Below the pieces are notes generated by a model, which was not told the origin of the DNA, made no database searches, and saw only the letters and a list, made by a program, of their open reading frames with translations. Below, piece after piece: positions 1-64,000 of a stretch of DNA of 64,000 nt; the stretch's first letter is position 1; each line of letters begins with the position of its first letter. The translations under genes and the position numbers were made by a program. The stretch is from contig CAVYHV010000010.1 in the NCBI GenBank assembly GCA_963768425.1, forward strand, positions 64,001 through 128,000, read 5' to 3'. Source of the stretch: Candidatus Bathyarchaeota archaeon (GTDB lineage Archaea > Thermoproteota > Bathyarchaeia > Bathyarchaeales > Bathycorpusculaceae).

Positions 1-173
1 CTCGGAGTCAGCCTTCTATAAGTATTTGACAGCAATCCATCCCATCCCCGCTCGAAACCTAAAACTTGAAAACCCTTCGCATGGGCAATCCTTGTCACTG
101 CTCGGATGGCAGCGTTCATTCCAGGGGCGTCGCCGCCTGAAGTTACAATGCCAATGGTCTTCGTCAAACGCAT
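1..173 (-). CDS. pfkA: 6-phosphofructokinase, N-terminal part (runs off window)
   Basis: Manual translation from ATG at 173: [47 protein letters not shown]; [16 protein letters not shown] is the PfkA signature. Confidence 0.9.
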
Positions 174-317
174 CAAGTCTCCTTTAAAGCATCACAACTC
201 AAATACAAACAACCTAGACATTTCTTTCGTCAAGATTAAAACGTTTAGTATCGCAAATATTTATGGACATACTCCAAAAAACATAAATTGCTTAGCCATT
301 ATCCTATTGGACTTAGT

Positions 318-471
318 CGGGAGGTAGCTCAGCCTGGCAGAGCTCTCGAATCAGCTAACATGCTTAGCTGGTGGAGACGCTGTAGAGGTCTACCCACGGT
401 GGGCTTCAATCTAGCCTGTGCAGGCCACAGATACCGAGCCGTCGCAGGTTCAAATCCTGCTCTCCCGACCA
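318..471 (+). tRNA. tRNA-Tyr(GTA) with two introns (349-378 at 30/31; 386-432 at 37/38), encoded CCA
   Basis: Acceptor CGGGAGG/TCTCCCG with C1:G72 and A73 (archaeal Tyr identity), D arm GCTC/GAGC, T arm GCAGG-TTCAAAT-CCTGC; removing both introns gives CTCGG-CTGTAGA-CCGAG; both junctions form BHB-type motifs. Confidence 0.92.
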
Positions 472-507
472 ATTAACTTTAAATTCGAGCTGCCTTTGCC
501 AAGTTAC

Positions 508-1452
508 TTAGGGGCTTATGCCTTTTGGCAGCATTTTCTTCGGTATCTTTGCGACGAAGGTAAAGAGTGGATCGACAATTTGGGCGATTCTTCCTTTTGC
601 TGCTAAGCTTAGAAACATGTAGGCATCGTAACGTTCAAAACCGTAGTCAGTTTCTAACCACTTTATCAATTCGAGAAAAGCTAATCTAACTGCGTCTTCA
701 AATGGTTTGGCACTGCAGACAGTCATGATTTCGTCTTTTGACTCGATGCGTGGCCAGTCTATGTTTTTGTTTTTCTCCAACTCTACCTTCATAGTGACTT
801 TGGAGGAAACTTCCAATGCAGTTCCACAGATTTCTCCGTCTCCTTGAACAGCGTGAACATCACCTAACCCAAAGAGTGCTCCATTAACTGCCACAGGAAG
901 GTAAAGCGTGCTGCCAACGCAGATGTCGGGGACATCCATGTTTCCTCCGTGTCTTCCCGGAGTAACTGTGGAGACAGCCTCAAACTTTGGTGAAACACCA
1001 ATCGTTCCAATGAAAGGTTTGGCGGGGATTTCAACGGTTCCTCCATCTTTCAACGTATAAACAATTTTTTCTCCAATTATTTGCGAAAACTTTGTGACAG
1101 AGGGAGACAGTTGAAGCCATCCTTCAAGCCCGCCAAACCCAGGTATAACAGCAGTCCAGCCTATCTCTGGAATCTCGATGCTGATAATCTCGATCTTTAA
1201 GGCATCTCCCGGCTCAGCGTTTTCAACGTAGATGGGGCCCGTAACTGGATTTTCATAACGCTTAAGACCTTTCTGAATCGCATCCTCCAGAATTTGATCG
1301 GTTCTCACGATATCGCCTCTGGCATCCCATGTTTCCACCTCAATGGTTTCGCCAGGAGTCACCTTCGCAATGAGCTCGTTTAGGGACCCCAGTGTGCAAT
1401 TCTTTGTTAATGACATTTCTTCCCGAGGAGTTCTTCGTATTCTTCTAACCAA
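508..1452 (-). CDS. Acetamidase/formamidase family protein
   Basis: NPVTGPIYVENAEPGD, GGNMD and GDVHAVQGDGEICG motifs. Confidence 0.9.
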   Translation of the reverse strand: MVRRIRRTPREEMSLTKNCTLGSLNELIAKVTPGETIEVETWDARGDIVRTDQILEDAIQKGLKRYENPVTGPIYVENAEPGDALKIEIISIEIPEIGWTAVIPGFGGLEGWLQLSPSVTKFSQIIGEKIVYTLKDGGTVEIPAKPFIGTIGVSPKFEAVSTVTPGRHGGNMDVPDICVGSTLYLPVAVNGALFGLGDVHAVQGDGEICGTALEVSSKVTMKVELEKNKNIDWPRIESKDEIMTVCSAKPFEDAVRLAFLELIKWLETDYGFERYDAYMFLSLAAKGRIAQIVDPLFTFVAKIPKKMLPKGISP

Positions 1453-1645
1453 GCCACGTTCCCCCTAACGATTTCACATAGAATTCACTTTAGTTCAGCG
1501 GATGCGTTAAATCTTTTGTTTCAGCAGATATGCCGTCTTCTATGGTAACGATGCCTGTTGAGGCATGATATGTGTGATAACCATGTGGAATGAAGTAATT
1601 ATTTTAAATAAGTAATTCTTATATTATTGTAGCAAGTATTACGAT

Positions 1646-1963
1646 ATGAAAACAGAAAGCTGCCATAACCCCCATAGATTACAGAAAAACCAAAACAGGA
1701 GAAGAGAACGGTTGAGCAAACATAAAGAATTAATCAAGAAATGGGGTTCGCGCTACATAAAATATAACGTCATAGGCTTAGCTGTTTTTCTACTCAACAT
1801 CATTATTTACGTAATTATCTTCCCTTATTTTGGAGAATGGTCCTATATCATCGTAAGCATAAACGGGGGAATCATGGAGTTTACATTAATCGCCTACATC
1901 AACAAAACCAAAAAAGGCTTAATATTTGAAAGCTGCACGCCAATTAACAACGTAACCTCATAA
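1646..1963 (+). CDS. Small membrane protein, GtrA-like
   Basis: RYIKYNVIG followed by two hydrophobic segments; true start may be downstream. Confidence 0.5.
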   Translation: MKTESCHNPHRLQKNQNRRRERLSKHKELIKKWGSRYIKYNVIGLAVFLLNIIIYVIIFPYFGEWSYIIVSINGGIMEFTLIAYINKTKKGLIFESCTPINNVTS

Positions 1964-2120
1964 ACTTTTTCCAGCCACAACAGCCATAAAAAAACCTTTT
2001 TTCTTCTCTTTTTGTTATCCTATTCTTGTTCAACTTTTCGCTTGCTAAAACGCAGACAAATTGTGACACAATACTTAATATACTATATAATACTGTATTG
2101 TAGGATAAGGGTAATTCTTG

Positions 2121-2246
2121 ATGACTGAATGTCCCTATTGTCATAAAGAGAACTCGAAACCTCAAGCTTCATTACAAAACAGTTTTTTCGCAATCGAAGC
2201 CTATATATGTGATAAATGCAAAGGCAGATTTACGATAACAAAATAA
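2121..2246 (+). CDS. 41-aa zinc-ribbon micro-protein (not in ORF track)
   Basis: MTECPYCHKENSKPQASLQNSFFAIEAYICDKCKGRFTITK*; two CxxC pairs; AT-rich TATA-like sequence upstream. Confidence 0.6.
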   Translation: MTECPYCHKENSKPQASLQNSFFAIEAYICDKCKGRFTITK

Positions 2247-2396
2247 CTCCATGTTCTGAAAGCAGTTAATCAGTAATCATTCACTTTTTAATGGGTTTTT
2301 CTTTGTTAGGTGTGCTTTGTTATTAAAGTAAAGGCGCGCAATATGCCCTGTCCCGATCAAACTTTTCCAGTCTAAAATAGCCGAAGTTGAGAAATT

Positions 2397-3494
2397 TTAG
2401 ACTTTGATTTCTTCGGTTAAGCCTGCTTCAGGATATGGGAACAGATGAGCTTTTTCAAGCGGGTATGTAATTGTAACTTCTTCTCCTACTTTGAACCAAT
2501 TCTCCGCTAGTGAAGGCCGATTTATTACCAGCCGGTCGCCGTTGTCAAGCCTAATCTCATAGCGCACCACCGTTCCTTCGAAAGTGACTTTCTCTATTTT
2601 TCCAGCCAACCCGTCTTCAGAAGCAGTTTTACCAGTTTTCATTTCACAGGTTTCTGGTCTGATTGCCAAGACAACTCTTTCGCCGTCTTTTATGCCAGTT
2701 TTCTTGGCTTTGACTTTTAAGCCTTCCCGCAACTCGATTTCGCAGTACCCATCCGTTTGATCGATGTATCCTTCGAGAAGGTTGGATTCGCCGATGAAGT
2801 GTGCGACAAAGAGGCTGTTTGGGTACATGTAAAGTTCTTGGGGTGAGCCAATCTGAACGATTTTGCCTTTCTTCATTACCGCTATTCTGTCGGAAATTGA
2901 CATGGCTTCTGACTGGTCATGGGTGACATGAATTGCAGTGAGTTTAAGGTCTTTAGCCATCCGCCTGATTTCATAGCGTATTTCATTTCTTACTTTAGCG
3001 TCCAGTTGCCCGAGGGGTTCATCCAGAAGCAAGGTTTTGGCGCCTGCAGCAAGAGCGCGTGCAACGGCTATTCTCTGCATCATGCCGCCGCTCAATTCGC
3101 TAGGGTAAGCGCTTAAACGTTCATCCAGTTTGACCAGTTCCAAAACTTCATGCCCTATTGTATCGGCTTCTTTTGCGTCGTAGTTTTTGACTTTGGGTCC
3201 GTAAAGGACGTTGCCCCATGCGGTCATGTGTGGGAACAGAGCGAAAGTTTGGAAAACAAAGCCGATATCGCGGTCTTCAGGGGGATCTTTGTCGACGCGT
3301 CGGTCGCCGATGTAGATTTCGCCGCTGTCAGGCTCAATAAGTCCCGCAATGAGTCGCAGCAACGTGGTTTTTCCGCATCCGCTTGGACCAAGCAGCGCAA
3401 AATATTCTTGGTCACGCATGGTTAAGCTGATGTTGTCTAAAGCGTAGATTTTCCCGTATTTTTTTGTAACGTTTACGATTCTTACATCAGGCAT
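2397..3494 (-). CDS. ABC importer ATP-binding subunit (PotA/FbpC/MalK-like, C-terminal TOBE)
   Basis: Walker A GPSGCGKT, LSGG signature, LLLDEP, VTHDQ. Confidence 0.93.
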   Translation of the reverse strand: MPDVRIVNVTKKYGKIYALDNISLTMRDQEYFALLGPSGCGKTTLLRLIAGLIEPDSGEIYIGDRRVDKDPPEDRDIGFVFQTFALFPHMTAWGNVLYGPKVKNYDAKEADTIGHEVLELVKLDERLSAYPSELSGGMMQRIAVARALAAGAKTLLLDEPLGQLDAKVRNEIRYEIRRMAKDLKLTAIHVTHDQSEAMSISDRIAVMKKGKIVQIGSPQELYMYPNSLFVAHFIGESNLLEGYIDQTDGYCEIELREGLKVKAKKTGIKDGERVVLAIRPETCEMKTGKTASEDGLAGKIEKVTFEGTVVRYEIRLDNGDRLVINRPSLAENWFKVGEEVTITYPLEKAHLFPYPEAGLTEEIKV

Positions 3495-3544
3495 AACTTG
3501 ATTCTCCTACGAAAAACGTTTTGTGGTTTTTAATGGTTACCATG

Positions 3545-5233
3545 TTAAGTCTTCCCTTTCCTTGTTATAAGCCTCAAAACAAGCAGTATGATGAAGCTGA
3601 AAAGAATCAAGATGCCGCATGCCAAGCCAACGGTGAATGCGGTGACCCCTGGAATCGGCGAAGCAACGCCCCTTATGGCGTTGACCCAGTTGACAATAAG
3701 GACGGGTGCAGTAACAAGGTTCGTGCTTACAGCCAAGGTGGCTCCTGTTTCGCTAACGCTTCGTGCAAAAACGATTATGGCGCCTGAAAGAATCGAATAC
3801 TTCGTGAGCGGCAGCACAATTGATCGGAAAACAGTAAAGGGTTTGGCACCCAAGGTTTTTGCTGCTTCCTCCATTTCAATGCTTATCCGCTCCATAGCCG
3901 CCCCCATTGACCTAACAAAATACGGGTACGTGATTGCTAAATGAGCGAAAACTAGCAATAGGAATGCAGGTATACCTGGGACACCTTGCCAAAAGAACTT
4001 CAGCGAAACCCCCAAGGCAATCGACGGCACGATTATAGGCACGTTGATTAAAGTATCAAGAACCGCTGAGACTGTTTTGCCGAATGTGTGACGCGAAATC
4101 AGAATAGCCATCGGTATACCTAAAATTATGCCTAACACGGTCACTATCCCAGCTAAACCGTAGGAAAGCAGCAGGCTTTGCCAGAAGCTTGCCCAAACTC
4201 CAACACCGGTCAACGCCTGAATCACAGGGGTTCCTGAAGCTATGGCTTGGAAAGCAGGCAACGCCACGAAAAGCGACGGCACCAAAACAACCACCAAGAA
4301 AACAAATAATGCCAAACTGTTACGGGTCCAAGCAGTTTTCTTGTAGCTAAGCTTCTTTTCTAAAACAGGCAAGCCGTGTCCAAATGGCAGCTTTATCTTT
4401 GGACTTATAACTTTAATCAAACCGAAAATAGTCAACGAGACCGAAATGAGGATTAGGCTGGTGAAGACGGTTGCGCCTTGGTATGTGGCTTGAGGGATTA
4501 AACCTTTTTTGAATTCGTTACTTAAGGTTTGCAGGAAGACAGGTCCGTTGACGAAGGCTCCGGCGACAATGAAGGTGGCGCCTGTCTCGGAAAGCGACCG
4601 AGCGAATGCAAGCAAAAACGCAGCAATCAAAGACGGCTTTATGATTGGAAAAGTAACTGTTCTTGATGCTGTCAAAGGCGGAGCACCAAGGGTTCGTGAT
4701 GCCCGTTCGTACTCCATCTTGTAGTCCAGCATCGCGCCAACTACGACTCGCACGACGACTGGGAATGAAAAAGTGAAATGTAGAAGCATAACAAGGAGCC
4801 AACCTGTAGAGATTATTGGTCCTCCGAAAAGCGTTGATATTGGTCCGCCGGGTAAGCTCCAGAAAAGAAGCAGCGAATAACCCAAGGCAGCAGTCGGCAC
4901 GATGAAGGGTATGTCGGCGAAAGTGTCTAGGACACTTAGCCACCTTGATTTGCTACGGGTGATAAGCCAAGCGAGGGGGATTCCAGCGATCAGGTCTAAG
5001 GCGGCGACGATTAAGCCAATGATGAAGGAGTTCCTGATAGCCGTCCATGCTGTGCCCATAAGTGCTGGTTGGTTGATGACGTTTTGGACTGTTGGTATTT
5101 TGATTAGGATTCCGAGGATGGGCGGAATAAGGATAAAAGCGAAAAACACAGCGACCGCGGAAATGTAGAGGGAGTACTTTAAGGGTTTTTTGGAGGACCA
5201 TTTGTTTAGTGTGTTCCACAGTTTGCTAAGCAC
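3545..5233 (-). CDS. ABC importer permease with two fused BPD_transp_1 domains (iron/thiamine/oxyanion type)
   Basis: Many TM helices; two EAA loops (ERASRTLGA, EEAAKTLGA); duplicated FARS.SETGAT. Confidence 0.9.
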   Translation of the reverse strand: MLSKLWNTLNKWSSKKPLKYSLYISAVAVFFAFILIPPILGILIKIPTVQNVINQPALMGTAWTAIRNSFIIGLIVAALDLIAGIPLAWLITRSKSRWLSVLDTFADIPFIVPTAALGYSLLLFWSLPGGPISTLFGGPIISTGWLLVMLLHFTFSFPVVVRVVVGAMLDYKMEYERASRTLGAPPLTASRTVTFPIIKPSLIAAFLLAFARSLSETGATFIVAGAFVNGPVFLQTLSNEFKKGLIPQATYQGATVFTSLILISVSLTIFGLIKVISPKIKLPFGHGLPVLEKKLSYKKTAWTRNSLALFVFLVVVLVPSLFVALPAFQAIASGTPVIQALTGVGVWASFWQSLLLSYGLAGIVTVLGIILGIPMAILISRHTFGKTVSAVLDTLINVPIIVPSIALGVSLKFFWQGVPGIPAFLLLVFAHLAITYPYFVRSMGAAMERISIEMEEAAKTLGAKPFTVFRSIVLPLTKYSILSGAIIVFARSVSETGATLAVSTNLVTAPVLIVNWVNAIRGVASPIPGVTAFTVGLACGILILFSFIILLVLRLITRKGKT

Positions 5234-5789
5234 AGTCCAGCTCCTAATTTTTCAACGTCTGTCTTGCACAAAGCGCAAGGTAATGCACTGTTCAGATATA
5301 ATAGCTGTTTCCTTAAGCCACATTTCTGACCATATTTTCAATTTAGAATATATATTTTGGTGTTGACTCCCAATAGGCTATAGTGGCTGGGACTTCGTTC
5401 TTATAGTTAATATAGAAGACTTTATCAAGTTTAACATTGGAATTCTAGTCAGGCGAATTTTTTTTGGAACAGAATAGCGGGGTTTTGCAGTTTTCGCGGC
5501 TGCTTTTTGTCTCAGTTAATATCTTTTTGAAGAAGACCAACTTTTTTGCAAAAATCATATTTCGAAAGAATTCAAAATAAGATTAAATGAAAAAAGTATA
5601 TTCAGTAAATTCAAGTTAAGAAAGCTAATTTCTAATTCAAACCTTTCCTGTTACACTGCTGAACATAGCTTTGAGCTTTTTTACATGACGGGCACTTTTC
5701 GCTTTCTACTCGGAAACAGCTTTTTCCGCTCGCTGAGATCGGCTACGATTTTGTTTTCTAACTGTTGGAACTTTGCAGGTTTTGCTTTT

Positions 5790-6077
5790 TCAAAGTATCT
5801 CTATGTTTATTTTTCTGGCCTCAATTATAACCTGCTGAGTCAAAAACTCCTCCAAGAGATCAAGCGATGAAATTCCTTTTGAGCCAGAGCTTGCTTTTTT
5901 GTGTTTAGCAACATGATTCTTAATTGCAAGTTTCATGGCTTTTAAATCCGGCACCACCAAAATTTCAGAGCCGCATAAGCATCTAACAGTAGGCATTTTT
6001 CTTTTAAGTGCATTAAACTTAGTGTTGCGATCTTGGTCAAGAGTATAGTTGATTTCTTGTGTAATTCTTTTCTTCAT
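5790..6077 (-). CDS. Small putative zinc-binding protein
   Basis: RCLCG...HVAKH (CxC + HxxxH); overlaps upstream ORF. Confidence 0.65.
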   Translation of the reverse strand: MKKRITQEINYTLDQDRNTKFNALKRKMPTVRCLCGSEILVVPDLKAMKLAIKNHVAKHKKASSGSKGISSLDLLEEFLTQQVIIEARKINIEIL

Positions 6078-6465
6078 GCCTCCTCAACTTCATTTTTGGT
6101 TTTATTACAATTTCGCGAGCTACCATTATTTTCTTATTAAGCGTTTTCAAACGTTTCTCGACTTCCATTTTTATCTCAGAGTCTCTTTCTTGAGCCAAAG
6201 CCTTAGACAAGAGGCTCTTTGCTAACGGAACACTGCCTTCGCCGAAAATCTTTCCAAATATGGAATGCCTGTTATCTAATCCATGAATTTTGGGTAACAC
6301 ACAAATAAAATTCAATGGGTAATCCTTGGAAGTATCTGAATCTACGACCACAAAATGCACTTCTGTTTTGGGATTTTCTATTTTTCTACCAATTTCTCTT
6401 TTTAACAAATATAAACTTGGTCTCATCCAGCTTACGCCTTTCAAAAACTGTTTATAGTAAATCAT
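6037..6465 (-). CDS. Hypothetical protein
   Basis: 142-aa ORF with globular composition; probable start at MRPSLYLLK. Confidence 0.65.
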   Translation of the reverse strand: MIYYKQFLKGVSWMRPSLYLLKREIGRKIENPKTEVHFVVVDSDTSKDYPLNFICVLPKIHGLDNRHSIFGKIFGEGSVPLAKSLLSKALAQERDSEIKMEVEKRLKTLNKKIMVAREIVIKPKMKLRRHEEKNYTRNQLYS

Positions 6466-6795
6466 CGTTTAAGCGCTTTATTTTATTGTCGTCACTATTT
6501 CTGTTAAAACGTAAATATGCCCGATCAACGATTCAGGCAGAAATGTTAATCTTGATAAGAGAAGAAATGAATTAAGACCCAAAGAGAGCTTGTTTGTGAC
6601 CCCACAGCAGATAACATGTTTTATACAAACCTGGCAATTTGCGCTTAACCTGGTCAGCGTTAACTATTAAATCACTCCAAAAAAAGAAAAAGCCGGCTGC
6701 GGAAGTTAAAAAAAGAAATTGTACCACAGGAGACGACCGAGCATGAATCTATACTCTCAATTTTTGGAACAGAAACATGGAATAATGAAAAAAAT

Positions 6796-6984
6796 TTGAG
6801 ACTGAAAATGATCGTTGACGGAAAAGAGTTGCCTCTGAACAATTTCGTGCAGGAAACCATCGGCAACATCATGGCTGGATTTTCGAAAACGCTGAAAGGG
6901 CTGGATGTGGCTCCTGAAATGATTGAAGTGAAAATAAAGAGGTTGCCAGCCCCAGCTGACGTTGACGCCCATGTTTACCCTTGA
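6796..6984 (+). CDS. Small protein resembling the MobB C-terminal extension domain
   Basis: LKMIVDGKELPLNNFVQETIGNIMAGFSKTLKG pattern; converges on the permease stop. Confidence 0.65.
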   Translation: MRLKMIVDGKELPLNNFVQETIGNIMAGFSKTLKGLDVAPEMIEVKIKRLPAPADVDAHVYP

Positions 6985-6989
6985 TCGAT

Positions 6990-7784
6990 TTAGCTGACTA
7001 CTTTTCTGAACTGGTACAGTGTAGCGCTCATGGTGATGACCGCGACTAAGCCGATTACACCCCAAGCTGGAAGTATGGTGCTCCATTGGTAGCCGTTGAT
7101 CATCAAGTGCGCGGGTAGCGGTAACACAGTAGCTTACAGGGTTAAACATTGAGACAGTTTGCACCCATGCGGGCAGGAAACTAAGGGGAAACAATGCTGG
7201 GCTTAGGAACAGAAGTGGGAAAGTGATGACTCCGCCTATCGCGAAAACCGTCTCAGAACTTCTCGTCTTCATGCCCAACGCTAAAGAAATTCCTGACCAT
7301 GCAAGCCCAAAGAAGGCAAGCGTGAAAAAGATAAGCAAAATTCCGACAACACCAGTGGTGACGTAGAAGGGCTTGTTTTCCGCAACACCTAAAGCGTATC
7401 CTAACCCGAGAATTATAGCGGTTTGGACAACCACTCTAAATGCGTCACTGGCTAATCTGCCGAGCAGAATCGCGGGACGACTCACTGGCGTCACCAGCAT
7501 TTTCTGCAAATACCCCGAGTCGATGTCAGCCACTATCGAGTTTCCTGACTGCAAAGCGCTTCCAAAAGCGTTTTGCATCACAATTCCAGCAGCCGCAAAC
7601 TCAAGATAAGCAACGACCTAGCGGGTAATACTCCTGGAAAATTGGAAAGTTTGCCTAGCAGCTGCGTGAATAGTACGAGGAATAAGATGGGTTGGAAGAG
7701 TGAGAAGAATAGCAGGATTGGGGTTCGAACAAGTTTCGTGAGGTACCTTATGAATATGTAGCGGGTATCAGAAAGTAGAGTCAT
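6990..7784 (-). pseudogene. ABC-2 (DrrB-like) exporter permease, frameshifted (decay or sequencing error)
   Basis: Fragments 7578-7784 and 6757-7581 plus a third frame ending ATLYQFRKVVS* at 6990 align to the intact paralog at 26383-27162. Confidence 0.8.
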
Positions 7785-8794
7785 TTTTGTTCATCTCCTT
7801 GCGCCGCCCCACATGGCGGCTTGGCGCTTTGACTAGTTCTTCCGTTCGTATTCTTTTGCCGGTGTGCTTCATGAAAACGTCATCCAGAGACGGCGAAGAA
7901 AACGTCACTGACGCAATCCGAATGTCGCTGCTGTCTAAGGCGCGCACAATATCAGCTATCAGCAAGACCAGCGTTTTTGGCGTAAACTGTAAGGCATTCT
8001 TCAGAATCCATTATTTCGTTGACGTCTGTGAGGGTTTTGATGAGTTCTTTTGCTTTAATGTTGTCTCTTTGGCAGTTCTCAAGCGAATTCTGATAGAGTC
8101 AGCGCCAATTTCACGTTTCAAATCAATAGGAGAGCCGCTTGCAACTATTTTTCCAGCATCAATTATTGAAAGCCTTTTGCATAGTTTGTCGGCTTCTTCC
8201 AGATACTGAGTCGTTAAAAAGATGGTTATGTCTTCTTCTTTGTTTAATTTTTCCAGATAACTCCAAATGGCTGAACGCGACTGAGGATCCAAACCCGTTG
8301 TCGGCTCATCCAAAAACAGCATTTTGGGTTTGTGAACAAGAGCGGTGGCAAGGTCAAGGCGTTTTTTCATGCCGCCCGAGTAGTTTCTTGCGCGTCTATC
8401 AGCGGCTGCTTCTAGACCTACTAAGACTAATAAGTTCGTTCACTCGTTTTTTGATTTCGTCACTGTCCATTTGGTGGAAATGGCCTTGAAGCGTAATGTT
8501 TTCTCTGCCTGTTAAGTCGCCGTCGACGGTTGTTTCTTGGCTTTGAACCCCGATGATCTTGCGGATTTCAGGCTGCTTGCTTCTCAACGTCGTATCCTGC
8601 GATTGTAACGGTGCCCGATGTTTTTCTCAGAAGTGTCGTTAGAATTTTGATTGTTGTGCTTTTTCCTGCTCCGTTTGGCCCTAGAAAACCGAAGAATTCT
8701 CCTTCCTGCCACGTTGAAGGAGATGTCATCAACGGCTTTTGTCCCGTCAGAATAGACTTCAGACAAGATTCTTAACAGTAATAATGTCTGCCAT
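7781..8794 (-). pseudogene. ABC-2 (DrrA-like) ATP-binding protein, multiply frameshifted
   Basis: Starts MADIITVKN at 8794; fragments carry [34 protein letters not shown] and PSLDDVF, colinear with 27159-28154. Confidence 0.82.
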
Positions 8795-9341
8795 AAGCTG
8801 TCAATAAATAGGTTTACACATGGGTAAAATAAACGTTATGTAACTGATAGGTAACTATAACCAAGAAAGTTAGTGCTACGGTTTGCTTCGCGCTAATTTT
8901 TAAGAGGAAAGAATTTGAGGTCAAGAAGGAAAGGCAACTTTTGGAAAGAAGTGGGATGACTTTACATATTTTAATGCCTATCGATTGCGATTATTTCGGA
9001 TTAATTTGGTTCCCCGATTCCCAGTAGCAGTTGAATAAGACATTGCATATTTTAGAAAAGAAAGATCACTTCGACGAAATCCAAAACACCCTTCCATTTT
9101 TTTAAAAATGATGTTCATTTAAAGAGGGATGCTAAAATTTCTGGTTTTGGCAAATTAAACTATGCTTATCCACTTTGGCGATCGGAGTTACGGAGTATAA
9201 GAAATCATAAGTTCAGTTAAGTGTTCAATTTGGTCTTTTCGGTTACATGGTCACAGTGATATCGAATATCGTAAAACAAATATTGCTTTTTTGCATGTCA
9301 AGACTCGAAATCCTTAAGCGTACGAGGATAATAGGTTAAGT

Positions 9342-12300
9342 ATGGCAAGCGACTTTTCGGCAAAGAGACAAAAAAAAGTTTTCGGCGGCGACTTGAAACA
9401 GGATAATTTGTTTCTTGATAAAATGCTAGATGGCTTTGCATACCACAAAATTGTCGTTGATAAGGCAGGTAGACCCGTTGATTATGTTTTTCTGGAAATC
9501 AATTATGCCTTTGAAAAAATGACGGGGCTCAAGAGAGAGCAAATCGTTGGCAAGAAAGTAACTGAAGTTCTTCCTGGAATTGAGAAAGATCCTGATGATT
9601 GGATTGGAGTCTATGGAAAAGTTGCTTTAACGGGAGAGCCAGTTCAGTTTGAGAGTCAAGCCATCCCTTTAGCTAAATGGTACAGAGTTTCGGCTTATTG
9701 TCCGGAGAAAGGCTATTTTGCCGCTTTGTTTGAGGATATTACTGAGCGCAAGAAAGCTGAGCAAGAGCTTTGGCAAACAAAGAAAGATTGGGAACGCACT
9801 TTTGACAGTGTTCCAGACTTTGTAGCTATTCTTGATAATCAGCATAGAATCGTTCGCGCTAATCGAGCAATGGCGAAACAGTTAGGAGTAACTCGAGAGA
9901 AAGCCGTTGGGCTATTCTGCTATCAGTGTGTTCATGGATTAGATAGCGCTCCTGATTTTTGTCCACATGCACAAACAGTGAAAGATGGAAAACAGCACCA
10001 AGCTGAAGTGCATGAACCCCGACTCGGAGGAGATTTCTTAGTAACTACGACTCCGTTAAAGGATGAACAAGGGCGAATAGTCGGATCAGTACATGTAGCC
10101 AGGAATATAACGAGGCCAAGCAGCGAGAGCACGAAATTGAAAACATAAGCAAGTTTCCTTCGGAGAATCCTAATCCTATATTTCGCATAGATGCAAAAGG
10201 CATAATTCTTTATGGTAACACAGCAAGCGATTCTTTATTCTCCATGTGGAATACCAAGGTTGGTAAACATGTACCTGAACATATAGCCAAGGCTGTTGCC
10301 AATGTCTTAGCATCCAACGAGAGCGTTGAACATGAAGTAACATTGGGAGCTAGGACATTATGCCTCTTTCTTGTTCCAATCGCAATGGAACGCTATGTAA
10401 ATGTTTATGCAAGTGATATTACCCAGAGCAAGAAAGCGGAAGAAGCTTTGCGGGAGAGTGAGCAGCGTTGGGCGACCACTTTGGCAAGCATCGGCGACGC
10501 TGTTATCGCCACTGATACATCTGGCAAAATCATGTTCATGAATGGTGAAGCGGAGAAGCTCACAGGCTGGAAGCTTCGTGAGGCAACACAAAAACCGATA
10601 AAGACCGTGTTCAACATTGTTAATGAGCAGACTCGTTTAGCTGTTGAAAACCCAATAAACAAAGTCCTTCAAAAGGGAATCGTTGTTGGCTTAGCTAATC
10701 ATACCGTTTTAATTCGAAAAGACTGTTCTGAAGTTCCAATTGATGACAGTGGAGCACCCATAAAAGACAAAGACGGAAAAACCAATGGTGTCGTGCTCAT
10801 TTTCCGAGACATAACTGAGCGCAAGAAAGCTGAAGAAGCACTTAAGCAAAGCGAGCAGCGGTATAGTGCACTTTTTAATTCTATACCTGAAGGGTTTAGC
10901 CTTGTTGAAATAGTTCATGATAAGAACAACAAAGCTGTTGATTTTCGTTTTCTTGAAATCAATGCTGCTTACGCAAAACTATTGAATAAAAGCAATAGAG
11001 CAAATAGTTGGCAAAACCACTCGGGAAGCGTTCGGACCGATAGAAGATTATTGGTACCAACTTTATGATAAGGTGGCAAAAACTGGAGAATTTGTTCACT
11101 ATGAAAATTATGTTCAGTTACTTGACGAATATTATGAGGTTTATGCGTGGAGAGCAGATGCGACAAACCACGTTGCAATCTTATCAACCAATATCACTGA
11201 ACGCAAGAAAACAGAGAAAGCCATAGCAAGGCAAGCTGAGCTTATTGATTTATCTCCAGATGCCATAATTGTCCGAAAGCTTGATGGCACTATTTCTTTC
11301 TGGAGCAAAGGCGCCGAAAAACTGTACGGTTGGACAAAGGAAAAAGCAATCGGACAGAACATTAATAGTCTTTTAAAGACCGAATTCCCTGTGCCTCCAA
11401 AAGAGATTCAAAAATGACTTGTACAGGATGGTAAATGGTCAGGTGAAGTCGCTCACACATGTGCTAGCGGAAACAGAATTGTTGTCCAGAGTTATTGGCT
11501 GGGCAAATTCGATGCGGATGGCAAAATATTTGAGTTGTTGGAGTCAAACGTAGACATTACGCCAAGAATACTTATGCAAACCAAGGTTGAAGAGTCTGCA
11601 GTTCTGCTCGAAGAATACGCTAATCAAATGGAGACGCTTGCGACCAAGAGGGCAGAACAGTTGAAGGATGCTGAACGCTTAGCAGCTATAGGAGCAACCG
11701 CGGGCATGGTTGGACATGACATTCGTAACCCTCTGCAGGCGATCACAGGCGACGTTTACTTGGCCAAATTGGAGTTATCTTCAACTATAGACAGCGAAGA
11801 GAAGAAGAATGCGTTGGAAAGTTTGGCGGAGATACAGAAAAACATCGATTACATCAACAAGATCGTAGCCGACCTGCAGGATTTTGCCAGACCCCTCAAG
11901 CCAATCTTAGAAAAAGCCGATCTGAAACCCATAATTGATGACCTGCTGAAAAAGAATGGTCTCCCCAAAAACGTTAAGGTCACTGTAAAAGTTGAAGGCC
12001 GGCGCTGGAAAAATTGTTGCTGACTCATCGTATTTAAGCCGCATCATGTACAATCTGGTTAATAATGCTGTTCAAGCCATGCCTAAAGGCGGAAAACTAA
12101 CCATTCACGCCTACAAAGAAGAAAACGACACTATCATAAGCGTCAAAGACACAGGCGTCGGCATACCTGAATCTGTGAAAGAAAAACTGTTCACACCGAT
12201 GTTCACCACCAAGTCGAAAGGTCAAGGATTTGGGTTGGCCGTAATCAAACGGATGACCGAAGCTTTAGGAGGAACAGTAACCTTTGAAAGCCAAGAAGGC

Positions 12301-12366
12301 AAAGGAACCACATTCACAATATGTTTGCCCCCTCAAAACCAGGTCCGCAAACGAAATTTTAAATAA
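9342..12366 (+). pseudogene. Multi-PAS sensor histidine kinase broken by about 3 frameshifts and one in-frame TGA (11415-11417)
   Basis: Repeated PAS/PAC ends (DITERKKAE), H-box GHDIRNPL, NLVNNAVQAM, DTGVGI and GFGL boxes across five ORF fragments. Confidence 0.85.
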
Positions 12367-12616
12367 GGAAATAACCTTAACGAAGCTTCGCCCATCGTCT
12401 CATAACGTGTTCTTGCACTATGCTCCCTTAGAGGAAATCCGCCCCTAAGCGACTAAGTTTTATTAACCAACAAGCGTCAGTTGGACGCTTCCAGAAAATT
12501 GTTGATGAATTTACAAAAGCGCAAATGACCGTAGCAAATCGGAAAGAAATGCAAATAAAGAAGCATGTGGATTAACATCGCCAGACCAACTCTCGAAGAG
12601 TCTTAGTATAGTATGT

Positions 12617-12694
12617 GCGGTCGTAGTCTAGTTTGGTCTAGGACATCAGCCTGCCACGCTGACGACCCGGGTTCAAATCTCGGCGACCGCACCA
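12617..12694 (+). tRNA. tRNA-Gly(GCC), intact, encoded CCA
   Basis: GCGGTCG/CGACCGC acceptor, TCAGC-CTGCCAC-GCTGA anticodon arm, CCGGG-TTCAAAT-CTCGG T arm. Confidence 0.97.
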
Positions 12695-12876
12695 CAGCCT
12701 CACCTGAATCTGGGTTCAAAAACCATAGAGAGCGAAACCATTTCAGAACCAATTGAAAACATTTTCCGTGCCAAGTCATACCCACGCCAGACCTATTTTT
12801 TGTCAAGGGAAAATTGGTTGAGAAACACTATCCTCTAGAATTACTGTTTTGCATAGTTGCGTGTTTTTGATGGTTT

Positions 12877-13824
12877 TTAAGTTTCAATCTTACATATTCT
12901 TTCGTTTATATCTGTTGCATGATGCCACAATTCTTCGAAGAAGGCTTTGAGTGTGCAGACAAAAGCTTCACTGTTGGTCCATAAACCTGTTTCCTGTCGA
13001 TTGGTTAAGGCTGAATCTCCATCCAGAGTTATGAAGAAAAAAGCTTCTGCCTCGTCTATTAGATAGAAATGCGGGTAAAGTTTTAAAGACGAGTTTATGT
13101 CGCGAACCTCGACGTTTAGATGGTTCTCAGAAACCATTTTGCTGCTCTGTCTTATTATGTCAATGTTTTCATTCGAGAGGTGAGTAAGAACTCTAACGCG
13201 AGTTGAAGTTATGTCCTCTCTTTCCGTAGGCTGGATGATGTCTGCTTTGGCAAGTCCCGCTTTTATGATTCCTACTTGATCCGCTTGAATTACGCCATGA
13301 TTGGTGGTCACTACTAGCAGTTCTCTCTTCCATTCCTCGACCAACTGTAAGATTTTGGAGTATATGTTTTTCCTTCCTTCTATAATAGCAAATCTTTCGA
13401 CGGGAGATGCGGACTCTTGTAAATTGATGGATCTCCATTGAGTTAACAGCTCATTTTTATTGTCCTCAAGGAAGCTAATATCATCCTTCTTGGTTTTGAT
13501 AAGCAGCTCGATAAGCTTCTCGAAAGGAACAGCAGTGTATCGCGCCGGCTTTTCTAAGGTTAAATTCACCATACATCTGCTCTCTAGGTCCTTTAGGATG
13601 CGATACACCTGCCCTTTGTGCATATTGAGACTTCTAGATACGTTGTATGCTCTTTGAGAGCCATTCTTAGCTAGAAAAACGTAAACTTTCGATTCATTTT
13701 CTGTCAATTTGAAATCTCTTAGGACATTGGAGATGGTTTTTTCGCTCAAAGACACCGTTTTCCGTTGCGAGTAGTCACACATCTGTGTGACTGCCCAAAG
13801 CTTATAACTTTTTCTTAGCCACAT
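12877..13824 (-). CDS. TrmB-family transcriptional regulator (start probably at 13782 or downstream)
   Basis: LTENESKVYVFL wHTH, P..YTAVP, C-terminal effector-binding domain ending FEELW. Confidence 0.9.
   Translation of the reverse strand: MWLRKSYKLWAVTQMCDYSQRKTVSLSEKTISNVLRDFKLTENESKVYVFLAKNGSQRAYNVSRSLNMHKGQVYRILKDLESRCMVNLTLEKPARYTAVPFEKLIELLIKTKKDDISFLEDNKNELLTQWRSINLQESASPVERFAIIEGRKNIYSKILQLVEEWKRELLVVTTNHGVIQADQVGIIKAGLAKADIIQPTEREDITSTRVRVLTHLSNENIDIIRQSSKMVSENHLNVEVRDINSSLKLYPHFYLIDEAEAFFFITLDGDSALTNRQETGLWTNSEAFVCTLKAFFEELWHHATDINERICKIET
13773..13808 (+). promoter_or_regulatory. Palindromic operator AGTCACACA-TC-TGTGTGACT directly upstream of BRE/TATA (CCCAAAG-CTTATAAC) of the surface-protein gene
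   Basis: Perfect 9-bp inverted repeat 13773-13792; TATA-like element about 50 bp upstream of ATG 13856. Confidence 0.6.
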
Positions 13825-13855
13825 CAGATTCTATAGACCAAAAAGGAGAAAAAAA

Positions 13856-16594
13856 ATGAATTCTACAATAGGTAAAATTGGAGCTATCTCGCTATCATTT
13901 TTGATGATATTTGCAATTGTGGCAGCCTTTGGATCATTGGCATCAGGGCAGATCACTATTCCAACCATAGCCTTTTGCAACGTTGCCCCTGACCCCTGTG
14001 GAGTAGGGCAACAAGTCACCGTCAACTTCTGGCTCGCAACACCAATACCCGGAGCCGAACTTGCAACAAACCTAGAGGTCGTTGTAACTCCTCCAGGCGG
14101 AACAGCCACAGTACTCGGCAACTTCACAGCCGACTACACCGGAGGAACATACACTCACTACATCCCAACCACAGTAGGCAACTACACATTCCAAATGTTC
14201 TACGGCGGACAAAAACTCACAGGATTCGGCGAAAATGGACCTTCCGCTTTTAAAGGAGACTTCATGGGATCCAGCACTAGCAACGTAGTTACACTTGTCG
14301 TGCAGCAACAGCCGGCAGGCGGCATCCCGACTACTCCGCTGCCGAACTCATGGTGGCAGACACCAGTTAACTCAAACAACGTCCAAACCTGGTACAGCGT
14401 CACCGGACCTTGGCTAGGATTAGCCGCTAACGCTTTCGGCGCAACAGGCGCATACAATGATTCAGGCAACGAAAACCCATACACTATGGGCCCAGTTACA
14501 GGACACATCCTGTGGACTAAACCATGGTGCATCGGCGGTGTCGCAGGCGGAGATGCAGGCGGAAACGAACAGTCAGGCAGTTACTATACCACCTCGCAGT
14601 ATGAACCAAAATGGAACCCAGTAGTGATCGATGGCATAGAATACTCAACATGGTACACGACAACAACCTCATACGATAACGGCATAGTAGCAACAGACCT
14701 CTATAACGGACAAACACTATGGGTGCTCAACACGACGAACGCACTGGTAGGTGGAATGCAAGCAATCTATGAAACACCAAACCAGTACGGCGTAGTTGGA
14801 CCATACATCATAACTACAGGAACTCTGCCAGGAGTCAACGATAGAGTCGATCCGTTCCTTGGACCAGAAGGCGAATACAACCTCTACGACGCTTTGACAG
14901 GCACTTATGTCTGCAGCATTGTCAACGGAACCACACCAGGCGCTGGCTTCGCAGGAGGCTTCATGACCGTGGACCAATACGGCAACTGGGTAGGATACTA
15001 CACCAACACTACCTTCTACTCACCAGGGCCATTCTCTTTGCCACCCTCAGCCTATTTCATGCCGCAACACACGACTGGTGGAGACCCACTACGTAATGCG
15101 AACCTTACAGGACCGGCACTTGTCGCTTGGAACATGACTATGGCACTCGGCGAAACAGAAGCGGCAGGACAATGGGGGATCGCGGCAGGCTCCGTATTCA
15201 GTTTTGACGATGGAGTAATGTACGTTGCACAGTCAATACCGACAACATTTAACGGTGTTCCTCTTGAGTCACAGGGCTTCTTCGGTCCAAGCTATCTAAA
15301 CGGCGGAGGACTATCAATTGGACAAATTGCAAGCGGCGTCATTGTTCTGACAGTAGGATTCGGCGCAACCAGCGTCGGAGACACAGCAGGATGGGCAGTA
15401 TCAGCAGGCTTCAGTCAAGCAACCGGCGCACTTCTATGGGGACCAATCAACAGGACATACACGCCATACACAAGAATCAGCTCGAACTTCTACAACTTGG
15501 CAGCAGACGGAGCCTACGTTGAATGTGACGAAAACACATTCGTAACCACAGGCTACTCACTGTTCACAGGCCAACAGCTCTGGCAAATAACATTGACCGG
15601 ACCAAACGGCGGACCTCCAAACTCTTACGACGACTACGGCATACAGACCGTTGTTGACTCAACGACCGGCATAATTTACCTGTGGGGCTTAGGCGGAGAC
15701 ATATGGGCAATCAACATGAACACCGGCAAAATCTTATGGCAAACTTCAACTACCCTGCTTCAGGGCACACCTGGAACTGAAACCCCATATGGCATCTGGC
15801 CAATATGGGTCCAATACGGCGGCATGATGGCAGGCGGAAACAACGTACTATACCTCTCAGAAGGACACGAATACAGCCCACCACTATTCCACGGAGCACA
15901 AATGCTAGCCATAAACGGCACCACAGGAGCCTTAATATGGAAAGAACTAGCGTTCGACGACACAGCAGCAGAAGTCTCATACAACATAATTACCGGGTAC
16001 AACTCCTACGACGGCCAAATCTACGCATATGGACAAGGACCAAGCAAAACAACCGTTACCATACCTGACCCCATTACAGCTGTTGGCGCCAAAGTAATGA
16101 TTGAGGGCCGAGTCACCGACGTCTCACCGGGCGCGTCACAACAAGCAGTCGCATTAAACTTCCCCAACGGGCTACCATGCGTATCTGACGCAAGCATGAG
16201 CCAGTTCATGGAAGCGGTTTATGAACAGCAACCAATGCCACATTCAACAGGAGTTCCAGTCACACTAACAGTTTTAGACAGCAACAACAACTACCGAACA
16301 ATCGGCACAGCAACTACGAATGTCTTGGGAGACTACTCATTTGCGTGGACGCCTGACATACCAGGCAACTACACTGTATACGCCACTTTCGCAGGCACAG
16401 GGGGATACTATTCGTCTTCTGCTTCCACAGGACTCTACGCCAACTCTGCAGCAGCGACACCGGCACCGACGGCAACACCGCTTAGCGGAATAGCAACTCA
16501 ATCGACAGTCGAATACATAGGCGTCGCAATAATCATCGTAATAATCATAATCGGCGCGCTGACAATGCTCATGCTCAGCAGAAAAAGACCATAA
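13856..16594 (+). CDS. Large membrane-anchored surface protein (PQQ-like beta-propeller repeats, Ig-like domains), paralog 1
   Basis: Signal peptide; repeated (D/N)xxTGxxLW blade motifs; Thr/Pro linker, C-terminal TM helix and SRKRP tail; blocks shared with paralogs 2 and 3. Confidence 0.88.
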   Translation: MNSTIGKIGAISLSFLMIFAIVAAFGSLASGQITIPTIAFCNVAPDPCGVGQQVTVNFWLATPIPGAELATNLEVVVTPPGGTATVLGNFTADYTGGTYTHYIPTTVGNYTFQMFYGGQKLTGFGENGPSAFKGDFMGSSTSNVVTLVVQQQPAGGIPTTPLPNSWWQTPVNSNNVQTWYSVTGPWLGLAANAFGATGAYNDSGNENPYTMGPVTGHILWTKPWCIGGVAGGDAGGNEQSGSYYTTSQYEPKWNPVVIDGIEYSTWYTTTTSYDNGIVATDLYNGQTLWVLNTTNALVGGMQAIYETPNQYGVVGPYIITTGTLPGVNDRVDPFLGPEGEYNLYDALTGTYVCSIVNGTTPGAGFAGGFMTVDQYGNWVGYYTNTTFYSPGPFSLPPSAYFMPQHTTGGDPLRNANLTGPALVAWNMTMALGETEAAGQWGIAAGSVFSFDDGVMYVAQSIPTTFNGVPLESQGFFGPSYLNGGGLSIGQIASGVIVLTVGFGATSVGDTAGWAVSAGFSQATGALLWGPINRTYTPYTRISSNFYNLAADGAYVECDENTFVTTGYSLFTGQQLWQITLTGPNGGPPNSYDDYGIQTVVDSTTGIIYLWGLGGDIWAINMNTGKILWQTSTTLLQGTPGTETPYGIWPIWVQYGGMMAGGNNVLYLSEGHEYSPPLFHGAQMLAINGTTGALIWKELAFDDTAAEVSYNIITGYNSYDGQIYAYGQGPSKTTVTIPDPITAVGAKVMIEGRVTDVSPGASQQAVALNFPNGLPCVSDASMSQFMEAVYEQQPMPHSTGVPVTLTVLDSNNNYRTIGTATTNVLGDYSFAWTPDIPGNYTVYATFAGTGGYYSSSASTGLYANSAAATPAPTATPLSGIATQSTVEYIGVAIIIVIIIIGALTMLMLSRKRP

Positions 16595-16700
16595 TCGAAA
16601 TAGAAAAAACATTTCCCTTTTTCTTTTTTTGTTTCTTGATTCCTTGTTTAAAAAATAAAAATGGAGGGTTTTTTGAGAGATTGTTTGCTTTACATTCTCT

Positions 16701-17477
16701 TTAGTACTTCTGATTGTGTTGTGGCTGGAGTTGTTTTGCTGGATTTGTTTTGGGATAGTGACGAAGCATTTGTCCGCCTACTATGATAAACCATAGAGCG
16801 ACGGCTGGCACGCTGACTAAGAAGAACAAACCGATGATGGTAGAGCTAACTCCAAGTGCATTGAAGGCTCCGATAACTGCCATCATGTTTGTGACTATAC
16901 CAAAGACTGCGGTTCCCCTGCGGAATGAGTTGGTCTTAAGCATGGCAATTGCGAACAGAAGTGGACCAATTGTAAGGAAGTAACTTATGAAAGTCATGAG
17001 TGGTAGCGCATTAACAATGCCCGTGGCATTTGTGATTACTGATGCTTTAGAGGACTCAGTTGTGGCAATCATGTATGCTTGTGAGTAGCTAACGAGTCGT
17101 AAGGACTGCAACTCGGATACTAATGGGTCGTAGATGCAGAAAGCAAGGGTCAGGATGGCTCCGCCAACTGCGAGATTTTTGGTTGCAGGTTTTAAGATTA
17201 TGTAGAATGCCACAGTTATGGGAACGAATATTATGTCTGCCACAATCCAAAGGGTCCAGCTAGTTGCCGCTAAAGCCTGATGTTGAGAGAAGAGCTGCAG
17301 AAAGCCTGTGACAGTGGTTGGTACACCGTGTGGGTAAAGACCCATCTCCGTGTATGTGACTGCAACCCACAGGATGCCCATTATGACTGCCAAGATTCCG
17401 CTGATGCGTAAGAACCCATTCCAGCGCGGAGCAACCAATGGCGTCGGTGTTTCTGATGATTTATTCATCTTTTTCAC
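16701..17477 (-). CDS. Integral membrane protein, DUF4386-like
   Basis: About 6 TM helices. Confidence 0.7.
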   Translation of the reverse strand: MKKMNKSSETPTPLVAPRWNGFLRISGILAVIMGILWVAVTYTEMGLYPHGVPTTVTGFLQLFSQHQALAATSWTLWIVADIIFVPITVAFYIILKPATKNLAVGGAILTLAFCIYDPLVSELQSLRLVSYSQAYMIATTESSKASVITNATGIVNALPLMTFISYFLTIGPLLFAIAMLKTNSFRRGTAVFGIVTNMMAVIGAFNALGVSSTIIGLFFLVSVPAVALWFIIVGGQMLRHYPKTNPAKQLQPQHNQKY

Positions 17478-17712
17478 CTCCCGTGCTCTTGCTTTCTTTG
17501 ATTTCGTTTTGGGAAAGGTTAATCCTTAGAACACCCTTGTCGCCAACAACTTCAAGGATTACGTCTTCAGCAAACGATGCATGCTGAAGTTGACCTAATG
17601 TGCCTTCCAAAAGGACGTTTTCCAGACCGCTGTTGGTCAAGGTGACGTTTTTTAGGCTGACCTTGGATTTCAGTTCAACAGAGAAGAATCGTTCTTTCAA
17701 TGTTTTTTCCAT
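17461..17712 (-). CDS. Small hypothetical protein
   Basis: 83-aa beta-rich ORF with GAGG RBS, overlapping the downstream gene start. Confidence 0.7.
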   Translation of the reverse strand: MEKTLKERFFSVELKSKVSLKNVTLTNSGLENVLLEGTLGQLQHASFAEDVILEVVGDKGVLRINLSQNEIKESKSTGGEKDE

Positions 17713-17819
17713 TTTACATTCCTCAAATAAACTTCAGAGGCGTTGAGCTCCCATTAGTTTTATTTAACAACATTGTATAGTACAATACAACGCTGTAAAG
17801 TGCCAAACAGAAGTGACGG

Positions 17820-18572
17820 TTGACCTCTTTGGAAGAAAGCGAAGGAATAGACAGATTATTTTACGAGCTTGCAAGCGAAAACAGACTGAGTATACTCATA
17901 GCGCTGCAGACCAAAAACCATAAGATGCAGGAACTAGCTCGAAAACTTGACTTAACGGACACGGAAGCATTCCGGCAACTGCAACGTCTTAGCGAAGCCC
18001 AACTAATCAACAAACAACCAGATGGCACATACACCATAACCGAATATGGCAAACTAATTCTGAAGTTTTCACACTCTTTTGAGTTTGCATTCAAATTCAA
18101 ACAGTGCCTCTTAACACGTAATATCTGGCGAATTCCCGACGAATTCATCAACCGACTCGGCGAGCTATCAAACGCCAATTTAAGCACAAATGCAATAGAA
18201 ATGGTCAACAACGCAGAACAACTCGTCATGGGAACTGAAGAATACCTCTGGATGATCGGTGAGCGACCCCTAAGCTTTCTAGGCGCAAGAGTCGCGGAAA
18301 TGCTTCAAAAAGGAATAACGGTAAGATTTCTGTTCGATGAGAGCTGCCACAAATTCTACGAAAACATGCCAGACGTTAGGGGCGTAATTGAAAAAAGAGT
18401 AATCCCATCCATTCCCGCTATCCTGATTATAAACGAAAAATTCGCAGGCATAAACATACTATCCATCGATGGTAGAGCAGACAACGCCATCTTTTACGGT
18501 AACGATCCAGGAATTCTGAAGTGGACAAATGATTTGTTTTTACATTATTGGGCTCAAGGCAAACGTTGCTAG
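17820..18572 (+). CDS. ArsR-type HTH regulator with DUF1724/FilR1-like C-terminal domain
   Basis: LASENRLSIL HTH, DGTYTITEYG, WTNDLFLHYW C-terminus; upstream palindrome ATTGTA-TAG-TACAAT (17772-17786). Confidence 0.85.
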   Translation: MTSLEESEGIDRLFYELASENRLSILIALQTKNHKMQELARKLDLTDTEAFRQLQRLSEAQLINKQPDGTYTITEYGKLILKFSHSFEFAFKFKQCLLTRNIWRIPDEFINRLGELSNANLSTNAIEMVNNAEQLVMGTEEYLWMIGERPLSFLGARVAEMLQKGITVRFLFDESCHKFYENMPDVRGVIEKRVIPSIPAILIINEKFAGINILSIDGRADNAIFYGNDPGILKWTNDLFLHYWAQGKRC

Positions 18573-18762
18573 CGGACTCTGGAGTATTCTTTTTTGTGTC
18601 ATTACAGAAAGGAAAGTCTCTAACCACAACTTTTAGAGGAAGGGGGCGAACCCATTGTCAGGAAAATTTGGGCGAGAGGGCATTGGCGGGCCCTTTGTGA
18701 TAGATGCCGCATGCAGAAGGTACAGGGCAACGTTTTAGTGCCAAAGCCACGCACACATACGC

Positions 18763-19617
18763 TTGATCACAGTGCAGACGACCAAATATCACATCTACAT
18801 CGAGTATAGTGAGCCTGACAAGTCTGGCTTCCGCTTCAACGTTTCCCACGCAGAATTAATAGGGAAATTCCAAGAACCATTTGCCAACGGCGAACCCTTC
18901 TGGTTTATGGGACGTCTCCTCAATCCAATCAAAGTCGCCAAAATCGTTATCTTTTGGTCCTACCAAACGGCTGACCAACTGCATTTACCCAACCATGAAA
19001 GCCTCATAGCGACTAAAGACAAAAAATACCTCATCGACAACCTCCTCAAAGGCAAAGTCAAAGGCGTTTACCTATGCACCGAGGAATTTGTGGCTGTGAC
19101 CCAAAAAAAATCGGCTCAAGCCATACAAGCTCAACCGATAGTTTCAACTCCAAGTGGCATACCCAAGCGAATAATCGTTGTTTCTGGAACAGATGAAATA
19201 ATGAAACAAACTATCACTGGAGCTTTGAGAAAACTCGGCCTCGCCGCCATAGTCATGAGTGAAGAACCCAGCCAGGGCAGAAAAATCGTCGACCGCTTCG
19301 CAGACTACACCGATGTGGGCTTTGCTTTGGTGTTGCTTTCGCCTGACGTTTACGTTTACCCGAAGGGGGAAGAAGCTACAAAACGCGAACGCATCCCAAA
19401 GCAAGACGTTACTTTAATGTTTGGCTTCCTCTTAGGTAAACTTGGGAAGGATAAGGTGCTCGCCTTCTATAGGGAAAGCCCAAACTTCGCCTTTCCAATA
19501 GAGTTCGAAGGCGTTAAATTCACAGCTGTAGACGACCGCGACAGTTGGAAACTTGCCCTCATACGTGAACTCACCAACTGCGGCTATACGATTGATGCTG
19601 AGAGACTTTTAAGGTAA
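18763..19617 (+). CDS. TIR-like (CAP12/Pycsar-effector type) domain protein with an unknown N-terminal domain
   Basis: KLGL..IVMSE....GRKIVDRF....DVGFALVLLSPD and GFLLGKLG match this TIR-like family. Confidence 0.82.
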   Translation: MITVQTTKYHIYIEYSEPDKSGFRFNVSHAELIGKFQEPFANGEPFWFMGRLLNPIKVAKIVIFWSYQTADQLHLPNHESLIATKDKKYLIDNLLKGKVKGVYLCTEEFVAVTQKKSAQAIQAQPIVSTPSGIPKRIIVVSGTDEIMKQTITGALRKLGLAAIVMSEEPSQGRKIVDRFADYTDVGFALVLLSPDVYVYPKGEEATKRERIPKQDVTLMFGFLLGKLGKDKVLAFYRESPNFAFPIEFEGVKFTAVDDRDSWKLALIRELTNCGYTIDAERLLR

Positions 19618-19671
19618 GATCACAAATACTACAAAACCAAAATGTCAATGCAGACCTAACAAAACAGCAAA

Positions 19672-19747
19672 GCGGTTGTATTGTAGTTCGGTAGGACATT
19701 AGCTTCCCAAGCTGAATACCTGGGTTCAAATTCCGGCGGGCCTGCCA
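19672..19747 (+). pseudogene. Degenerate tRNA-Gly(CCC)-like copy with a non-pairing 3' acceptor strand
   Basis: GCGGTTG...AGGACA-TTAGC-TTCCCAA-GCTGA...CTGGG-TTCAAAT-TCCGG-CGGGCCT-GCCA; D stem and acceptor stem disrupted. Confidence 0.75.
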
Positions 19748-20013
19748 TCGTCCCGAGCGAATATGAACTTTTTGAATTCTTCTATGGGTTAAGATTCCGT
19801 CAATCGTATTGAGTCTCGTATTGAGTCTTGTTGTTTTTTTTCTGTTGAAGAAAAAGATCTATTTATGTTCAAGCAATAAACTTTTCAAAAAGAGTTCGAA
19901 GTCTATTTTGACTTGGATCACACGTTTTGTGAAAAGGAGGATAATTGCCTTAGTTTATAGTGCCTAATGCAAGCGAAACAACTTGTGGATTGTGCAAATG
20001 CCGCATTCCGAAT

Positions 20014-20781
20014 TTATTCAGTTTTGCTTGTTTCACCTTTCGACGCTGAATTCCAAATCAGCTCAAAATGACTTTGAATTACGCCAACGAAATAGGCATT
20101 GTCTGACCACAAGTATTTAGCTCTTTGAAAATCAATGGTTGTTCCAAAGAATATTTCTTTCTTGTCTATTATTACCGCCGCGGCTGGAATAGGGGACGTA
20201 GCATACCGTATCTTAAAACATGAGTTCTCGGTAAGAGCCTGAGGGACCTCCAACTGTAACTGTTTGTCTTTAGGGTTTTCCATAAGATATCGAAACCTAA
20301 CACCCCTTCCCGCTGCTTTCTCTAGAACTTCTTCACTTGAAACAATCACTTGTTTGAAAATCCCAGGTGTTATGAACGAATCGACAGCAGTTGACGCATT
20401 ATTGATGGCCTCTTCTATTCTAAGAACACGCGCTTGTCTTTCGGATAGCAAAAGAAATTGAGCCCCTTCTTCATGGTGCACAGTTCCATTGTAGTTATGG
20501 TCTAAATCTTGAAGTAAACTTCTTGTCCTTATTTGTAATTCATCGTATTCGGCAGTCTTACGTTTCATCAATATGTTTAGACTGTTTTTTATAGGAGTGG
20601 CTCTGAACATAACCGGCTTGGTTATCGCTTTCTCACATAAACCCATTTTTTCCAGAATGGACACAACTGTGTAGACATCTTGGCGCGCGACCTTTGACAC
20701 TTGCGAAATCGTTTTGGCGGTTGACATTCCAGAAATTAAAAGAGCTAGGTAAACTTTTGCCTGCCTATGCGATAGCCCCAA
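20014..20781 (-). CDS. TrmB-family transcriptional regulator
   Basis: GLSHRQAKVYLAL, VARQDVY, LWSDN...FELIW; frame stays open upstream of the listed start. Confidence 0.9.
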   Translation of the reverse strand: MGLSHRQAKVYLALLISGMSTAKTISQVSKVARQDVYTVVSILEKMGLCEKAITKPVMFRATPIKNSLNILMKRKTAEYDELQIRTRSLLQDLDHNYNGTVHHEEGAQFLLLSERQARVLRIEEAINNASTAVDSFITPGIFKQVIVSSEEVLEKAAGRGVRFRYLMENPKDKQLQLEVPQALTENSCFKIRYATSPIPAAAVIIDKKEIFFGTTIDFQRAKYLWSDNAYFVGVIQSHFELIWNSASKGETSKTE

Positions 20782-20978
20782 CTGCTTTAGGGTCTGTATG
20801 TGTTCATGTAGAAGCTTGATGTTTTCCAGCTCTTTCAGAGAGATTTAATCCTCCTTCTTTTGCTTGAATTTGCTGATCGGGGCTTTGGTATTTGTCCCTC
20901 GGACTTCGTGCTACACATAATTAAATGTAAGTAACGAATTATATTTTTCCCCTAATAGGTTTCTGGAGAGTTTTAGAC

Positions 20979-21368
20979 ATGACAAAACCTCTCAATCTGA
21001 ACAAGTTAGCTATTGGGAAATCAACCGAAGAAAAAATTTTAGCGCCGGTTCCATATACCAATGGTTTTCATTTCTTTACAAACACAGGCCAATACACAGG
21101 AGAAACCGCTGTTAGTTTGGCAACCTTCGCCAAAGAAGTTGAAGTCGCACCAATTGAGTCGATTGATTTTCATTTCAAAAGGGCTGACTTTCAAAAGTGG
21201 ATATCAGAAACTGTTGGAGACGCTGAATTGGCAACAGCAATCGGACAAATTGAAAAAGAACTTAATGGAGAGCCGTTGAGAAGAAGAATTCTCAAGATCG
21301 TGAATGAACGCGTAAGTGAACTTGAGAGGCAAATTCAACATGCAAGCATCCCGGGTAGCAAGAAATAA
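20979..21368 (+). CDS. DUF5752-like protein
   Basis: GFHFFT...SIDFHFKRADFQKWISETVGDAELA motif. Confidence 0.75.
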   Translation: MTKPLNLNKLAIGKSTEEKILAPVPYTNGFHFFTNTGQYTGETAVSLATFAKEVEVAPIESIDFHFKRADFQKWISETVGDAELATAIGQIEKELNGEPLRRRILKIVNERVSELERQIQHASIPGSKK

Positions 21369-21381
21369 CTAATCAAACAGG

Positions 21382-21984
21382 TTGGCGATTTTTATGGTGG
21401 TGGCTTTTGATTTTCTGGATGTTATGGCGTGGGATGTTTCTCTAAGCGCGTTCTTATTATGCATGGGAGCGATTATGCTTCGTTACAAGGTTCAATCAGG
21501 TTTAATTGATGAAAACACTGGAAATTCAGGAAAGGGATTCGCAATCGCTGCAGGAGCAGCGGGATCTTACCTGTTTCTGTCAGGCATGGTAATCAGTTTC
21601 AAGTGGGTCTTCGCTCTTTCAGGCGGAGTGTACAATGTACTCTTCGGCGGAATTGCTACGCTTGGGGGGTTGGTGCTTTTGACGGGCGCAATCGCGTTAT
21701 TCTTGAATGTCAACCTGAAACCTGTTTCTTACTTCGCCGCTGTGGTAGGCTTGTACGCTTTTGTAGATGCATATTCTATGTTAAAATACAGCCTTACCTC
21801 CAATCCGTTGCTTTCCGCCTTAGGATACATGTCTTTCGCTGCCCCTGCACTTCTATCTGTCCCCGCAACTCATCTGGAAAATAAGTGGTGGAAATGGCTC
21901 TTCGTGATATTCTCTCTGTTGTTTGCAATCGCATGGCTCTACCAAGCAGCTAACTTCACATACGCGCATCTAAACCCCTCATAA
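21382..21984 (+). CDS. DUF981-like membrane protein
   Basis: About 6 TM helices, G.YNVLFG motif. Confidence 0.7.
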   Translation: MAIFMVVAFDFLDVMAWDVSLSAFLLCMGAIMLRYKVQSGLIDENTGNSGKGFAIAAGAAGSYLFLSGMVISFKWVFALSGGVYNVLFGGIATLGGLVLLTGAIALFLNVNLKPVSYFAAVVGLYAFVDAYSMLKYSLTSNPLLSALGYMSFAAPALLSVPATHLENKWWKWLFVIFSLLFAIAWLYQAANFTYAHLNPS

Positions 21985-22129
21985 GCCTGTTGGAAAAAAT
22001 GGAAATGAAACAAGAAAGAAAAGTTAAACGCTGGCGAGAATATTTTTTTGCGCAAAAGATCCTTTTTGGAAAGATTTATGGATTTTTGGGAATGGTAACT
22101 GTGAGTTCTGAAGTGCATCTTTATGGCTA

Positions 22130-23080
22130 GTGACCGATGGCTATCTTGAGTGGAATGAACTGACATATCAAACGTATTTTGATGAAACAAGAAAGGAGAT
22201 GGATTCTGAGATTTCGAGTCTTATCCGAAAAGTCGCGGATCTAAGGCTTCACGACAAAATCGTTTACGTGTTGCAGACTCGGGGAAAACTGTTAAGACCA
22301 ACATTAGTCTTGCTCTGTGGTCAGAGCGTAGGAGCAGACAAAGGGCCTTTGAAAAAGCTGGCTTTGGCCATCGAGTTGTTACATGAAGCTACACTGGTTC
22401 ATGATGATATTCTGGACAACGACAGTTTTAGAAGGAATGCTGTTGCTGTTCATGCTAAATGGGGCGTTAGAGACGCAATTTTGGTCGGGGACGCATTAGC
22501 GGCTCTTTCGCTTAACTTGGCTGCTGAATACGGTAAGGAAATCTCCAAAATAGTTTCGCAGACGTGCCTATTGCTTTGCGACGGGGAGTACATGGATGCT
22601 TCGATGGCTAATGCTGAGTTGTCTGAACGCGATTATTTTGAGAAAATTACTAAGAAGTCTGCCTCCCTCTTTAAGGTAGCAACTCTATGCGGCGCTATCG
22701 CGGGAGGAGGGTCCTCGCTTGAAAAAGATTCTTTGGCAGAATTTGGTGAAAAACTCGGAATAGCATACCAAATCCGGGATGATCTCTCTGATGTAACCAC
22801 ATTAAAAGAAGATTTAGCTCTCAACCTTAATGACTTCCAGACGCTTCCACTAATTCACATGAAAAACGAAGAAAAGGGGTCAAAAATAGAAGAGAATATA
22901 GAGCAAAAAATCATTCCAAAAGAACTCTGCGAACGATTGAAGGATACAGGTTCTCTGAATTATTGTACCAATAAAATTAACGAATACCTCGATGGAGCTG
23001 TTGTCAGCCTAGAATCACTTAAGAGAAGCGTTTACAAAAAGTATTTGGTCGAACTCGCGGAGTCGCTCAGGCACTCTTAA
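22130..23080 (+). CDS. Polyprenyl diphosphate synthase
   Basis: GKLLRP, LVHDDILD (FARM) plus RR, AYQIRDDLSD (SARM). Confidence 0.93.
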   Translation: MTDGYLEWNELTYQTYFDETRKEMDSEISSLIRKVADLRLHDKIVYVLQTRGKLLRPTLVLLCGQSVGADKGPLKKLALAIELLHEATLVHDDILDNDSFRRNAVAVHAKWGVRDAILVGDALAALSLNLAAEYGKEISKIVSQTCLLLCDGEYMDASMANAELSERDYFEKITKKSASLFKVATLCGAIAGGGSSLEKDSLAEFGEKLGIAYQIRDDLSDVTTLKEDLALNLNDFQTLPLIHMKNEEKGSKIEENIEQKIIPKELCERLKDTGSLNYCTNKINEYLDGAVVSLESLKRSVYKKYLVELAESLRHS

Positions 23081-23448
23081 AGGCGGATGTCCGTAATGTC
23101 GCGCAGGTTTATTTTTAGTAGCACAGCTGAAAAGTACGACCTGCAAAAAAGAACTGCTTGCAATCGTACAAACAATGCAGAACCGAACTCAAGCTAGAAC
23201 TCCATATCGATTGAGCCACACGCATTCTTAGCCGTAAAGTTTACTTCTTTTCAGCGCGCGCACTCTGAAAGAAAAGATCTTAATGCTAAAATAGGATTCG
23301 CTCAAATAACAGACTGTGCAAAAACTCAAATTAGATTTTGAAAATTGCGACTTATATGTGAAAATATGTCCTAAATGTCTATTATATTGAATTAAAAATA
23401 GCAATTTTCTGGAAATGAAATTAGTTTTTACACAGTCTCATAATTAGG

Positions 23449-23466
23449 CGAATCCCAGCGGGCCCA
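23449..23466 (+). repeat. Possible tRNA 3'-end fragment CGAATCCCAGCGGGCCCA (acceptor of a GGGCCCG-start tRNA)
   Basis: T-loop/T-stem/acceptor-like sequence in an otherwise AT-rich intergenic region; parent tRNA not in window. Confidence 0.45.
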
Positions 23467-23540
23467 TTAAAAAATTATCTTCTAAGGGAAAGGATTCACT
23501 TAATGCATCGAGCACGACTCTGATTTTCGAACTACTTTAC

Positions 23541-24458
23541 TTAGTTTTGGTCCTTGGTTCTCTCAAGAACTCTTCGAATAGCCGAGACAACACGATCAGG
23601 TCGATCTTCTTGAACAGAGTGTGAAGCATCATCAAGGGTCTCAGTTTCCTGCATCTTGAGAAATCCTTGCCACTTTTTCAGGTCTTTAGGTCCGAAACCG
23701 GGATCGTTCTTTTCCCCCCAGAGGATTTGTGTTGGCAGGTCACTAAGAATCGGGAGTTTTGACTCAATCTCTTTCAGCCACGCGTGTGCTTTTCGGATTT
23801 GCCCCGGGAAAATATAGGTGGGTTTTCTTGAGTTCACCGTCGGGAATGGGTCGGTGTAGGCTTTTCTCAAACTAGGTGTGACCTTTTCTTTGTGAAAAAT
23901 CCCGTCAGGTAACATAGCTTTTGCAAAGTAATTCCGGCGTGTTTGAAGCCAGTATCCAATGGGCCATCCTCCCATCACAAGTGAGAATAGTCTTTGAAGA
24001 AAGGATGCGGGCCATGCCCAAGTGTTCATCACAACAAGGCCGCGAAGGTTGGATCTATTCTGAACTGCATAGTTCATACCGATGGGTCCACCCCAATCTT
24101 GAACCACAAGGACGATGTTCTTTAATTCCAAGCGATGGACCAATTCGAAGACCGCCTCTGATTGTTCTTTGGGTGTAAACCCATATTGAGAAGGTGCTTT
24201 TGACATCCCGAATCCCGGATAATCCAAAGCAATTAAGCGACATTCTCCTCGCAATTCCATGATGATATTTCTGTAAATATATGACCATGTGGGATTTCCG
24301 TGAAGAAGCAGTACGGTGGGTCCTTTTCCTTCATCAACAAAATGAATATACCCATCACGATAGGATAGCCAATTGTCACTAAACGGGTATTCTGAGTCAT
24401 CAACTTCGAATGGCCTTTTCATAGCGTCTAATCCTTCAGTCATAATTTTTAACCTCAC
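23541..24458 (-). CDS. Haloalkane dehalogenase-like alpha/beta hydrolase
   Basis: HGNPTWS, DYPGFG, QDWGG nucleophile elbow, catalytic His region ASHSVQED. Confidence 0.9.
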   Translation of the reverse strand: MRLKIMTEGLDAMKRPFEVDDSEYPFSDNWLSYRDGYIHFVDEGKGPTVLLLHGNPTWSYIYRNIIMELRGECRLIALDYPGFGMSKAPSQYGFTPKEQSEAVFELVHRLELKNIVLVVQDWGGPIGMNYAVQNRSNLRGLVVMNTWAWPASFLQRLFSLVMGGWPIGYWLQTRRNYFAKAMLPDGIFHKEKVTPSLRKAYTDPFPTVNSRKPTYIFPGQIRKAHAWLKEIESKLPILSDLPTQILWGEKNDPGFGPKDLKKWQGFLKMQETETLDDASHSVQEDRPDRVVSAIRRVLERTKDQN

Positions 24459-24801
24459 ACAAACACAGACTGGTTCAGGAGTGAAAACCCGTATTCTCGA
24501 ATTTCTTCGAGTTCGGCTGTTTCCTTTCCCGTCTACTTAGCGATTTCATTCTGCAGACTAAGATAGGGAACTTACGACTATAAATGTTGGCTACATAATG
24601 AAGATATGATTGTTGTTTGCACAATGAATTCTATCGGACCATCAAATATTACCATGGCTCCCCAGTTTACGTTTCCTCCATACTTCACAAACAGGCTTTT
24701 GCAGTTTAGATATTCAACGTCAATAGCGCACTCAATCTCGCCGACTTTCTTGGCCCACAACAAGAGTTTGGTTTTGGACAAGAACCTGTTCAGAACTGCA
24801 A

Positions 24802-24817
24802 CTCGGCGACCGCACCA
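24802..24817 (+). repeat. Exact 16-bp direct repeat of the tRNA-Gly(GCC) 3' end (att or target-site duplication)
   Basis: CTCGGCGACCGCACCA identical to 12679-12694. Confidence 0.85.
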
Positions 24818-24861
24818 ATTCACTTTTTTACAGTTTAAGTGCCGTGAAAAAAGATAAAGAT

Positions 24862-24880
24862 TTTAAACTTTAAAAGTTTT
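24862..24880. repeat. 19-bp palindromic site, copy 1 (TTTAAACTTTAAAAGTTTT)
   Basis: Identical to 26101-26119; core AAACTTT-A-AAAGTTT. Confidence 0.7.
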
Positions 24881-24894
24881 AAGATTTACAATCA

Positions 24895-26073
24895 TCATTG
24901 CTCACGCGTTTTCAACCATTCACCAAAGAGGTTATCGGTCAGCCTATAAACTCCTCTTCCTTTTCTCACGATAATGCCTTTACCGACAAGCAAGTTTAAG
25001 GAAGAGCCGACAGTGTCCTTATCCATGAACTGCTGAGCTGCAATCTCGCTTGGTTTAATACCTGAAAATCGGGAAAGTGCTCTTAGCACCTTAACCTCAG
25101 AGGGTGTTAAGTCATCAACGAATTCCTTGAAAGAAAGCTCGCCCTCTTTTTGAAGAACTGTATTAACCACTCGCGTTATTTTTTCTGAATCAAGATCGTT
25201 TAGTCCCTCCAGTTGGATCTCACTTCCGAGTAGTTGTAAGTTGTAAGGAATGCCACTTGTAATTTGATGAAATTCTTCCAACACAGCTTTATTCGTGGGT
25301 CTCAAGTTCGGCAAATAGTGATGGAGAAACTCTTGTAATTCATATTCTTCGAAGGGTTCAATTTCACGCAAGAGAAGCTGCCTATAGAAGGGTGCACTCT
25401 GTTTGGCCACCAGATTCCTCATTGTCTGGCGGTAAGAACCTGAAATAACAAGCTTTGTATGCTTAAAGTCTTCGTAAAGCGTTCGTATTAACTTGATAAT
25501 GCTGAGGCCAATTTTTTGGTTTTTTGCTCCATATGTAAGCTCTACCATCGAAGGAAACTCGTCAATAATCAGGACAGAGGTCGTTCTGGTCATTTCTCCA
25601 AGATGCTCAATCAGGGAAAAACATCCTGTCAATGCAGCATCCACATCAGTCCCTTCTCTTCTTACAAATGATATTGATAGCTCAAGGTCATTCGCGACTT
25701 TAGCCGATAATTTTAGGCTCTGTAGAAATCGAGCCAGCGCCACTTTACCAGTTGCAAGCAGTTCTTCAAACTTAAATTTGGTTGGCAACCTGTCCTGATA
25801 GGCATTAATTGCAGCTCGATTCAAAACATTAACTAGCTCATCTATTGTGTTGGGTGAGACGCGCCATATCGACATATAAATTATGCGGACTTGTTTGCAT
25901 TCAGCTAACCTACGTTCAACTTCTTTTAGAATACTTGTTTTTCCAACCCTTCGAATTCCTAATAGTGAGAAGCCAATTTTATTTTTGGAAGTTAGCTGTT
26001 TGACTAATTCTGAGGTTATCTTCTTTCTTCCAACAAAATCATCTGCTGTGGCAGGAGTAAGAGTGAAAGCCAT
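24895..26073 (-). CDS. Archaeal P-loop ATPase (STAND/ATPase_2-like) with C-terminal winged helix
   Basis: FVGR, GIRRVGKTS Walker A, LIIDEF Walker B, ISGS, GIPYNLQ; start reassigned to MAFTLTP at 26073. Confidence 0.88.
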   Translation of the reverse strand: MAFTLTPATADDFVGRKKITSELVKQLTSKNKIGFSLLGIRRVGKTSILKEVERRLAECKQVRIIYMSIWRVSPNTIDELVNVLNRAAINAYQDRLPTKFKFEELLATGKVALARFLQSLKLSAKVANDLELSISFVRREGTDVDAALTGCFSLIEHLGEMTRTTSVLIIDEFPSMVELTYGAKNQKIGLSIIKLIRTLYEDFKHTKLVISGSYRQTMRNLVAKQSAPFYRQLLLREIEPFEEYELQEFLHHYLPNLRPTNKAVLEEFHQITSGIPYNLQLLGSEIQLEGLNDLDSEKITRVVNTVLQKEGELSFKEFVDDLTPSEVKVLRALSRFSGIKPSEIAAQQFMDKDTVGSSLNLLVGKGIIVRKGRGVYRLTDNLFGEWLKTREQ

Positions 26074-26100
26074 TTGTTCAACCTTGTAAATATTACAAGG

Positions 26101-26119
26101 TTTAAACTTTAAAAGTTTT
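26101..26119. repeat. 19-bp palindromic site, copy 2, in the ATPase promoter
   Basis: Identical to 24862-24880; 28-46 bp upstream of ATG 26073. Confidence 0.7.
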
Positions 26120-26268
26120 TGCTGGGAAATAAGAGGGGTTGATTGGAGATTTGATAAGTTTGGAACTACAATCAATTGTTGAATTATTTTTTATTGTATT
26201 TTTATTCCCAGTCCTGCCTGTAATCAGAGGTTTTTTCAACCCGACAGGAGAATATGGACTTATCTTGC

Positions 26269-26347
26269 GCGGTTGTCGTCTAATCTGGTTTAGGACATTA
26301 GCCTTCCAAACTAATGTTCCCTAGTCCAAATCCCGGCAACCGCATCA
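26269..26347 (+). pseudogene. Degenerate tRNA-Gly(TCC)
   Basis: Perfect acceptor GCGGTTG/CAACCGC; anticodon arm TTAGC-CTTCCAA-ACTAA with one mismatch; broken T stem and TCCAAAT loop; ends TCA. Confidence 0.82.
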
Positions 26348-26382
26348 CAACCAATCTTTGACCTTTGCTTCTTTCATTTCAT

Positions 26383-27162
26383 TTAGTTGACCACTTTTCT
26401 GAATTGGTATAGGGTGGCGCCGAAAGTGAGAATGGCCATCAACCCGATAACCGCGTAAGCGTACCCAAATGTACTCCAACTCAAACCGCCCTGAACCAGC
26501 CCTCTTGTCACGTTAGAAACATAACTTAGCGGGTTGTAGTCAGATACGGTCCGTGCCCAAGCTGGCATGATGGAAACTGGGAAAAGAGCGCTGCTTACAA
26601 AGAGAAGCGGAAAAACCAAGAGATTACCCACTGCTGACACTGTTTCTGCCTTCCTTGTCTTCAAGCCTACAGCAAGCAAGAGCCCTGACCAAGCAAGACC
26701 GAAAAAGGCAAGAGTTACAAAAATAAGCAAAAGCCCGCCAACCCCCGTTACAATGTTTAACCCCAACAGCAACGCCAACCCAATTATTATGGCAGACTGC
26801 ATAATCAACACCAGCAAATCAGTTGCCAAACGGCCAAGCAAAATTGCTGCCCTGCTAGAAGGAGTTAGAAGTACCTTTGATAGGAAACCGGAATTAAGAT
26901 CATTTACAATAGACATACCTGACTGAAACGCGCCTGTAACAACTGTCAACACTAAGATTCCTGGAGTAAGGTATGTTAGATAGTTCCCCGACGGGCCTAA
27001 GAAAACGGAGAGTTTTTGCAGTAGCTGCGAAAAGAGGAGGAGGAACAGCAATGGTGTGAATAAATTGATGAAAAGAAGTGTGGGATTCCTTATTATTTTT
27101 GTGAAGGCTCTTATGAACAAGGATTGTGTATCATAAAGTAGGGTCATTTTTATTTGCCTCAC
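26383..27162 (-). CDS. ABC-2 type exporter permease (DrrB-like)
   Basis: 6 TM helices, YLTPGIL, SSALFP...MPAW...NPLSY. Confidence 0.92.
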   Translation of the reverse strand: MRQIKMTLLYDTQSLFIRAFTKIIRNPTLLFINLFTPLLFLLLFSQLLQKLSVFLGPSGNYLTYLTPGILVLTVVTGAFQSGMSIVNDLNSGFLSKVLLTPSSRAAILLGRLATDLLVLIMQSAIIIGLALLLGLNIVTGVGGLLLIFVTLAFFGLAWSGLLLAVGLKTRKAETVSAVGNLLVFPLLFVSSALFPVSIMPAWARTVSDYNPLSYVSNVTRGLVQGGLSWSTFGYAYAVIGLMAILTFGATLYQFRKVVN

Positions 27163-28154
27163 ATTAAGAATGCTTCGGTGGTTTTCCTACCGAGTTCTTC
27201 CGGTCTGATTCTTCTGCCAGTATGATGCAAGAAAACATCATCAAGGGTTGGAGAAGACATATTCAAGGAGGTCGGTCGCATATTATTGCGATCCAGTGCC
27301 GTAACTATGTCGGCTATTATCTCGTTTGCATTCTTCGCGTGGACAACAATACCCCCATCAGAATCAGTAACATCAGCAACTCCAGGGACTTCTTGAAGAA
27401 CTCTTTTTGTTTCAGATCTCAAAACTGGGTCTTTTGGGTTCTTAAACGAAAGAGTAATGCTGTCATGTCCGATTGCTTGCTTAAGCTCGGATGGTGACCC
27501 TTTAGCGATAATCTGGCCATGATCGATTATTGCGAGTTGCCGACAAAGTCTGTCTGCTTCCTCCAAATACTGTGTAGTTAAAAATATTGTTATTCCTTCG
27601 TCTCTGTTCAGCTGATCTAAGTAATCCCATATTGTTGCGCGTGATTGAGGATCAAGTCCAGTTGTGGGTTCATCCAGGAAAAGGAGTTTAGGCTTATGGA
27701 TTAATGCAGAGGCCAGATCAAGCCGTTTCTTCATGCCTCCAGAATATCTTCCTGCAGGTTTATCTGCGAATTCTTCAAGTTGCACCATCTTCAACAATTC
27801 ATCTACACGGTTTTCAAGAGGGCTTCCATGCATCTGTTCTAGACGTCCTTGAAGCCGAAGGTTTTCCTTGCCTGTTAGGTCGACGTCAACAATTGTTTCT
27901 TGGCTAAGTACTCCTATGACTTTGCAGATTTCCTTTGGTGACTGGTCTAAATCGTAACCTGCCACTTGGGCGTTGCCTGAGGTTTTTCTTAGGAGCGTGG
28001 TTAGGACTTTGATTGTAGTGCTTTTCCCCGCCCCGTTAGGTCCCAGAAATCCGAAAAACTCGCCTTCTTTGACGTCGAAGGAAATGCCGTCAACTGCTTT
28101 TGTCCCGTCGGGGTAGACTTGGATTAAGTTTTGCACTTTTATTATTTGCCGCAT
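27159..28154 (-). CDS. ABC-2 exporter ATP-binding protein (DrrA-like)
   Basis: [36 protein letters not shown]. Confidence 0.94.
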   Translation of the reverse strand: MRQIIKVQNLIQVYPDGTKAVDGISFDVKEGEFFGFLGPNGAGKSTTIKVLTTLLRKTSGNAQVAGYDLDQSPKEICKVIGVLSQETIVDVDLTGKENLRLQGRLEQMHGSPLENRVDELLKMVQLEEFADKPAGRYSGGMKKRLDLASALIHKPKLLFLDEPTTGLDPQSRATIWDYLDQLNRDEGITIFLTTQYLEEADRLCRQLAIIDHGQIIAKGSPSELKQAIGHDSITLSFKNPKDPVLRSETKRVLQEVPGVADVTDSDGGIVVHAKNANEIIADIVTALDRNNMRPTSLNMSSPTLDDVFLHHTGRRIRPEELGRKTTEAFLM

Positions 28155-28156
28155 AG

Positions 28157-28184
28157 TTAGGTCAGCCTAATTAGGCTGACCTAA
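28157..28184. promoter_or_regulatory. Perfect 28-bp palindromic operator TTAGGTCAGCCTAATTAGGCTGACCTAA
   Basis: Self-complementary over its full length; 2 bp upstream of the ATG at 28154. Confidence 0.75.
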
Positions 28185-28431
28185 GCTAGCGTACATGCAT
28201 AAAAATGTTTCGCCAAAAGCCACAAAACTTCCACACAGAAACACGAAAAAACCGCCAAGACTTTCCCCCCAAAAATGTTTAAACCTGACTAATGATCCCA
28301 GTCCAAATTCCTTTTTCGCATCGCAGCCCTTTTTTCATGTTGAAAAGTGTTTCAAAAAACTGTTTCACTTTTGTTTCAGCGAACTATCTTACTATTCGAA
28401 GCCTATAGTGTGTATTGAGGTGAAAAAGAAC

Positions 28432-28743
28432 ATGAATACCAAACTAATGGTTGCATTGGTCGTGGTTGGAGTGTTAGCTGTCACTGTGGTTGGCTTGGTT
28501 GCAGCGCAGGCAGCTTCAACACAGACGCCTAACGGAACAACGGGAACGGCTCAGAGCGGCGGCTTCTTCGGCTGGATGAGTAGATGCCTTGGATTCAGAG
28601 GAACACAATACTACGGAACTGGAACATCAGCCTATCAAAGTCTACCAGCAAACATAACGGTGACAAACCCAAACACAGGAACAACAACGACCTATCAAGG
28701 ATCCCTCGGCTACGGTGGATGCATGAGAGGACTCTTTCCATAA
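28432..28743 (+). CDS. Small secreted Gly/Thr-rich protein
   Basis: GAGGTG RBS, signal peptide MNTKLMVALVVVGVLAV; start reassigned from 28195; three TGTTTCA boxes upstream (28348, 28361, 28372). Confidence 0.7.
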   Translation: MNTKLMVALVVVGVLAVTVVGLVAAQAASTQTPNGTTGTAQSGGFFGWMSRCLGFRGTQYYGTGTSAYQSLPANITVTNPNTGTTTTYQGSLGYGGCMRGLFP

Positions 28744-28827
28744 TTTTTCTATCTTTATTTTTATTGACTTAGAACTCAATGTTCGGCTAACAAAAGAAAC
28801 AGGAAAGGAAAAAAAGATGGATATTAT

Positions 28828-29265
28828 TTAAACGAACTTTAAGTCAAAGCTTATCGGAACTGCATCGCCCCATGACTGCCGTATTGGGCAAATCTTTTGA
28901 GCCATGCCGTAAACCGTGGTTGCTTTCTTTCTTTCACGCGCGTTGTCAGTTTCTAAACCAACGTTCATATTGAAGTGCACATTTGTGAAAATTAGTTTCT
29001 CCATGCCCTCGACGTTCATCTTAACGTTTGCCATAGTTTCAAGACATTTAAGACCTAGTTGACTGTTTTTTGCTATCAATAGAAACAACGTGTTTATGCA
29101 CGAAGCCAATGCGGCTGCAAAAATGTCTTCGGGTACGCAGTAGCCTTCTTTTCCTCCAAATGATGGCGGTGGACTAACGGTTACAAGTTTTTTGCCTTTA
29201 ATGGAGAGTTCGCATTCGGTTGCTCCTTTCCATGTGGCTGTTCCTTCAAAATTCATTTCTGGCAT
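28828..29265 (-). CDS. OsmC/Ohr family protein
   Basis: FGG....PEDIFAAALASC and KICPI cysteines. Confidence 0.88.
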   Translation of the reverse strand: MPEMNFEGTATWKGATECELSIKGKKLVTVSPPPSFGGKEGYCVPEDIFAAALASCINTLFLLIAKNSQLGLKCLETMANVKMNVEGMEKLIFTNVHFNMNVGLETDNARERKKATTVYGMAQKICPIRQSWGDAVPISFDLKFV

Positions 29266-29290
29266 AAAATCACCTTTTTAAATTCTCCTA

Positions 29291-29737
29291 TTAAGCTTTT
29301 ATTTCGTAAACCATGTCACAGTCCCCTGTTGGACCTGGCTTTCGAATTTCCTTTAGACGAACATTACGAATTTTCAAGTTTTCGTTGACTGCACCCACGG
29401 GGAACATTGATATTGCACAAGCTGGCGTTATTCCGTGTCGTTCTTTTACGAGTTTGCCGTGGCAGATGTAGCATCCTCTAAACTTCAAAATGTATTCTTG
29501 GCTCTGTTTCTCAAAGCTGATGGCCTTGGCCAGTTTTAGGTCATTTTGCAAGCAGTTAGCAATTTTTGCCATCAAGTCTTCGGATGTTTGTGCCGTTGGA
29601 ATCGTTTTAGCCCAAGTCCTTCCCTGCGTCATACTTGCCTTAGCAAACACTTTTTGATTGTCTTCGCCTAGAGCTCCCTGAATTGAGCATAGAACTTCTA
29701 AGACAGGTCTTTGAGGAATCATTTTTTCTTCGGACAT
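29291..29737 (-). CDS. Cys-rich hypothetical protein, V4R/methanogen-output-like
   Basis: GCYICH, PAC, DCDMVYEI pattern. Confidence 0.6.
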   Translation of the reverse strand: MSEEKMIPQRPVLEVLCSIQGALGEDNQKVFAKASMTQGRTWAKTIPTAQTSEDLMAKIANCLQNDLKLAKAISFEKQSQEYILKFRGCYICHGKLVKERHGITPACAISMFPVGAVNENLKIRNVRLKEIRKPGPTGDCDMVYEIKA

Positions 29738-29773
29738 GTTTTTGTCTCCTTTTTCTGAAGCAAGCTACCTTTG

Positions 29774-30124
29774 TTAGTTTTCCGCTATCTCTCTTGCGAG
29801 TTCCTGTCTTTTCTTAAGTTGGTCTTTGAGAATGTCTCGTACGGTGTCGCATGCTTCATTGATCTTGGGATTAGTAACGCTATAGTAGATACTTGTTCCT
29901 TGCTTTCTCGTCTTGACAATGCCTATCTGCCGCATAAGTGCTAAGTGCTGAGAAAGGTTTGATTGACTTACGCCTATTATGTCAGTGAGTTCGTTTACGC
30001 TTTTTTCGCCGTCTTTGAGTATGTGTAGAATTGCTATTCTAATCGGGTTCGCAAGTGTTTTTGATATTGTTGCTTGCAAGTTGTAAAGCGTCATATCGAT
30101 TTTCGGTTTTTCCGTTTGCTTCAT
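29774..30124 (-). CDS. ArsR/SmtB-family regulator
   Basis: KTLANPIRIAIL, SQSNLSQHLALMR, KQGTSIYYS. Confidence 0.92.
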   Translation of the reverse strand: MKQTEKPKIDMTLYNLQATISKTLANPIRIAILHILKDGEKSVNELTDIIGVSQSNLSQHLALMRQIGIVKTRKQGTSIYYSVTNPKINEACDTVRDILKDQLKKRQELAREIAEN

Positions 30125-30125
30125 T

Positions 30126-30143
30126 AGAATATTATAATATTCT
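30126..30143. promoter_or_regulatory. 18-bp perfect palindrome AGAATATTATAATATTCT, probable ArsR autoregulatory operator
   Basis: Abuts the arsR-family start codon at 30124. Confidence 0.7.
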
Positions 30144-30202
30144 CATGTCTTTTAAAGTTTTATTGAACAACGTTTAATTCCCTGAAAATTAGGTGTCTAC
30201 TT

Positions 30203-30862
30203 ATGAGACGAATTCATATCTTTCTCTTCGTCCTTTCGCTCACCTTAGCAGTTTTGTTAACTCTTGCATTAATGTCATGGTATTTTTCCGTTACAGCTTC
30301 GTCTTATTATGGGTCAAGTTGGATGAAGCAGATGTGGAGTGGAGCGGGTTACTCTGGAAACATTAGTAGTTATGCCGGAATGGGTGGTATGATGGGGAAC
30401 GGTGGCACAACAACCACTTCAACCTCATTCTTGTGGCTTATTCCTGCATTGTTGGGTACAGTAGTCGGTGTTGCCGTCGTTGGAGTCGCTTTCTATTATG
30501 CCTACCCAGAACTCAAGTACATCAGAGGAAACACAACATGCAATACCAGCACTTCTAACATTCAGTCTAAAACGAACACCACAAGCCCAGCAAGAGAAAC
30601 AAGAGCCAGTGCAGAGGTACCTAATGTTTCAAACAATTGCGATGTAATACTAAAAACGATGACTCCTGAAGAAAAGAAGGTTTTAGGTGTGATAGTTGCG
30701 CATCAGGGAAAGTACTTGCAAAAGTATGTTTCAAAGGAAGCTGGACTAAGTAGGCTTAAGACCCATCGGATTGTTGCTCGGTTTGCGCAACGTGGCATTG
30801 TTACTGTCAAAGAGTTTGGTAACACTAATGAGATAGTTGTTTCTGATTGGGTCAAAAGCTAA
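30203..30862 (+). CDS. Membrane-anchored winged-helix protein
   Basis: Two TM segments flanking a GMGGMMG loop; C-terminal MarR-like LQK...GLSRLKTHR...GNTN. Confidence 0.8.
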   Translation: MRRIHIFLFVLSLTLAVLLTLALMSWYFSVTASSYYGSSWMKQMWSGAGYSGNISSYAGMGGMMGNGGTTTTSTSFLWLIPALLGTVVGVAVVGVAFYYAYPELKYIRGNTTCNTSTSNIQSKTNTTSPARETRASAEVPNVSNNCDVILKTMTPEEKKVLGVIVAHQGKYLQKYVSKEAGLSRLKTHRIVARFAQRGIVTVKEFGNTNEIVVSDWVKS

Positions 30863-30875
30863 CACCTTGGCTATT

Positions 30876-31009
30876 CAATTGCACTTAGATTTGGGATTCT
30901 TGGGTTCCCGTTCTTTACGTTCGTTCGTTAGGAGTTCGGCGAATAATAGAGCCTCTTCACTGATCAATTTGTCAACGGTTTGCCAATGGCTAACTTTGAT
31001 TCTTTCAAT
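30876..31009 (-). pseudogene. Probable 3' remnant of a cas1-solo (casposase-like) gene
   Basis: Minus frame IERIKVSHWQTVDKLISEEALLFAELLTNERKEREP then RIPNL after a 1-nt shift; resembles my recollection of the Bathyarchaeia Cas1-solo C-terminus; unverified. Confidence 0.55.
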
Positions 31010-31357
31010 GTTATCCGCCAACGCAAAACGGCGTCCAAGTACGTTTGAAAAAAAATAATGGTATCTTTCTGTCGTTTGCTTCTAGTGATTAAAAGAGTTG
31101 TCATGTAACAGTCACATATTTTTAAATACGTTATCCACTAAGAATGTGAACTTGGAATAAGTCAAGTGTTAAAAAATTCTGGCGCTATTAAGTAAACTAA
31201 GCTACCTGTGCAAAGACATTGGAAGAAAAAGGTAAAGGATTAATCAAGTTAAGATGATTCAAGAACCCCTTTTGATGCAAGCGCATGTTTAATTAAACAT
31301 CTTTGGTTCGGCTTCTAATAGATTAAACCGAATCAAGAAAAAGTTAGGATAAAAAAC

Positions 31358-32328
31358 ATGAAGAAAACACAAACCCTACTAATCGCATTTCTAATTTTAT
31401 TATTAATCTGCGCCTTCTCGAGCGGTTTTTGGACTACTAAGGTTACGGCAATTGGCGCAGCCGCACCAGCGGCGAAACTAAAACCGACACCCACACCAAA
31501 AGCAACACCCACACCAACACCTAAACCAACACCAACCCCAACTTCTAGTCCCACTCCAACTCCTGTCCCAACCCCTTCACCAACTCCCCAACCAACACGA
31601 ACCCCAACACCGACCCCAACTCCCACCCCAACACCAACACCTGAGCCAACCGCAACTCCGACACCAACGCCTAGCCCAACACCCACACCAACACCAACGC
31701 CAACGGCATCACCAACTCAGCCCCCGACACCTACCCCAACACCAACAATAACCCCAACGGACACACCCACAGCTATTCCCACTTCATCACCATCTCCAAC
31801 GCCAACTCCCACTCCAACTTCTATTCCAACCCCAACACCGACAAAAATGACATCGCCTAATCCAACCCCCACAGCAACAACAATACCAGTGACGCTAGGC
31901 AGTGGTGCTATAGTTGACCTTTCTGTCAGCGGAAACGTAAGTAGTTCACAGATATCCAACGCTTTGATCACATCAAACCAGACAAAAATAGCCACAGTGC
32001 TTTTCACAATAACAGGACCAAAAGGAACAATAGGCTTTTGCAACATGACTATTCCAAAAACCAATGTACCCGACGAAGCAAGCCCACTTGTATACGTAGA
32101 CAACCAGCAGGCCAAAACCAAGGCTACACAGAAGACGATAACAACTTCTATGTATGGTACACAACAAACTTCAGCACACATCAAATCTCAATACAATTCG
32201 CAATACCTCCAACGTCAAAAGCATCATTGGGATCGATGCTCGCTATCGTCATTACGATCCCCGAAATAATTTCAGTCTTCACAATTATAGCTATCAAAAA
32301 CTTAAGACGGAAACCTGAAGACATATAG
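31358..32328 (+). CDS. Pro/Thr-rich membrane-anchored surface protein (frameshift near 32110)
   Basis: Signal peptide, long (PT)n stalk, [13 protein letters not shown] domain; C-terminal TM helix in the second frame (32038-32328). Confidence 0.8.
31481..31880 (+). repeat. Coding (Pro-Thr)n low-complexity repeat
   Basis: CCA/ACA-rich hexamer periodicity. Confidence 0.9.
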
Positions 32329-32386
32329 CCCGCTACCTTCCCCGACATTGACTATAGATATTCAAGCGGATAACCCGAAAAAAACT

Positions 32387-33372
32387 TTAGTTTTTGATTG
32401 CAATTTGGAACGAGCACTCGAATGGATATGGACCTAAAGTGGCTTCTGCATTCACCTTGTAATTACCCTCGCTGAGGTTAGGACTGGCAGTAACTGTTAG
32501 AGCATATAGATTTCCTGAAACGTTGCTGTAAATTATGTCAATGGGGTTTGGTGAAAATTTGGCGATGAACCCTGAAGGTACTGTGGCATTTAGGCTTAGC
32601 TTGTCTTTTGTGGCACATGCGAAAATCACTGTTGCGCTTTCTCCGTGAGCAATGTTGATTGTTGGCTGAGGAAAGGGCGCGGGAACTTGAGGAGTGTATG
32701 CTGGGGTCGTTATTGGCAGGGTGACCGATGTATTTGACGGCGCAGGAACATTTGAGGGCAAAATTATGGGTGGAGCAGTTGGAGTAATGTCGTATTCAGT
32801 TACTATGTAAAGGCATGAGGGAACTGTGTTTGCAATCAATAACGCGGGAGGGTCAACTGCGTCTCCTTCTATGTAATAAGGATATTCTTGCTTGTTGGTT
32901 TGTATGTCGATTGTAGGCCAGTAGAATGCTGAAGGTGCATCTTTGTCAGCAGTTATCGTAAGAACTGATGTTGCATTAGGCAGGGATTGAAGGTGAAGTT
33001 TGAAGGAGAAAAGCTGAATTGTACACCGTTGGTCGTATCGTTGGGTTCCCCCAAATATATACTCAATGTAGCGTTAAACGGGACTTGCGCGCTTGAATGG
33101 ATGTTAAATGGTATGGTACCGGTGCCTCCTGGTGGCAGTGTGAATAGCGGGGAAATATTCGGCCCCTCAACTAACTGCGAGGAAGTAAAACCTTCTGAAG
33201 CATTTAACTCAACGTTGGCAAAAACTGGAGTTAAAAACGGTGTAGCTAATGGATGCTGAGTTATCGGCGAATTTGCAAAGAGAATAATGATTGCTAAAAT
33301 TGAAACCAATGCAATTAAAGCGATACTGATTGGAAACAGGGTTCTTTTCCTCTTTGCTCTCATAAACTGCAT
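32387..33372 (-). CDS. Secreted protein with two Ig-like domains (frameshift near 32980)
   Basis: The gap 32839-32960 reads openly in the downstream frame (LTITADKDAPSAFYWP...), joining the two ORFs; N-terminal TM helix; repeated FSP motif. Confidence 0.72.
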
Positions 33373-33969
33373 CAGCCGGTTTCATGGTCAAATAAAGCTT
33401 AGCGCCTTAGTTAAATTCCCTTAAGAGCATCTAACGATTTAAGGCTAAGCATTAGTACAATCGAGATAGTAAAATTTTCACTTACATTTAACACAGTTGG
33501 GAAGCCACGCAGGCTCTTTTCAAGAAGAATTCTATGTGGACTTAGGACTTATTTTGCGGCCAAAGTTTAAGAAAAAAACAGGTCAAGGACATGTTACCGG
33601 CCACCTATCAAATGGATTATTTCACGTATCATAACGACCACGCAAGGATACACTATGAAAGCACACAAATTCACCATTACCATTTTGCCATCTCCAGTTG
33701 TGTTTCCGAAAAGAGTACTGCTTGCTTAACTTCCGAAAGCACATCAAAAACACTAGGAACATGATCAATTTTCTTGATTGAGTTCAAGAAGCCTTCTCCC
33801 CTTTCCAACCCAGACAACCTAACGAATTCCGGGCTTTAAGGAGAGTTTCTAAACTTGAAATATATCGTGCATTGGAGTTAAACGAGAAACGCAAATAATT
33901 TCCAGGTTAAACCTTTTTCAGAAGACTAAAAATAACAAAAAAGGGGAATAGATTATTTGTTTTCCCATT

Positions 33970-36625
33970 TTATGGATGTCTTCTCAGCAGAAGCAATCCG
34001 ACTATGGCTATTGCTATTATTATGGCGATTACTCCAATAGCCATGTACGTCAAAAGATTTGTGTTTGTAGCGAGGTTCGAAACGTTAGGCGTAGATGTTG
34101 GTGCTGTGGTTGGTGTCGTTCCAGCGTTGAGGTGTGTTTCAGCGGATGATGGCCAATAACCGTTTGTTCCTGCGAAAGTGGCGTAGACCGTGAAGTTACC
34201 TGCTATGCTCGGCGTCCATGTCAGGCTGAAGGTGCCGCTTGAGTCAGTTGTGGCTGTGCCGATTGGGTAGTGGTTGCCGTTGGAGTCTAAAACTGCGAGT
34301 TGCACTGGAACACCAGTGAAGTTGGTCGGTTTCATTTGTTGCTGGTAAACGTAGCCCATCCACTCTCTCATACTTGCGTCCGAAGAGCATGGAACTCCGT
34401 TCGGGAAATCAGCTGCTTGTTGATTTTGCTTTGTGCCAGCCGAAATATCCATCACTGAACCGGTAATTGTGACTGGCGTCGAAGTTGTTACTCCAACCTG
34501 TGGTGCGCTAACTGTAGTTGCGCTTGGTCCTCTGCCTATGCTGTAGATTTGGTTGTCGTAAGCGTTGAAGAAGGTTGCGTAGCCGTCTGCGATTGCACCG
34601 CCTGGTAGACCAACGCCTAAGCCGTTGCTATCATCTGAAAGTGTCCAGATTTCTTTTCCAGTTGTTTCGTTAATTGCTCGCGCCAAGGCGCCCTTGTAAA
34701 TTGGGGTTTCGACGTCATGTTCGCTTGTGAGAATATAGACCACTCCGTTGCCAATAGCGTATATAACTGCTGGGTAGTTGGGGAAAGCTGTAGCCAAGCC
34801 GCCGCTTGTATTATTTCCTTCGCCACCGTTGCCGTATGTCCACAATAGATTTCCGTTTGTCGTATCATAGCAGTAGACTACTCCGCCGTATCCTATTTGG
34901 AAGAGTTTTCCGTCTGCCATGGGGTTGCCTTCGTTGTAGAATGCAAGAGGACTATCGCAATGAGTGACTGGTCCCCAAAGCTTCTCGCCTGTGCTCAAAC
35001 TATAACCTACGAATTGCAGAGTTTCTTTGTAAGCTTCGGTGAAAACGCCAGCCGACGGATCTGCTCCGTTGAATGAGACAGAAATGTTGCCAGGTGGAGC
35101 GGTAAGTGTTTGAGTCCAAAGCATCGAACCGATTGTCCCTTTGTTTGGATTGAGGTTGATTGCATAGTATGTGTAAGGAGTCCAGCTTGCCACAGTAAAT
35201 GCGCTCGCGGATCCTGGGTAAGTGCCACTCTCGCAAAGCATCATGTTACCAGCATAAGCGACAAGTATGGTTGGTGCCACCGCTAAAGTGTTAAGCGATG
35301 GTTCTGAAACGTTCCAGTCATATAAGCTTGAACTGCTTCCATCAGTGATCGGAGGAGCATTAGATGGTGTTGTTGACAAGCCTGAGTATTGACTGTTCCA
35401 CAATTTTGACGAGTTCCACTGGTCTAAGTAATACTGCGGTTTCGTTGGGGTGCCATCGTTTGCAAAAACATATGACAAATACTCGCCATTTGGACCCATT
35501 GCTGATGCGCCTGCTGGAATGTTAGACACAGAGAACATGAAAGCTCCTGTGTCAGCGTCATATGCTTGCCACTGAATTGGAGACGGAGAGGCCGAAAAAG
35601 CCAAAACCGCCCGTTTGCGAAATCAGAAGAGGTATCGTAGCGCCGTGTTGGTTGGGATCTTGAATATCATAGATGTAACCGAAAGTGGGTGACGGCACAG
35701 TGGTTGAAGACCAAATAATTTGTCCTGTAAGCAAATCAACGCAGACAGTTGGTCCTCCAGTGGGTGCATTGTATCCCAGCGGTTCCGAGTAGTACAACAT
35801 GCCATCCATTATTATCGGATTGGTGTACCTTAACGAGTATGCAGATCCATCAGTATATGTGTAGCCTGGAATTAGAGAGTTGTTTCCACCAACGACTCCA
35901 CCGCTCTGAAGCGGTTTAGTCCACATGATATGGCCTGTTAATGGTCCAACGCCGTTCGGCACCAAACCGGGGTTAGCCAGTCCACTAGCTGCTGATTCGT
36001 AACCTGGTGCATTTCTGCCTAGATAGTTTGATGAAACCGTATACCAGTTAGAGTTCGTGCCATAGATTGGTCTTGTCCAATACGTCGTAGGAAGTGGAGT
36101 TGTTGGGTATACCGGTACTGGTGATTGCTGAACCGTGAGCGTTGCTGAAGCGGAGCTTGGCTCGTAATAATCACCAATGTATTGGCTTGGTGCTGGGGGA
36201 CCAAACATGCTTGAGACAGCCTGGGTGAAAGTGAATGTTTGCCCTGGGAAAGTAAAGTTGAACGTGTACGTGCCTGTTTCCGAAGCAGTGAATGAGTAGT
36301 CCTGATTTGATGTTGGATCTGTAACTACTGCAAAGGTCTCTACGGTTTTCTTACCGTCGGGGGCAGTTATTGTTAGCTGATAGTTTTCGAAGCGGATATT
36401 ATTATTGAGGGCTGCACTGTCGATTACTTTGTCAAGAAACATGTCGACATGTACGAATTGTCCGACGCCAACTGGGTTAGGTGAAGCATAAATGTATGCG
36501 TATGTTGGAATTTGCCAGGGAGGAGTATGAGCACTGGTTGTTGGTATTAATATCATTGAGCTTGCCATTAAAACTGACAAGAGAATAGCCATTGTAATAG
36601 CCAAGAATTTGTTTTTCATTTGCAT
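33970..36625 (-). CDS. Large membrane-anchored surface protein, paralog 2 (frameshift near 35590)
   Basis: ORFs 35558-36625 and 33970-35604 together are colinear with paralogs 1 and 3. Confidence 0.87.
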
Positions 36626-36667
36626 TTTTTCTCCTTTTTTCTGTAAGCAGCGATTCTTCCAAGTAAG

Positions 36668-36702
36668 GTATTAAGCGTTTGTAAGTAATGCCTCTACTTA
36701 CA
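36668..36702 (-). promoter_or_regulatory. Operator TGTAAGTA-N7-TACTTACA directly upstream of BRE/TATA of paralog 2
   Basis: 8-bp inverted repeat 36680-36702; minus-strand AAACG-CTTAATAC promoter-like element adjacent. Confidence 0.6.
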
Positions 36703-36757
36703 TTCTGCAAAAATTAATAAGCACTTTGCATCAAAAGACTAACCAGAGAAAACTCTC

Positions 36758-37603
36758 ATGATTCAAAACGACAACACATTGACTCAAACGATGTTGGAAT
36801 TGGGACTGACATTTCTGCAAGCAAAAATATATCTAGCTCTTGTCAAGCTTCAAGAAGCTGGAGCGAAGAAGATTTCAGCAGCCTCAAACGTGGCGCGGCC
36901 AGATGTTTACCGAGTACTGCCTGCCCTTGAAGAAATAGGTCTTGTAGAAAAAATAATAGCTAAACCAACTCAGTACAAAGCCACCCCAATAAAAGAAGGC
37001 TGCAACATTTTACTTCAGACAAAAACCAAAGAATACACAGCCCTGCATCAAAACACAATGAACCTGATCAAAAACTTCGATAGCAAAAAAGACGATATAA
37101 CATTGCATGACTTGACGCTGGAACAGTTTTCGTTGATAACTTCAAAAGCTCTTCTCTTAAAAAAGTTTGAAATTGAAGACTCTTCTGCAGAGAACAGCAT
37201 CGATGTTATCGGTAATTGGAATCTTGTTAGAAATCTCATCTTTAATCACCTACACATATTTGAAAAAGCTCTGAAGAAAGGAGTAAAGATTCGTGCAGTA
37301 ACCGAAAAATTCGATGAAAATGAGTTTGATGATAAAGTCTTACTGAAGTTCAAGGGCAACCCCCTGTTTGAGATTAGGCACCTTGATAGGCCTATTCCAA
37401 CTAAGACAGCGATTTATGACTCAAAGAAAGCAAACATGTGCGTTAGAACAATTGATGATGGCGAAATAGAGCCCAGCTTATGGTCTGACAATCCACAATT
37501 TGTCAAAGTAATCAAAGCCTACTTTGAAAACATATGGAACGAAGCACAAGAATACAACTTTGAAAACGATCAGGTATGCACACAAAGTATCGCAAACAAA
37601 TAA
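36758..37603 (+). CDS. TrmB-family transcriptional regulator
   Basis: LGLTFLQAKIYLAL, VARPDVYR, LWSDNP...YFENIW. Confidence 0.9.
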   Translation: MIQNDNTLTQTMLELGLTFLQAKIYLALVKLQEAGAKKISAASNVARPDVYRVLPALEEIGLVEKIIAKPTQYKATPIKEGCNILLQTKTKEYTALHQNTMNLIKNFDSKKDDITLHDLTLEQFSLITSKALLLKKFEIEDSSAENSIDVIGNWNLVRNLIFNHLHIFEKALKKGVKIRAVTEKFDENEFDDKVLLKFKGNPLFEIRHLDRPIPTKTAIYDSKKANMCVRTIDDGEIEPSLWSDNPQFVKVIKAYFENIWNEAQEYNFENDQVCTQSIANK

Positions 37604-37936
37604 TATTCCAAAGACTTCGAACTAATGTTATTGGGCAATTGTACTTGCAATTGTACTTTTAATATTGAATTGGCGTTTGAATCCCTTCCTCAGGATTTTT
37701 TGGGTTAAGGATGTTTTCAAAAATAAAGAGTAGGGAAGTATGAAACCATTAAGGGTTTGCTGAGGCTCTGGAAACTAAGGAAGAAAATTCCTTTTCTTTA
37801 GGAGAAAAAAGAAAAAGTTCAATTCTTCAAATGCAGCTATTTTGAATGTAACCAGAGCCTTCTCAGCCTCCTGTTTTGTCTTAAGTTTTTTTAAAAAATT
37901 AAAAAAAGGGAAAGATTTTTTGTGGTTGTCTGTTTC

Positions 37937-40653
37937 TCACGCTTTTTTCCTAAGGATTAGTATGCCGACTATGGCTATTGCGATGATTATGGCGATTACT
38001 GCAGCAGCGATTCCGTAAGTTAGGGCGGACATTGTTGCTACGTCTGATTGAGGAGTTGCGGTTGGCACAGGCGTTGATGGCGCGCTTTGTATAGCCATGT
38101 TAGTTTCAGCGTTTGAAGGCCAATAGCCATTGCTTCCACCGAAAGTAGCGTAGACAGTGTAGGAGCCAGGGATATCTTTAGGAGTCCAAGTGAAATGGAA
38201 CATGCCGTTTGCATCAGTTGTCGCTGTGCCGATTGTGTATGTGTTGTTATTGGGATCAAACACCGATAATGTAACGGTAACGCCCGTGAAGTTGATTGGT
38301 TTTGGTTGTTGCTGGTAAACGTAGCCCATCCAAGCAGTCATGCTAGCTTCAGACGAAACTGGAACTCCGTTTGGAAAGTCTGCTTTCTGTTCTGCTTGCT
38401 GTGTGCCCGAAGAAACGTCCATCACTGTGCCTTGTATAACTACGCTGGTGCCTGCTGAGATAGAGGTCAATGGTGCCTGCACTGTGGTGGCGCTTGGTCC
38501 GCGGCCGACGCTGTAAACTGAGTTGTCATAGCCGTTGAAGAATGCTGCAAAGCCATCTGCAATAGCATAGCTGTTGGGTCCAACGAATTCACCAGTGTAA
38601 TCTGAAAGTTCCCAGATTTCTGCGCCAGTTGTTGCGTTGATGGCACGCGCCATAGCACCTTTGAAAATTGGCGTTTCGACAGTGTGTTCAGTAGTAATCA
38701 GGTAAACTACTCCATTGCCGATAGCTTGTATGAAAGTTGGATAGTAACCATAGGGTACGTTTAAGCCGCCATAAGTGCTGTTGCCTTCCCCGCCGTTACC
38801 GTATGTCCATTTTAGAGCGCCAGTTTTGTCGTTGTAGCAGTAGACTAAGCCGCCGAATCCGCAAGTGTAAAGGTTCCCGTAAGCAATCTCATCATCTGGG
38901 TTGCCATAGTAAGCAAGGGACGTTTGATCGCCCATTGGACCCCACAGTTCCCGTCCTGTAGTCATGCTGTAGCCAATCCATTGCCTGCTTTGCTGATATG
39001 ATTCAATGAAGACACGGGTCCCTGGATCGCATCCGACATCTAAGACCGTAATGTTGCCTGCTGGCGGGTTTAGTGTATTCCACCAAAGCACGCTGCCAAT
39101 TGGACCAATAGTTGAGTTGAGGTTGATTGCGAAGTACGTGTAGGGAGTATCGCTTGCGGCAGCCAAAGTATTACCATTTCCACTAGCCGGTAGAGTTCCA
39201 TTTCTGCAAATCAATATATCATTATAGTATGCGCCGATTATGACAAATGGAGCTGCACCAGGCATGGTGTTTGCAAAGGGTATTGAAATGTTCCAATCAT
39301 AAATGCTGCTTGCGGCTGCGTTGGGATTCAGAACTGTTGGTGTTCCAAACATACTATTGACTGACCAGAGTCTGGAAGAGTTCCATTCGCCCAGATACCA
39401 ATTGGGATTTGTAGGGGTGCCTGCATTATTCAAGACGTAGTTCAAGTATTCGCCGCTTGGGCCGCCTGGAAGCTGTCTTTCGCCGCCTCCGCTTAAGCTT
39501 GCTTCTGCACCTGAAGGGACATTAGTTATGTTCCACAGAGGAATTCCTGTGTATCCGTCGTAAATTTGCCAAGTCGTCCTAGGGATAAAGAATTGATTGT
39601 AGCTTGTTACGGAAACAACTAAGAGTGGTTCGATAACGCCGTGTTGATTGGGGTCTTGAAGGTCATAGATGTAACCGAAGGATAGACCAGCAGGTATAGA
39701 TGTGCTTTGCCAGACTTGTTGCCCCGTTTGTAGGTTGACGCAGTAAGTGCCGCTTATGTCTACAGGTCCGTTTCCGCCACCAAAGGAATAGGCCGAGGTC
39801 TGTTCGCTGTAGAAATTTATCGGTGCCTGATAGTAAAGTAGTCCGTCCATTATTATCGGGTTGGTGAATCTGTTGTCGTATGCCGAGCCTTCAAAATATG
39901 TATCTCCTGCGATAGAAGTAGTTGTATTTCCTCCGACGACTCCTCCAGCTTGAAGCGGCTTAGTCCACATGACATGGGCTGTTTGAGGTCCTATTGCGTC
40001 CGAGGGGTTGAGAGTCTCACCAAACCAGCTGCCAATTCCAGCGTAGCCAGGTGCAAAATCGCCTAGCCAGTTTGACGAAATCGTGTACCATGCTGTGTTT
40101 TCACCGTATATTGGTCGTGTCCAGTAAGTTGATGGCAATGGGGAGCTGCCTGTTGCTGCAGGAATGGGGTTTTGTTGAACCTTGATTGAAGTTGAAGCAG
40201 ATGCGGGCAGATAAGTGTCGCCTATGTAGGCTGAAAAGGGAGAGTGTGGGTAATCATTGACAACTTGTCCTGGAAAATTAAAGGTTAAGTTGTAGGTGCC
40301 AACTTGCGTGGGCGTATAGATTGTGTACTGGTCCGATGTTGGGTCAGTGATATCAGCAAAGGTTTCTTTCACGGGTGATCCGCTGGGCGGAGTAATAGTG
40401 AGTTGGTAGTTGTGGAATCTATAGTTGTTTGCTAACCCTGATTGGTCGTAAACTTGATCTAGCCACATGAATATGGTTATGGGTTGGCCACGCCTACGGG
40501 GTTAGGTGCTGCAGAAATGAAGGCATACACTTGAATATTTGCTGGAGGCGTGTGTGCACTAGCTTTTGGTATAAGCATCATTGAAGCTGTCATTGAAAGC
40601 ATTAAGAATATAGCAATTGAAATAATTAAAATCCTGTTTTTGGTTTTTTGCAT
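37937..40653 (-). CDS. Large membrane-anchored surface protein, paralog 3 (frameshift near 40490)
   Basis: True N-terminus MQKTKNRILIISIAIFLMLSMTASMMLIPKASAHTPP from ATG at 40653 joins ORF 37937-40468. Confidence 0.87.
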
Positions 40654-40876
40654 TTTTTCATTTCCTTTTTCTGTAGAATTTCGTTTGTTGGTAAAACGTA
40701 TTTAAGTGTTTTGTAAAAAATCTATTTATCGGACAATAGTAACAATAATAAGGTTAATTAGGGAATACTGTACGACAAATATGGAAAAAATCTAAATTGT
40801 TCTGCATTTGCCCCAAAATCGGCAGATCCCACATGGCGATAAGCACCGCAGGAAATTTCCATTCAAAAAAACTTAA

Positions 40877-41902
40877 ATGCCATTTCAGCAAATTAGTTGT
40901 TTTACACAAAGAGGAAGCCCCACGAAAGAAATCGATAAAATAGATGAAGAAATTCTGAAGAGCCTGCTAGAGGATGGCCGAAAGGAATTTGCACTAATTG
41001 CGAAACAGTGTGAGACATCTAAGAAAGTAATATGGAATCATTACAGAGAACTAGAGAAGGACAGAGTGATTGTTGGTTCAACAGTCCACTTGAATTACGC
41101 TTACTTCGGTTTCAACGCAGTTGGAAGCATTCAAATAAATGCCGAACTATCTCAAGTAGACAACATCAATAATGAAATAAGAAAAATTCCTAATATTTAT
41201 GGTGCTTATCGACTGGGAAAAAGCCCCACTACAAGTGTAATAGTAACGCTAAGAACGATTGATGAACTTGAAAAAGTCAAAGAAATAATAAAGAGAATCC
41301 CGGGAGTAATGGCGCTGCAAACAGAAATCTGGACAGGCGTAAAGAACATTCCGGAAAATTTGAAGATAAACTCTAGTTTGAGTAATTCGGGGGAATTTGT
41401 TGAAAAAAGCAAGACCTCTGTGCAAACTTCTGTTAGATCAATATGCAAAATTGATGAAATTGATAACAAAATCATCGAGAAGCTATCGTTTGATGGTCGC
41501 ATGTCTTTTAGAAAAATAGCTATGGAATTGGAAATTTCCACAGATACCGTCGCTAGGCGATATAAAGAGCTCAGACGCAACAATGCAATCAAAGTTCTAA
41601 TTCAAATTGACCCAGCGAAAATAGGGTATCTTGGTCATGCCATCTTCTTGATTGCTTTTGCATATCAAAAAACCGTGGGCTCCGTAGTTGAGACCATTTC
41701 CAAAATTCCGAATGTGACCTTAATAATGAGAACTAGTGGAAGCTATGATCTTTCTGTGTGGGTTTTGATAAAAAACCTTGAACAATTGATATGGGTTCAA
41801 GATGAAATCAGCAGCATACCCGGGATCACAAAAGTTCAAACATCTATCGTTAAAAGTCATTGTCCATGGCCTGGCCAGAAAGAGTACATGTCAACATTCT
41901 AG
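40877..41902 (+). CDS. Tandem (double) Lrp/AsnC transcriptional regulator
   Basis: Two ID.ID..I...L..DGR HTH plus RAM-domain repeats. Confidence 0.9.
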   Translation: MPFQQISCFTQRGSPTKEIDKIDEEILKSLLEDGRKEFALIAKQCETSKKVIWNHYRELEKDRVIVGSTVHLNYAYFGFNAVGSIQINAELSQVDNINNEIRKIPNIYGAYRLGKSPTTSVIVTLRTIDELEKVKEIIKRIPGVMALQTEIWTGVKNIPENLKINSSLSNSGEFVEKSKTSVQTSVRSICKIDEIDNKIIEKLSFDGRMSFRKIAMELEISTDTVARRYKELRRNNAIKVLIQIDPAKIGYLGHAIFLIAFAYQKTVGSVVETISKIPNVTLIMRTSGSYDLSVWVLIKNLEQLIWVQDEISSIPGITKVQTSIVKSHCPWPGQKEYMSTF

Positions 41903-42349
41903 TAACTACTGATTCTCATAGAAAAAGCATTTGTGAACAGGTCCGATCTTTTTGAGTTTGAACTAACATTGAGGTCTTTGACACTCGTAAATTGGGGTTC
42001 AGATCCCGCCCAATTCAGCCCGATTCATAAGCTGATTTTAAAAAAATGGCACTTGAAAAAATGAAGGTCTTGACCTATTTGGCTCTGGACCACGCGGCCT
42101 ACTACAAACTTTTTTCCTATTCTACCGCCTAAAAGCGTCTTTTTTCTTCAAAGCGATCTTTAGTTTCTTCCTTAACCTTTCGTTAAAGACGTTCCCAGAT
42201 TTCGTCTGGCGGGCTAAAAGCTATTTCTTATCATGAAAGCATAAGTAGCTGATAAATTTATATTTTGAATTCACAACCCATTTATTTTGTTTTACCGAAA
42301 GTTTCATGTCGAAAACAAAGAATTCGAAAAGACATGGATGACCTGATAG

Positions 42350-44131
42350 TTGAGCCTTTCCGTCTCATTGAATCTTCCAGCGGTAATGTTGAGTGCAATT
42401 CCGGCTATTATTTCAGCGTGCTTCCTAGTCATGTTCTATAAGGATAATGACAAAAGAAAACTAATCGCGGCAATTTCAGTTATGTTCATGTCGCTGTCTT
42501 CAGCGGTCGAAATTTTTGGGCTGCCTCAGTCTTTCTACGTCTTAAACAACCTTTACTGGTGGGGGGACATGCCCGTAATTGCTGCCCTCATACTTTTATT
42601 TGTATCTCAAATGCTAAATTTGAAAATTTACAAAATGGCAATTAAAATTTTCTCTGCCGTTTTTGTCGTCACTCTTTTAATTCTTTTCATCCCTGGATCT
42701 GGAGTAGTCAGCGGAATAACCGTTGATTTTTTGGGCTTAGTCGCCCTCTGCCTATCATCATACCTGTTCTTAAAGCGGAGACGGTTTGTCGATACGTTGT
42801 TTTTCCTCTCTATCTTATCGTTCGATGTTTACGGCTACTCTTGGGGCACAACCATAGGGGTGACATTCAGCTTAGCCTGCTACGCAGCAAGTTTTCTTTT
42901 TGTCGGATTAGCCTTAGGGTTCGCACCGGTTGAAAACGCGTGGGACAGTGGTTCAGTCTTTAAAGTAACCAAGCAATTGGACAAAGCAAAAGAGCGCTTA
43001 AAAGAGCTAGAGATCGAATACAAAACAATCTTTGAATCCGCAAACGACGCTATTTTCGTCGTAGACGTTCAAACAGGATTAATTCTTAACTGCAACAATG
43101 AAGCGAGCATACTTCTTGAGGTTGAAAAAGAAGAGATTGTTGGTAAGAATGAGAAAACACTATTTCCAAATCAAAATGAGATGGTTTTGTCGCCGTCTTT
43201 TCTCAAGCAAGCTCCTGGAACCTCTGGAAATGTAGAGTTGCAGGTAGTTACCCGCAGGGGAGAAGTTAAGGATGTCGAGGCAAAACTGCGATCGTTCGAA
43301 CATGCAGGCGAGATTCTTCTAGTCGGCGTGTTCCGAGACGTAACTGAACAGAAGCGCAATGCCAAAGATTTGGCTTTAGCCTTAGAGTATCTTTCGAGCC
43401 AAAATGATAAGGTGCAAGCCCTTAACGAGAAGCTTAGAGTTGTTGGCGGTTTAACAAGGCATGATGTTAGAAACAAGCTTATGGCCGCTAACAACAATGC
43501 ATACATTCTAAGAAAGAGAATTGCAGATCAGCCTGAGCTTGTGAAGTACTTAGAAGGGATAGAGTCGGCAATTAAACAGTGTGAAAAACTGTTTGAGTTT
43601 AGCCGTCTTTTTGAGAAAATCGGCGTTGAAGAGCTCTCAGAGGTAAGCGTTGAAGATTGTTTTAATCAAGCTGCTGGCATAATAGCTAAGCCTGAAATAA
43701 CAGTAGTAAACAAGTGTAGCGGGCTAACGGTTGTGGCAGACAAAATGCTCACACAACTGTTCTACAACCTAATTGACAACTCCCAAAAACACGGCAGCAC
43801 AATCTCCCAAATAACACTTCACTATGCTGTTGAAGAAGGAAAAATGATTCTGTACTATGAAGACAACGGCGTTGGAATACCTATAGAGAACAAGGAAAGA
43901 ATTTTTTCTGAAGGCTTCACGACTGGCGGGTCAGGATTAGGGTTGAAACTGATTAAAAAAATGATCGAAGCATACGGATGGACGATTGAAGAAAACGGTG
44001 TTCCTAACAACGGAGCCAAGTTCCAAATAACGATCCCTACGACAAATTCAGCGACTGAAGAGCAAAAAATTAGTATGCTTCCAAATTTGGAAACCAAGTT
44101 AACACCAAGTAACCTCTTAGAAACAAAATAG
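42350..44131 (+). CDS. Membrane-bound PAS sensor histidine kinase
   Basis: About 7 TM helices, PAS domain, TRHDVRNKL H-box, NLIDNS, DNGVGI, GSGLGL. Confidence 0.92.
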   Translation: MSLSVSLNLPAVMLSAIPAIISACFLVMFYKDNDKRKLIAAISVMFMSLSSAVEIFGLPQSFYVLNNLYWWGDMPVIAALILLFVSQMLNLKIYKMAIKIFSAVFVVTLLILFIPGSGVVSGITVDFLGLVALCLSSYLFLKRRRFVDTLFFLSILSFDVYGYSWGTTIGVTFSLACYAASFLFVGLALGFAPVENAWDSGSVFKVTKQLDKAKERLKELEIEYKTIFESANDAIFVVDVQTGLILNCNNEASILLEVEKEEIVGKNEKTLFPNQNEMVLSPSFLKQAPGTSGNVELQVVTRRGEVKDVEAKLRSFEHAGEILLVGVFRDVTEQKRNAKDLALALEYLSSQNDKVQALNEKLRVVGGLTRHDVRNKLMAANNNAYILRKRIADQPELVKYLEGIESAIKQCEKLFEFSRLFEKIGVEELSEVSVEDCFNQAAGIIAKPEITVVNKCSGLTVVADKMLTQLFYNLIDNSQKHGSTISQITLHYAVEEGKMILYYEDNGVGIPIENKERIFSEGFTTGGSGLGLKLIKKMIEAYGWTIEENGVPNNGAKFQITIPTTNSATEEQKISMLPNLETKLTPSNLLETK

Positions 44132-44545
44132 AAAGAAACGAATAGTTTTAACTGAATTGTCCTTGAATCTGTAAGACTCTTAGAGTATACTATACTTAAC
44201 TATGGAGCTATTTCTTGTACGCATTATTCGAGTCAATAGGAAGAAACAGTTAGCCAAGATTTCGATTTGACTGCAAAGTGTTAAATATTCGGAAAAGTTC
44301 GAATCATTTCGACACGCAATTATCTAAAACTGTTTAGATGAAAAAAGGGAAAATGGGTAACGTTCCAGTACATCCAACGTACAAATGCCTGCGGTTCCGC
44401 AACATTTTATAACTTGGATTTTTTAGGTCACTAAGGTTCCAAAGTATACATTTAGGCTGCTCAAATCGGGATTTAACCTTGTCGAATTCATGGCGACCGC
44501 AAGTCTTAAAGCTAAATCGCATCAATCTTGATTGAGGAAATTCTG

Positions 44546-44890
44546 ATGGTTTACTGCAGTAAATGTGGCACTCAAAATCCAGATTCTAACACCGTATGCT
44601 CGAACTGCGGCGCTCCCCTATACACGGTCGGTCAACATTATCATGGAAGTGATCGAGAACACTACCGTCGCATGGAAAACGAATGCTTTGGCTTGCCCAA
44701 CGGAGGCATGATTGTGGGCGTCGTTATTGGTGCAATCATAATCCTTGTCGGGTTAGGCTTGTTCCTGCAAGCTACATATGGCATATCGATTAATTTTTGA
44801 CCAATTATAGTAATCATCTTCGGATTGCTCATCGTGTTGGGTGCAATTTTTGGGCGTAGACGATATAGCGAGCACCCATCTAATCCCTAA
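44546..44890 (+). CDS. Zinc-ribbon membrane protein interrupted by an in-frame TGA at 44798-44800
   Basis: MVYCSKCG...CSNCG; frame continues INF*PIIVIIFGLLIVLGAIFGRRRY, a second TM helix. Confidence 0.72.
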
Positions 44891-45579
44891 ACGCAGCGTC
44901 CGCATGCCGCACAGTTTCTTTTGTTGTTCCATTCTGAAAGAAAAATCCTAAACCACAACATAAAAACGATTAATCCCAGCACATATGCATCAACCAACAG
45001 GTTTTGCCCAACCAAATCAGCAACAATCAGAGTCATACACGAGCCAACCACAAACAAAGCATTCACCACCATTTTGACGAAACCGTTCATCTTTATTTGA
45101 ACCAACCCAACAAGCATCAAAACTCCACCGATCGCCAGAAGACAAAGGTTCCCCGTTTCCAAATCAAAAAAACCTAAACAAAACAAAAATATTCCTACCA
45201 GGGCAGCTATTGCTCCCACCAACAAGCCACTGCATGCAGCGCAAAAAACCGAGTTCCTGATTGTGATCCTGTTAGCCGAAAACCTTTCGCAGTCTGGGTG
45301 GTGCCCTTTGAACTGTATTAGTGTAGCAGACGATTTACCGTTGTCTGAGTAAACGGTAGGTTTTTTGAACATCAGGCGGCACTTATTCGGATAAAACACT
45401 GCAACTATACCCACGATGCAGACCATGCTGTAAATGGCACTTACAAGTGGACGTCGAAAAGGAGACGGGTCCGCTTGCAGGTTAGGCTGAAGCAACAAAA
45501 GTGGGACAATCGCCAACCCAAAAAATGAAATTGCAATTAAAAACGTCAGAAAAAAATTGGAAAACTCAGATTGTGGCAA
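44887..45579 (-). CDS. Cys/His-motif membrane protein
   Basis: About 6 TM helices; GHHPDC, FCAAC, CAACGRC. Confidence 0.7.
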   Translation of the reverse strand: MPQSEFSNFFLTFLIAISFFGLAIVPLLLLQPNLQADPSPFRRPLVSAIYSMVCIVGIVAVFYPNKCRLMFKKPTVYSDNGKSSATLIQFKGHHPDCERFSANRITIRNSVFCAACSGLLVGAIAALVGIFLFCLGFFDLETGNLCLLAIGGVLMLVGLVQIKMNGFVKMVVNALFVVGSCMTLIVADLVGQNLLVDAYVLGLIVFMLWFRIFLSEWNNKRNCAACGRCV

Positions 45580-45588
45580 AGTTTTCGC

Positions 45589-47010
45589 CTAGAACATCGA
45601 TTTGACTTTGGCCAGCACACCTGACATTGCCATATGCCAGAATGTGCGTCGTTTCATCGGATTTTTCGACAATAGCCCCTGGAACCGCCTGTTCCAAGAT
45701 CCATAGAAGCCGCGATAGCAACCATAGAGCTCCTCCTGCACCTGAAGAGTGGAAAGTGTTTCCGTTGGCATTATGGCATGAATCATATCATAGTGGTTCC
45801 AGTTACGATCTTCGATCCATCCGTTACGTTCTGCCTCGGCGTAAATTTCGGTACCCGGAAAAGGCGTCAGGATCCCGAACATGATGAAGTCGGGGTCAAG
45901 GTCGTTGGCGAACTCTCGGAGTTGAATGATGGATTGATGAGTTTCTTTGCGGTTACCAATGATAACCATCGCATGAGCAAAGATGCCGTTGTCACGGAGA
46001 AGGCGCACCGCCGTCTTAGCTTGATTAGGCGTAATTCCTTTCTTAAAGTAGTCCAGCGTACCAGGATTGGAACTCTCTACCCCAAGCAAAACCCAACTTA
46101 ACCCTGACTTCGCCAACCTTGGAAGAATGTCTTTGTTTTGGATAATGTCGTCACATCGAGCCTGAACAAACCATGTCACGTCATGCAACTGTTTGGTTAT
46201 AATCTCTTCGGCGATTTCCTTGGGGCGCTGTCCAGACCCAAAGTTATCATCAGTTAGCCATACCATCTCACTTCCAAACTCCCGATTACAATACGCCATT
46301 TCGTCTGCAATTCGCTTGGCAGATTTGAGACGCCAACAGGCTTGCCAGTGACGCCACTGAGTGCAGAAGGTACATTGGTGGTTGCATCCACGGGATCCTT
46401 CGATAAGAGCGTACGGCGCCCTTTTGCCAGACATCACTGAGAAATGGTATTTGCGCATGTTATTCTTGACAAGATGATAACCTGGAAAAGGCAAATCCTC
46501 TAAGTTTGTAATCAAAGACCTCGGTGGATTTTCAACAACCCTTCCGTTGTTCCTAAATGAGATTCCTTGTATGTCTTGGAACCCCAAATCATGTTGATGT
46601 GCTGTCACCAACTCAGCTAAAGTTTGTTCGCCTTCATTACGGATGATGACATCGATTTCAGGGTATAGTTGGAGGCTATCTTTGGCTGTTGCAGTGAAGT
46701 GTTGTCCGCCTGTTACAGTTAGAACTTTAGGCGACACACGTTTAGCGGTTTCAAGAGTTTTCGCGACGGCATATGTGTTGCATGTGGCCAGAGAAGCGGA
46801 AGCCACGATATCCGGGTTAGAAGCGGCAATGCGCTCTTCCATTTTCTTCCAATCGACTTTCTCAGCGTTGCAATCGAGAATTTCCAGTTTGAGATTTTTG
46901 TTTTCTCTTTCCAGATAAGCGGCAAGTTGGATGATGCCAAAGGGCGGCGGTAGGTATTCGCCCATGACAAACCATATATCTTTTGGCGGCTCGATAAACA
47001 GGACTTTCAA
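45589..47010 (-). CDS. Cobalamin-binding radical SAM protein (BchE-like/class B)
   Basis: N-terminal B12-binding domain (GGQH, EGE), SRGCNHQCTFC, LTPFPGT. Confidence 0.93.
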   Translation of the reverse strand: MKVLFIEPPKDIWFVMGEYLPPPFGIIQLAAYLERENKNLKLEILDCNAEKVDWKKMEERIAASNPDIVASASLATCNTYAVAKTLETAKRVSPKVLTVTGGQHFTATAKDSLQLYPEIDVIIRNEGEQTLAELVTAHQHDLGFQDIQGISFRNNGRVVENPPRSLITNLEDLPFPGYHLVKNNMRKYHFSVMSGKRAPYALIEGSRGCNHQCTFCTQWRHWQACWRLKSAKRIADEMAYCNREFGSEMVWLTDDNFGSGQRPKEIAEEIITKQLHDVTWFVQARCDDIIQNKDILPRLAKSGLSWVLLGVESSNPGTLDYFKKGITPNQAKTAVRLLRDNGIFAHAMVIIGNRKETHQSIIQLREFANDLDPDFIMFGILTPFPGTEIYAEAERNGWIEDRNWNHYDMIHAIMPTETLSTLQVQEELYGCYRGFYGSWNRRFQGLLSKNPMKRRTFWHMAMSGVLAKVKSMF

Positions 47011-47083
47011 ACGAGAGTCTCCTAAGCCACTGATTAGTTCATTTTGCTTATTAGACTGTCGTTGAACAACTCTTCACGAATTT

Positions 47084-47545
47084 TCAATATGGTGAAACAT
47101 CTACTTTATCCCATTCAAAACCAATAGAAATATGGTATGCACTAGTACTGAACTTCGAGAGAAGCTGCCGCAAATTAGCAATCGTTTCTCCTTCATTGCC
47201 TTTTTCGCAGCTCAGAATCGCAACAATGTTGTGAACTCCATAGCATTTCCAAACAAGCTTGATGTTTGGCAGTTGGCAGACGGCTTCAATGACTTTTTCT
47301 GTGTCACCATAAGAAACCTCCATACCTATACAAATAGCTGACAGATTTAGGATTTTATAGTTTGGTATTGCCATTATTTTCTTTTCGATAACGTTGTTTT
47401 TTTCTAGTTTTTCTATTCTTCTGTAAACCGTTCCCCTTGTTACATTTAGAATCTTGGCCAAATCGTCGTAAGAATGAATTCCGCTGCAAATTTCGTGAAG
47501 AATCTTCTTGTCTAATTCATCCAAAGAAGCTGACAAAGCGGTCAC
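47084..47545 (-). CDS. Lrp/AsnC regulator
   Basis: LDELDKKIL...TVYRRIEKLE. Confidence 0.88.
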   Translation of the reverse strand: MTALSASLDELDKKILHEICSGIHSYDDLAKILNVTRGTVYRRIEKLEKNNVIEKKIMAIPNYKILNLSAICIGMEVSYGDTEKVIEAVCQLPNIKLVWKCYGVHNIVAILSCEKGNEGETIANLRQLLSKFSTSAYHISIGFEWDKVDVSPY

Positions 47546-47805
47546 TGGACCTATTTGTATTTAAGATAAGTTACTTAAAAGATGTTGCATTTTCCCCTTT
47601 ACTTTGTTTCAATTGAACAAGAAATAAAAACCTTCAAAAATAGTTCTCTTACGTGATGCGTGTTCTGTAAAACGCTTAAAAAATATTATTTTGTATCACG
47701 CGGTAAATACTAATTGTACATTCATGTTTAAAGTGCCTCGAGAAAAGGGGGCTTTGAACGAAAGGAAAAGATCCTCAGAAGAAACATAATCCATCTTCTG
47801 AACCC

Positions 47806-48255
47806 ATGATTTTCGACCGAGAAAGGAAAAAGGCTCGCGCGAACAACTTTGTTGAACAAAGTCAATTACGTATTTTACATGTTGATGACGATGATTCTTT
47901 TCTGAAAGTTTCAAAGATGATTTTGGAGTTAGAAAACCAGTTTGAAGTTGACGGGGCAACTTCGGTTGATGAAGCTTTTTGCAAACTGAAAGCGTTAACT
48001 TATGACGCCATTATCTGCGATTACGACATGCCTATAAAAAACGGTTTAGATTTTTTGAAAGAACTCAGAGAACAAAGAAACGACATCGCCTTTGTAATCT
48101 TCACGGGCAGAGGCAGAGAAGAAGTTGCGATTAGAGCATTAAACTTAGGCGCAGATCATTACCTCAACAAGTGTGGTTCTCCTGAAACGGTTTACTGTGA
48201 ATTAGCGCAATCAATTCGTAAGATTGTGGAACGCAAGAAAGAACCGAGCACTTAA
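47806..48255 (+). CDS. Stand-alone response regulator receiver domain
   Basis: ILHVDDD, CDYDMP, FTGRGREE. Confidence 0.88.
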   Translation: MIFDRERKKARANNFVEQSQLRILHVDDDDSFLKVSKMILELENQFEVDGATSVDEAFCKLKALTYDAIICDYDMPIKNGLDFLKELREQRNDIAFVIFTGRGREEVAIRALNLGADHYLNKCGSPETVYCELAQSIRKIVERKKEPST

Positions 48256-48310
48256 GAGGAAATCGAGGCAAAAAAAGTATCAAAAGGAATGGGGCACAAA
48301 AGACTCCTCA

Positions 48311-48899
48311 TCATTTATTGAATGTGTCCGCTGATATTTCTTTTCCAATTGCGAACGCCTGTCCTACGGGTTTCCCAACTTTATGATATGCCATCCCCGC
48401 AGGATTCCAGATGATCGGTTTCATTTTCTCAATGTCTGGGAGGCTCTTTTCATTAAGCACAGAGAAATCGGCTTTGACATCCATGATTTCACCGATGAAC
48501 TCTGTATGTAGCCCAATTTCAATTATTTTCAGAACTTTGCATTCTATAATCAGAGGGAATTCTTTTACATAGGGTGCATCAACAAGGTCGCTTTTCACAG
48601 CGAGTAAGTCCTGTTGCTGTGAATTTATCCACCGTTTTTCCCGAAGTGAGGCCAAAATAATCAGCTTCCTTGGCATAGGTTTCGGATGGAATACTCACTG
48701 TAAACGCTTTCCGTTCCACAATATTATTGTAAGTATACGTTGCTTTTCTCAGAGATACATAGATGCATGGCGGTTGGGAACAACAAATTCCTCCCCAAGC
48801 AGCAGTCATAACATTTGGTTTTCCCTCTCGATCATAAGTTCCTACAACCCAGACAGGTGTCGTGGGAACGATAGTCTTTGCACCCAAAGAATTTTTCAT
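48311..48899 (-). CDS. Flavin reductase/flavoredoxin (one frameshift near 48610)
   Basis: [26 protein letters not shown] split over two frames. Confidence 0.88.
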
Positions 48900-48934
48900 A
48901 AGAAACCTCCCTTAACATTTTGTCTTTTGCGCTG

Positions 48935-49765
48935 CTATTTTGTTTTCACTGCAGATACTTTTACGCTTACTACAGTATTGGCTGTTTCCTTTACCTCTTC
49001 TTCCGTCATATTTGCCATTTTGATTGCATCTTTCAATGTGGATTCACTTATGATGTATTCAAGCGGGTAGGTTTTTTCTTCTAATGACTTTTACTTCTTG
49101 GAACCCAGCTTTTCGCATTAGTTCAAGGTATTTGTCTTTAAGCTCTGCTCCAGAAATGCATCCAGCGTAAGCTTCTACATTTTCTTTGAATGGATTCAGG
49201 CAACTGCTTTCAAGAGCACAATGTCAGAAACCATCAATCGACCGTTCGGGGCAAGGACCCTGAAAGCTTCTTCAAACACACGCTTCTTGTTTGGGGCGAG
49301 GTTGATTACGCAGTTTGAGATTATGACATCAACTGAGTTGTCTGCAACAGGCAGGTTCTCGATTTCTCCGAGCCTAAATTCAACATTTGTGTATTTGCCT
49401 TTTTTGGCGTTTGCTCTTGCTTTGTCGAGCATTTCAGGAGTCATGTCAACGCCTATCACTTTGCCTTGCTTGCCGACTTTTTTGGCTGCTAAAAAGCAGT
49501 CAAAGCCTGCACCTGAACCCAAATCTAAAACTCTTTCGCCCTCTTTCAAAGAAGCTAAAGCAGTTGGATTGCCACAGCCTAAACCAAGATTGGCGCCTTC
49601 TGGAACAGCATTCATCTCTTCTTCGCTGTAACCAATCATTTTGCTTACTTGTTCGTTTGTGGGAGCTGAACAGCAGCTAACATTTGAAGCACAGCAAGAA
49701 CCGTTGGTTTTAGCAACTTTTGCGTAACGATTTCTAACTAATTTCTTAACTTTTTCTTCTTTCAT
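48935..49765 (-). CDS. arsM: Arsenite S-adenosylmethionine methyltransferase (C-terminal frameshifts)
   Basis: CC motifs, [26 protein letters not shown]; AYAGCISGA and C-terminal VSVKVSAVK lie in other frames. Confidence 0.92.
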
Positions 49766-49767
49766 AA

Positions 49768-50021
49768 TTAACTCTCCTGTTTAGTTACTCCTTTAAGCAA
49801 TGGACCAAGCGTTTTGCTTACTGCACCAGCTAACATTTCAGCTTTGATCATCATAATGCAGCATACTTCGCCCTCTTTCTCGCAAGCTACAACGGCTATT
49901 TTATCGTTTGGCTTGAAGTTTGCTTTTTCTCTAAGATCTTTAGGGAGAACGATTTGTCCTTTGACATCCATCGTTACGACTGCATCAATTCTGCAGATGT
50001 CTCCATCACAACTTGTACCAT
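49768..50021 (-). CDS. AbrB/MazE-type DNA-binding protein, HgcC-like (start uncertain)
   Basis: [23 protein letters not shown] swapped-hairpin motif; vicinal CC. Confidence 0.75.
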
Positions 50022-50066
50022 CTTAATCACCTTGCCAAAGAAATGACGCTTCCAAATACTTAAGCA

Positions 50067-50087
50067 TTTCTGATTTTAAATCAGAAA
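50067..50087. promoter_or_regulatory. Palindromic operator TTTCTGATTT-T-AAATCAGAAA in the divergent ars promoter
   Basis: 10-bp inverted repeat between the abrB-arsM unit and acr3. Confidence 0.62.
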
Positions 50088-50259
50088 AATCTGAATACTT
50101 CGTAATTAATATATTCAATATGAAAAGCGAAAATTCCTACCAATCTACTTAAATAAATGGGGATCAAAGTCAGCGTAGCTATCAAGCGTGTTCCTATATG
50201 AGAAGCCCAAAAGCGCGTCGTTACACAGAAATCACGAAACAAGATACCAGGTAAATGGC

Positions 50260-51343
50260 ATGAGTGTACCTTCAACACCCAACAAACCTAAGCCTCACCT
50301 TTCACGGTTAAGCAAGTTTCTAACAGTCTGGATATTCTTAGCAATGGCACTTGGAGTTGCAATAGGCTACATTTATCCGAAGGTCTCCAGCGCCATAGGC
50401 TCTCTAAGCATTGGAACAACCTCAATTCCCATCGCTGTAGGCTTGATTTTGATGATGTATCCTCCACTTGCAAGGGTACGCTACGAAGACCTAAGGAAAG
50501 TGGTAACCGCAAAAGGTTCAAAAACTATGCTCACAGAATCACTTACCCTTAACTGGGTAATTGGACCCTGTTGATGTTTGTTTTAGCTTGGGTTTTCCTT
50601 GGAGCCTACCCCGACCTCAGAAACGGCATAATCCTATCGGCATAGCACGATGCATCGCAATGGTCATAGTATGGAACAACCTTGCCGAAGGCGACAACGA
50701 ATGGACAGCCATACTGGTCGCAATAAACTCAATTTTCCAAATAGTAATGTACTCGGTTCTCGCTTACTTCTACATAACCATAGCCAGCTCCTGGATTTCA
50801 GGTCAGGCAAGTCGTAAACATTTCCTTAATGCAAGTCGCCCAATCAGTAGCGATTTACTTGGGAATCCCATTCTTCGCAGGAATCATAACCAGATACTAC
50901 TTCCTAAAAACCAAAGGAAAAGAATGGTACGAACACAAACTAATGCACAAACTAAGCCATCTTCACTGATTGCGTTGCTATTCACGATTGTGGTGATGTT
51001 CTCACTCAAAGGGCAATACATCGTAAGCTTGCCGTTAGATGTTGTAAGGGTTGCCATTCCCCTCTTAGTCTACTTCATAATAATGTTCTCAGTGGCATTC
51101 GCAATAGGGCACTACTCAAAACTGGGTTACAAAAGAACAACCTCGCTCTCTTTCACCGCAGCCAGCAACAACTTCGAATTAGCCATAGCCGTAGCAGTCG
51201 CGGTTTTCGGTTTAGCTTCACAAGAAGCATTTGCAGCAGTCATAGGACCGTTAATAGAGGTGCCGGTTATGATAAGCTTAGTGAACGTGGCACTCTGGAT
51301 AAGAAAGAAGTATTATGCAGATAAGGAGAATGAAGCTAGCTGA
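50260..51343 (+). CDS. acr3: ACR3 arsenite efflux transporter (several frameshifts)
   Basis: [39 protein letters not shown]. Confidence 0.92.
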
Positions 51344-51557
51344 AGAAGGTAAGAGGAACCAAACTTCGGAGGCTCAAAATTTGAAAATATACGTAGGTCT
51401 AAAAGAAAAAACTAAGCCTGGAATATTTGAATCGGAAACAGAGCCAACCAAGGAGACTCACCCTCAATACGATATCATTTACGGTCCCTTCAAATCAATA
51501 GAAGATGCCGAAAAATACACAAAAGCAATGGGTGAACTAGCCTGTGGTGACAGCTAA
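51330..51557 (+). CDS. Small hypothetical protein
   Basis: Overlaps the acr3 stop; PTKETHPQY...GPF motif. Confidence 0.6.
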   Translation: MKLAEEGKRNQTSEAQNLKIYVGLKEKTKPGIFESETEPTKETHPQYDIIYGPFKSIEDAEKYTKAMGELACGDS

Positions 51558-51580
51558 TTTTTTAGACATGGCGAGACTCG

Positions 51581-51870
51581 ATGAGTGAGGAGCAAATTAG
51601 AATAAGAAGCTGGGAAGAACTCGAGCGTTTAGTCAGTAGCGGTTTGCCGTAGCAGCTCAAAAATAAACTGTGCCATCTGCGCTTCCCCGACAGTTATGGG
51701 CAGACCTGAGTTGATTCGCTCAAGATTGCCTAAAGCGAAGGATTATTTGGATCATCCTTTTGATGACCCTTCCGAAGTGGAGGGAACTGAAGAAGAAAAA
51801 CTTGAGGCTTTCCGTCGTACGAGAGATGAAATGAAAAAGTGAATAATCGAAAAGTTTAGTTCCTGAGCGA
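51581..51870 (+). pseudogene. Deleted duplicate of the 55099 gene 5' end fused to an internal arsC segment
   Basis: MSEEQIRIRSWEE matches 55099; 51692-51803 is near-identical to 55799-55909; contains stops. Confidence 0.85.
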
Positions 51871-51903
51871 TTGTGCACTGTAAGAGAGTTCATTGCATCT
51901 TGC

Positions 51904-53220
51904 TCATGTAATTTTTTTGTGCCGAAACATTATTACTACTGCAGCGATAGCTATAACGACGATCACAACAGCTGCCAGGCAAATAATTTCCAATGTAGAT
52001 ATCATTGGCTGAGTTCCTTGCGAAGGTGTAGACTTTGTCAGTTGGTTACCAAAAGCGTAAACATAATGATCCCACGATCCCACATAAACGACCCCGTTCC
52101 AAACAGCAGGCGAAGAACTCACATGATTTCCAGTTGTGTACGTCCATATGTTTGCTCCACTGGACGCGTTTAGACAATAAACGTTTCCATCCCACCCTCC
52201 AAAGTAAACGTTGCCACCAGCCACTGCAGGAGAGGAATCAACCCCGTCTTGCGTGGCATAGTTCCAGATTTTCGCCCCGGTTAATGCATTGAGGCAATAA
52301 ACGTTTTTGTCTGGGTTTGCCGACTCACCCGTTCCGATGTAAACGTACCCGTTTGCGACTGCAGGGGAAGAGTCAACCCAACTTAAAGTTGGATAGCTCC
52401 ATATTTTTGTTCCGCTTGTCGCGTTAAGGCAATAGACATTATCGTCTTCTGACCCGATGTAGAGGCGACCGTCAACTACTGCAGGTGAAGACTGTATGAC
52501 GTTCCCAGTGGTATAGCTCCAAATTTTCGCGCCAGATGAAGCGTCAAGACAATAAACGTTGCCATTTGAAGAGGCAACATAGATATGATCTCCAACGACT
52601 GCTGGTGAAGACTCCACAAGCCCACCCGTTGAATAATTCCATATTTCGGCGCCATTGGTCGCATCAAAACAGTAAACGTTACCATCCCATGAGCCCACAT
52701 ACACATAACCATTAGCAACTGAGGGACAAGACTCCACAGTATTTCCGGTTGTGAAATTCCAAACTTTTTCGCCTGTTAAAGCGTTCAGGCAATACACGTT
52801 ACGGTCATAACATCCAAAATAGAGGTAACCGTTGGCAACCGCCATTGAAGAACTAATTGCTGGACCCGCACCCTGAAACCCTCGGCTTGCAGTAGCGACA
52901 GTGAAATTCCATACTTCGGATCCATCTGATGCGTTGAGGCAGTAAGCGATTCCGCCGTCAGAACCAATGTAGAGGCGACCATCAACGATTGCAGGCGAAG
53001 CGCCAACTGGGCTGTTGGTCTTAAAGTTCCATAGTAAAGTGGCGTTAGTTGCAGTTGGTTTGCTGGTTGAGTAACCTGAATGAGTAAGGTCATGGTGAAA
53101 CAGCGGCCAATCAGCCGAAGAAGAATTAACAGATGCAAGTGCCGCTGGAAACAATACAAAACAGAAAAAGACTGATATCGTCAAAATAAAAAAGACCTGA
53201 ACATAGTTAGACCTTTTCAT
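51904..53220 (-). CDS. PQQ-like (BamB-type) beta-propeller surface protein
   Basis: About 8 SSPAV..G.VY.GS.DG.VYCLNA.TG.KIW repeats, signal peptide, C-terminal TM helix. Confidence 0.92.
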   Translation of the reverse strand: MKRSNYVQVFFILTISVFFCFVLFPAALASVNSSSADWPLFHHDLTHSGYSTSKPTATNATLLWNFKTNSPVGASPAIVDGRLYIGSDGGIAYCLNASDGSEVWNFTVATASRGFQGAGPAISSSMAVANGYLYFGCYDRNVYCLNALTGEKVWNFTTGNTVESCPSVANGYVYVGSWDGNVYCFDATNGAEIWNYSTGGLVESSPAVVGDHIYVASSNGNVYCLDASSGAKIWSYTTGNVIQSSPAVVDGRLYIGSEDDNVYCLNATSGTKIWSYPTLSWVDSSPAVANGYVYIGTGESANPDKNVYCLNALTGAKIWNYATQDGVDSSPAVAGGNVYFGGWDGNVYCLNASSGANIWTYTTGNHVSSSPAVWNGVVYVGSWDHYVYAFGNQLTKSTPSQGTQPMISTLEIICLAAVVIVVIAIAAVVIMFRHKKIT

Positions 53221-53514
53221 TGTGACCGAACCTTACAAGCAAAATGCAATATAGTTATATTTATTTAATAATATATGCCAAAAAAAAGGAAAAGAGCAGG
53301 ATAAATTCTCCTCCAGATGGACGAATCCCGTCGGATCGGTACAATTCCAAGGCAGGCAAAAAGATTGAGGCTAAGTGTAGGTAGTGTTCGCCCGAATATC
53401 AAGCGCAATACCTTAAACTCAAAAACCTATTTGTCCTGTTCTAAGTAATAAGTAGCGAGAGTATATATTATATTGAGCAAGCCTTTTAAAATCCCGAAAA
53501 CAATACTGAATTAC

Positions 53515-53949
53515 ATGTCTTCTTCAGTTAAGAAAATGGTTGTGGAATGGAAAGGAAATTATCGCCTAGAGGGAAAGAACGAGAAAGGTCTTAAAGTAAA
53601 TTTTGATGCGCCAAAAGAGCATGGCGGCGAAGAAACCGCTCTTTCTCCGATGGAGAACGTTTTAGCAAGCCTAGCCGCATGTAGCAGTTTTCACGTTTTA
53701 ACTATACTGAAGAAGAAACGACTAAACGTTACTGCGTACTCTGTGGAAGCTACAGCTGAAAGAAGAGAAGATCCACCGCCAAGAGTCTTCACAAAAATCC
53801 ACCTAAAGTATATCGTTAAAGGCACAAATATCACACCTGAAGCCGTGGATAGCGCAATCAAACTCTCAGAAGAGAAATACTGCTCTGTAGGTGGAATGCT
53901 TCAAAAAGCGTTGCCTATCACTTCATCTTTTGAAATTACAAATCAGTAA
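53515..53949 (+). CDS. OsmC family protein (YhfA-like)
   Basis: SPMENVLASLAAC, EKYCSV; start reassigned to the ATG at 53515. Confidence 0.88.
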   Translation: MSSSVKKMVVEWKGNYRLEGKNEKGLKVNFDAPKEHGGEETALSPMENVLASLAACSSFHVLTILKKKRLNVTAYSVEATAERREDPPPRVFTKIHLKYIVKGTNITPEAVDSAIKLSEEKYCSVGGMLQKALPITSSFEITNQ

Positions 53950-54076
53950 AAAACAACCCATTAGAAAACAATAAATCTAGCCGCAGAAAAATAAGAAAAA
54001 AAAGGACAAAAAAACAAACAAAATTGAAAAATGAAGTAAAATGATGGCGCGTTGGTTTGATACAATGGAGATGTAA

Positions 54077-54793
54077 ATGTCGTTTAACCTAAGTAAAAAC
54101 AACAATTTTTTTCATCTTTGTGAATTTCTTGGGTCAATGATTTTGACGATTGCCGCAATTTCGCCAGTCATTCTATTTAACAACGTCCTGGAAGCTGATA
54201 TTGCCTTAACCGTCTTGGCAGATGCTATTGCTGTTGGTTTTGTTTTATTTGCTTTAATTGAGATTTTTTCGCCAATATGTACCGCTTTTTTTAATCCTGC
54301 TGTATCAATTGCATTTGCTGTTGATGGCAGATTGACTTGGAAACAGGCAGGAATTTACAGTGCAAACCAAATATTAGGAGGAATCGCAGGTCTCTTGATT
54401 TCCCAGTTAATGTTTTATAATAAAATTCCAAAACTATTCGCAATATCTGATATTTCTCGTTTAGGAGGAAGTGACGTTGCTGAGATTCTGGGCACCTTTG
54501 TTCTTGTGCTTGCCATTCTTTCTATGGTAGGGCAAAAATCAAATAAGACATCTTTCGTGGTTGGTTTTCTCGTTGGTGGTATGTTACTTGCAACTTCTAG
54601 TACCATGTTTGCAAATCCTCAGGTTACCATTGCTAGAATGTTTACTTATTCTGCAGCAGGAATAGCACCTCTTGACGGCTTAATTTTTATTGCGATGCAA
54701 ATAATTGGTGCTACTTTGGCTATTTTGGCGTGGAGAAGCCTGCGCCTTACATGTTTTGACTACAAGTGCGAAGAGGCGACAAAAGATGACTGA
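54077..54793 (+). CDS. MIP/aquaporin family channel, arsenic-cluster type
   Basis: FNPAVS and ANPQVTIAR motifs, 6 TM helices. Confidence 0.85.
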   Translation: MSFNLSKNNNFFHLCEFLGSMILTIAAISPVILFNNVLEADIALTVLADAIAVGFVLFALIEIFSPICTAFFNPAVSIAFAVDGRLTWKQAGIYSANQILGGIAGLLISQLMFYNKIPKLFAISDISRLGGSDVAEILGTFVLVLAILSMVGQKSNKTSFVVGFLVGGMLLATSSTMFANPQVTIARMFTYSAAGIAPLDGLIFIAMQIIGATLAILAWRSLRLTCFDYKCEEATKDD

Positions 54794-55106
54794 AGAAACT
54801 TGGCATGAAATTTCCAGAAGCAAGATACATTGGTACCCAACGATAGATTATGAAAAATGCATCTCCTGCGGAAAATGCGTGGACTATTGCAAACTCGGAA
54901 CCTATGTGTTAGAAGAAAAAGAGGGGAAAAAGAAACCAGTTGTCAAAAAGCCTTACAATTGCGCGGTTCTATGCAATGGATGCGATGCAATATGCCCCGC
55001 TGGAGCCATAACTCACCCATCGAAAAAAGAAATAAGAGAGCTAATTCGAGAAATAAGAAAATCCTCAAAACAACAACAAAATGAAAAAGTGCAAGTTCAT
55101 GAATGA
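54786..55106 (+). CDS. 4Fe-4S dicluster ferredoxin
   Basis: CISCGKCVDYC and CAVLCNGCDAICP; start MTEETW overlaps the MIP stop. Confidence 0.88.
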   Translation: MTEETWHEISRSKIHWYPTIDYEKCISCGKCVDYCKLGTYVLEEKEGKKKPVVKKPYNCAVLCNGCDAICPAGAITHPSKKEIRELIREIRKSSKQQQNEKVQVHE

Positions 55107-55428
55107 AGGCCATGTTAGAATCAGAAGTTGGGAAGAATTCAAGCGCTTAGTAAGCGAAAAGAAGCCAACCTCAATTGTGTATATTCTTGAACAAAACGCC
55201 TTGTCACCTTACAAAGAACTAACCAGCCTAAGAATAATAATGCTACATGACAAACGATACTACATATTCTTAGACTTTCCCAAAGGCGAGGTGCTCAGAG
55301 AAACAGGAATTCCACTTCACAAAGACAAAAAAGGTATTTTAAACTTGGATGAAGACGAAGTCAAAGTCATCTTGAAGAAACAATTTGAGAAAGAGAAAAT
55401 AGAAGTTTTTTCTTTCTGGACCACATGA
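55099..55428 (+). CDS. Hypothetical protein in the ars operon
   Basis: Overlaps the ferredoxin end; decayed copy at 51581. Confidence 0.75.
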   Translation: MNEGHVRIRSWEEFKRLVSEKKPTSIVYILEQNALSPYKELTSLRIIMLHDKRYYIFLDFPKGEVLRETGIPLHKDKKGILNLDEDEVKVILKKQFEKEKIEVFSFWTT

Positions 55429-55499
55429 AAGGTGAAAAATGGCCTTCTCTATAGAGAATATATTGACTATGTTTTTATACTTCAAGAGAATCGTTTGGA

Positions 55500-56420
55500 A
55501 TGAGTCTTATGGCTAAAACTAAAGTCTTATTTTTGTGCACTCATAATTCGGCTAGATCTCAGATAGCTGAAGGACTGCTTAGACACCTATACGGCGATGA
55601 GTATGAGGTTTTTAGCGCTGGCACAAATCCCGCGCAAGTGAACCCCTTGGCCATCAAAGTTATGGCTGAGATAGGTGTAGATATTTCTGGGCAATATTCT
55701 AAAAACCTGGATGTTTTCAAAGACGTTGACATCGATGTAGTTGTTTCAGTCTGTCGTAGCGGATCAAGTTTACATTGTGAAATCTGTGCCTCACCGATAG
55801 TTATGGGCAGACCTGAATTGATTCGCTCAAGATTGCCTAAAGCTAAAGATTATTTGGATCATCCTTTTGATGACCCTTCCGAAGTGGAGGGAACTGAAGA
55901 AGAAAAACTTTCGGCTTTTCGTCGCACAAGGGATGAAATGAAAAAGTGGATTATCGAGAAGTTTGGTTACTTGAGCGAGCTTGCTTTGGAAAAAACCAAA
56001 GTCATTTTTCTATGCACAGGAAATTCGGCGCGAAGCCAAATGGCGGAAGCATTCCTAAGAAGATACGCAGGAAATAAATTTGAGGTTTACAGTGCTGGCT
56101 TTGAACCTCGACCGATCCACCCTTACACAGTTCAGGTGATGAGAGAACTTGGGTATGATCTAAGTGGTCAGTACTCAAAGGACTTGGCGCAGTATCTTGG
56201 GAAGGTACATTTTGGGATAGTTATAACGGTGTGTATAAAAGCGGAAGAGCAGTGCCCAACTATACCCGGAGTAGGCACAAGAATGTATTGGCCTTTCGAA
56301 GATCCCGCAGCGTTTCAAGGAACGGAAGAAGAAAAATTAGCTAAATTTCGAGAAATCCGAGACAAAATCAACGAAAAAACAAAAGCATGGCTGAAAGAAA
56401 GAGGCATCATAGAAAACTGA
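55500..56420 (+). CDS. arsC: Tandem two-domain arsenate reductase (LMW-PTP fold)
   Basis: CTHNSARS and CTGNSARS P-loops, F(D/E)DP motifs. Confidence 0.9.
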   Translation: MSLMAKTKVLFLCTHNSARSQIAEGLLRHLYGDEYEVFSAGTNPAQVNPLAIKVMAEIGVDISGQYSKNLDVFKDVDIDVVVSVCRSGSSLHCEICASPIVMGRPELIRSRLPKAKDYLDHPFDDPSEVEGTEEEKLSAFRRTRDEMKKWIIEKFGYLSELALEKTKVIFLCTGNSARSQMAEAFLRRYAGNKFEVYSAGFEPRPIHPYTVQVMRELGYDLSGQYSKDLAQYLGKVHFGIVITVCIKAEEQCPTIPGVGTRMYWPFEDPAAFQGTEEEKLAKFREIRDKINEKTKAWLKERGIIEN

Positions 56421-56428
56421 TTGAGAGT

Positions 56429-57640
56429 TTATTGTTGGTCCAACCAGTTTCTGGAATTTACCACTGTTTTGCCTGCGAACTTTAATGTCAGTGCCCCTTC
56501 ATAGGGACATTCTTCAACGCATCGTGCACAAAGTATACATCTAGATTCAGTTACATTGCCACCTTTCTTCTCATACACGGCTGTGGCTTGAGTTGGACAA
56601 ACACGTTTACAAACTCCACACCTAGTACATTTTTGCTGGTTTTTGTTCAGACGCGTCATGGCTATTTGTTTGAAAGGTGTGAAAGTGCTGAATAATGCAG
56701 TTAAACCACCAAGTGGGCAAATTCTGCACCAGAACCGCCTGTAGGCCAAGGCTAAAATCGTGACGACACCTAAGACAGCTAAATTTATGGATGTAACGTA
56801 AAAGCCTGTTATCCATAAAGGTCCAGAGGCTATTTTTGAGATGTATGAAAACTTCATTTCGCCCAACGCACATTCAACTAATATACAAAGAGGTCTCATT
56901 GGACAAACTAAACAAAAAGGTTGCTCGAGGTTGCCGACATTGCCTGCCTGTCCTGTGGGTCCCGCGGGTGTGGTACCTGGAACAAGCTGGGTACCTAAAA
57001 TGGCGTACGAGCCAAAAATAACGCTAAGGACTAAAATAACCGCGATAATGATATACCGTGATTGTGAAATCGCTCCATTTGTTTTTTCAGAAAAATGCAA
57101 ATGCCGCAACCGCGCCGTTTTGCGAATTCGAGTTAGCACATCCATATAAAAGCCGAAAGGACAGAGCCAACCGCAGAAAAACCTTCCCAAAATTATGGAC
57201 GCGATTACCAGCAAAATTATAACTATGCCTATCCTTTCCAAACCGGAAGTAGAGTATATTGCCTCATAACCATTTGAAAAGTTCCAATATGGGAAAATGT
57301 AAGCTTGAAGTTGCCAGAGAGCACAAGTAACTGTCCGCCCATTGGAGTAATAACATGCTAAAACAGGAACAGAGAAACCATCCGGAAACTGGTTCTTCAA
57401 AAAACTGGCGCCGAGTAACAGACTGCGTGGTGAAGGTCCGATCGGCCACCATAATGGTGTGTCGAATGGACCCAATATGAGTCCCATAAATATTGCAATG
57501 ACAAAGTTTATTTGAATGAAAAGTCGTAACGAGCTAACTTTGGTTTTGTTTTTGGATAGTTTAAGGATAAGATAGATTCCAACAAGTATTATTGCAGCAA
57601 ATACGGGCAATGCGATGTTACTGGGGAGTTCCCAAGTCAT
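56429..57640 (-). CDS. Membrane 4Fe-4S protein (NapH/MauN-like)
   Basis: GRFFCGWLCPFG, RFWCRICPLG, two CxxCxxCxxxCP. Confidence 0.88.
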   Translation of the reverse strand: MTWELPSNIALPVFAAIILVGIYLILKLSKNKTKVSSLRLFIQINFVIAIFMGLILGPFDTPLWWPIGPSPRSLLLGASFLKNQFPDGFSVPVLACYYSNGRTVTCALWQLQAYIFPYWNFSNGYEAIYSTSGLERIGIVIILLVIASIILGRFFCGWLCPFGFYMDVLTRIRKTARLRHLHFSEKTNGAISQSRYIIIAVILVLSVIFGSYAILGTQLVPGTTPAGPTGQAGNVGNLEQPFCLVCPMRPLCILVECALGEMKFSYISKIASGPLWITGFYVTSINLAVLGVVTILALAYRRFWCRICPLGGLTALFSTFTPFKQIAMTRLNKNQQKCTRCGVCKRVCPTQATAVYEKKGGNVTESRCILCARCVEECPYEGALTLKFAGKTVVNSRNWLDQQ

Positions 57641-57665
57641 CTTTGTGTTTCTTCCAATTCTTTAT

Positions 57666-58910
57666 TTAATGCTCAATCTTCGCAATCAGCTTAAACTCTT
57701 TCAGCGACAGTTCTTTGCCTTTCAGTTTAACCAAGACAGCAACAACTACCACTATGGTTAGTGCAGTTGCTAATACGATCACTACTGAATGCTGCTGATA
57801 TAGGGGCAAGTTTGAATTCGACTCACCGTTTCCATCCGCACCAACAAATGCAGTGGCAGTTGCTGATGGCGTTAAGGTAGGTATTTGTGTTGACGTTTGA
57901 TGAATTGATGCCGGCGACTTACTGAGAATCGGATCCACATTTATCACCGAGACCGATGCGCTGTTTAAATTTGTAACATAGACATATGCGCTGTTTGGCG
58001 CCACAGCCACACCGTACGGAGCACTGCCAACAGTCAGTATCTTCGTTACCTTGTTGGTGGCTGTGCTAATCACAGAGACATTACCGCTGCCGTCATTTGC
58101 GACGTATGCATAGGCTCCGGTGGGCGTTACAGCCACACCTAAAGGCTCCCTTAAACCACCTATCCTCGCGGTCACCGCGTTTGTAGTCGTGTTTATCACC
58201 GACACTGAACCGCTGCCAGAATTTGCTACATATGCATAGCAGCCATTGGGAGTTACAGCCACACCAAAAGGACCACTCTCAACATCTACTGTCGTCGTGA
58301 CTTTGTTTGTAGCCGTATTTATTACCGAAACCGTAGCTGCGCCAAAATTTGTAACATAGACATATTCGTTGTCCGGCGTTATAGCCAAACTTTGAGGATT
58401 GCTTCCAACGGTTATCGTCGCCACCACAGTATTCGAAGATGTGCGTATCAGCGACACTGAATTGCTGCCAAAATTTGTAACATAGGCGTATGCGCCGTTA
58501 GGCGTTACAGCCACACCAAAAGGACCGTTTCCAACAGTTATTGTCTTCGTCACTTTGTTGGTAGCCGTGCTTATAACGGAAACCGAACCACTGCCCCCAT
58601 TTGTCACGTAAGCATAGTTGCCGTTAGGCGTTACAGCCACACCAAAAGGACCATTCCTATCGGCTATCGTCGCCATAACTTTGTTTGTTGCCGTGTTAAT
58701 AACCGAAACCGAACCGCCGCCATTTGTAACATATGCATAATCGCCATTAGGGGTTAAAGCCACATCAAAAGGCTCATTTAAACCGATTACCGTCGTTGTT
58801 ACCACCCGTGCCCGAACTGGTTGAGGCAATAATGCAAAAGCACAGAACAAGAAGAAGAGAACGAGTAGAACACAGCCAACTCTCAAAGTCTTTGTCGTCT
58901 CATGCTTCAT
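57666..58910 (-). CDS. YVTN/YncE beta-propeller surface protein
   Basis: 7 P.GVAVTPNG.YAYVTN.GS..VSVI repeats, signal peptide, C-terminal TM helix. Confidence 0.92.
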   Translation of the reverse strand: MKHETTKTLRVGCVLLVLFFLFCAFALLPQPVRARVVTTTVIGLNEPFDVALTPNGDYAYVTNGGGSVSVINTATNKVMATIADRNGPFGVAVTPNGNYAYVTNGGSGSVSVISTATNKVTKTITVGNGPFGVAVTPNGAYAYVTNFGSNSVSLIRTSSNTVVATITVGSNPQSLAITPDNEYVYVTNFGAATVSVINTATNKVTTTVDVESGPFGVAVTPNGCYAYVANSGSGSVSVINTTTNAVTARIGGLREPLGVAVTPTGAYAYVANDGSGNVSVISTATNKVTKILTVGSAPYGVAVAPNSAYVYVTNLNSASVSVINVDPILSKSPASIHQTSTQIPTLTPSATATAFVGADGNGESNSNLPLYQQHSVVIVLATALTIVVVVAVLVKLKGKELSLKEFKLIAKIEH

Positions 58911-59346
58911 TCTTTCTTCTCACCAATCAAACCCTTTTTGCAAGACAAGTGGGTATGAAAAAGTTCTTGCAGTTAGCTTTGCCAAAAGAAATCAAAACTG
59001 CGTTAGAAAGAGAAATAATGCAAACAGTTGCTAGGACAGGTTTTTTCATGGGTTTTCCAATTTGCTATAAGATTACTAAAGGAATAAAAGATTATTCGTC
59101 AACGTTTCTTGACTAAACAAAACTTTTCTTAAGTCAAGATTTCTTGACTGCCCATTCACTCTGCTGCTCCCAACTACCCCTGGCTCCTCGCTCAATACCA
59201 GCCTCTTTACTCCTAACCTAATTGACAGAGGATTTGAGTTGACCCGAACCAAAAAAAAGTTCAATATGTGAAAAAATGTTGTAGCTTCTGGCAGTCACAT
59301 ATCGTTATTAGCTTATGATTAGTTTAGGGAATTATAGGTAAATATC

Positions 59347-59643
59347 ATGCAGTTTCTTGTAACATTTACTGTGAGAGAGTCAATCCTGTTGTCTGAAATA
59401 GCCAGTGTGCAAAACCGGGTTGGAGACACGGTACAAAAAATACTGAAAACAGGAAAAGTCAAAGAATCAGGACTCCTTATTGATGACCGAAAAGGGTTCT
59501 TTATAATCGAATCGGATTCCGCCGAAGAACTTTGGACCTGGTTAGCTCCTTTCTACGACGTTGCGAAACTAGACATACAGCCAATAGTATCCTTTGAGAG
59601 TCTGCCAAAAATCTTTGACGAACTACAAAAACTTCACTACTAG
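59347..59643 (+). CDS. Small dimeric alpha/beta-barrel protein (DUF3303-like)
   Basis: GFFIIESDSAEEL...PIVS pattern. Confidence 0.65.
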   Translation: MQFLVTFTVRESILLSEIASVQNRVGDTVQKILKTGKVKESGLLIDDRKGFFIIESDSAEELWTWLAPFYDVAKLDIQPIVSFESLPKIFDELQKLHY

Positions 59644-59722
59644 TAGCAAATCACAGAATAGTAATATCGCAGAAAAGTATAGATAGAGAACGAAATCATA
59701 GTAGGAAGGAAGCAACAGAGCC

Positions 59723-60115
59723 ATGGGTACGTTCCTGAGTAAAGAAAAGATTAAGATGCCTTCCTTTAGCTCAAAGTGGTTTGTAGGCGCCTTTGCGTTT
59801 TTAGTTGTTGTCGAGTTTTTGGATGGTTTGACAACTAAGATTGGCTTGGATTTAGGGCTTTTTGAAGTTGGAACGTATGCAAAGGTAATTTTAGGTAGCT
59901 ATGGTTTTTGGGGTTTGATGGTCTGGAAATACAGCATTGTGGCTGCTGTCGGGGCGTTGCTTTTCTTTTTCTATATTGCAGTGAAGAAGTATGCTCCAAC
60001 ACGGTTGAGGTACGTAAATATCATTCTAACTGTTGGCTGTTTAACGGCAGCTTTGGGTTCACTTCAGGTTGTGCTTAATAACATTGGGCAGATTCTGCTT
60101 GCCCTGCATCCTTAA
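59723..60115 (+). CDS. DUF5658-like membrane protein
   Basis: FLDGLTT..GL...E motif, 3 TM helices, terminal NN. Confidence 0.65.
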   Translation: MGTFLSKEKIKMPSFSSKWFVGAFAFLVVVEFLDGLTTKIGLDLGLFEVGTYAKVILGSYGFWGLMVWKYSIVAAVGALLFFFYIAVKKYAPTRLRYVNIILTVGCLTAALGSLQVVLNNIGQILLALHP

Positions 60116-60252
60116 CCGTCTTAACACTTCTTATTCAAAAGCCACGGAATCTTACGTTCAAATACATTGTCTTTTCCAACAATAGGTTATCTTTCACAAG
60201 CATCCCATGATCTGGTTAAAAAAATTCACAGTTTAGGTTGTAGAGATACGAA

Positions 60253-61089
60253 TCAGGTGTTGAGCATATCCGGCAGCTTGACTTCGGGATGATGATACCT
60301 TTCATTATAAGAGACGATTTTGCCGCAGATTGCTTCTTGTGGGCACCAACTATAACAAGCAAGGCAAGTCTCGCAATGATGCTGCCAAACCGGTTTTTTG
60401 TCCAGTATCTTAATGTTATTGACTGGACAAACTCTTGAACATGTTCCACAGCCGTTGCAGTCCTTATTGGTTTGGAAGCTTTGGTCTGCCAAAGGTATGA
60501 GTTCTCTGAAGGATAGATGCAATGAAGAGTTTGAAAGCTTCCGGTACCTTCTATAAAACGCAGGTTTTATCAAGATAAACAATAGTGGCGCGAGGAATAT
60601 TTTGCGCAAGGGTCCACGTGTTTCGAATTTGCCTTTTTTGCGGTCAGCGACAAATTCGCTGATGACTTCAAGTTTCTTTTTCTGGTTAATGGACATTTTT
60701 TGTTGTTTTTCCACGTGAAGTTTCTTGTTGGTCATCTTCACTATGAACCCCGCAGCAAGTTCGCCGCCGCGAGATTTGATTGCCCTTCTCAGATTCTCGA
60801 TTGTGCTTCCAGGCATATCTCCACAAGTACAAACGGCAAAAATGTACTTTGAACCAATATTTGCCAGTTTGTCTACAAATCTGGTAACTATAAGCGGTAG
60901 CCCACAGTCGTTTGTTGCGTAAAAAACTGGAAAAACAATCCCAACCGCAGCAGCTGTGGGCTCTATGCTTTCTCTGTTTCCTACCGATTGCATGGATATG
61001 AGGTGCCCGCTGGTTTTTTCCACTAAATCTTTTGCAATCATCAGTGAATTTCCTGTTCCAGAGAAATAATAGATTTCAGTTTCAGTCAT
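60253..61089 (-). CDS. EFR1-family flavodoxin-ferredoxin fusion
   Basis: YFSGTGNS; CNGCGTCSRVCP; CETCLACYSWCP; RYHHP. Confidence 0.9.
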   Translation of the reverse strand: MTETEIYYFSGTGNSLMIAKDLVEKTSGHLISMQSVGNRESIEPTAAAVGIVFPVFYATNDCGLPLIVTRFVDKLANIGSKYIFAVCTCGDMPGSTIENLRRAIKSRGGELAAGFIVKMTNKKLHVEKQQKMSINQKKKLEVISEFVADRKKGKFETRGPLRKIFLAPLLFILIKPAFYRRYRKLSNSSLHLSFRELIPLADQSFQTNKDCNGCGTCSRVCPVNNIKILDKKPVWQHHCETCLACYSWCPQEAICGKIVSYNERYHHPEVKLPDMLNT

Positions 61090-61451
61090 GAAATGGCGAC
61101 AGCATCCTTAATTGGCACATATTCAGTTTGTGTCTGATCACGGATTTTAATAAGTCTATGGCAATTGAAGCACTCTTCATTTATAGTAAGTGATGCAAAC
61201 GGAGACAACAACTAACTACTTCACAGAGGTTGGCTTTATGCAGGTGCAACTGTAACCTGTAATGGGTGGTTTTCTAAGCTCGGCATATCTCCTTTTAGCA
61301 GGCGATTGCTATGGGCGGGATATTAAAGATCCGTCTTTTCTCATTTTTGAGCAAAGAGCTGCCAGCCTCTAAACTTGTCTGGCTAGTTAAAGCCGACTTT
61401 TAGAAATTGAGATGGTTCCACCTTGAATTCCCACCTGATCCTCTGTGGAAT

Positions 61452-62176
61452 CTGCACTCTTTCCCCTTCTGGAGCTTGCCGCTAAGGCTACCTTCTAGTT
61501 CCTGAGGATCGTCTAATTTTTTCAAAAATTGTCAAAAATTGTCATTTTTTGTCAAAATTTGTATCAACCTGCAAATGATTCAAGCTTCTCTACAAGAGAG
61601 CAACCCAAACCACAAACAAAAAAATTTTCCACGCCAAAAAACACAAATCACTATCCGCTCGCACTTTTTTTGGCGGTGAAGGACGGTAATGGACTTCTGT
61701 AGACTTTAAAGGACGGTAAAGGACGGTAGGCGACGGTAATGGACTTTAAAGGACGGATGCTGCAGATGATTCAAGCTTATCCACAAAAAAGCAACCCAAA
61801 ACACAATCAAAGAAATCTGCCGCCAAAAACGCCGAAAAAAACATTTTGGCAACACTTCTGCAGGCTTCTTCCTCCGCGACTTTTTGGGATGTTTTGGGAT
61901 GTTTTAAGATGTTTCGAGATGTTTTGGGATTTTTTGGGAGACCTGTTGCAGATGATCCAAGCCCCAAACCAGAAAAACAACCCATTTCACAAGAACAAAT
62001 TTCTTTCAAACTGCACTCTTTCCACTGGAGCCTGCCTCTAAAGGTTATCGATCGATTCTTCGAATTGTCAATTTGTGTCAAATCATGTCAAAATGTTTCA
62101 AATTGTGTCAAATAAAGTATCAACCTGCAGACGATTCAAGCTTCTCTAAAGCAACCCAAACCACAAACAAAAAAAA
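61452..62176. repeat. Higher-order non-coding array: four units of 10-bp tandem repeats plus the conserved motif TGCARAYGATYCAAGC..CAACCC
   Basis: Motif at 61570, 61761, 61947 and 62126; 10-mer blocks at 61511-61560, 61671-61757, 61881-61940 and 62061-62110. Confidence 0.9.
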
Positions 62177-62522
62177 TAAGCTGGAACTTTCACCTCGCAA
62201 GAACTTCAGCGGAAAGCAAGACTACCCGCCACTTTGAAAAACGTGAAGCATTTGGGGTTATTTTTGCGAGTTCCTAGTGTCCTGAGGTGCTGTATAGGAC
62301 GCGGTTGCCGCATTTTTTGCATTCGTAATACACTATTATTTTTTGGCTGTTGTGCACGGGCTCCATTTTTTCATAGCAGTCTGGGCAAAGAAGGGTTCGA
62401 CTACGCGGTTTCATAAAATCATACTCAGGTTTAATGGATATAACTCTTCTCACAAAGGCACAGGTTGATTAAGACCAAAAAAAGAAAAAAGATTGATATG
62501 GGAATAAGTGCTTTTCTGCGTT

Positions 62523-63173
62523 TTAAGTTTGGGTTTTGCTTGCTGAGCCTGTTGGCATTCCTGGGGGCAGATCTGGGAAGTTTTGGCTGACTCTTTGTTC
62601 TGCAACGGTTGCTGCTTCAGTTAGAATTTTTGCTGCGTCTTCGTTTACGTTGTCGAAGTTCAGTGACATTCCGGTGCTTGTTCCTGCTTCAAACATTAAG
62701 CCGCTTAGCATGTCGCCGATGCTGCCGAGTTCGCCTTCTGCTTCAGGTAAGACACCGCCAAGTCCCGTGCTGACGCTGCGGAGTACGCCGATGCATGGCC
62801 CAAGGGTTGCGACGACGTCGCCTAGTTCCGAAACAGTCTTTATGCGTAGTGAAATCTGGTCGAGTGCAAGACGCGCGTTCATGATGATTTTTCCCATCTT
62901 ACGTATTTCAGCGAGTTCAGTGGCGTAGATGTTGGCGTGAGGTGTGTCGTGATGTGTGTATGCGTCAACTAGTTTGGAGAATAGGGCTTTGTCTTTTTGT
63001 GTGAAGCGGTCGTTTGCCTGGTCGAGCTTGGCTATTTGCATGTCGAGTTTTCTCACGGCTAAGTCCAAGGCTGGTTTTAGCGCGGGTGGAGGAGTGATGG
63101 TGTTTCTTATTGTTGTTGACAGTGATTCTGTATCTCTTTTCTGTTCCCATTTTTTAGAAAAATTTTCAGACAT
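62523..63173 (-). CDS. ESCRT-III/Snf7 family cell-division protein (CdvB paralog)
   Basis: ANIYATELAEIRK, LDQISLRIKTV.ELGD, AAKILTEAA, FPDLP MIM-like tail. Confidence 0.88.
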   Translation of the reverse strand: MSENFSKKWEQKRDTESLSTTIRNTITPPPALKPALDLAVRKLDMQIAKLDQANDRFTQKDKALFSKLVDAYTHHDTPHANIYATELAEIRKMGKIIMNARLALDQISLRIKTVSELGDVVATLGPCIGVLRSVSTGLGGVLPEAEGELGSIGDMLSGLMFEAGTSTGMSLNFDNVNEDAAKILTEAATVAEQRVSQNFPDLPPGMPTGSASKTQT

Positions 63174-63588
63174 GTTAACATCCTCTTGAATGTTCATGTA
63201 GCGAATGAGCATTTAATTGTTGCTAACATGCACATATATATGTGGAAACAAAAAACAGGTTTTTTCTACGAATTTCTAAATTGCGGCTTGTTGAAGCAGG
63301 TTAATTTGCAACTTTTAGCTCTGCAACTTGTATCCCACAAGGTTTTACCATATATGAGGTGATACCATAATGGTGCTACCGCAAAGAAAGTAAAGTTACG
63401 GCCTTCCGCAAAGATAGTTACCGACGACAAAGGCTCGCCACCACGAAGCAAAAAGAAAGAGTGAATTCCTAATAAGCAAGGACCTTACATGTTGAGTTTC
63501 TGTTTCCTTTTTGGGAAAATTGCGCTAAGGAAACCTTAAAATGATATATGTTTCCTATTTTAGCATGAATTAGCTTGCGGTGAACTGT

Positions 63589-64000
63589 TTGACTACCAAT
63601 TACGCGCCTCTGGTCGGGGACAGTTACGCTCCTGAAAAAATACGTGTAATCATTCCTGTGGGTGGAAAAGCGACAAGGCTGCTGCCTTTGACGGCTGAAA
63701 CAAGTAAAGCCTGCTTGCGTTTGCTTAACAGGCCGCTGGTTGAGTTTTCGCTGCTGTCGTTGGCAAATCAGGGGATAAGAAACTTTATCTTTGGCGTGAA
63801 AGGCTACACGAACTACCGCGACCTATATGACTACTTTGAGTCTGGGTACGGCTTCAGCGCCCGCTACAACATTAAGCCGCGGATCCACATAAAGTATCAG
63901 CCCAACGTCGATGATTTGGGAAGCGCAGATTCCGCAAGGATAAATTTAGATTACTATGAGCTCAACAACCCTGTTTTCGCAGTGCAGGGCGACAACATCT
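63589..64000 (+). CDS. NDP-sugar synthase/nucleotidyltransferase (mannose-1-phosphate guanylyltransferase-like), runs off window
   Basis: IIPVGGKATRLLPLT..SKA..RLLNRPL, LGSAD, VQGDN. Confidence 0.88.
   Translation, partial: MTTNYAPLVGDSYAPEKIRVIIPVGGKATRLLPLTAETSKACLRLLNRPLVEFSLLSLANQGIRNFIFGVKGYTNYRDLYDYFESGYGFSARYNIKPRIHIKYQPNVDDLGSADSARINLDYYELNNPVFAVQGDNI

Follow-up and report, generated by a model that had tools for sequence, protein, structure and literature searches.

Why should pieces of dead tRNA genes be interspersed with blocks of genes along one strand of an archaeal genome? The question is raised by a locus of Candidatus Bathyarchaeota archaeon (GCA_963768425.1, contig CAVYHV010000010.1), which was analysed within a window of 64,000 nt (positions 64,001-128,000). 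Five tRNA-like features lie on the plus strand between positions 12617 and 26347 of the window, and ARAGORN, Rfam and sequence comparison, including k-mer matches, confirmed the places given for them in a preliminary description (Table 1).

Tracts of dead tRNA that stand between gene blocks are most likely insertion scars, left by repeated events. The region is probably a composite island without an integrase at the 3' end of tRNA-Gly(GCC), with its relics being the att-site scars of several site-specific integrations. Accretion of islands at tRNA genes is a known kind of process.

The source genome, labelled G000, is a MAG of 2.96 Mb in 33 contigs with 4.75% contamination. Other G-numbers denote relatives and C-numbers denote contigs; several of the relatives' loci lie on short contigs.

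Table 1. Features of the tRNA-Gly(GCC) locus, in window coordinates.
Feature	Position	Strand	Details
tRNA-Gly(GCC), intact	12617-12694	+	ARAGORN; Rfam 64.1 bits; anchor, attL side of island
Block A	12695-18704	both	Five ORFs; Pfam
Block A, TrmB-like regulator	12877-13824	-	Pfam
Block A, 912-aa PQQ/Ig-like surface protein	13856-16594	+	Pfam
Block A, DUF4386 membrane protein	16701-17477	-	Pfam
Block A, 83-aa ORF	17461-17712	-	
Block A, wHTH regulator	17820-18572	+	Pfam
TIR module	18705-19671	+	One TIR-domain gene, 18763-19617; candidate defence gene
Chimeric tRNA relic	19672-19748	+	Gly(CCC) front of ~64 nt, intron-less, joined in T arm to tRNA-Arg(GCG)-type 3' end
Block B	19749-23293		TrmB regulator, DUF5752, DUF981, polyprenyl synthetase; Pfam
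Block B, TrmB regulator	20014-20781	-	Pfam
Block B, DUF5752	20979-21368		Pfam
Block B, DUF981	21382-21984		Pfam
Block B, polyprenyl synthetase	22130-23080		Pfam
Arg-type att site	23294-23466	+	Left arm 23294-23310; tRNA-Arg 3' piece 23447-23466
Cassette C	23467-24780	-	Alpha/beta hydrolase, 23541-24458; Pfam
GCC-type att site	24781-24817	+	~20-nt arm and exact last 16 nt of tRNA-Gly(GCC) (16-mer at 24802-24817)
Cassette D	24818-26268	-	One gene, 24895-26175: archaeal ATPase (ATPase_2) fused to MarR-type wHTH; Pfam
tRNA-Gly(TCC)-like relic, decayed, full length	26269-26347	+	Match 26269-26344; read as right att site of cassette D
Right flank, ABC-2 permease and ABC ATPase	26383-28154	-	Pfam; conserved beside relic in G092

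The ends of the island

The tRNA-Gly(GCC) gene is intact, as first described, and its sequence is 100% identical in 12 of the 61 genus genomes searched. Its last 16 nt recur without any change 12.1 kb downstream. This terminal 16-mer, also noticed earlier, has two matches in the window, a number reached by none of 100 shuffles. Together, the intact tRNA and this downstream copy have the form of classic island ends. The available text on integrated elements of Thaumarchaeota gives a median att length of 17 bp (PMC6563490), with which the length of the copy agrees.

Other genomes of the genus contain the same arrangement. The pattern of arm plus core has 12 matches in 10 of 120 genus genomes, and its reversed control has none. 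Four genomes carry the 35-nt site and tRNA-Gly(GCC) on one contig, with spacings of 12.1, 9.7, 4.5 and 2.9 kb. The cargo of these four islands, 2.9-12.1 kb long, is unrelated (blastn similarity in none of the six pairs), and none of the four complete islands includes an integrase. In all six copies of the site that were compared, divergence of the flanks begins directly after ...CCA.

The relic at the right end, rightly assigned to Gly(TCC) from the start, shares 89.6% identity over 77 nt with the functional tRNA-Gly(TCC) on C8. It scores 43.7 bits in Rfam, above the cut-off, versus 62.4 for the functional gene, and is missed by ARAGORN. Its defects are two T-stem mismatches, a changed T loop and TCA instead of CCA. 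An orthologous relic in G092 scores 37.9 bits and has different mutations. The right flank is 91% identical in nucleotides to C49 of G092, and its orthologs in G004, G013 and G016 (76-79%) have no Gly tRNA beside them.

A search for working copies elsewhere found this tRNA-Gly(TCC) on C8 and an intron-containing tRNA-Gly(CCC) on C22. Because the functional copies lie on other contigs, the relics are spare and dead rather than sole copies. They are also not sequencing errors, since the same relics, each time with mutations of their own, are present in the independent assemblies of G092, G016, G105 and G091.

The reported lack of an integrase was borne out. Pfam identified none in 25 ORFs located at 9.3-30 kb of the window or in 43 further window ORFs, no recognisable integrase remnant was found inside the island, and a six-frame search of the whole 2.96-Mb genome for PF00589 gave seven matches, none of them on the island's contig. 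When five integrases of G000 were compared with 62 loci by tblastn, only two short fragments were obtained, in G093 and G016. In G003, a 435-aa tyrosine-recombinase-like ORF starts 55 nt after tRNA-Gly(GCC), which indicates that integrase-bearing elements use the site in this genus. In G000, a 453-aa integrase lies directly behind tRNA-Leu(TAA).

Modules and junctions inside the island

An example of a hybrid scar can be found at 19672-19748. This relic scores 28.6 bits against an Rfam cut-off of 29, and its acceptor stem is unpaired. Its last ~29 nt are 90% identical to the 3' end of tRNA-Arg(GCG) of the same genome, and its first 66 nt are 86% identical to the intact, intron-less tRNA-Gly(CCC) of G005. 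The relic is thus a Gly(CCC)/Arg chimera; its description as a decayed Gly(CCC)-like gene holds for the front part and fails for the 3' end. The resident tRNA-Gly(CCC) on C22, at a locus that is syntenic in G001, G007, G011 and G012, contains a 28-nt intron that the relic lacks, so the relic is not derived from the resident gene.

The TIR gene ahead of the chimera matches the Pfam CAP12/Pycsar TIR family (3.7e-13) and PADLOC PDC-S35 (3.7e-40). The left edge of its module is sharp at 18705 and is common to G016, G105, G047, G113 and G116 (87-95% nucleotide identity). In more distant relatives, the position of the gene next to and upstream of an intact tRNA-Gly(CCC) is conserved. An intact tRNA-Gly follows TIR genes less than 84% identical to that of the window in 26 of 31 named loci, and follows those at least 84% identical in 0 of 10, with a threshold picked after the data were seen and related genomes that are not independent. 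Because the usual place of the gene is upstream of intact tRNA-Gly(CCC), it appears to have been brought in along with part of that tRNA. The same TIR gene and CCC front part are joined to a tRNA-Leu(TAA)-type T arm in G016 and G105, and to yet another 3' end in G091. One module therefore carries three different hybrid junctions, and in G016, G105, G047 and G091 its TIR gene occupies other places than in G000.

Block B has relatives at other sites as well. The stretch 19870-23309 is 93% identical to C122 of G094 and 89% identical to C9 of G093, and there it has tRNA-Ser-type 3' ends on its left side; in G000, Arg-type 3' ends are present at both ends of the block. The possible tRNA 3' fragment reported at 23449 is real, as 23451-23465 is an exact 15-mer of the tRNA-Arg(GCG) 3' end (0 of 100 shuffles match), although it is of Arg type and not a Gly relic. 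The two parts of this Arg-type site are ~135 nt apart in G000 and contiguous in G094, G076 and G064. The same structured site is found in three copies behind tRNA-Arg(CCG) on C8 and in one on C19. With Arg-type sites in G000 and Ser-, Leu- and Ala-type sites in relatives, the array extends beyond Gly, and the series cannot be described as Gly-only.

The contents of the slots vary. The hydrolase of cassette C occupies the same place in G092 and has homologs elsewhere in eight genomes (82-91% identity). Its slot is bordered by the Arg site and the GCC site; G094, G032 and C18 of G076 have nothing in it, and C50 of G076 has other DNA there. The slot between the 16-mer site and the TCC relic contains the ATPase gene, a weak match to PADLOC PDC-S27, in G000 and a MazE/PIN pair in G092. 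In G047, a homolog of D (83% nucleotide identity) follows the native tRNA-Gly(TCC) and is bounded on its other side by a repeat of 46 nt of this tRNA; this is a bona fide insertion at the native gene. Single-gene insertions of 1.3-2 kb with repeats spanning nearly the whole tRNA are found in G007, G005, G047 and G043. Since att repeats in relatives span tRNA positions 8-10 to the end, full length alone does not speak against att duplication, contrary to the earlier argument.

Relatives thus gain, lose and swap blocks exactly at the relics rather than sharing a uniform gene order, as proposed for a cassette-like accretion hotspot. Where a block is present in one genome and absent from another, deletion instead of insertion could be the cause in some cases. 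The proposed import of DNA adjoining other tRNA-Gly loci also agrees with the TIR gene by tRNA-Gly(CCC) and with cassette D behind tRNA-Gly(TCC) in G047.

Part of the cargo counts against reading the locus as an island. According to Pfam, the genes of blocks A and B are of ordinary kinds (regulation, surface, lipids), and the blocks lack hallmarks of an element. The TrmB and PQQ pair of block A is 82% identical to a pair on C5 of G093 and 80% identical to a paralog on C9 of G000, and tRNA pieces flank neither. Orthologs of block A are absent behind tRNA-Gly(GCC) in 14 relatives.

Proposed sequence of events and alternative explanations

From these layouts we infer the sequence of events, the places of crossover and the enzyme. 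A small cassette, D, whose own site resembled a whole tRNA-Gly(TCC), would have inserted into tRNA-Gly(GCC) by crossover in the 14 terminal bases common to both tRNAs, and its far end would have kept the TCC-like relic. When further insertions entered the restored GCC gene, D would have been displaced outward and the site of arm plus 16-mer left behind. The intervening material may consist of modules with tRNA-derived sites of their own: block B would have come with an Arg-type site, and the TIR gene with the 5' portion of tRNA-Gly(CCC), next to which it usually lies. Recombination of two unlike tRNA-type sites in shared T-arm sequence could then have produced the Gly(CCC)/Arg chimera as a hybrid junction. 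Since the island has no recombinase, the enzyme would have to work in trans, unless the elements once had their own and lost it.

Serial and off-target site-specific integration at tRNA-derived att sites, with a recombinase in trans, is the preferred reading and on balance a probable one. A model with one crossover does not fit every junction, as the Arg-type ends on both sides of block B and the CCC/Leu junctions of G016 and G105, in which the Leu acceptor strand is not continued, illustrate.

Integron cassettes are small, often carry one gene, lack a recombinase of their own, and have variable structured sites and a conserved anchor. Here, too, small cassettes without a recombinase are exchanged at fixed positions beside a conserved anchor. 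Unlike in integron arrays, the anchor has no intI-like gene, cassette genes lie on both strands, and sites come from tRNA 3' ends instead of attC hairpins. It is possible, though unlikely, that a promiscuous recombinase encoded elsewhere shuffles small integrase-less cassettes, many with just one defence or toxin-antitoxin gene and all with mimics of tRNA 3' ends as sites, among tRNA-linked arrays. If so, the array would be a working gene-exchange platform and not a pile of dead elements. Cassette D is bounded by TCC sites on both sides in G047, and by one GCC and one TCC site in G000. Block B has Ser and Arg(TCT) sites as its boundaries in G094, and the CCC/Arg chimera and the Arg(GCG) site in G000. 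The Arg-type site is to the left of the hydrolase in G000 and to its right in G064, and contents are swapped inside fixed sites between G000 and G092. Cargo with the PADLOC candidates PDC-S35 and PDC-S01 and the MazE/PIN pair, and the four complete GCC islands without an integrase, point the same way. The Arg-type site also has an inverted repeat of 8 bp that overlaps with the tail of the tRNA, as expected of a core recombinase site. However, a regex for this repeat is not enriched (21 matches versus 17 in the control), and the full site is present in only four loci, picked by eye for the Arg tail. Moreover, the arrays have no adjacent dedicated integrase, genes on both strands show no shared promoter logic, the sites differ from one another and many have decayed, and decayed ordinary integrative elements would give all of the same pattern equally. 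No circular cassette or excision product was seen in the read runs, in which the contigs make up only small shares; a single back-joint from 23438 to 12669 (depth 2.4, run X5) could equally come from a relative with another layout.

The preliminary description had allowed for a recombinase in trans or for homologous recombination. The former agrees with the lack of one in cis. The latter, whether as recombination by the host or as deletion and rearrangement between tRNA genes and tRNA-like repeats after uptake of foreign chromosomal DNA, with the tRNA as an anchor and no part for a site-specific recombinase, is improbable. It would explain why the TIR gene came with the front part of a neighbouring tRNA, like flanking chromosomal DNA, and tRNA-Gly isoacceptors are 82-90% identical over ~75 nt. 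G047 is the closest relative, and its synteny on the downstream side of tRNA-Gly(GCC) runs into genes on C9 of G000, which points to a larger rearrangement with a breakpoint at that tRNA. Yet identity at the junctions covers just 14-16 nt, or the T loop alone, on which homologous recombination is unlikely; in Thermococcus kodakarensis it is reported only for at least 500 bp (as cited in the available text of PMC5495485). Flanks diverge precisely at the last tRNA base. In addition, 14-mers drawn from the 3' ends of 33 tRNA genes turn up at 36 places that are not in tRNA genes, versus 3 for reversed controls, while those from 5' ends turn up at 5 places, versus 6; this enrichment of 3' pieces fits the site preference of an integrase, not homology.

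Decay in place of an ancestral tandem tRNA-Gly cluster (GCC, CCC, TCC), once duplicates had arisen at other loci and with unrelated genes inserted between its members, would account for an isoacceptor series on a single strand. The 16-mer, the TCC relic and the ABC flank are common to G092 and thus older than the split between G000 and G092. But the CCC relic ends in Arg-type sequence and moves with the TIR gene, the native C22 locus of G000 holds the intron-containing Gly(CCC), and a CCC or TCC gene stands downstream of tRNA-Gly(GCC) in none of 14 relatives. Mis-assembly of the MAG would have to produce identical junctions repeatedly, as these recur in independent assemblies. Both explanations are highly improbable.

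Comparison with known systems

Islander (PMC4383910), thaumarchaeal elements (PMC6563490) and Prochlorococcus tycheposon islands (bioRxiv 10.1101/2020.12.28.424599) served as comparators among islands at tRNA genes. As portrayed in the available excerpts of these sources, such islands resemble the present locus in several respects: an intact tRNA marks one end, and a displaced piece of its 3' part forms a direct repeat; att sites are short (16 nt in the Bathyarchaeia island, a median of 17 bp in Thaumarchaeota); older insertions are pushed outward by newer ones; and partial tRNAs are dispersed in a variable island with cargo and defence genes. Unlike the islands in these excerpts, the Bathyarchaeia island has neither an integrase nor a remnant of one. 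Its scars come from several tRNAs (Gly GCC, CCC and TCC, and Arg; Ser, Leu and Ala in relatives) instead of being copies of the island's tRNA, two tRNAs are fused in one chimeric scar, and one module carries the gene upstream of its source tRNA.

The integrase of plasmid pTN3 in Thermococcus recombines different tRNA genes. In the available text, this archaeal tyrosine integrase works beyond its cognate site, synteny breaks at unlike tRNA genes (Leu/Gly and Leu/Thr), and a crossover was mapped to the 3' half of two tRNA-Gly genes. There the products are large inversions in Thermococcales and the enzyme was identified and tested; the Bathyarchaeia products are insertions and hybrid scars, attributed to a putative recombinase (PMC5495485).

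The microcin H47 island of E. coli is likewise short, flanked by direct-repeat att sites and devoid of its own integrase, and is mobilised in trans. According to the available text, it is a single bacterial island whose excision has experimental support, whereas the Bathyarchaeia case is drawn from sequence (PMC3191183).

Mixed and same-type arrays of tRNA pieces are also found on C17, C8 and C10 of the source genome.

tRNA-like sites of the island

The source genome (G000) comprises 2.96 Mb in 33 contigs, with a completeness of 91% and a contamination of 4.75%; the window is C10:64001-128000. Named relatives, identified through one of the proteins, are MAGs of Bathyarchaeia, and an assignment to the Nitrososphaerales (thaumarchaea) is rejected accordingly. 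As the preliminary description had stated, five tRNA-like features are found in the island, all on the + strand. One end of the island is an intact, regenerated tRNA-Gly(GCC) gene, as expected of an island built by a tyrosine integrase that targets tRNA genes. At the far end, a displaced copy of the 3' end of this gene is present as a direct repeat.

Coordinates of the tRNA-like features and gene blocks of the island
Feature	Coordinates	Strand	Support
Intact tRNA-Gly(GCC)	12617-12694	+	Only tRNA called in the region by ARAGORN; Rfam 64.1 bits
Block A	12695-18704
TIR module	18705-19671
CCC relic	19677-19744	+	Rfam 28.6 bits, just under the cut-off of 29
Block B	19749-23293
Exact 15-mer of the tRNA-Arg(GCG) 3' end of G000	23451-23465	+	Matched in 0 of 100 shuffles
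Hydrolase block (alpha/beta hydrolase)	23467-24780
Exact copy of the last 16 nt of tRNA-Gly(GCC)	24802-24817	+	Found twice in the window, a count that none of 100 shuffles attained
Cassette D (ATPase-MarR gene)	24818-26268
TCC relic	26269-26344	+	Rfam 43.7 bits, above the cut-off; missed by ARAGORN

Functional tRNAs have paired acceptor and T stems, a conserved T loop and a proper 3' end, and judged by these marks in their sequence neither full-length relic would be functional. In the TCC relic, two T-stem pairs and one anticodon-stem pair are mismatched, the T loop is altered and TCA replaces CCA; in the CCC relic, three acceptor pairs are broken. Sequencing error is ruled out as the source of these defects, since independent assemblies hold relics with changes of their own.

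The relics are not the only genes of their types in the genome, so the refutation that the preliminary description had allowed for on that ground does not apply. Functional copies, which the preliminary description had suggested seeking outside the window, lie on contigs C8 and C22. The working tRNA-Gly(TCC) (C8:120846-120925, 62.4 bits) shares 89.6% identity with the TCC relic over 77 nt. The tRNA on C22 (42877-42982, 42.9 bits), which ARAGORN mis-calls as Gln, carries a 28-nt insert. Without the insert, its halves read as a tRNA-Gly(CCC) near-identical to the intron-less genes of relatives, and it is therefore read as a putatively functional tRNA-Gly(CCC) with a non-canonical intron. The intron is placed within the anticodon stem; in several relatives it is instead Gly(GCC) or Gly(TCC) genes that contain introns.

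The possibility that the TCC relic marks the native TCC locus was also ruled out, because in two relatives (G004 and G013) the orthologs of the neighbouring ABC transporter lack an adjacent Gly tRNA; the one in G013 adjoins tRNA-Ala(CGC). Compared with the working gene, the acceptor stem of the relic shows two pair-preserving changes (position 6 and its partner), and its final 18 nt are identical to the tail of tRNA-Gly(CCC) in relatives. These features could be a trace of past function or of another hybrid origin.

A T-arm-like motif resembling that of tRNA-Arg lies twelve bases past the end of tRNA-Gly(GCC), at 12706-12727, and may be an additional decayed scar or chance. Short ORFs overlap the att sites (12603-12806 and 24578-24823), the second without a Pfam match; in an SSV-type element, whose integrase gene is split by integration, N- and C-terminal integrase fragments would abut the two sites.

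Displaced tRNA ends are found throughout the genome. Outside tRNA genes, 14-mers from the 3' ends of 33 tRNA genes turn up at 36 places and their reversed controls at 3; for 14-mers from the 5' ends the figures are 5 and 6. Three Ala-type 3' copies lie within 6.6 kb behind tRNA-Ala(CGC), outside the window at C10:27862-34448. A mixed series of Ser and Ala tails occupies C17:10000-32500, and another array lies behind tRNA-Arg(CCG). The tail arrays at C10:27862-34448 and on C17 each lie on one strand, and both contigs lack an integrase.

Variation among related genomes

The genes upstream of tRNA-Gly(GCC) keep their order in relatives, with protein identities of 93-96% in the closest relative (G047) and 79-86% in G003, G071, G038 and G033. 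Downstream, orthologs of the island genes were found at none of 14 loci. The downstream genes of G047 (loci L011 and L032, contig C2) are orthologs of C9:240186-250639 of the source genome. Because these genes sit on another contig there, a larger rearrangement has its breakpoint at tRNA-Gly(GCC).

The right part of the island is best compared with G092 (about 90% nucleotide identity). The same order is found there: hydrolase block, 16-mer with one change, decayed TCC relic (37.9 bits, with mutations that differ from those of the window relic) and ABC transporter. Between 16-mer and relic, G092 holds a 0.72-kb MazE/PIN pair, as against the 1.45-kb ATPase-MarR gene of the window. The hydrolase slot is likewise filled, empty or occupied by other DNA among relatives. 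In G047, a homolog of the cassette D ATPase (83% nucleotide identity) has the native tRNA-Gly(TCC), itself with an intron, on one side and a repeat of 46 nt from that tRNA on the other.

The 16-mer belongs to a longer arm-and-core pattern (24781-24817) that occurs 12 times in 10 of 120 genomes of the genus, and its reversed control not at all. Where the pattern and tRNA-Gly(GCC) share a contig, the spacing between them is 12.1 kb in the source genome, 9.7 kb in G093, 4.5 kb in G032 and 2.9 kb in G130. The cargo includes a P-type ATPase, CDF and VIT1 in G093, and PFK and PPDK in G032. No blastn similarity was found in any of the six pairings of these four islands, and none contains an integrase by Pfam. 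To the right of the site, sequences diverge straight after the last base of the tRNA in all six copies compared.

Presence and absence differences between relatives are thus bounded by att sites at slot D (the position of cassette D), at the hydrolase slot and between island pairs. The gain or loss of blocks at the relics, proposed earlier as a check, is observed at both slots. For an excised circle or an empty site, four runs of assembled contigs were compared (word share at most 0.13), in which neither depth nor missing cover is informative. Contigs of relatives diverge from the window at 12694, 23328 and 26249-26252. In one contig, position 23438 is followed, after six letters, by 12669 (depth 2.4). 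A circle, a tandem or another layout would all give such a joint, and it is given no weight.

Small insertions between near-complete tRNA repeats are present in G007 and G005 (AAA_14/DUF4143 ATPase), in G047 (DUF6036 nucleotidyltransferase with an HTH protein) and in G043. The AAA_14/DUF4143 protein of G007 matches PADLOC PDC-S01 (3e-112).

For block A, no flanking tRNA sites were found in its other copies. Two further stretches of the window, 28281-32377 and 33970-46891, are missing from the otherwise collinear contig C49 of G092 (about 90% nucleotide identity), and no tRNA-like pieces were found at their edges.

Hybrid sites and the TIR module

The CCC relic had been described as a decayed Gly(CCC)-like gene. 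Its front is indeed of that type: the first 66 nt share 86% identity with the intron-less tRNA-Gly(CCC) of G005. Simple decay does not describe the rest, since the 3' 29 nt match tRNA-Arg(GCG) at 90% and the acceptor halves are unable to pair. The relic is a chimera of tRNA-Gly(CCC) and a tRNA-Arg(GCG)-type end. A reciprocal Arg/CCC chimera was sought in the source genome and is absent; contig C11 has just an Arg-type relic.

Block B, next after the relic, terminates in an Arg-type piece (23447-23466). The preliminary description had seen a possible tRNA 3' fragment here, and it is one; its type can now be given as tRNA-Arg(GCG). In G094, G076 and G064 the piece belongs to a compact, structured site with an 8-bp inverted repeat, the right arm of which overlaps the tRNA-Arg tail. 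In the window, some 135 nt separate the two arms. Three copies of the structured site lie behind tRNA-Arg(CCG) on C8 and one on C19 (four chosen by eye from 21 regex matches), and the regex itself shows no overall enrichment (21 matches against 17 in the control).

Because both ends of block B are Arg-type, a simple single-crossover model for this block is rejected. Identity of the block to its counterparts is 93% for G094 and 89% for G093, and in both genomes tRNA-Ser-type tails lie in front of it. Behind it in G094 come, in order, an Arg(TCT)-type site, a stretch of some 75 nt, a GCC arm-and-core site and a further Ser-type tail; the hydrolase is absent.

To the left of the CCC relic, the TIR gene (18763-19617) encodes a CAP12/Pycsar-type TIR domain, and its whole length matches PDC-S35, a PADLOC candidate (3.7e-40). 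In G001, G005, G007, G011 and G012, a homolog is the immediate upstream neighbour of an intact tRNA-Gly(CCC) without an intron. The gene block C22:43207-52095, which adjoins the C22 tRNA in the source genome, precedes tRNA-Gly(CCC) in G001, G007, G011 and G012 (4 of 6 TIR loci compared). Forty-one full-length TIR loci from named genomes were considered, after 2 partial matches had been dropped. With a threshold of 84% identity to the window protein, picked after the data had been seen and applied to related, non-independent genomes, a tRNA-Gly lies within 1.5 kb downstream in 26 of the 31 loci below it and in none of the 10 at or above it.

The close copies occupy varied places. For instance, the G047 copy lies in a 7-kb insert separating orthologs of two neighbouring genes on C6 of the source genome, and the G016 copy lies beside a Piwi-domain protein and a PLD nuclease. 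In G016, G105 and G047, the module is preceded at a distance of about 150 nt by a 3' part of tRNA-Leu(TAA). The CCC front part is fused to a Leu-type T arm in G016 and G105, and to yet another tail in G091. Because the Arg-type, Leu-type and G091 tails differ, three hybrid junctions are found on one TIR module, all in the T arm. The TIR gene thus appears to have arrived with the CCC relic, the upstream neighbour of a tRNA being captured along with it.

At the G016 locus (L025, G016:C9:13100-33099), the proteins beside the TIR gene and CCC relic are a 729-aa Piwi-domain (Argonaute-like) protein and a 703-aa PLD nuclease, with a 37-aa integrase remnant of the type encoded on C14. A scan of viral contigs with the TIR protein and cassette D, which reaches close relatives only, found no relatives.

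Recombinases and the mode of assembly

tRNA-linked islands are a main route of gene gain in prokaryotes. Bathyarchaeia are an abundant uncultured lineage of soil and sediment, and to our knowledge almost nothing is known of their tRNA-linked islands. The locus presents islands that lack a recombinase of their own and still change. A single array holds att scars of several unlike tRNAs, and a hybrid tRNA is a record of recombination between two types. The TIR gene is a concrete case of a candidate host defence gene made mobile together with part of the adjoining tRNA.

Islands of tyrosine integrases carry the integrase gene, usually beside the tRNA. Here none is present, as had been noted from the first: Pfam finds no integrase family in 25 ORFs of the island and flanks, and none of the 7 matches to the general PF00589 model in a six-frame genome search lies on C10. 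Five intact tyrosine recombinases are encoded elsewhere in the genome; one of 453 aa immediately follows tRNA-Leu(TAA) on contig C14, and another of 454 aa lies on C28. A tblastn search with these five against 62 loci returned just two short fragments.

In G003 (L013, contig C1), a divergent 435-aa recombinase-like ORF begins 55 nt after tRNA-Gly(GCC) (PF00589 at 21.7 bits, below the cut-off). Because it follows that gene, the tRNA-Gly(GCC) site appears to be used by integrase-bearing elements in the genus. The source genome has no homolog of the protein. A similar 435-aa ORF occurs at G093:C14, and the two may represent a divergent integrase family of Bathyarchaeia.

The mechanism is probably site-specific recombination by an enzyme acting in trans, some of it at off-target places within the T-arm and 3'-end sequence that tRNAs share; both the order of island events and the recombining enzyme are ones that we infer. 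A one-step model fails at some junctions. An active cassette system like an integron, a bolder form of this reading, is less probable. Homologous recombination between tRNA sequences is improbable, and a tRNA cluster that decayed in place, or an error of assembly, is more so still. The end sites of integron cassettes are structured imperfect palindromes, and the Arg-type site does have its inverted repeat; nothing similar is found at the GCC- and TCC-type sites. An integron has a head (intI, attI and promoter) and co-oriented cassettes; here no recombinase lies at the tRNA end of the array, and the island genes lie on both strands.

Thaumarchaeal elements are described as having short att sites, 3' targeting and site re-use (PMC6563490), and Prochlorococcus islands as containing scattered partial tRNAs, with newer elements pushing older ones in (bioRxiv 10.1101/2020.12.28.424599). 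The anatomy of the island resembles both in its serial accretion at a tRNA. Unlike those systems as described there, the array lacks an integrase, mixes tRNA types, contains two-tRNA hybrid scars and has captured a gene from upstream of a tRNA. In Thermococcus, an archaeal integrase is reported to recombine tRNA genes of different kinds, which is a precedent (PMC5495485). Literature searches on integrases, tRNAs and mobile elements of Bathyarchaeia and on chimeric-tRNA integrase islands found no paper describing such arrays, and the phrase "chimeric tRNA" does not occur in the papers found on the latter subject.

More tentatively, Bathyarchaeia, and perhaps many archaea, might possess a form of gene-cassette exchange built on tRNA tails and moved in trans by recombinases of relaxed specificity. 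Its cassettes would be small and integrase-less, many of them single defence or toxin-antitoxin genes, and every one would terminate in a mimic of some tRNA 3' end. The recombinases would act on any tRNA-like site, with crossover in its T arm or at its 3' end. Such exchange would leave arrays of mixed type downstream of tRNA genes, scars that are hybrids of tRNAs and, now and then, a captured host gene from beside a tRNA, as the TIR gene would be. If the trans-acting enzyme is found, a testable model would follow for the circulation of defence and accessory genes in archaea without known plasmids or conjugation. In addition, tRNA-tail fragments can serve as a practical marker of flexible genome regions in MAGs.

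Several other features of the window were observed. Split genes, as adjacent or overlapping ORFs, occur at 9342-12366, 6757-8759, 48311-48899 and 50188-51343. The histidine kinase gene (PAS/HisKA/HATPase) is broken into five pieces; the other genes affected are those of an ABC-2 transporter, a flavin reductase and an SBF symporter. The splits represent either many pseudogenes or assembly indel errors. With introns allowed, ARAGORN calls a tRNA-Leu(CAA) with a 77-nt intron at 318-471, the ends of which are tRNA-Phe-like in short-word BLAST. Finally, pairs of a TrmB-like regulator and a large PQQ/beta-propeller Ig-like surface protein form a multi-copy family (window 12877-16594 and 33970-40468; C9:66863-69632), with dozens of matches of 65-80% nucleotide identity throughout the genus.
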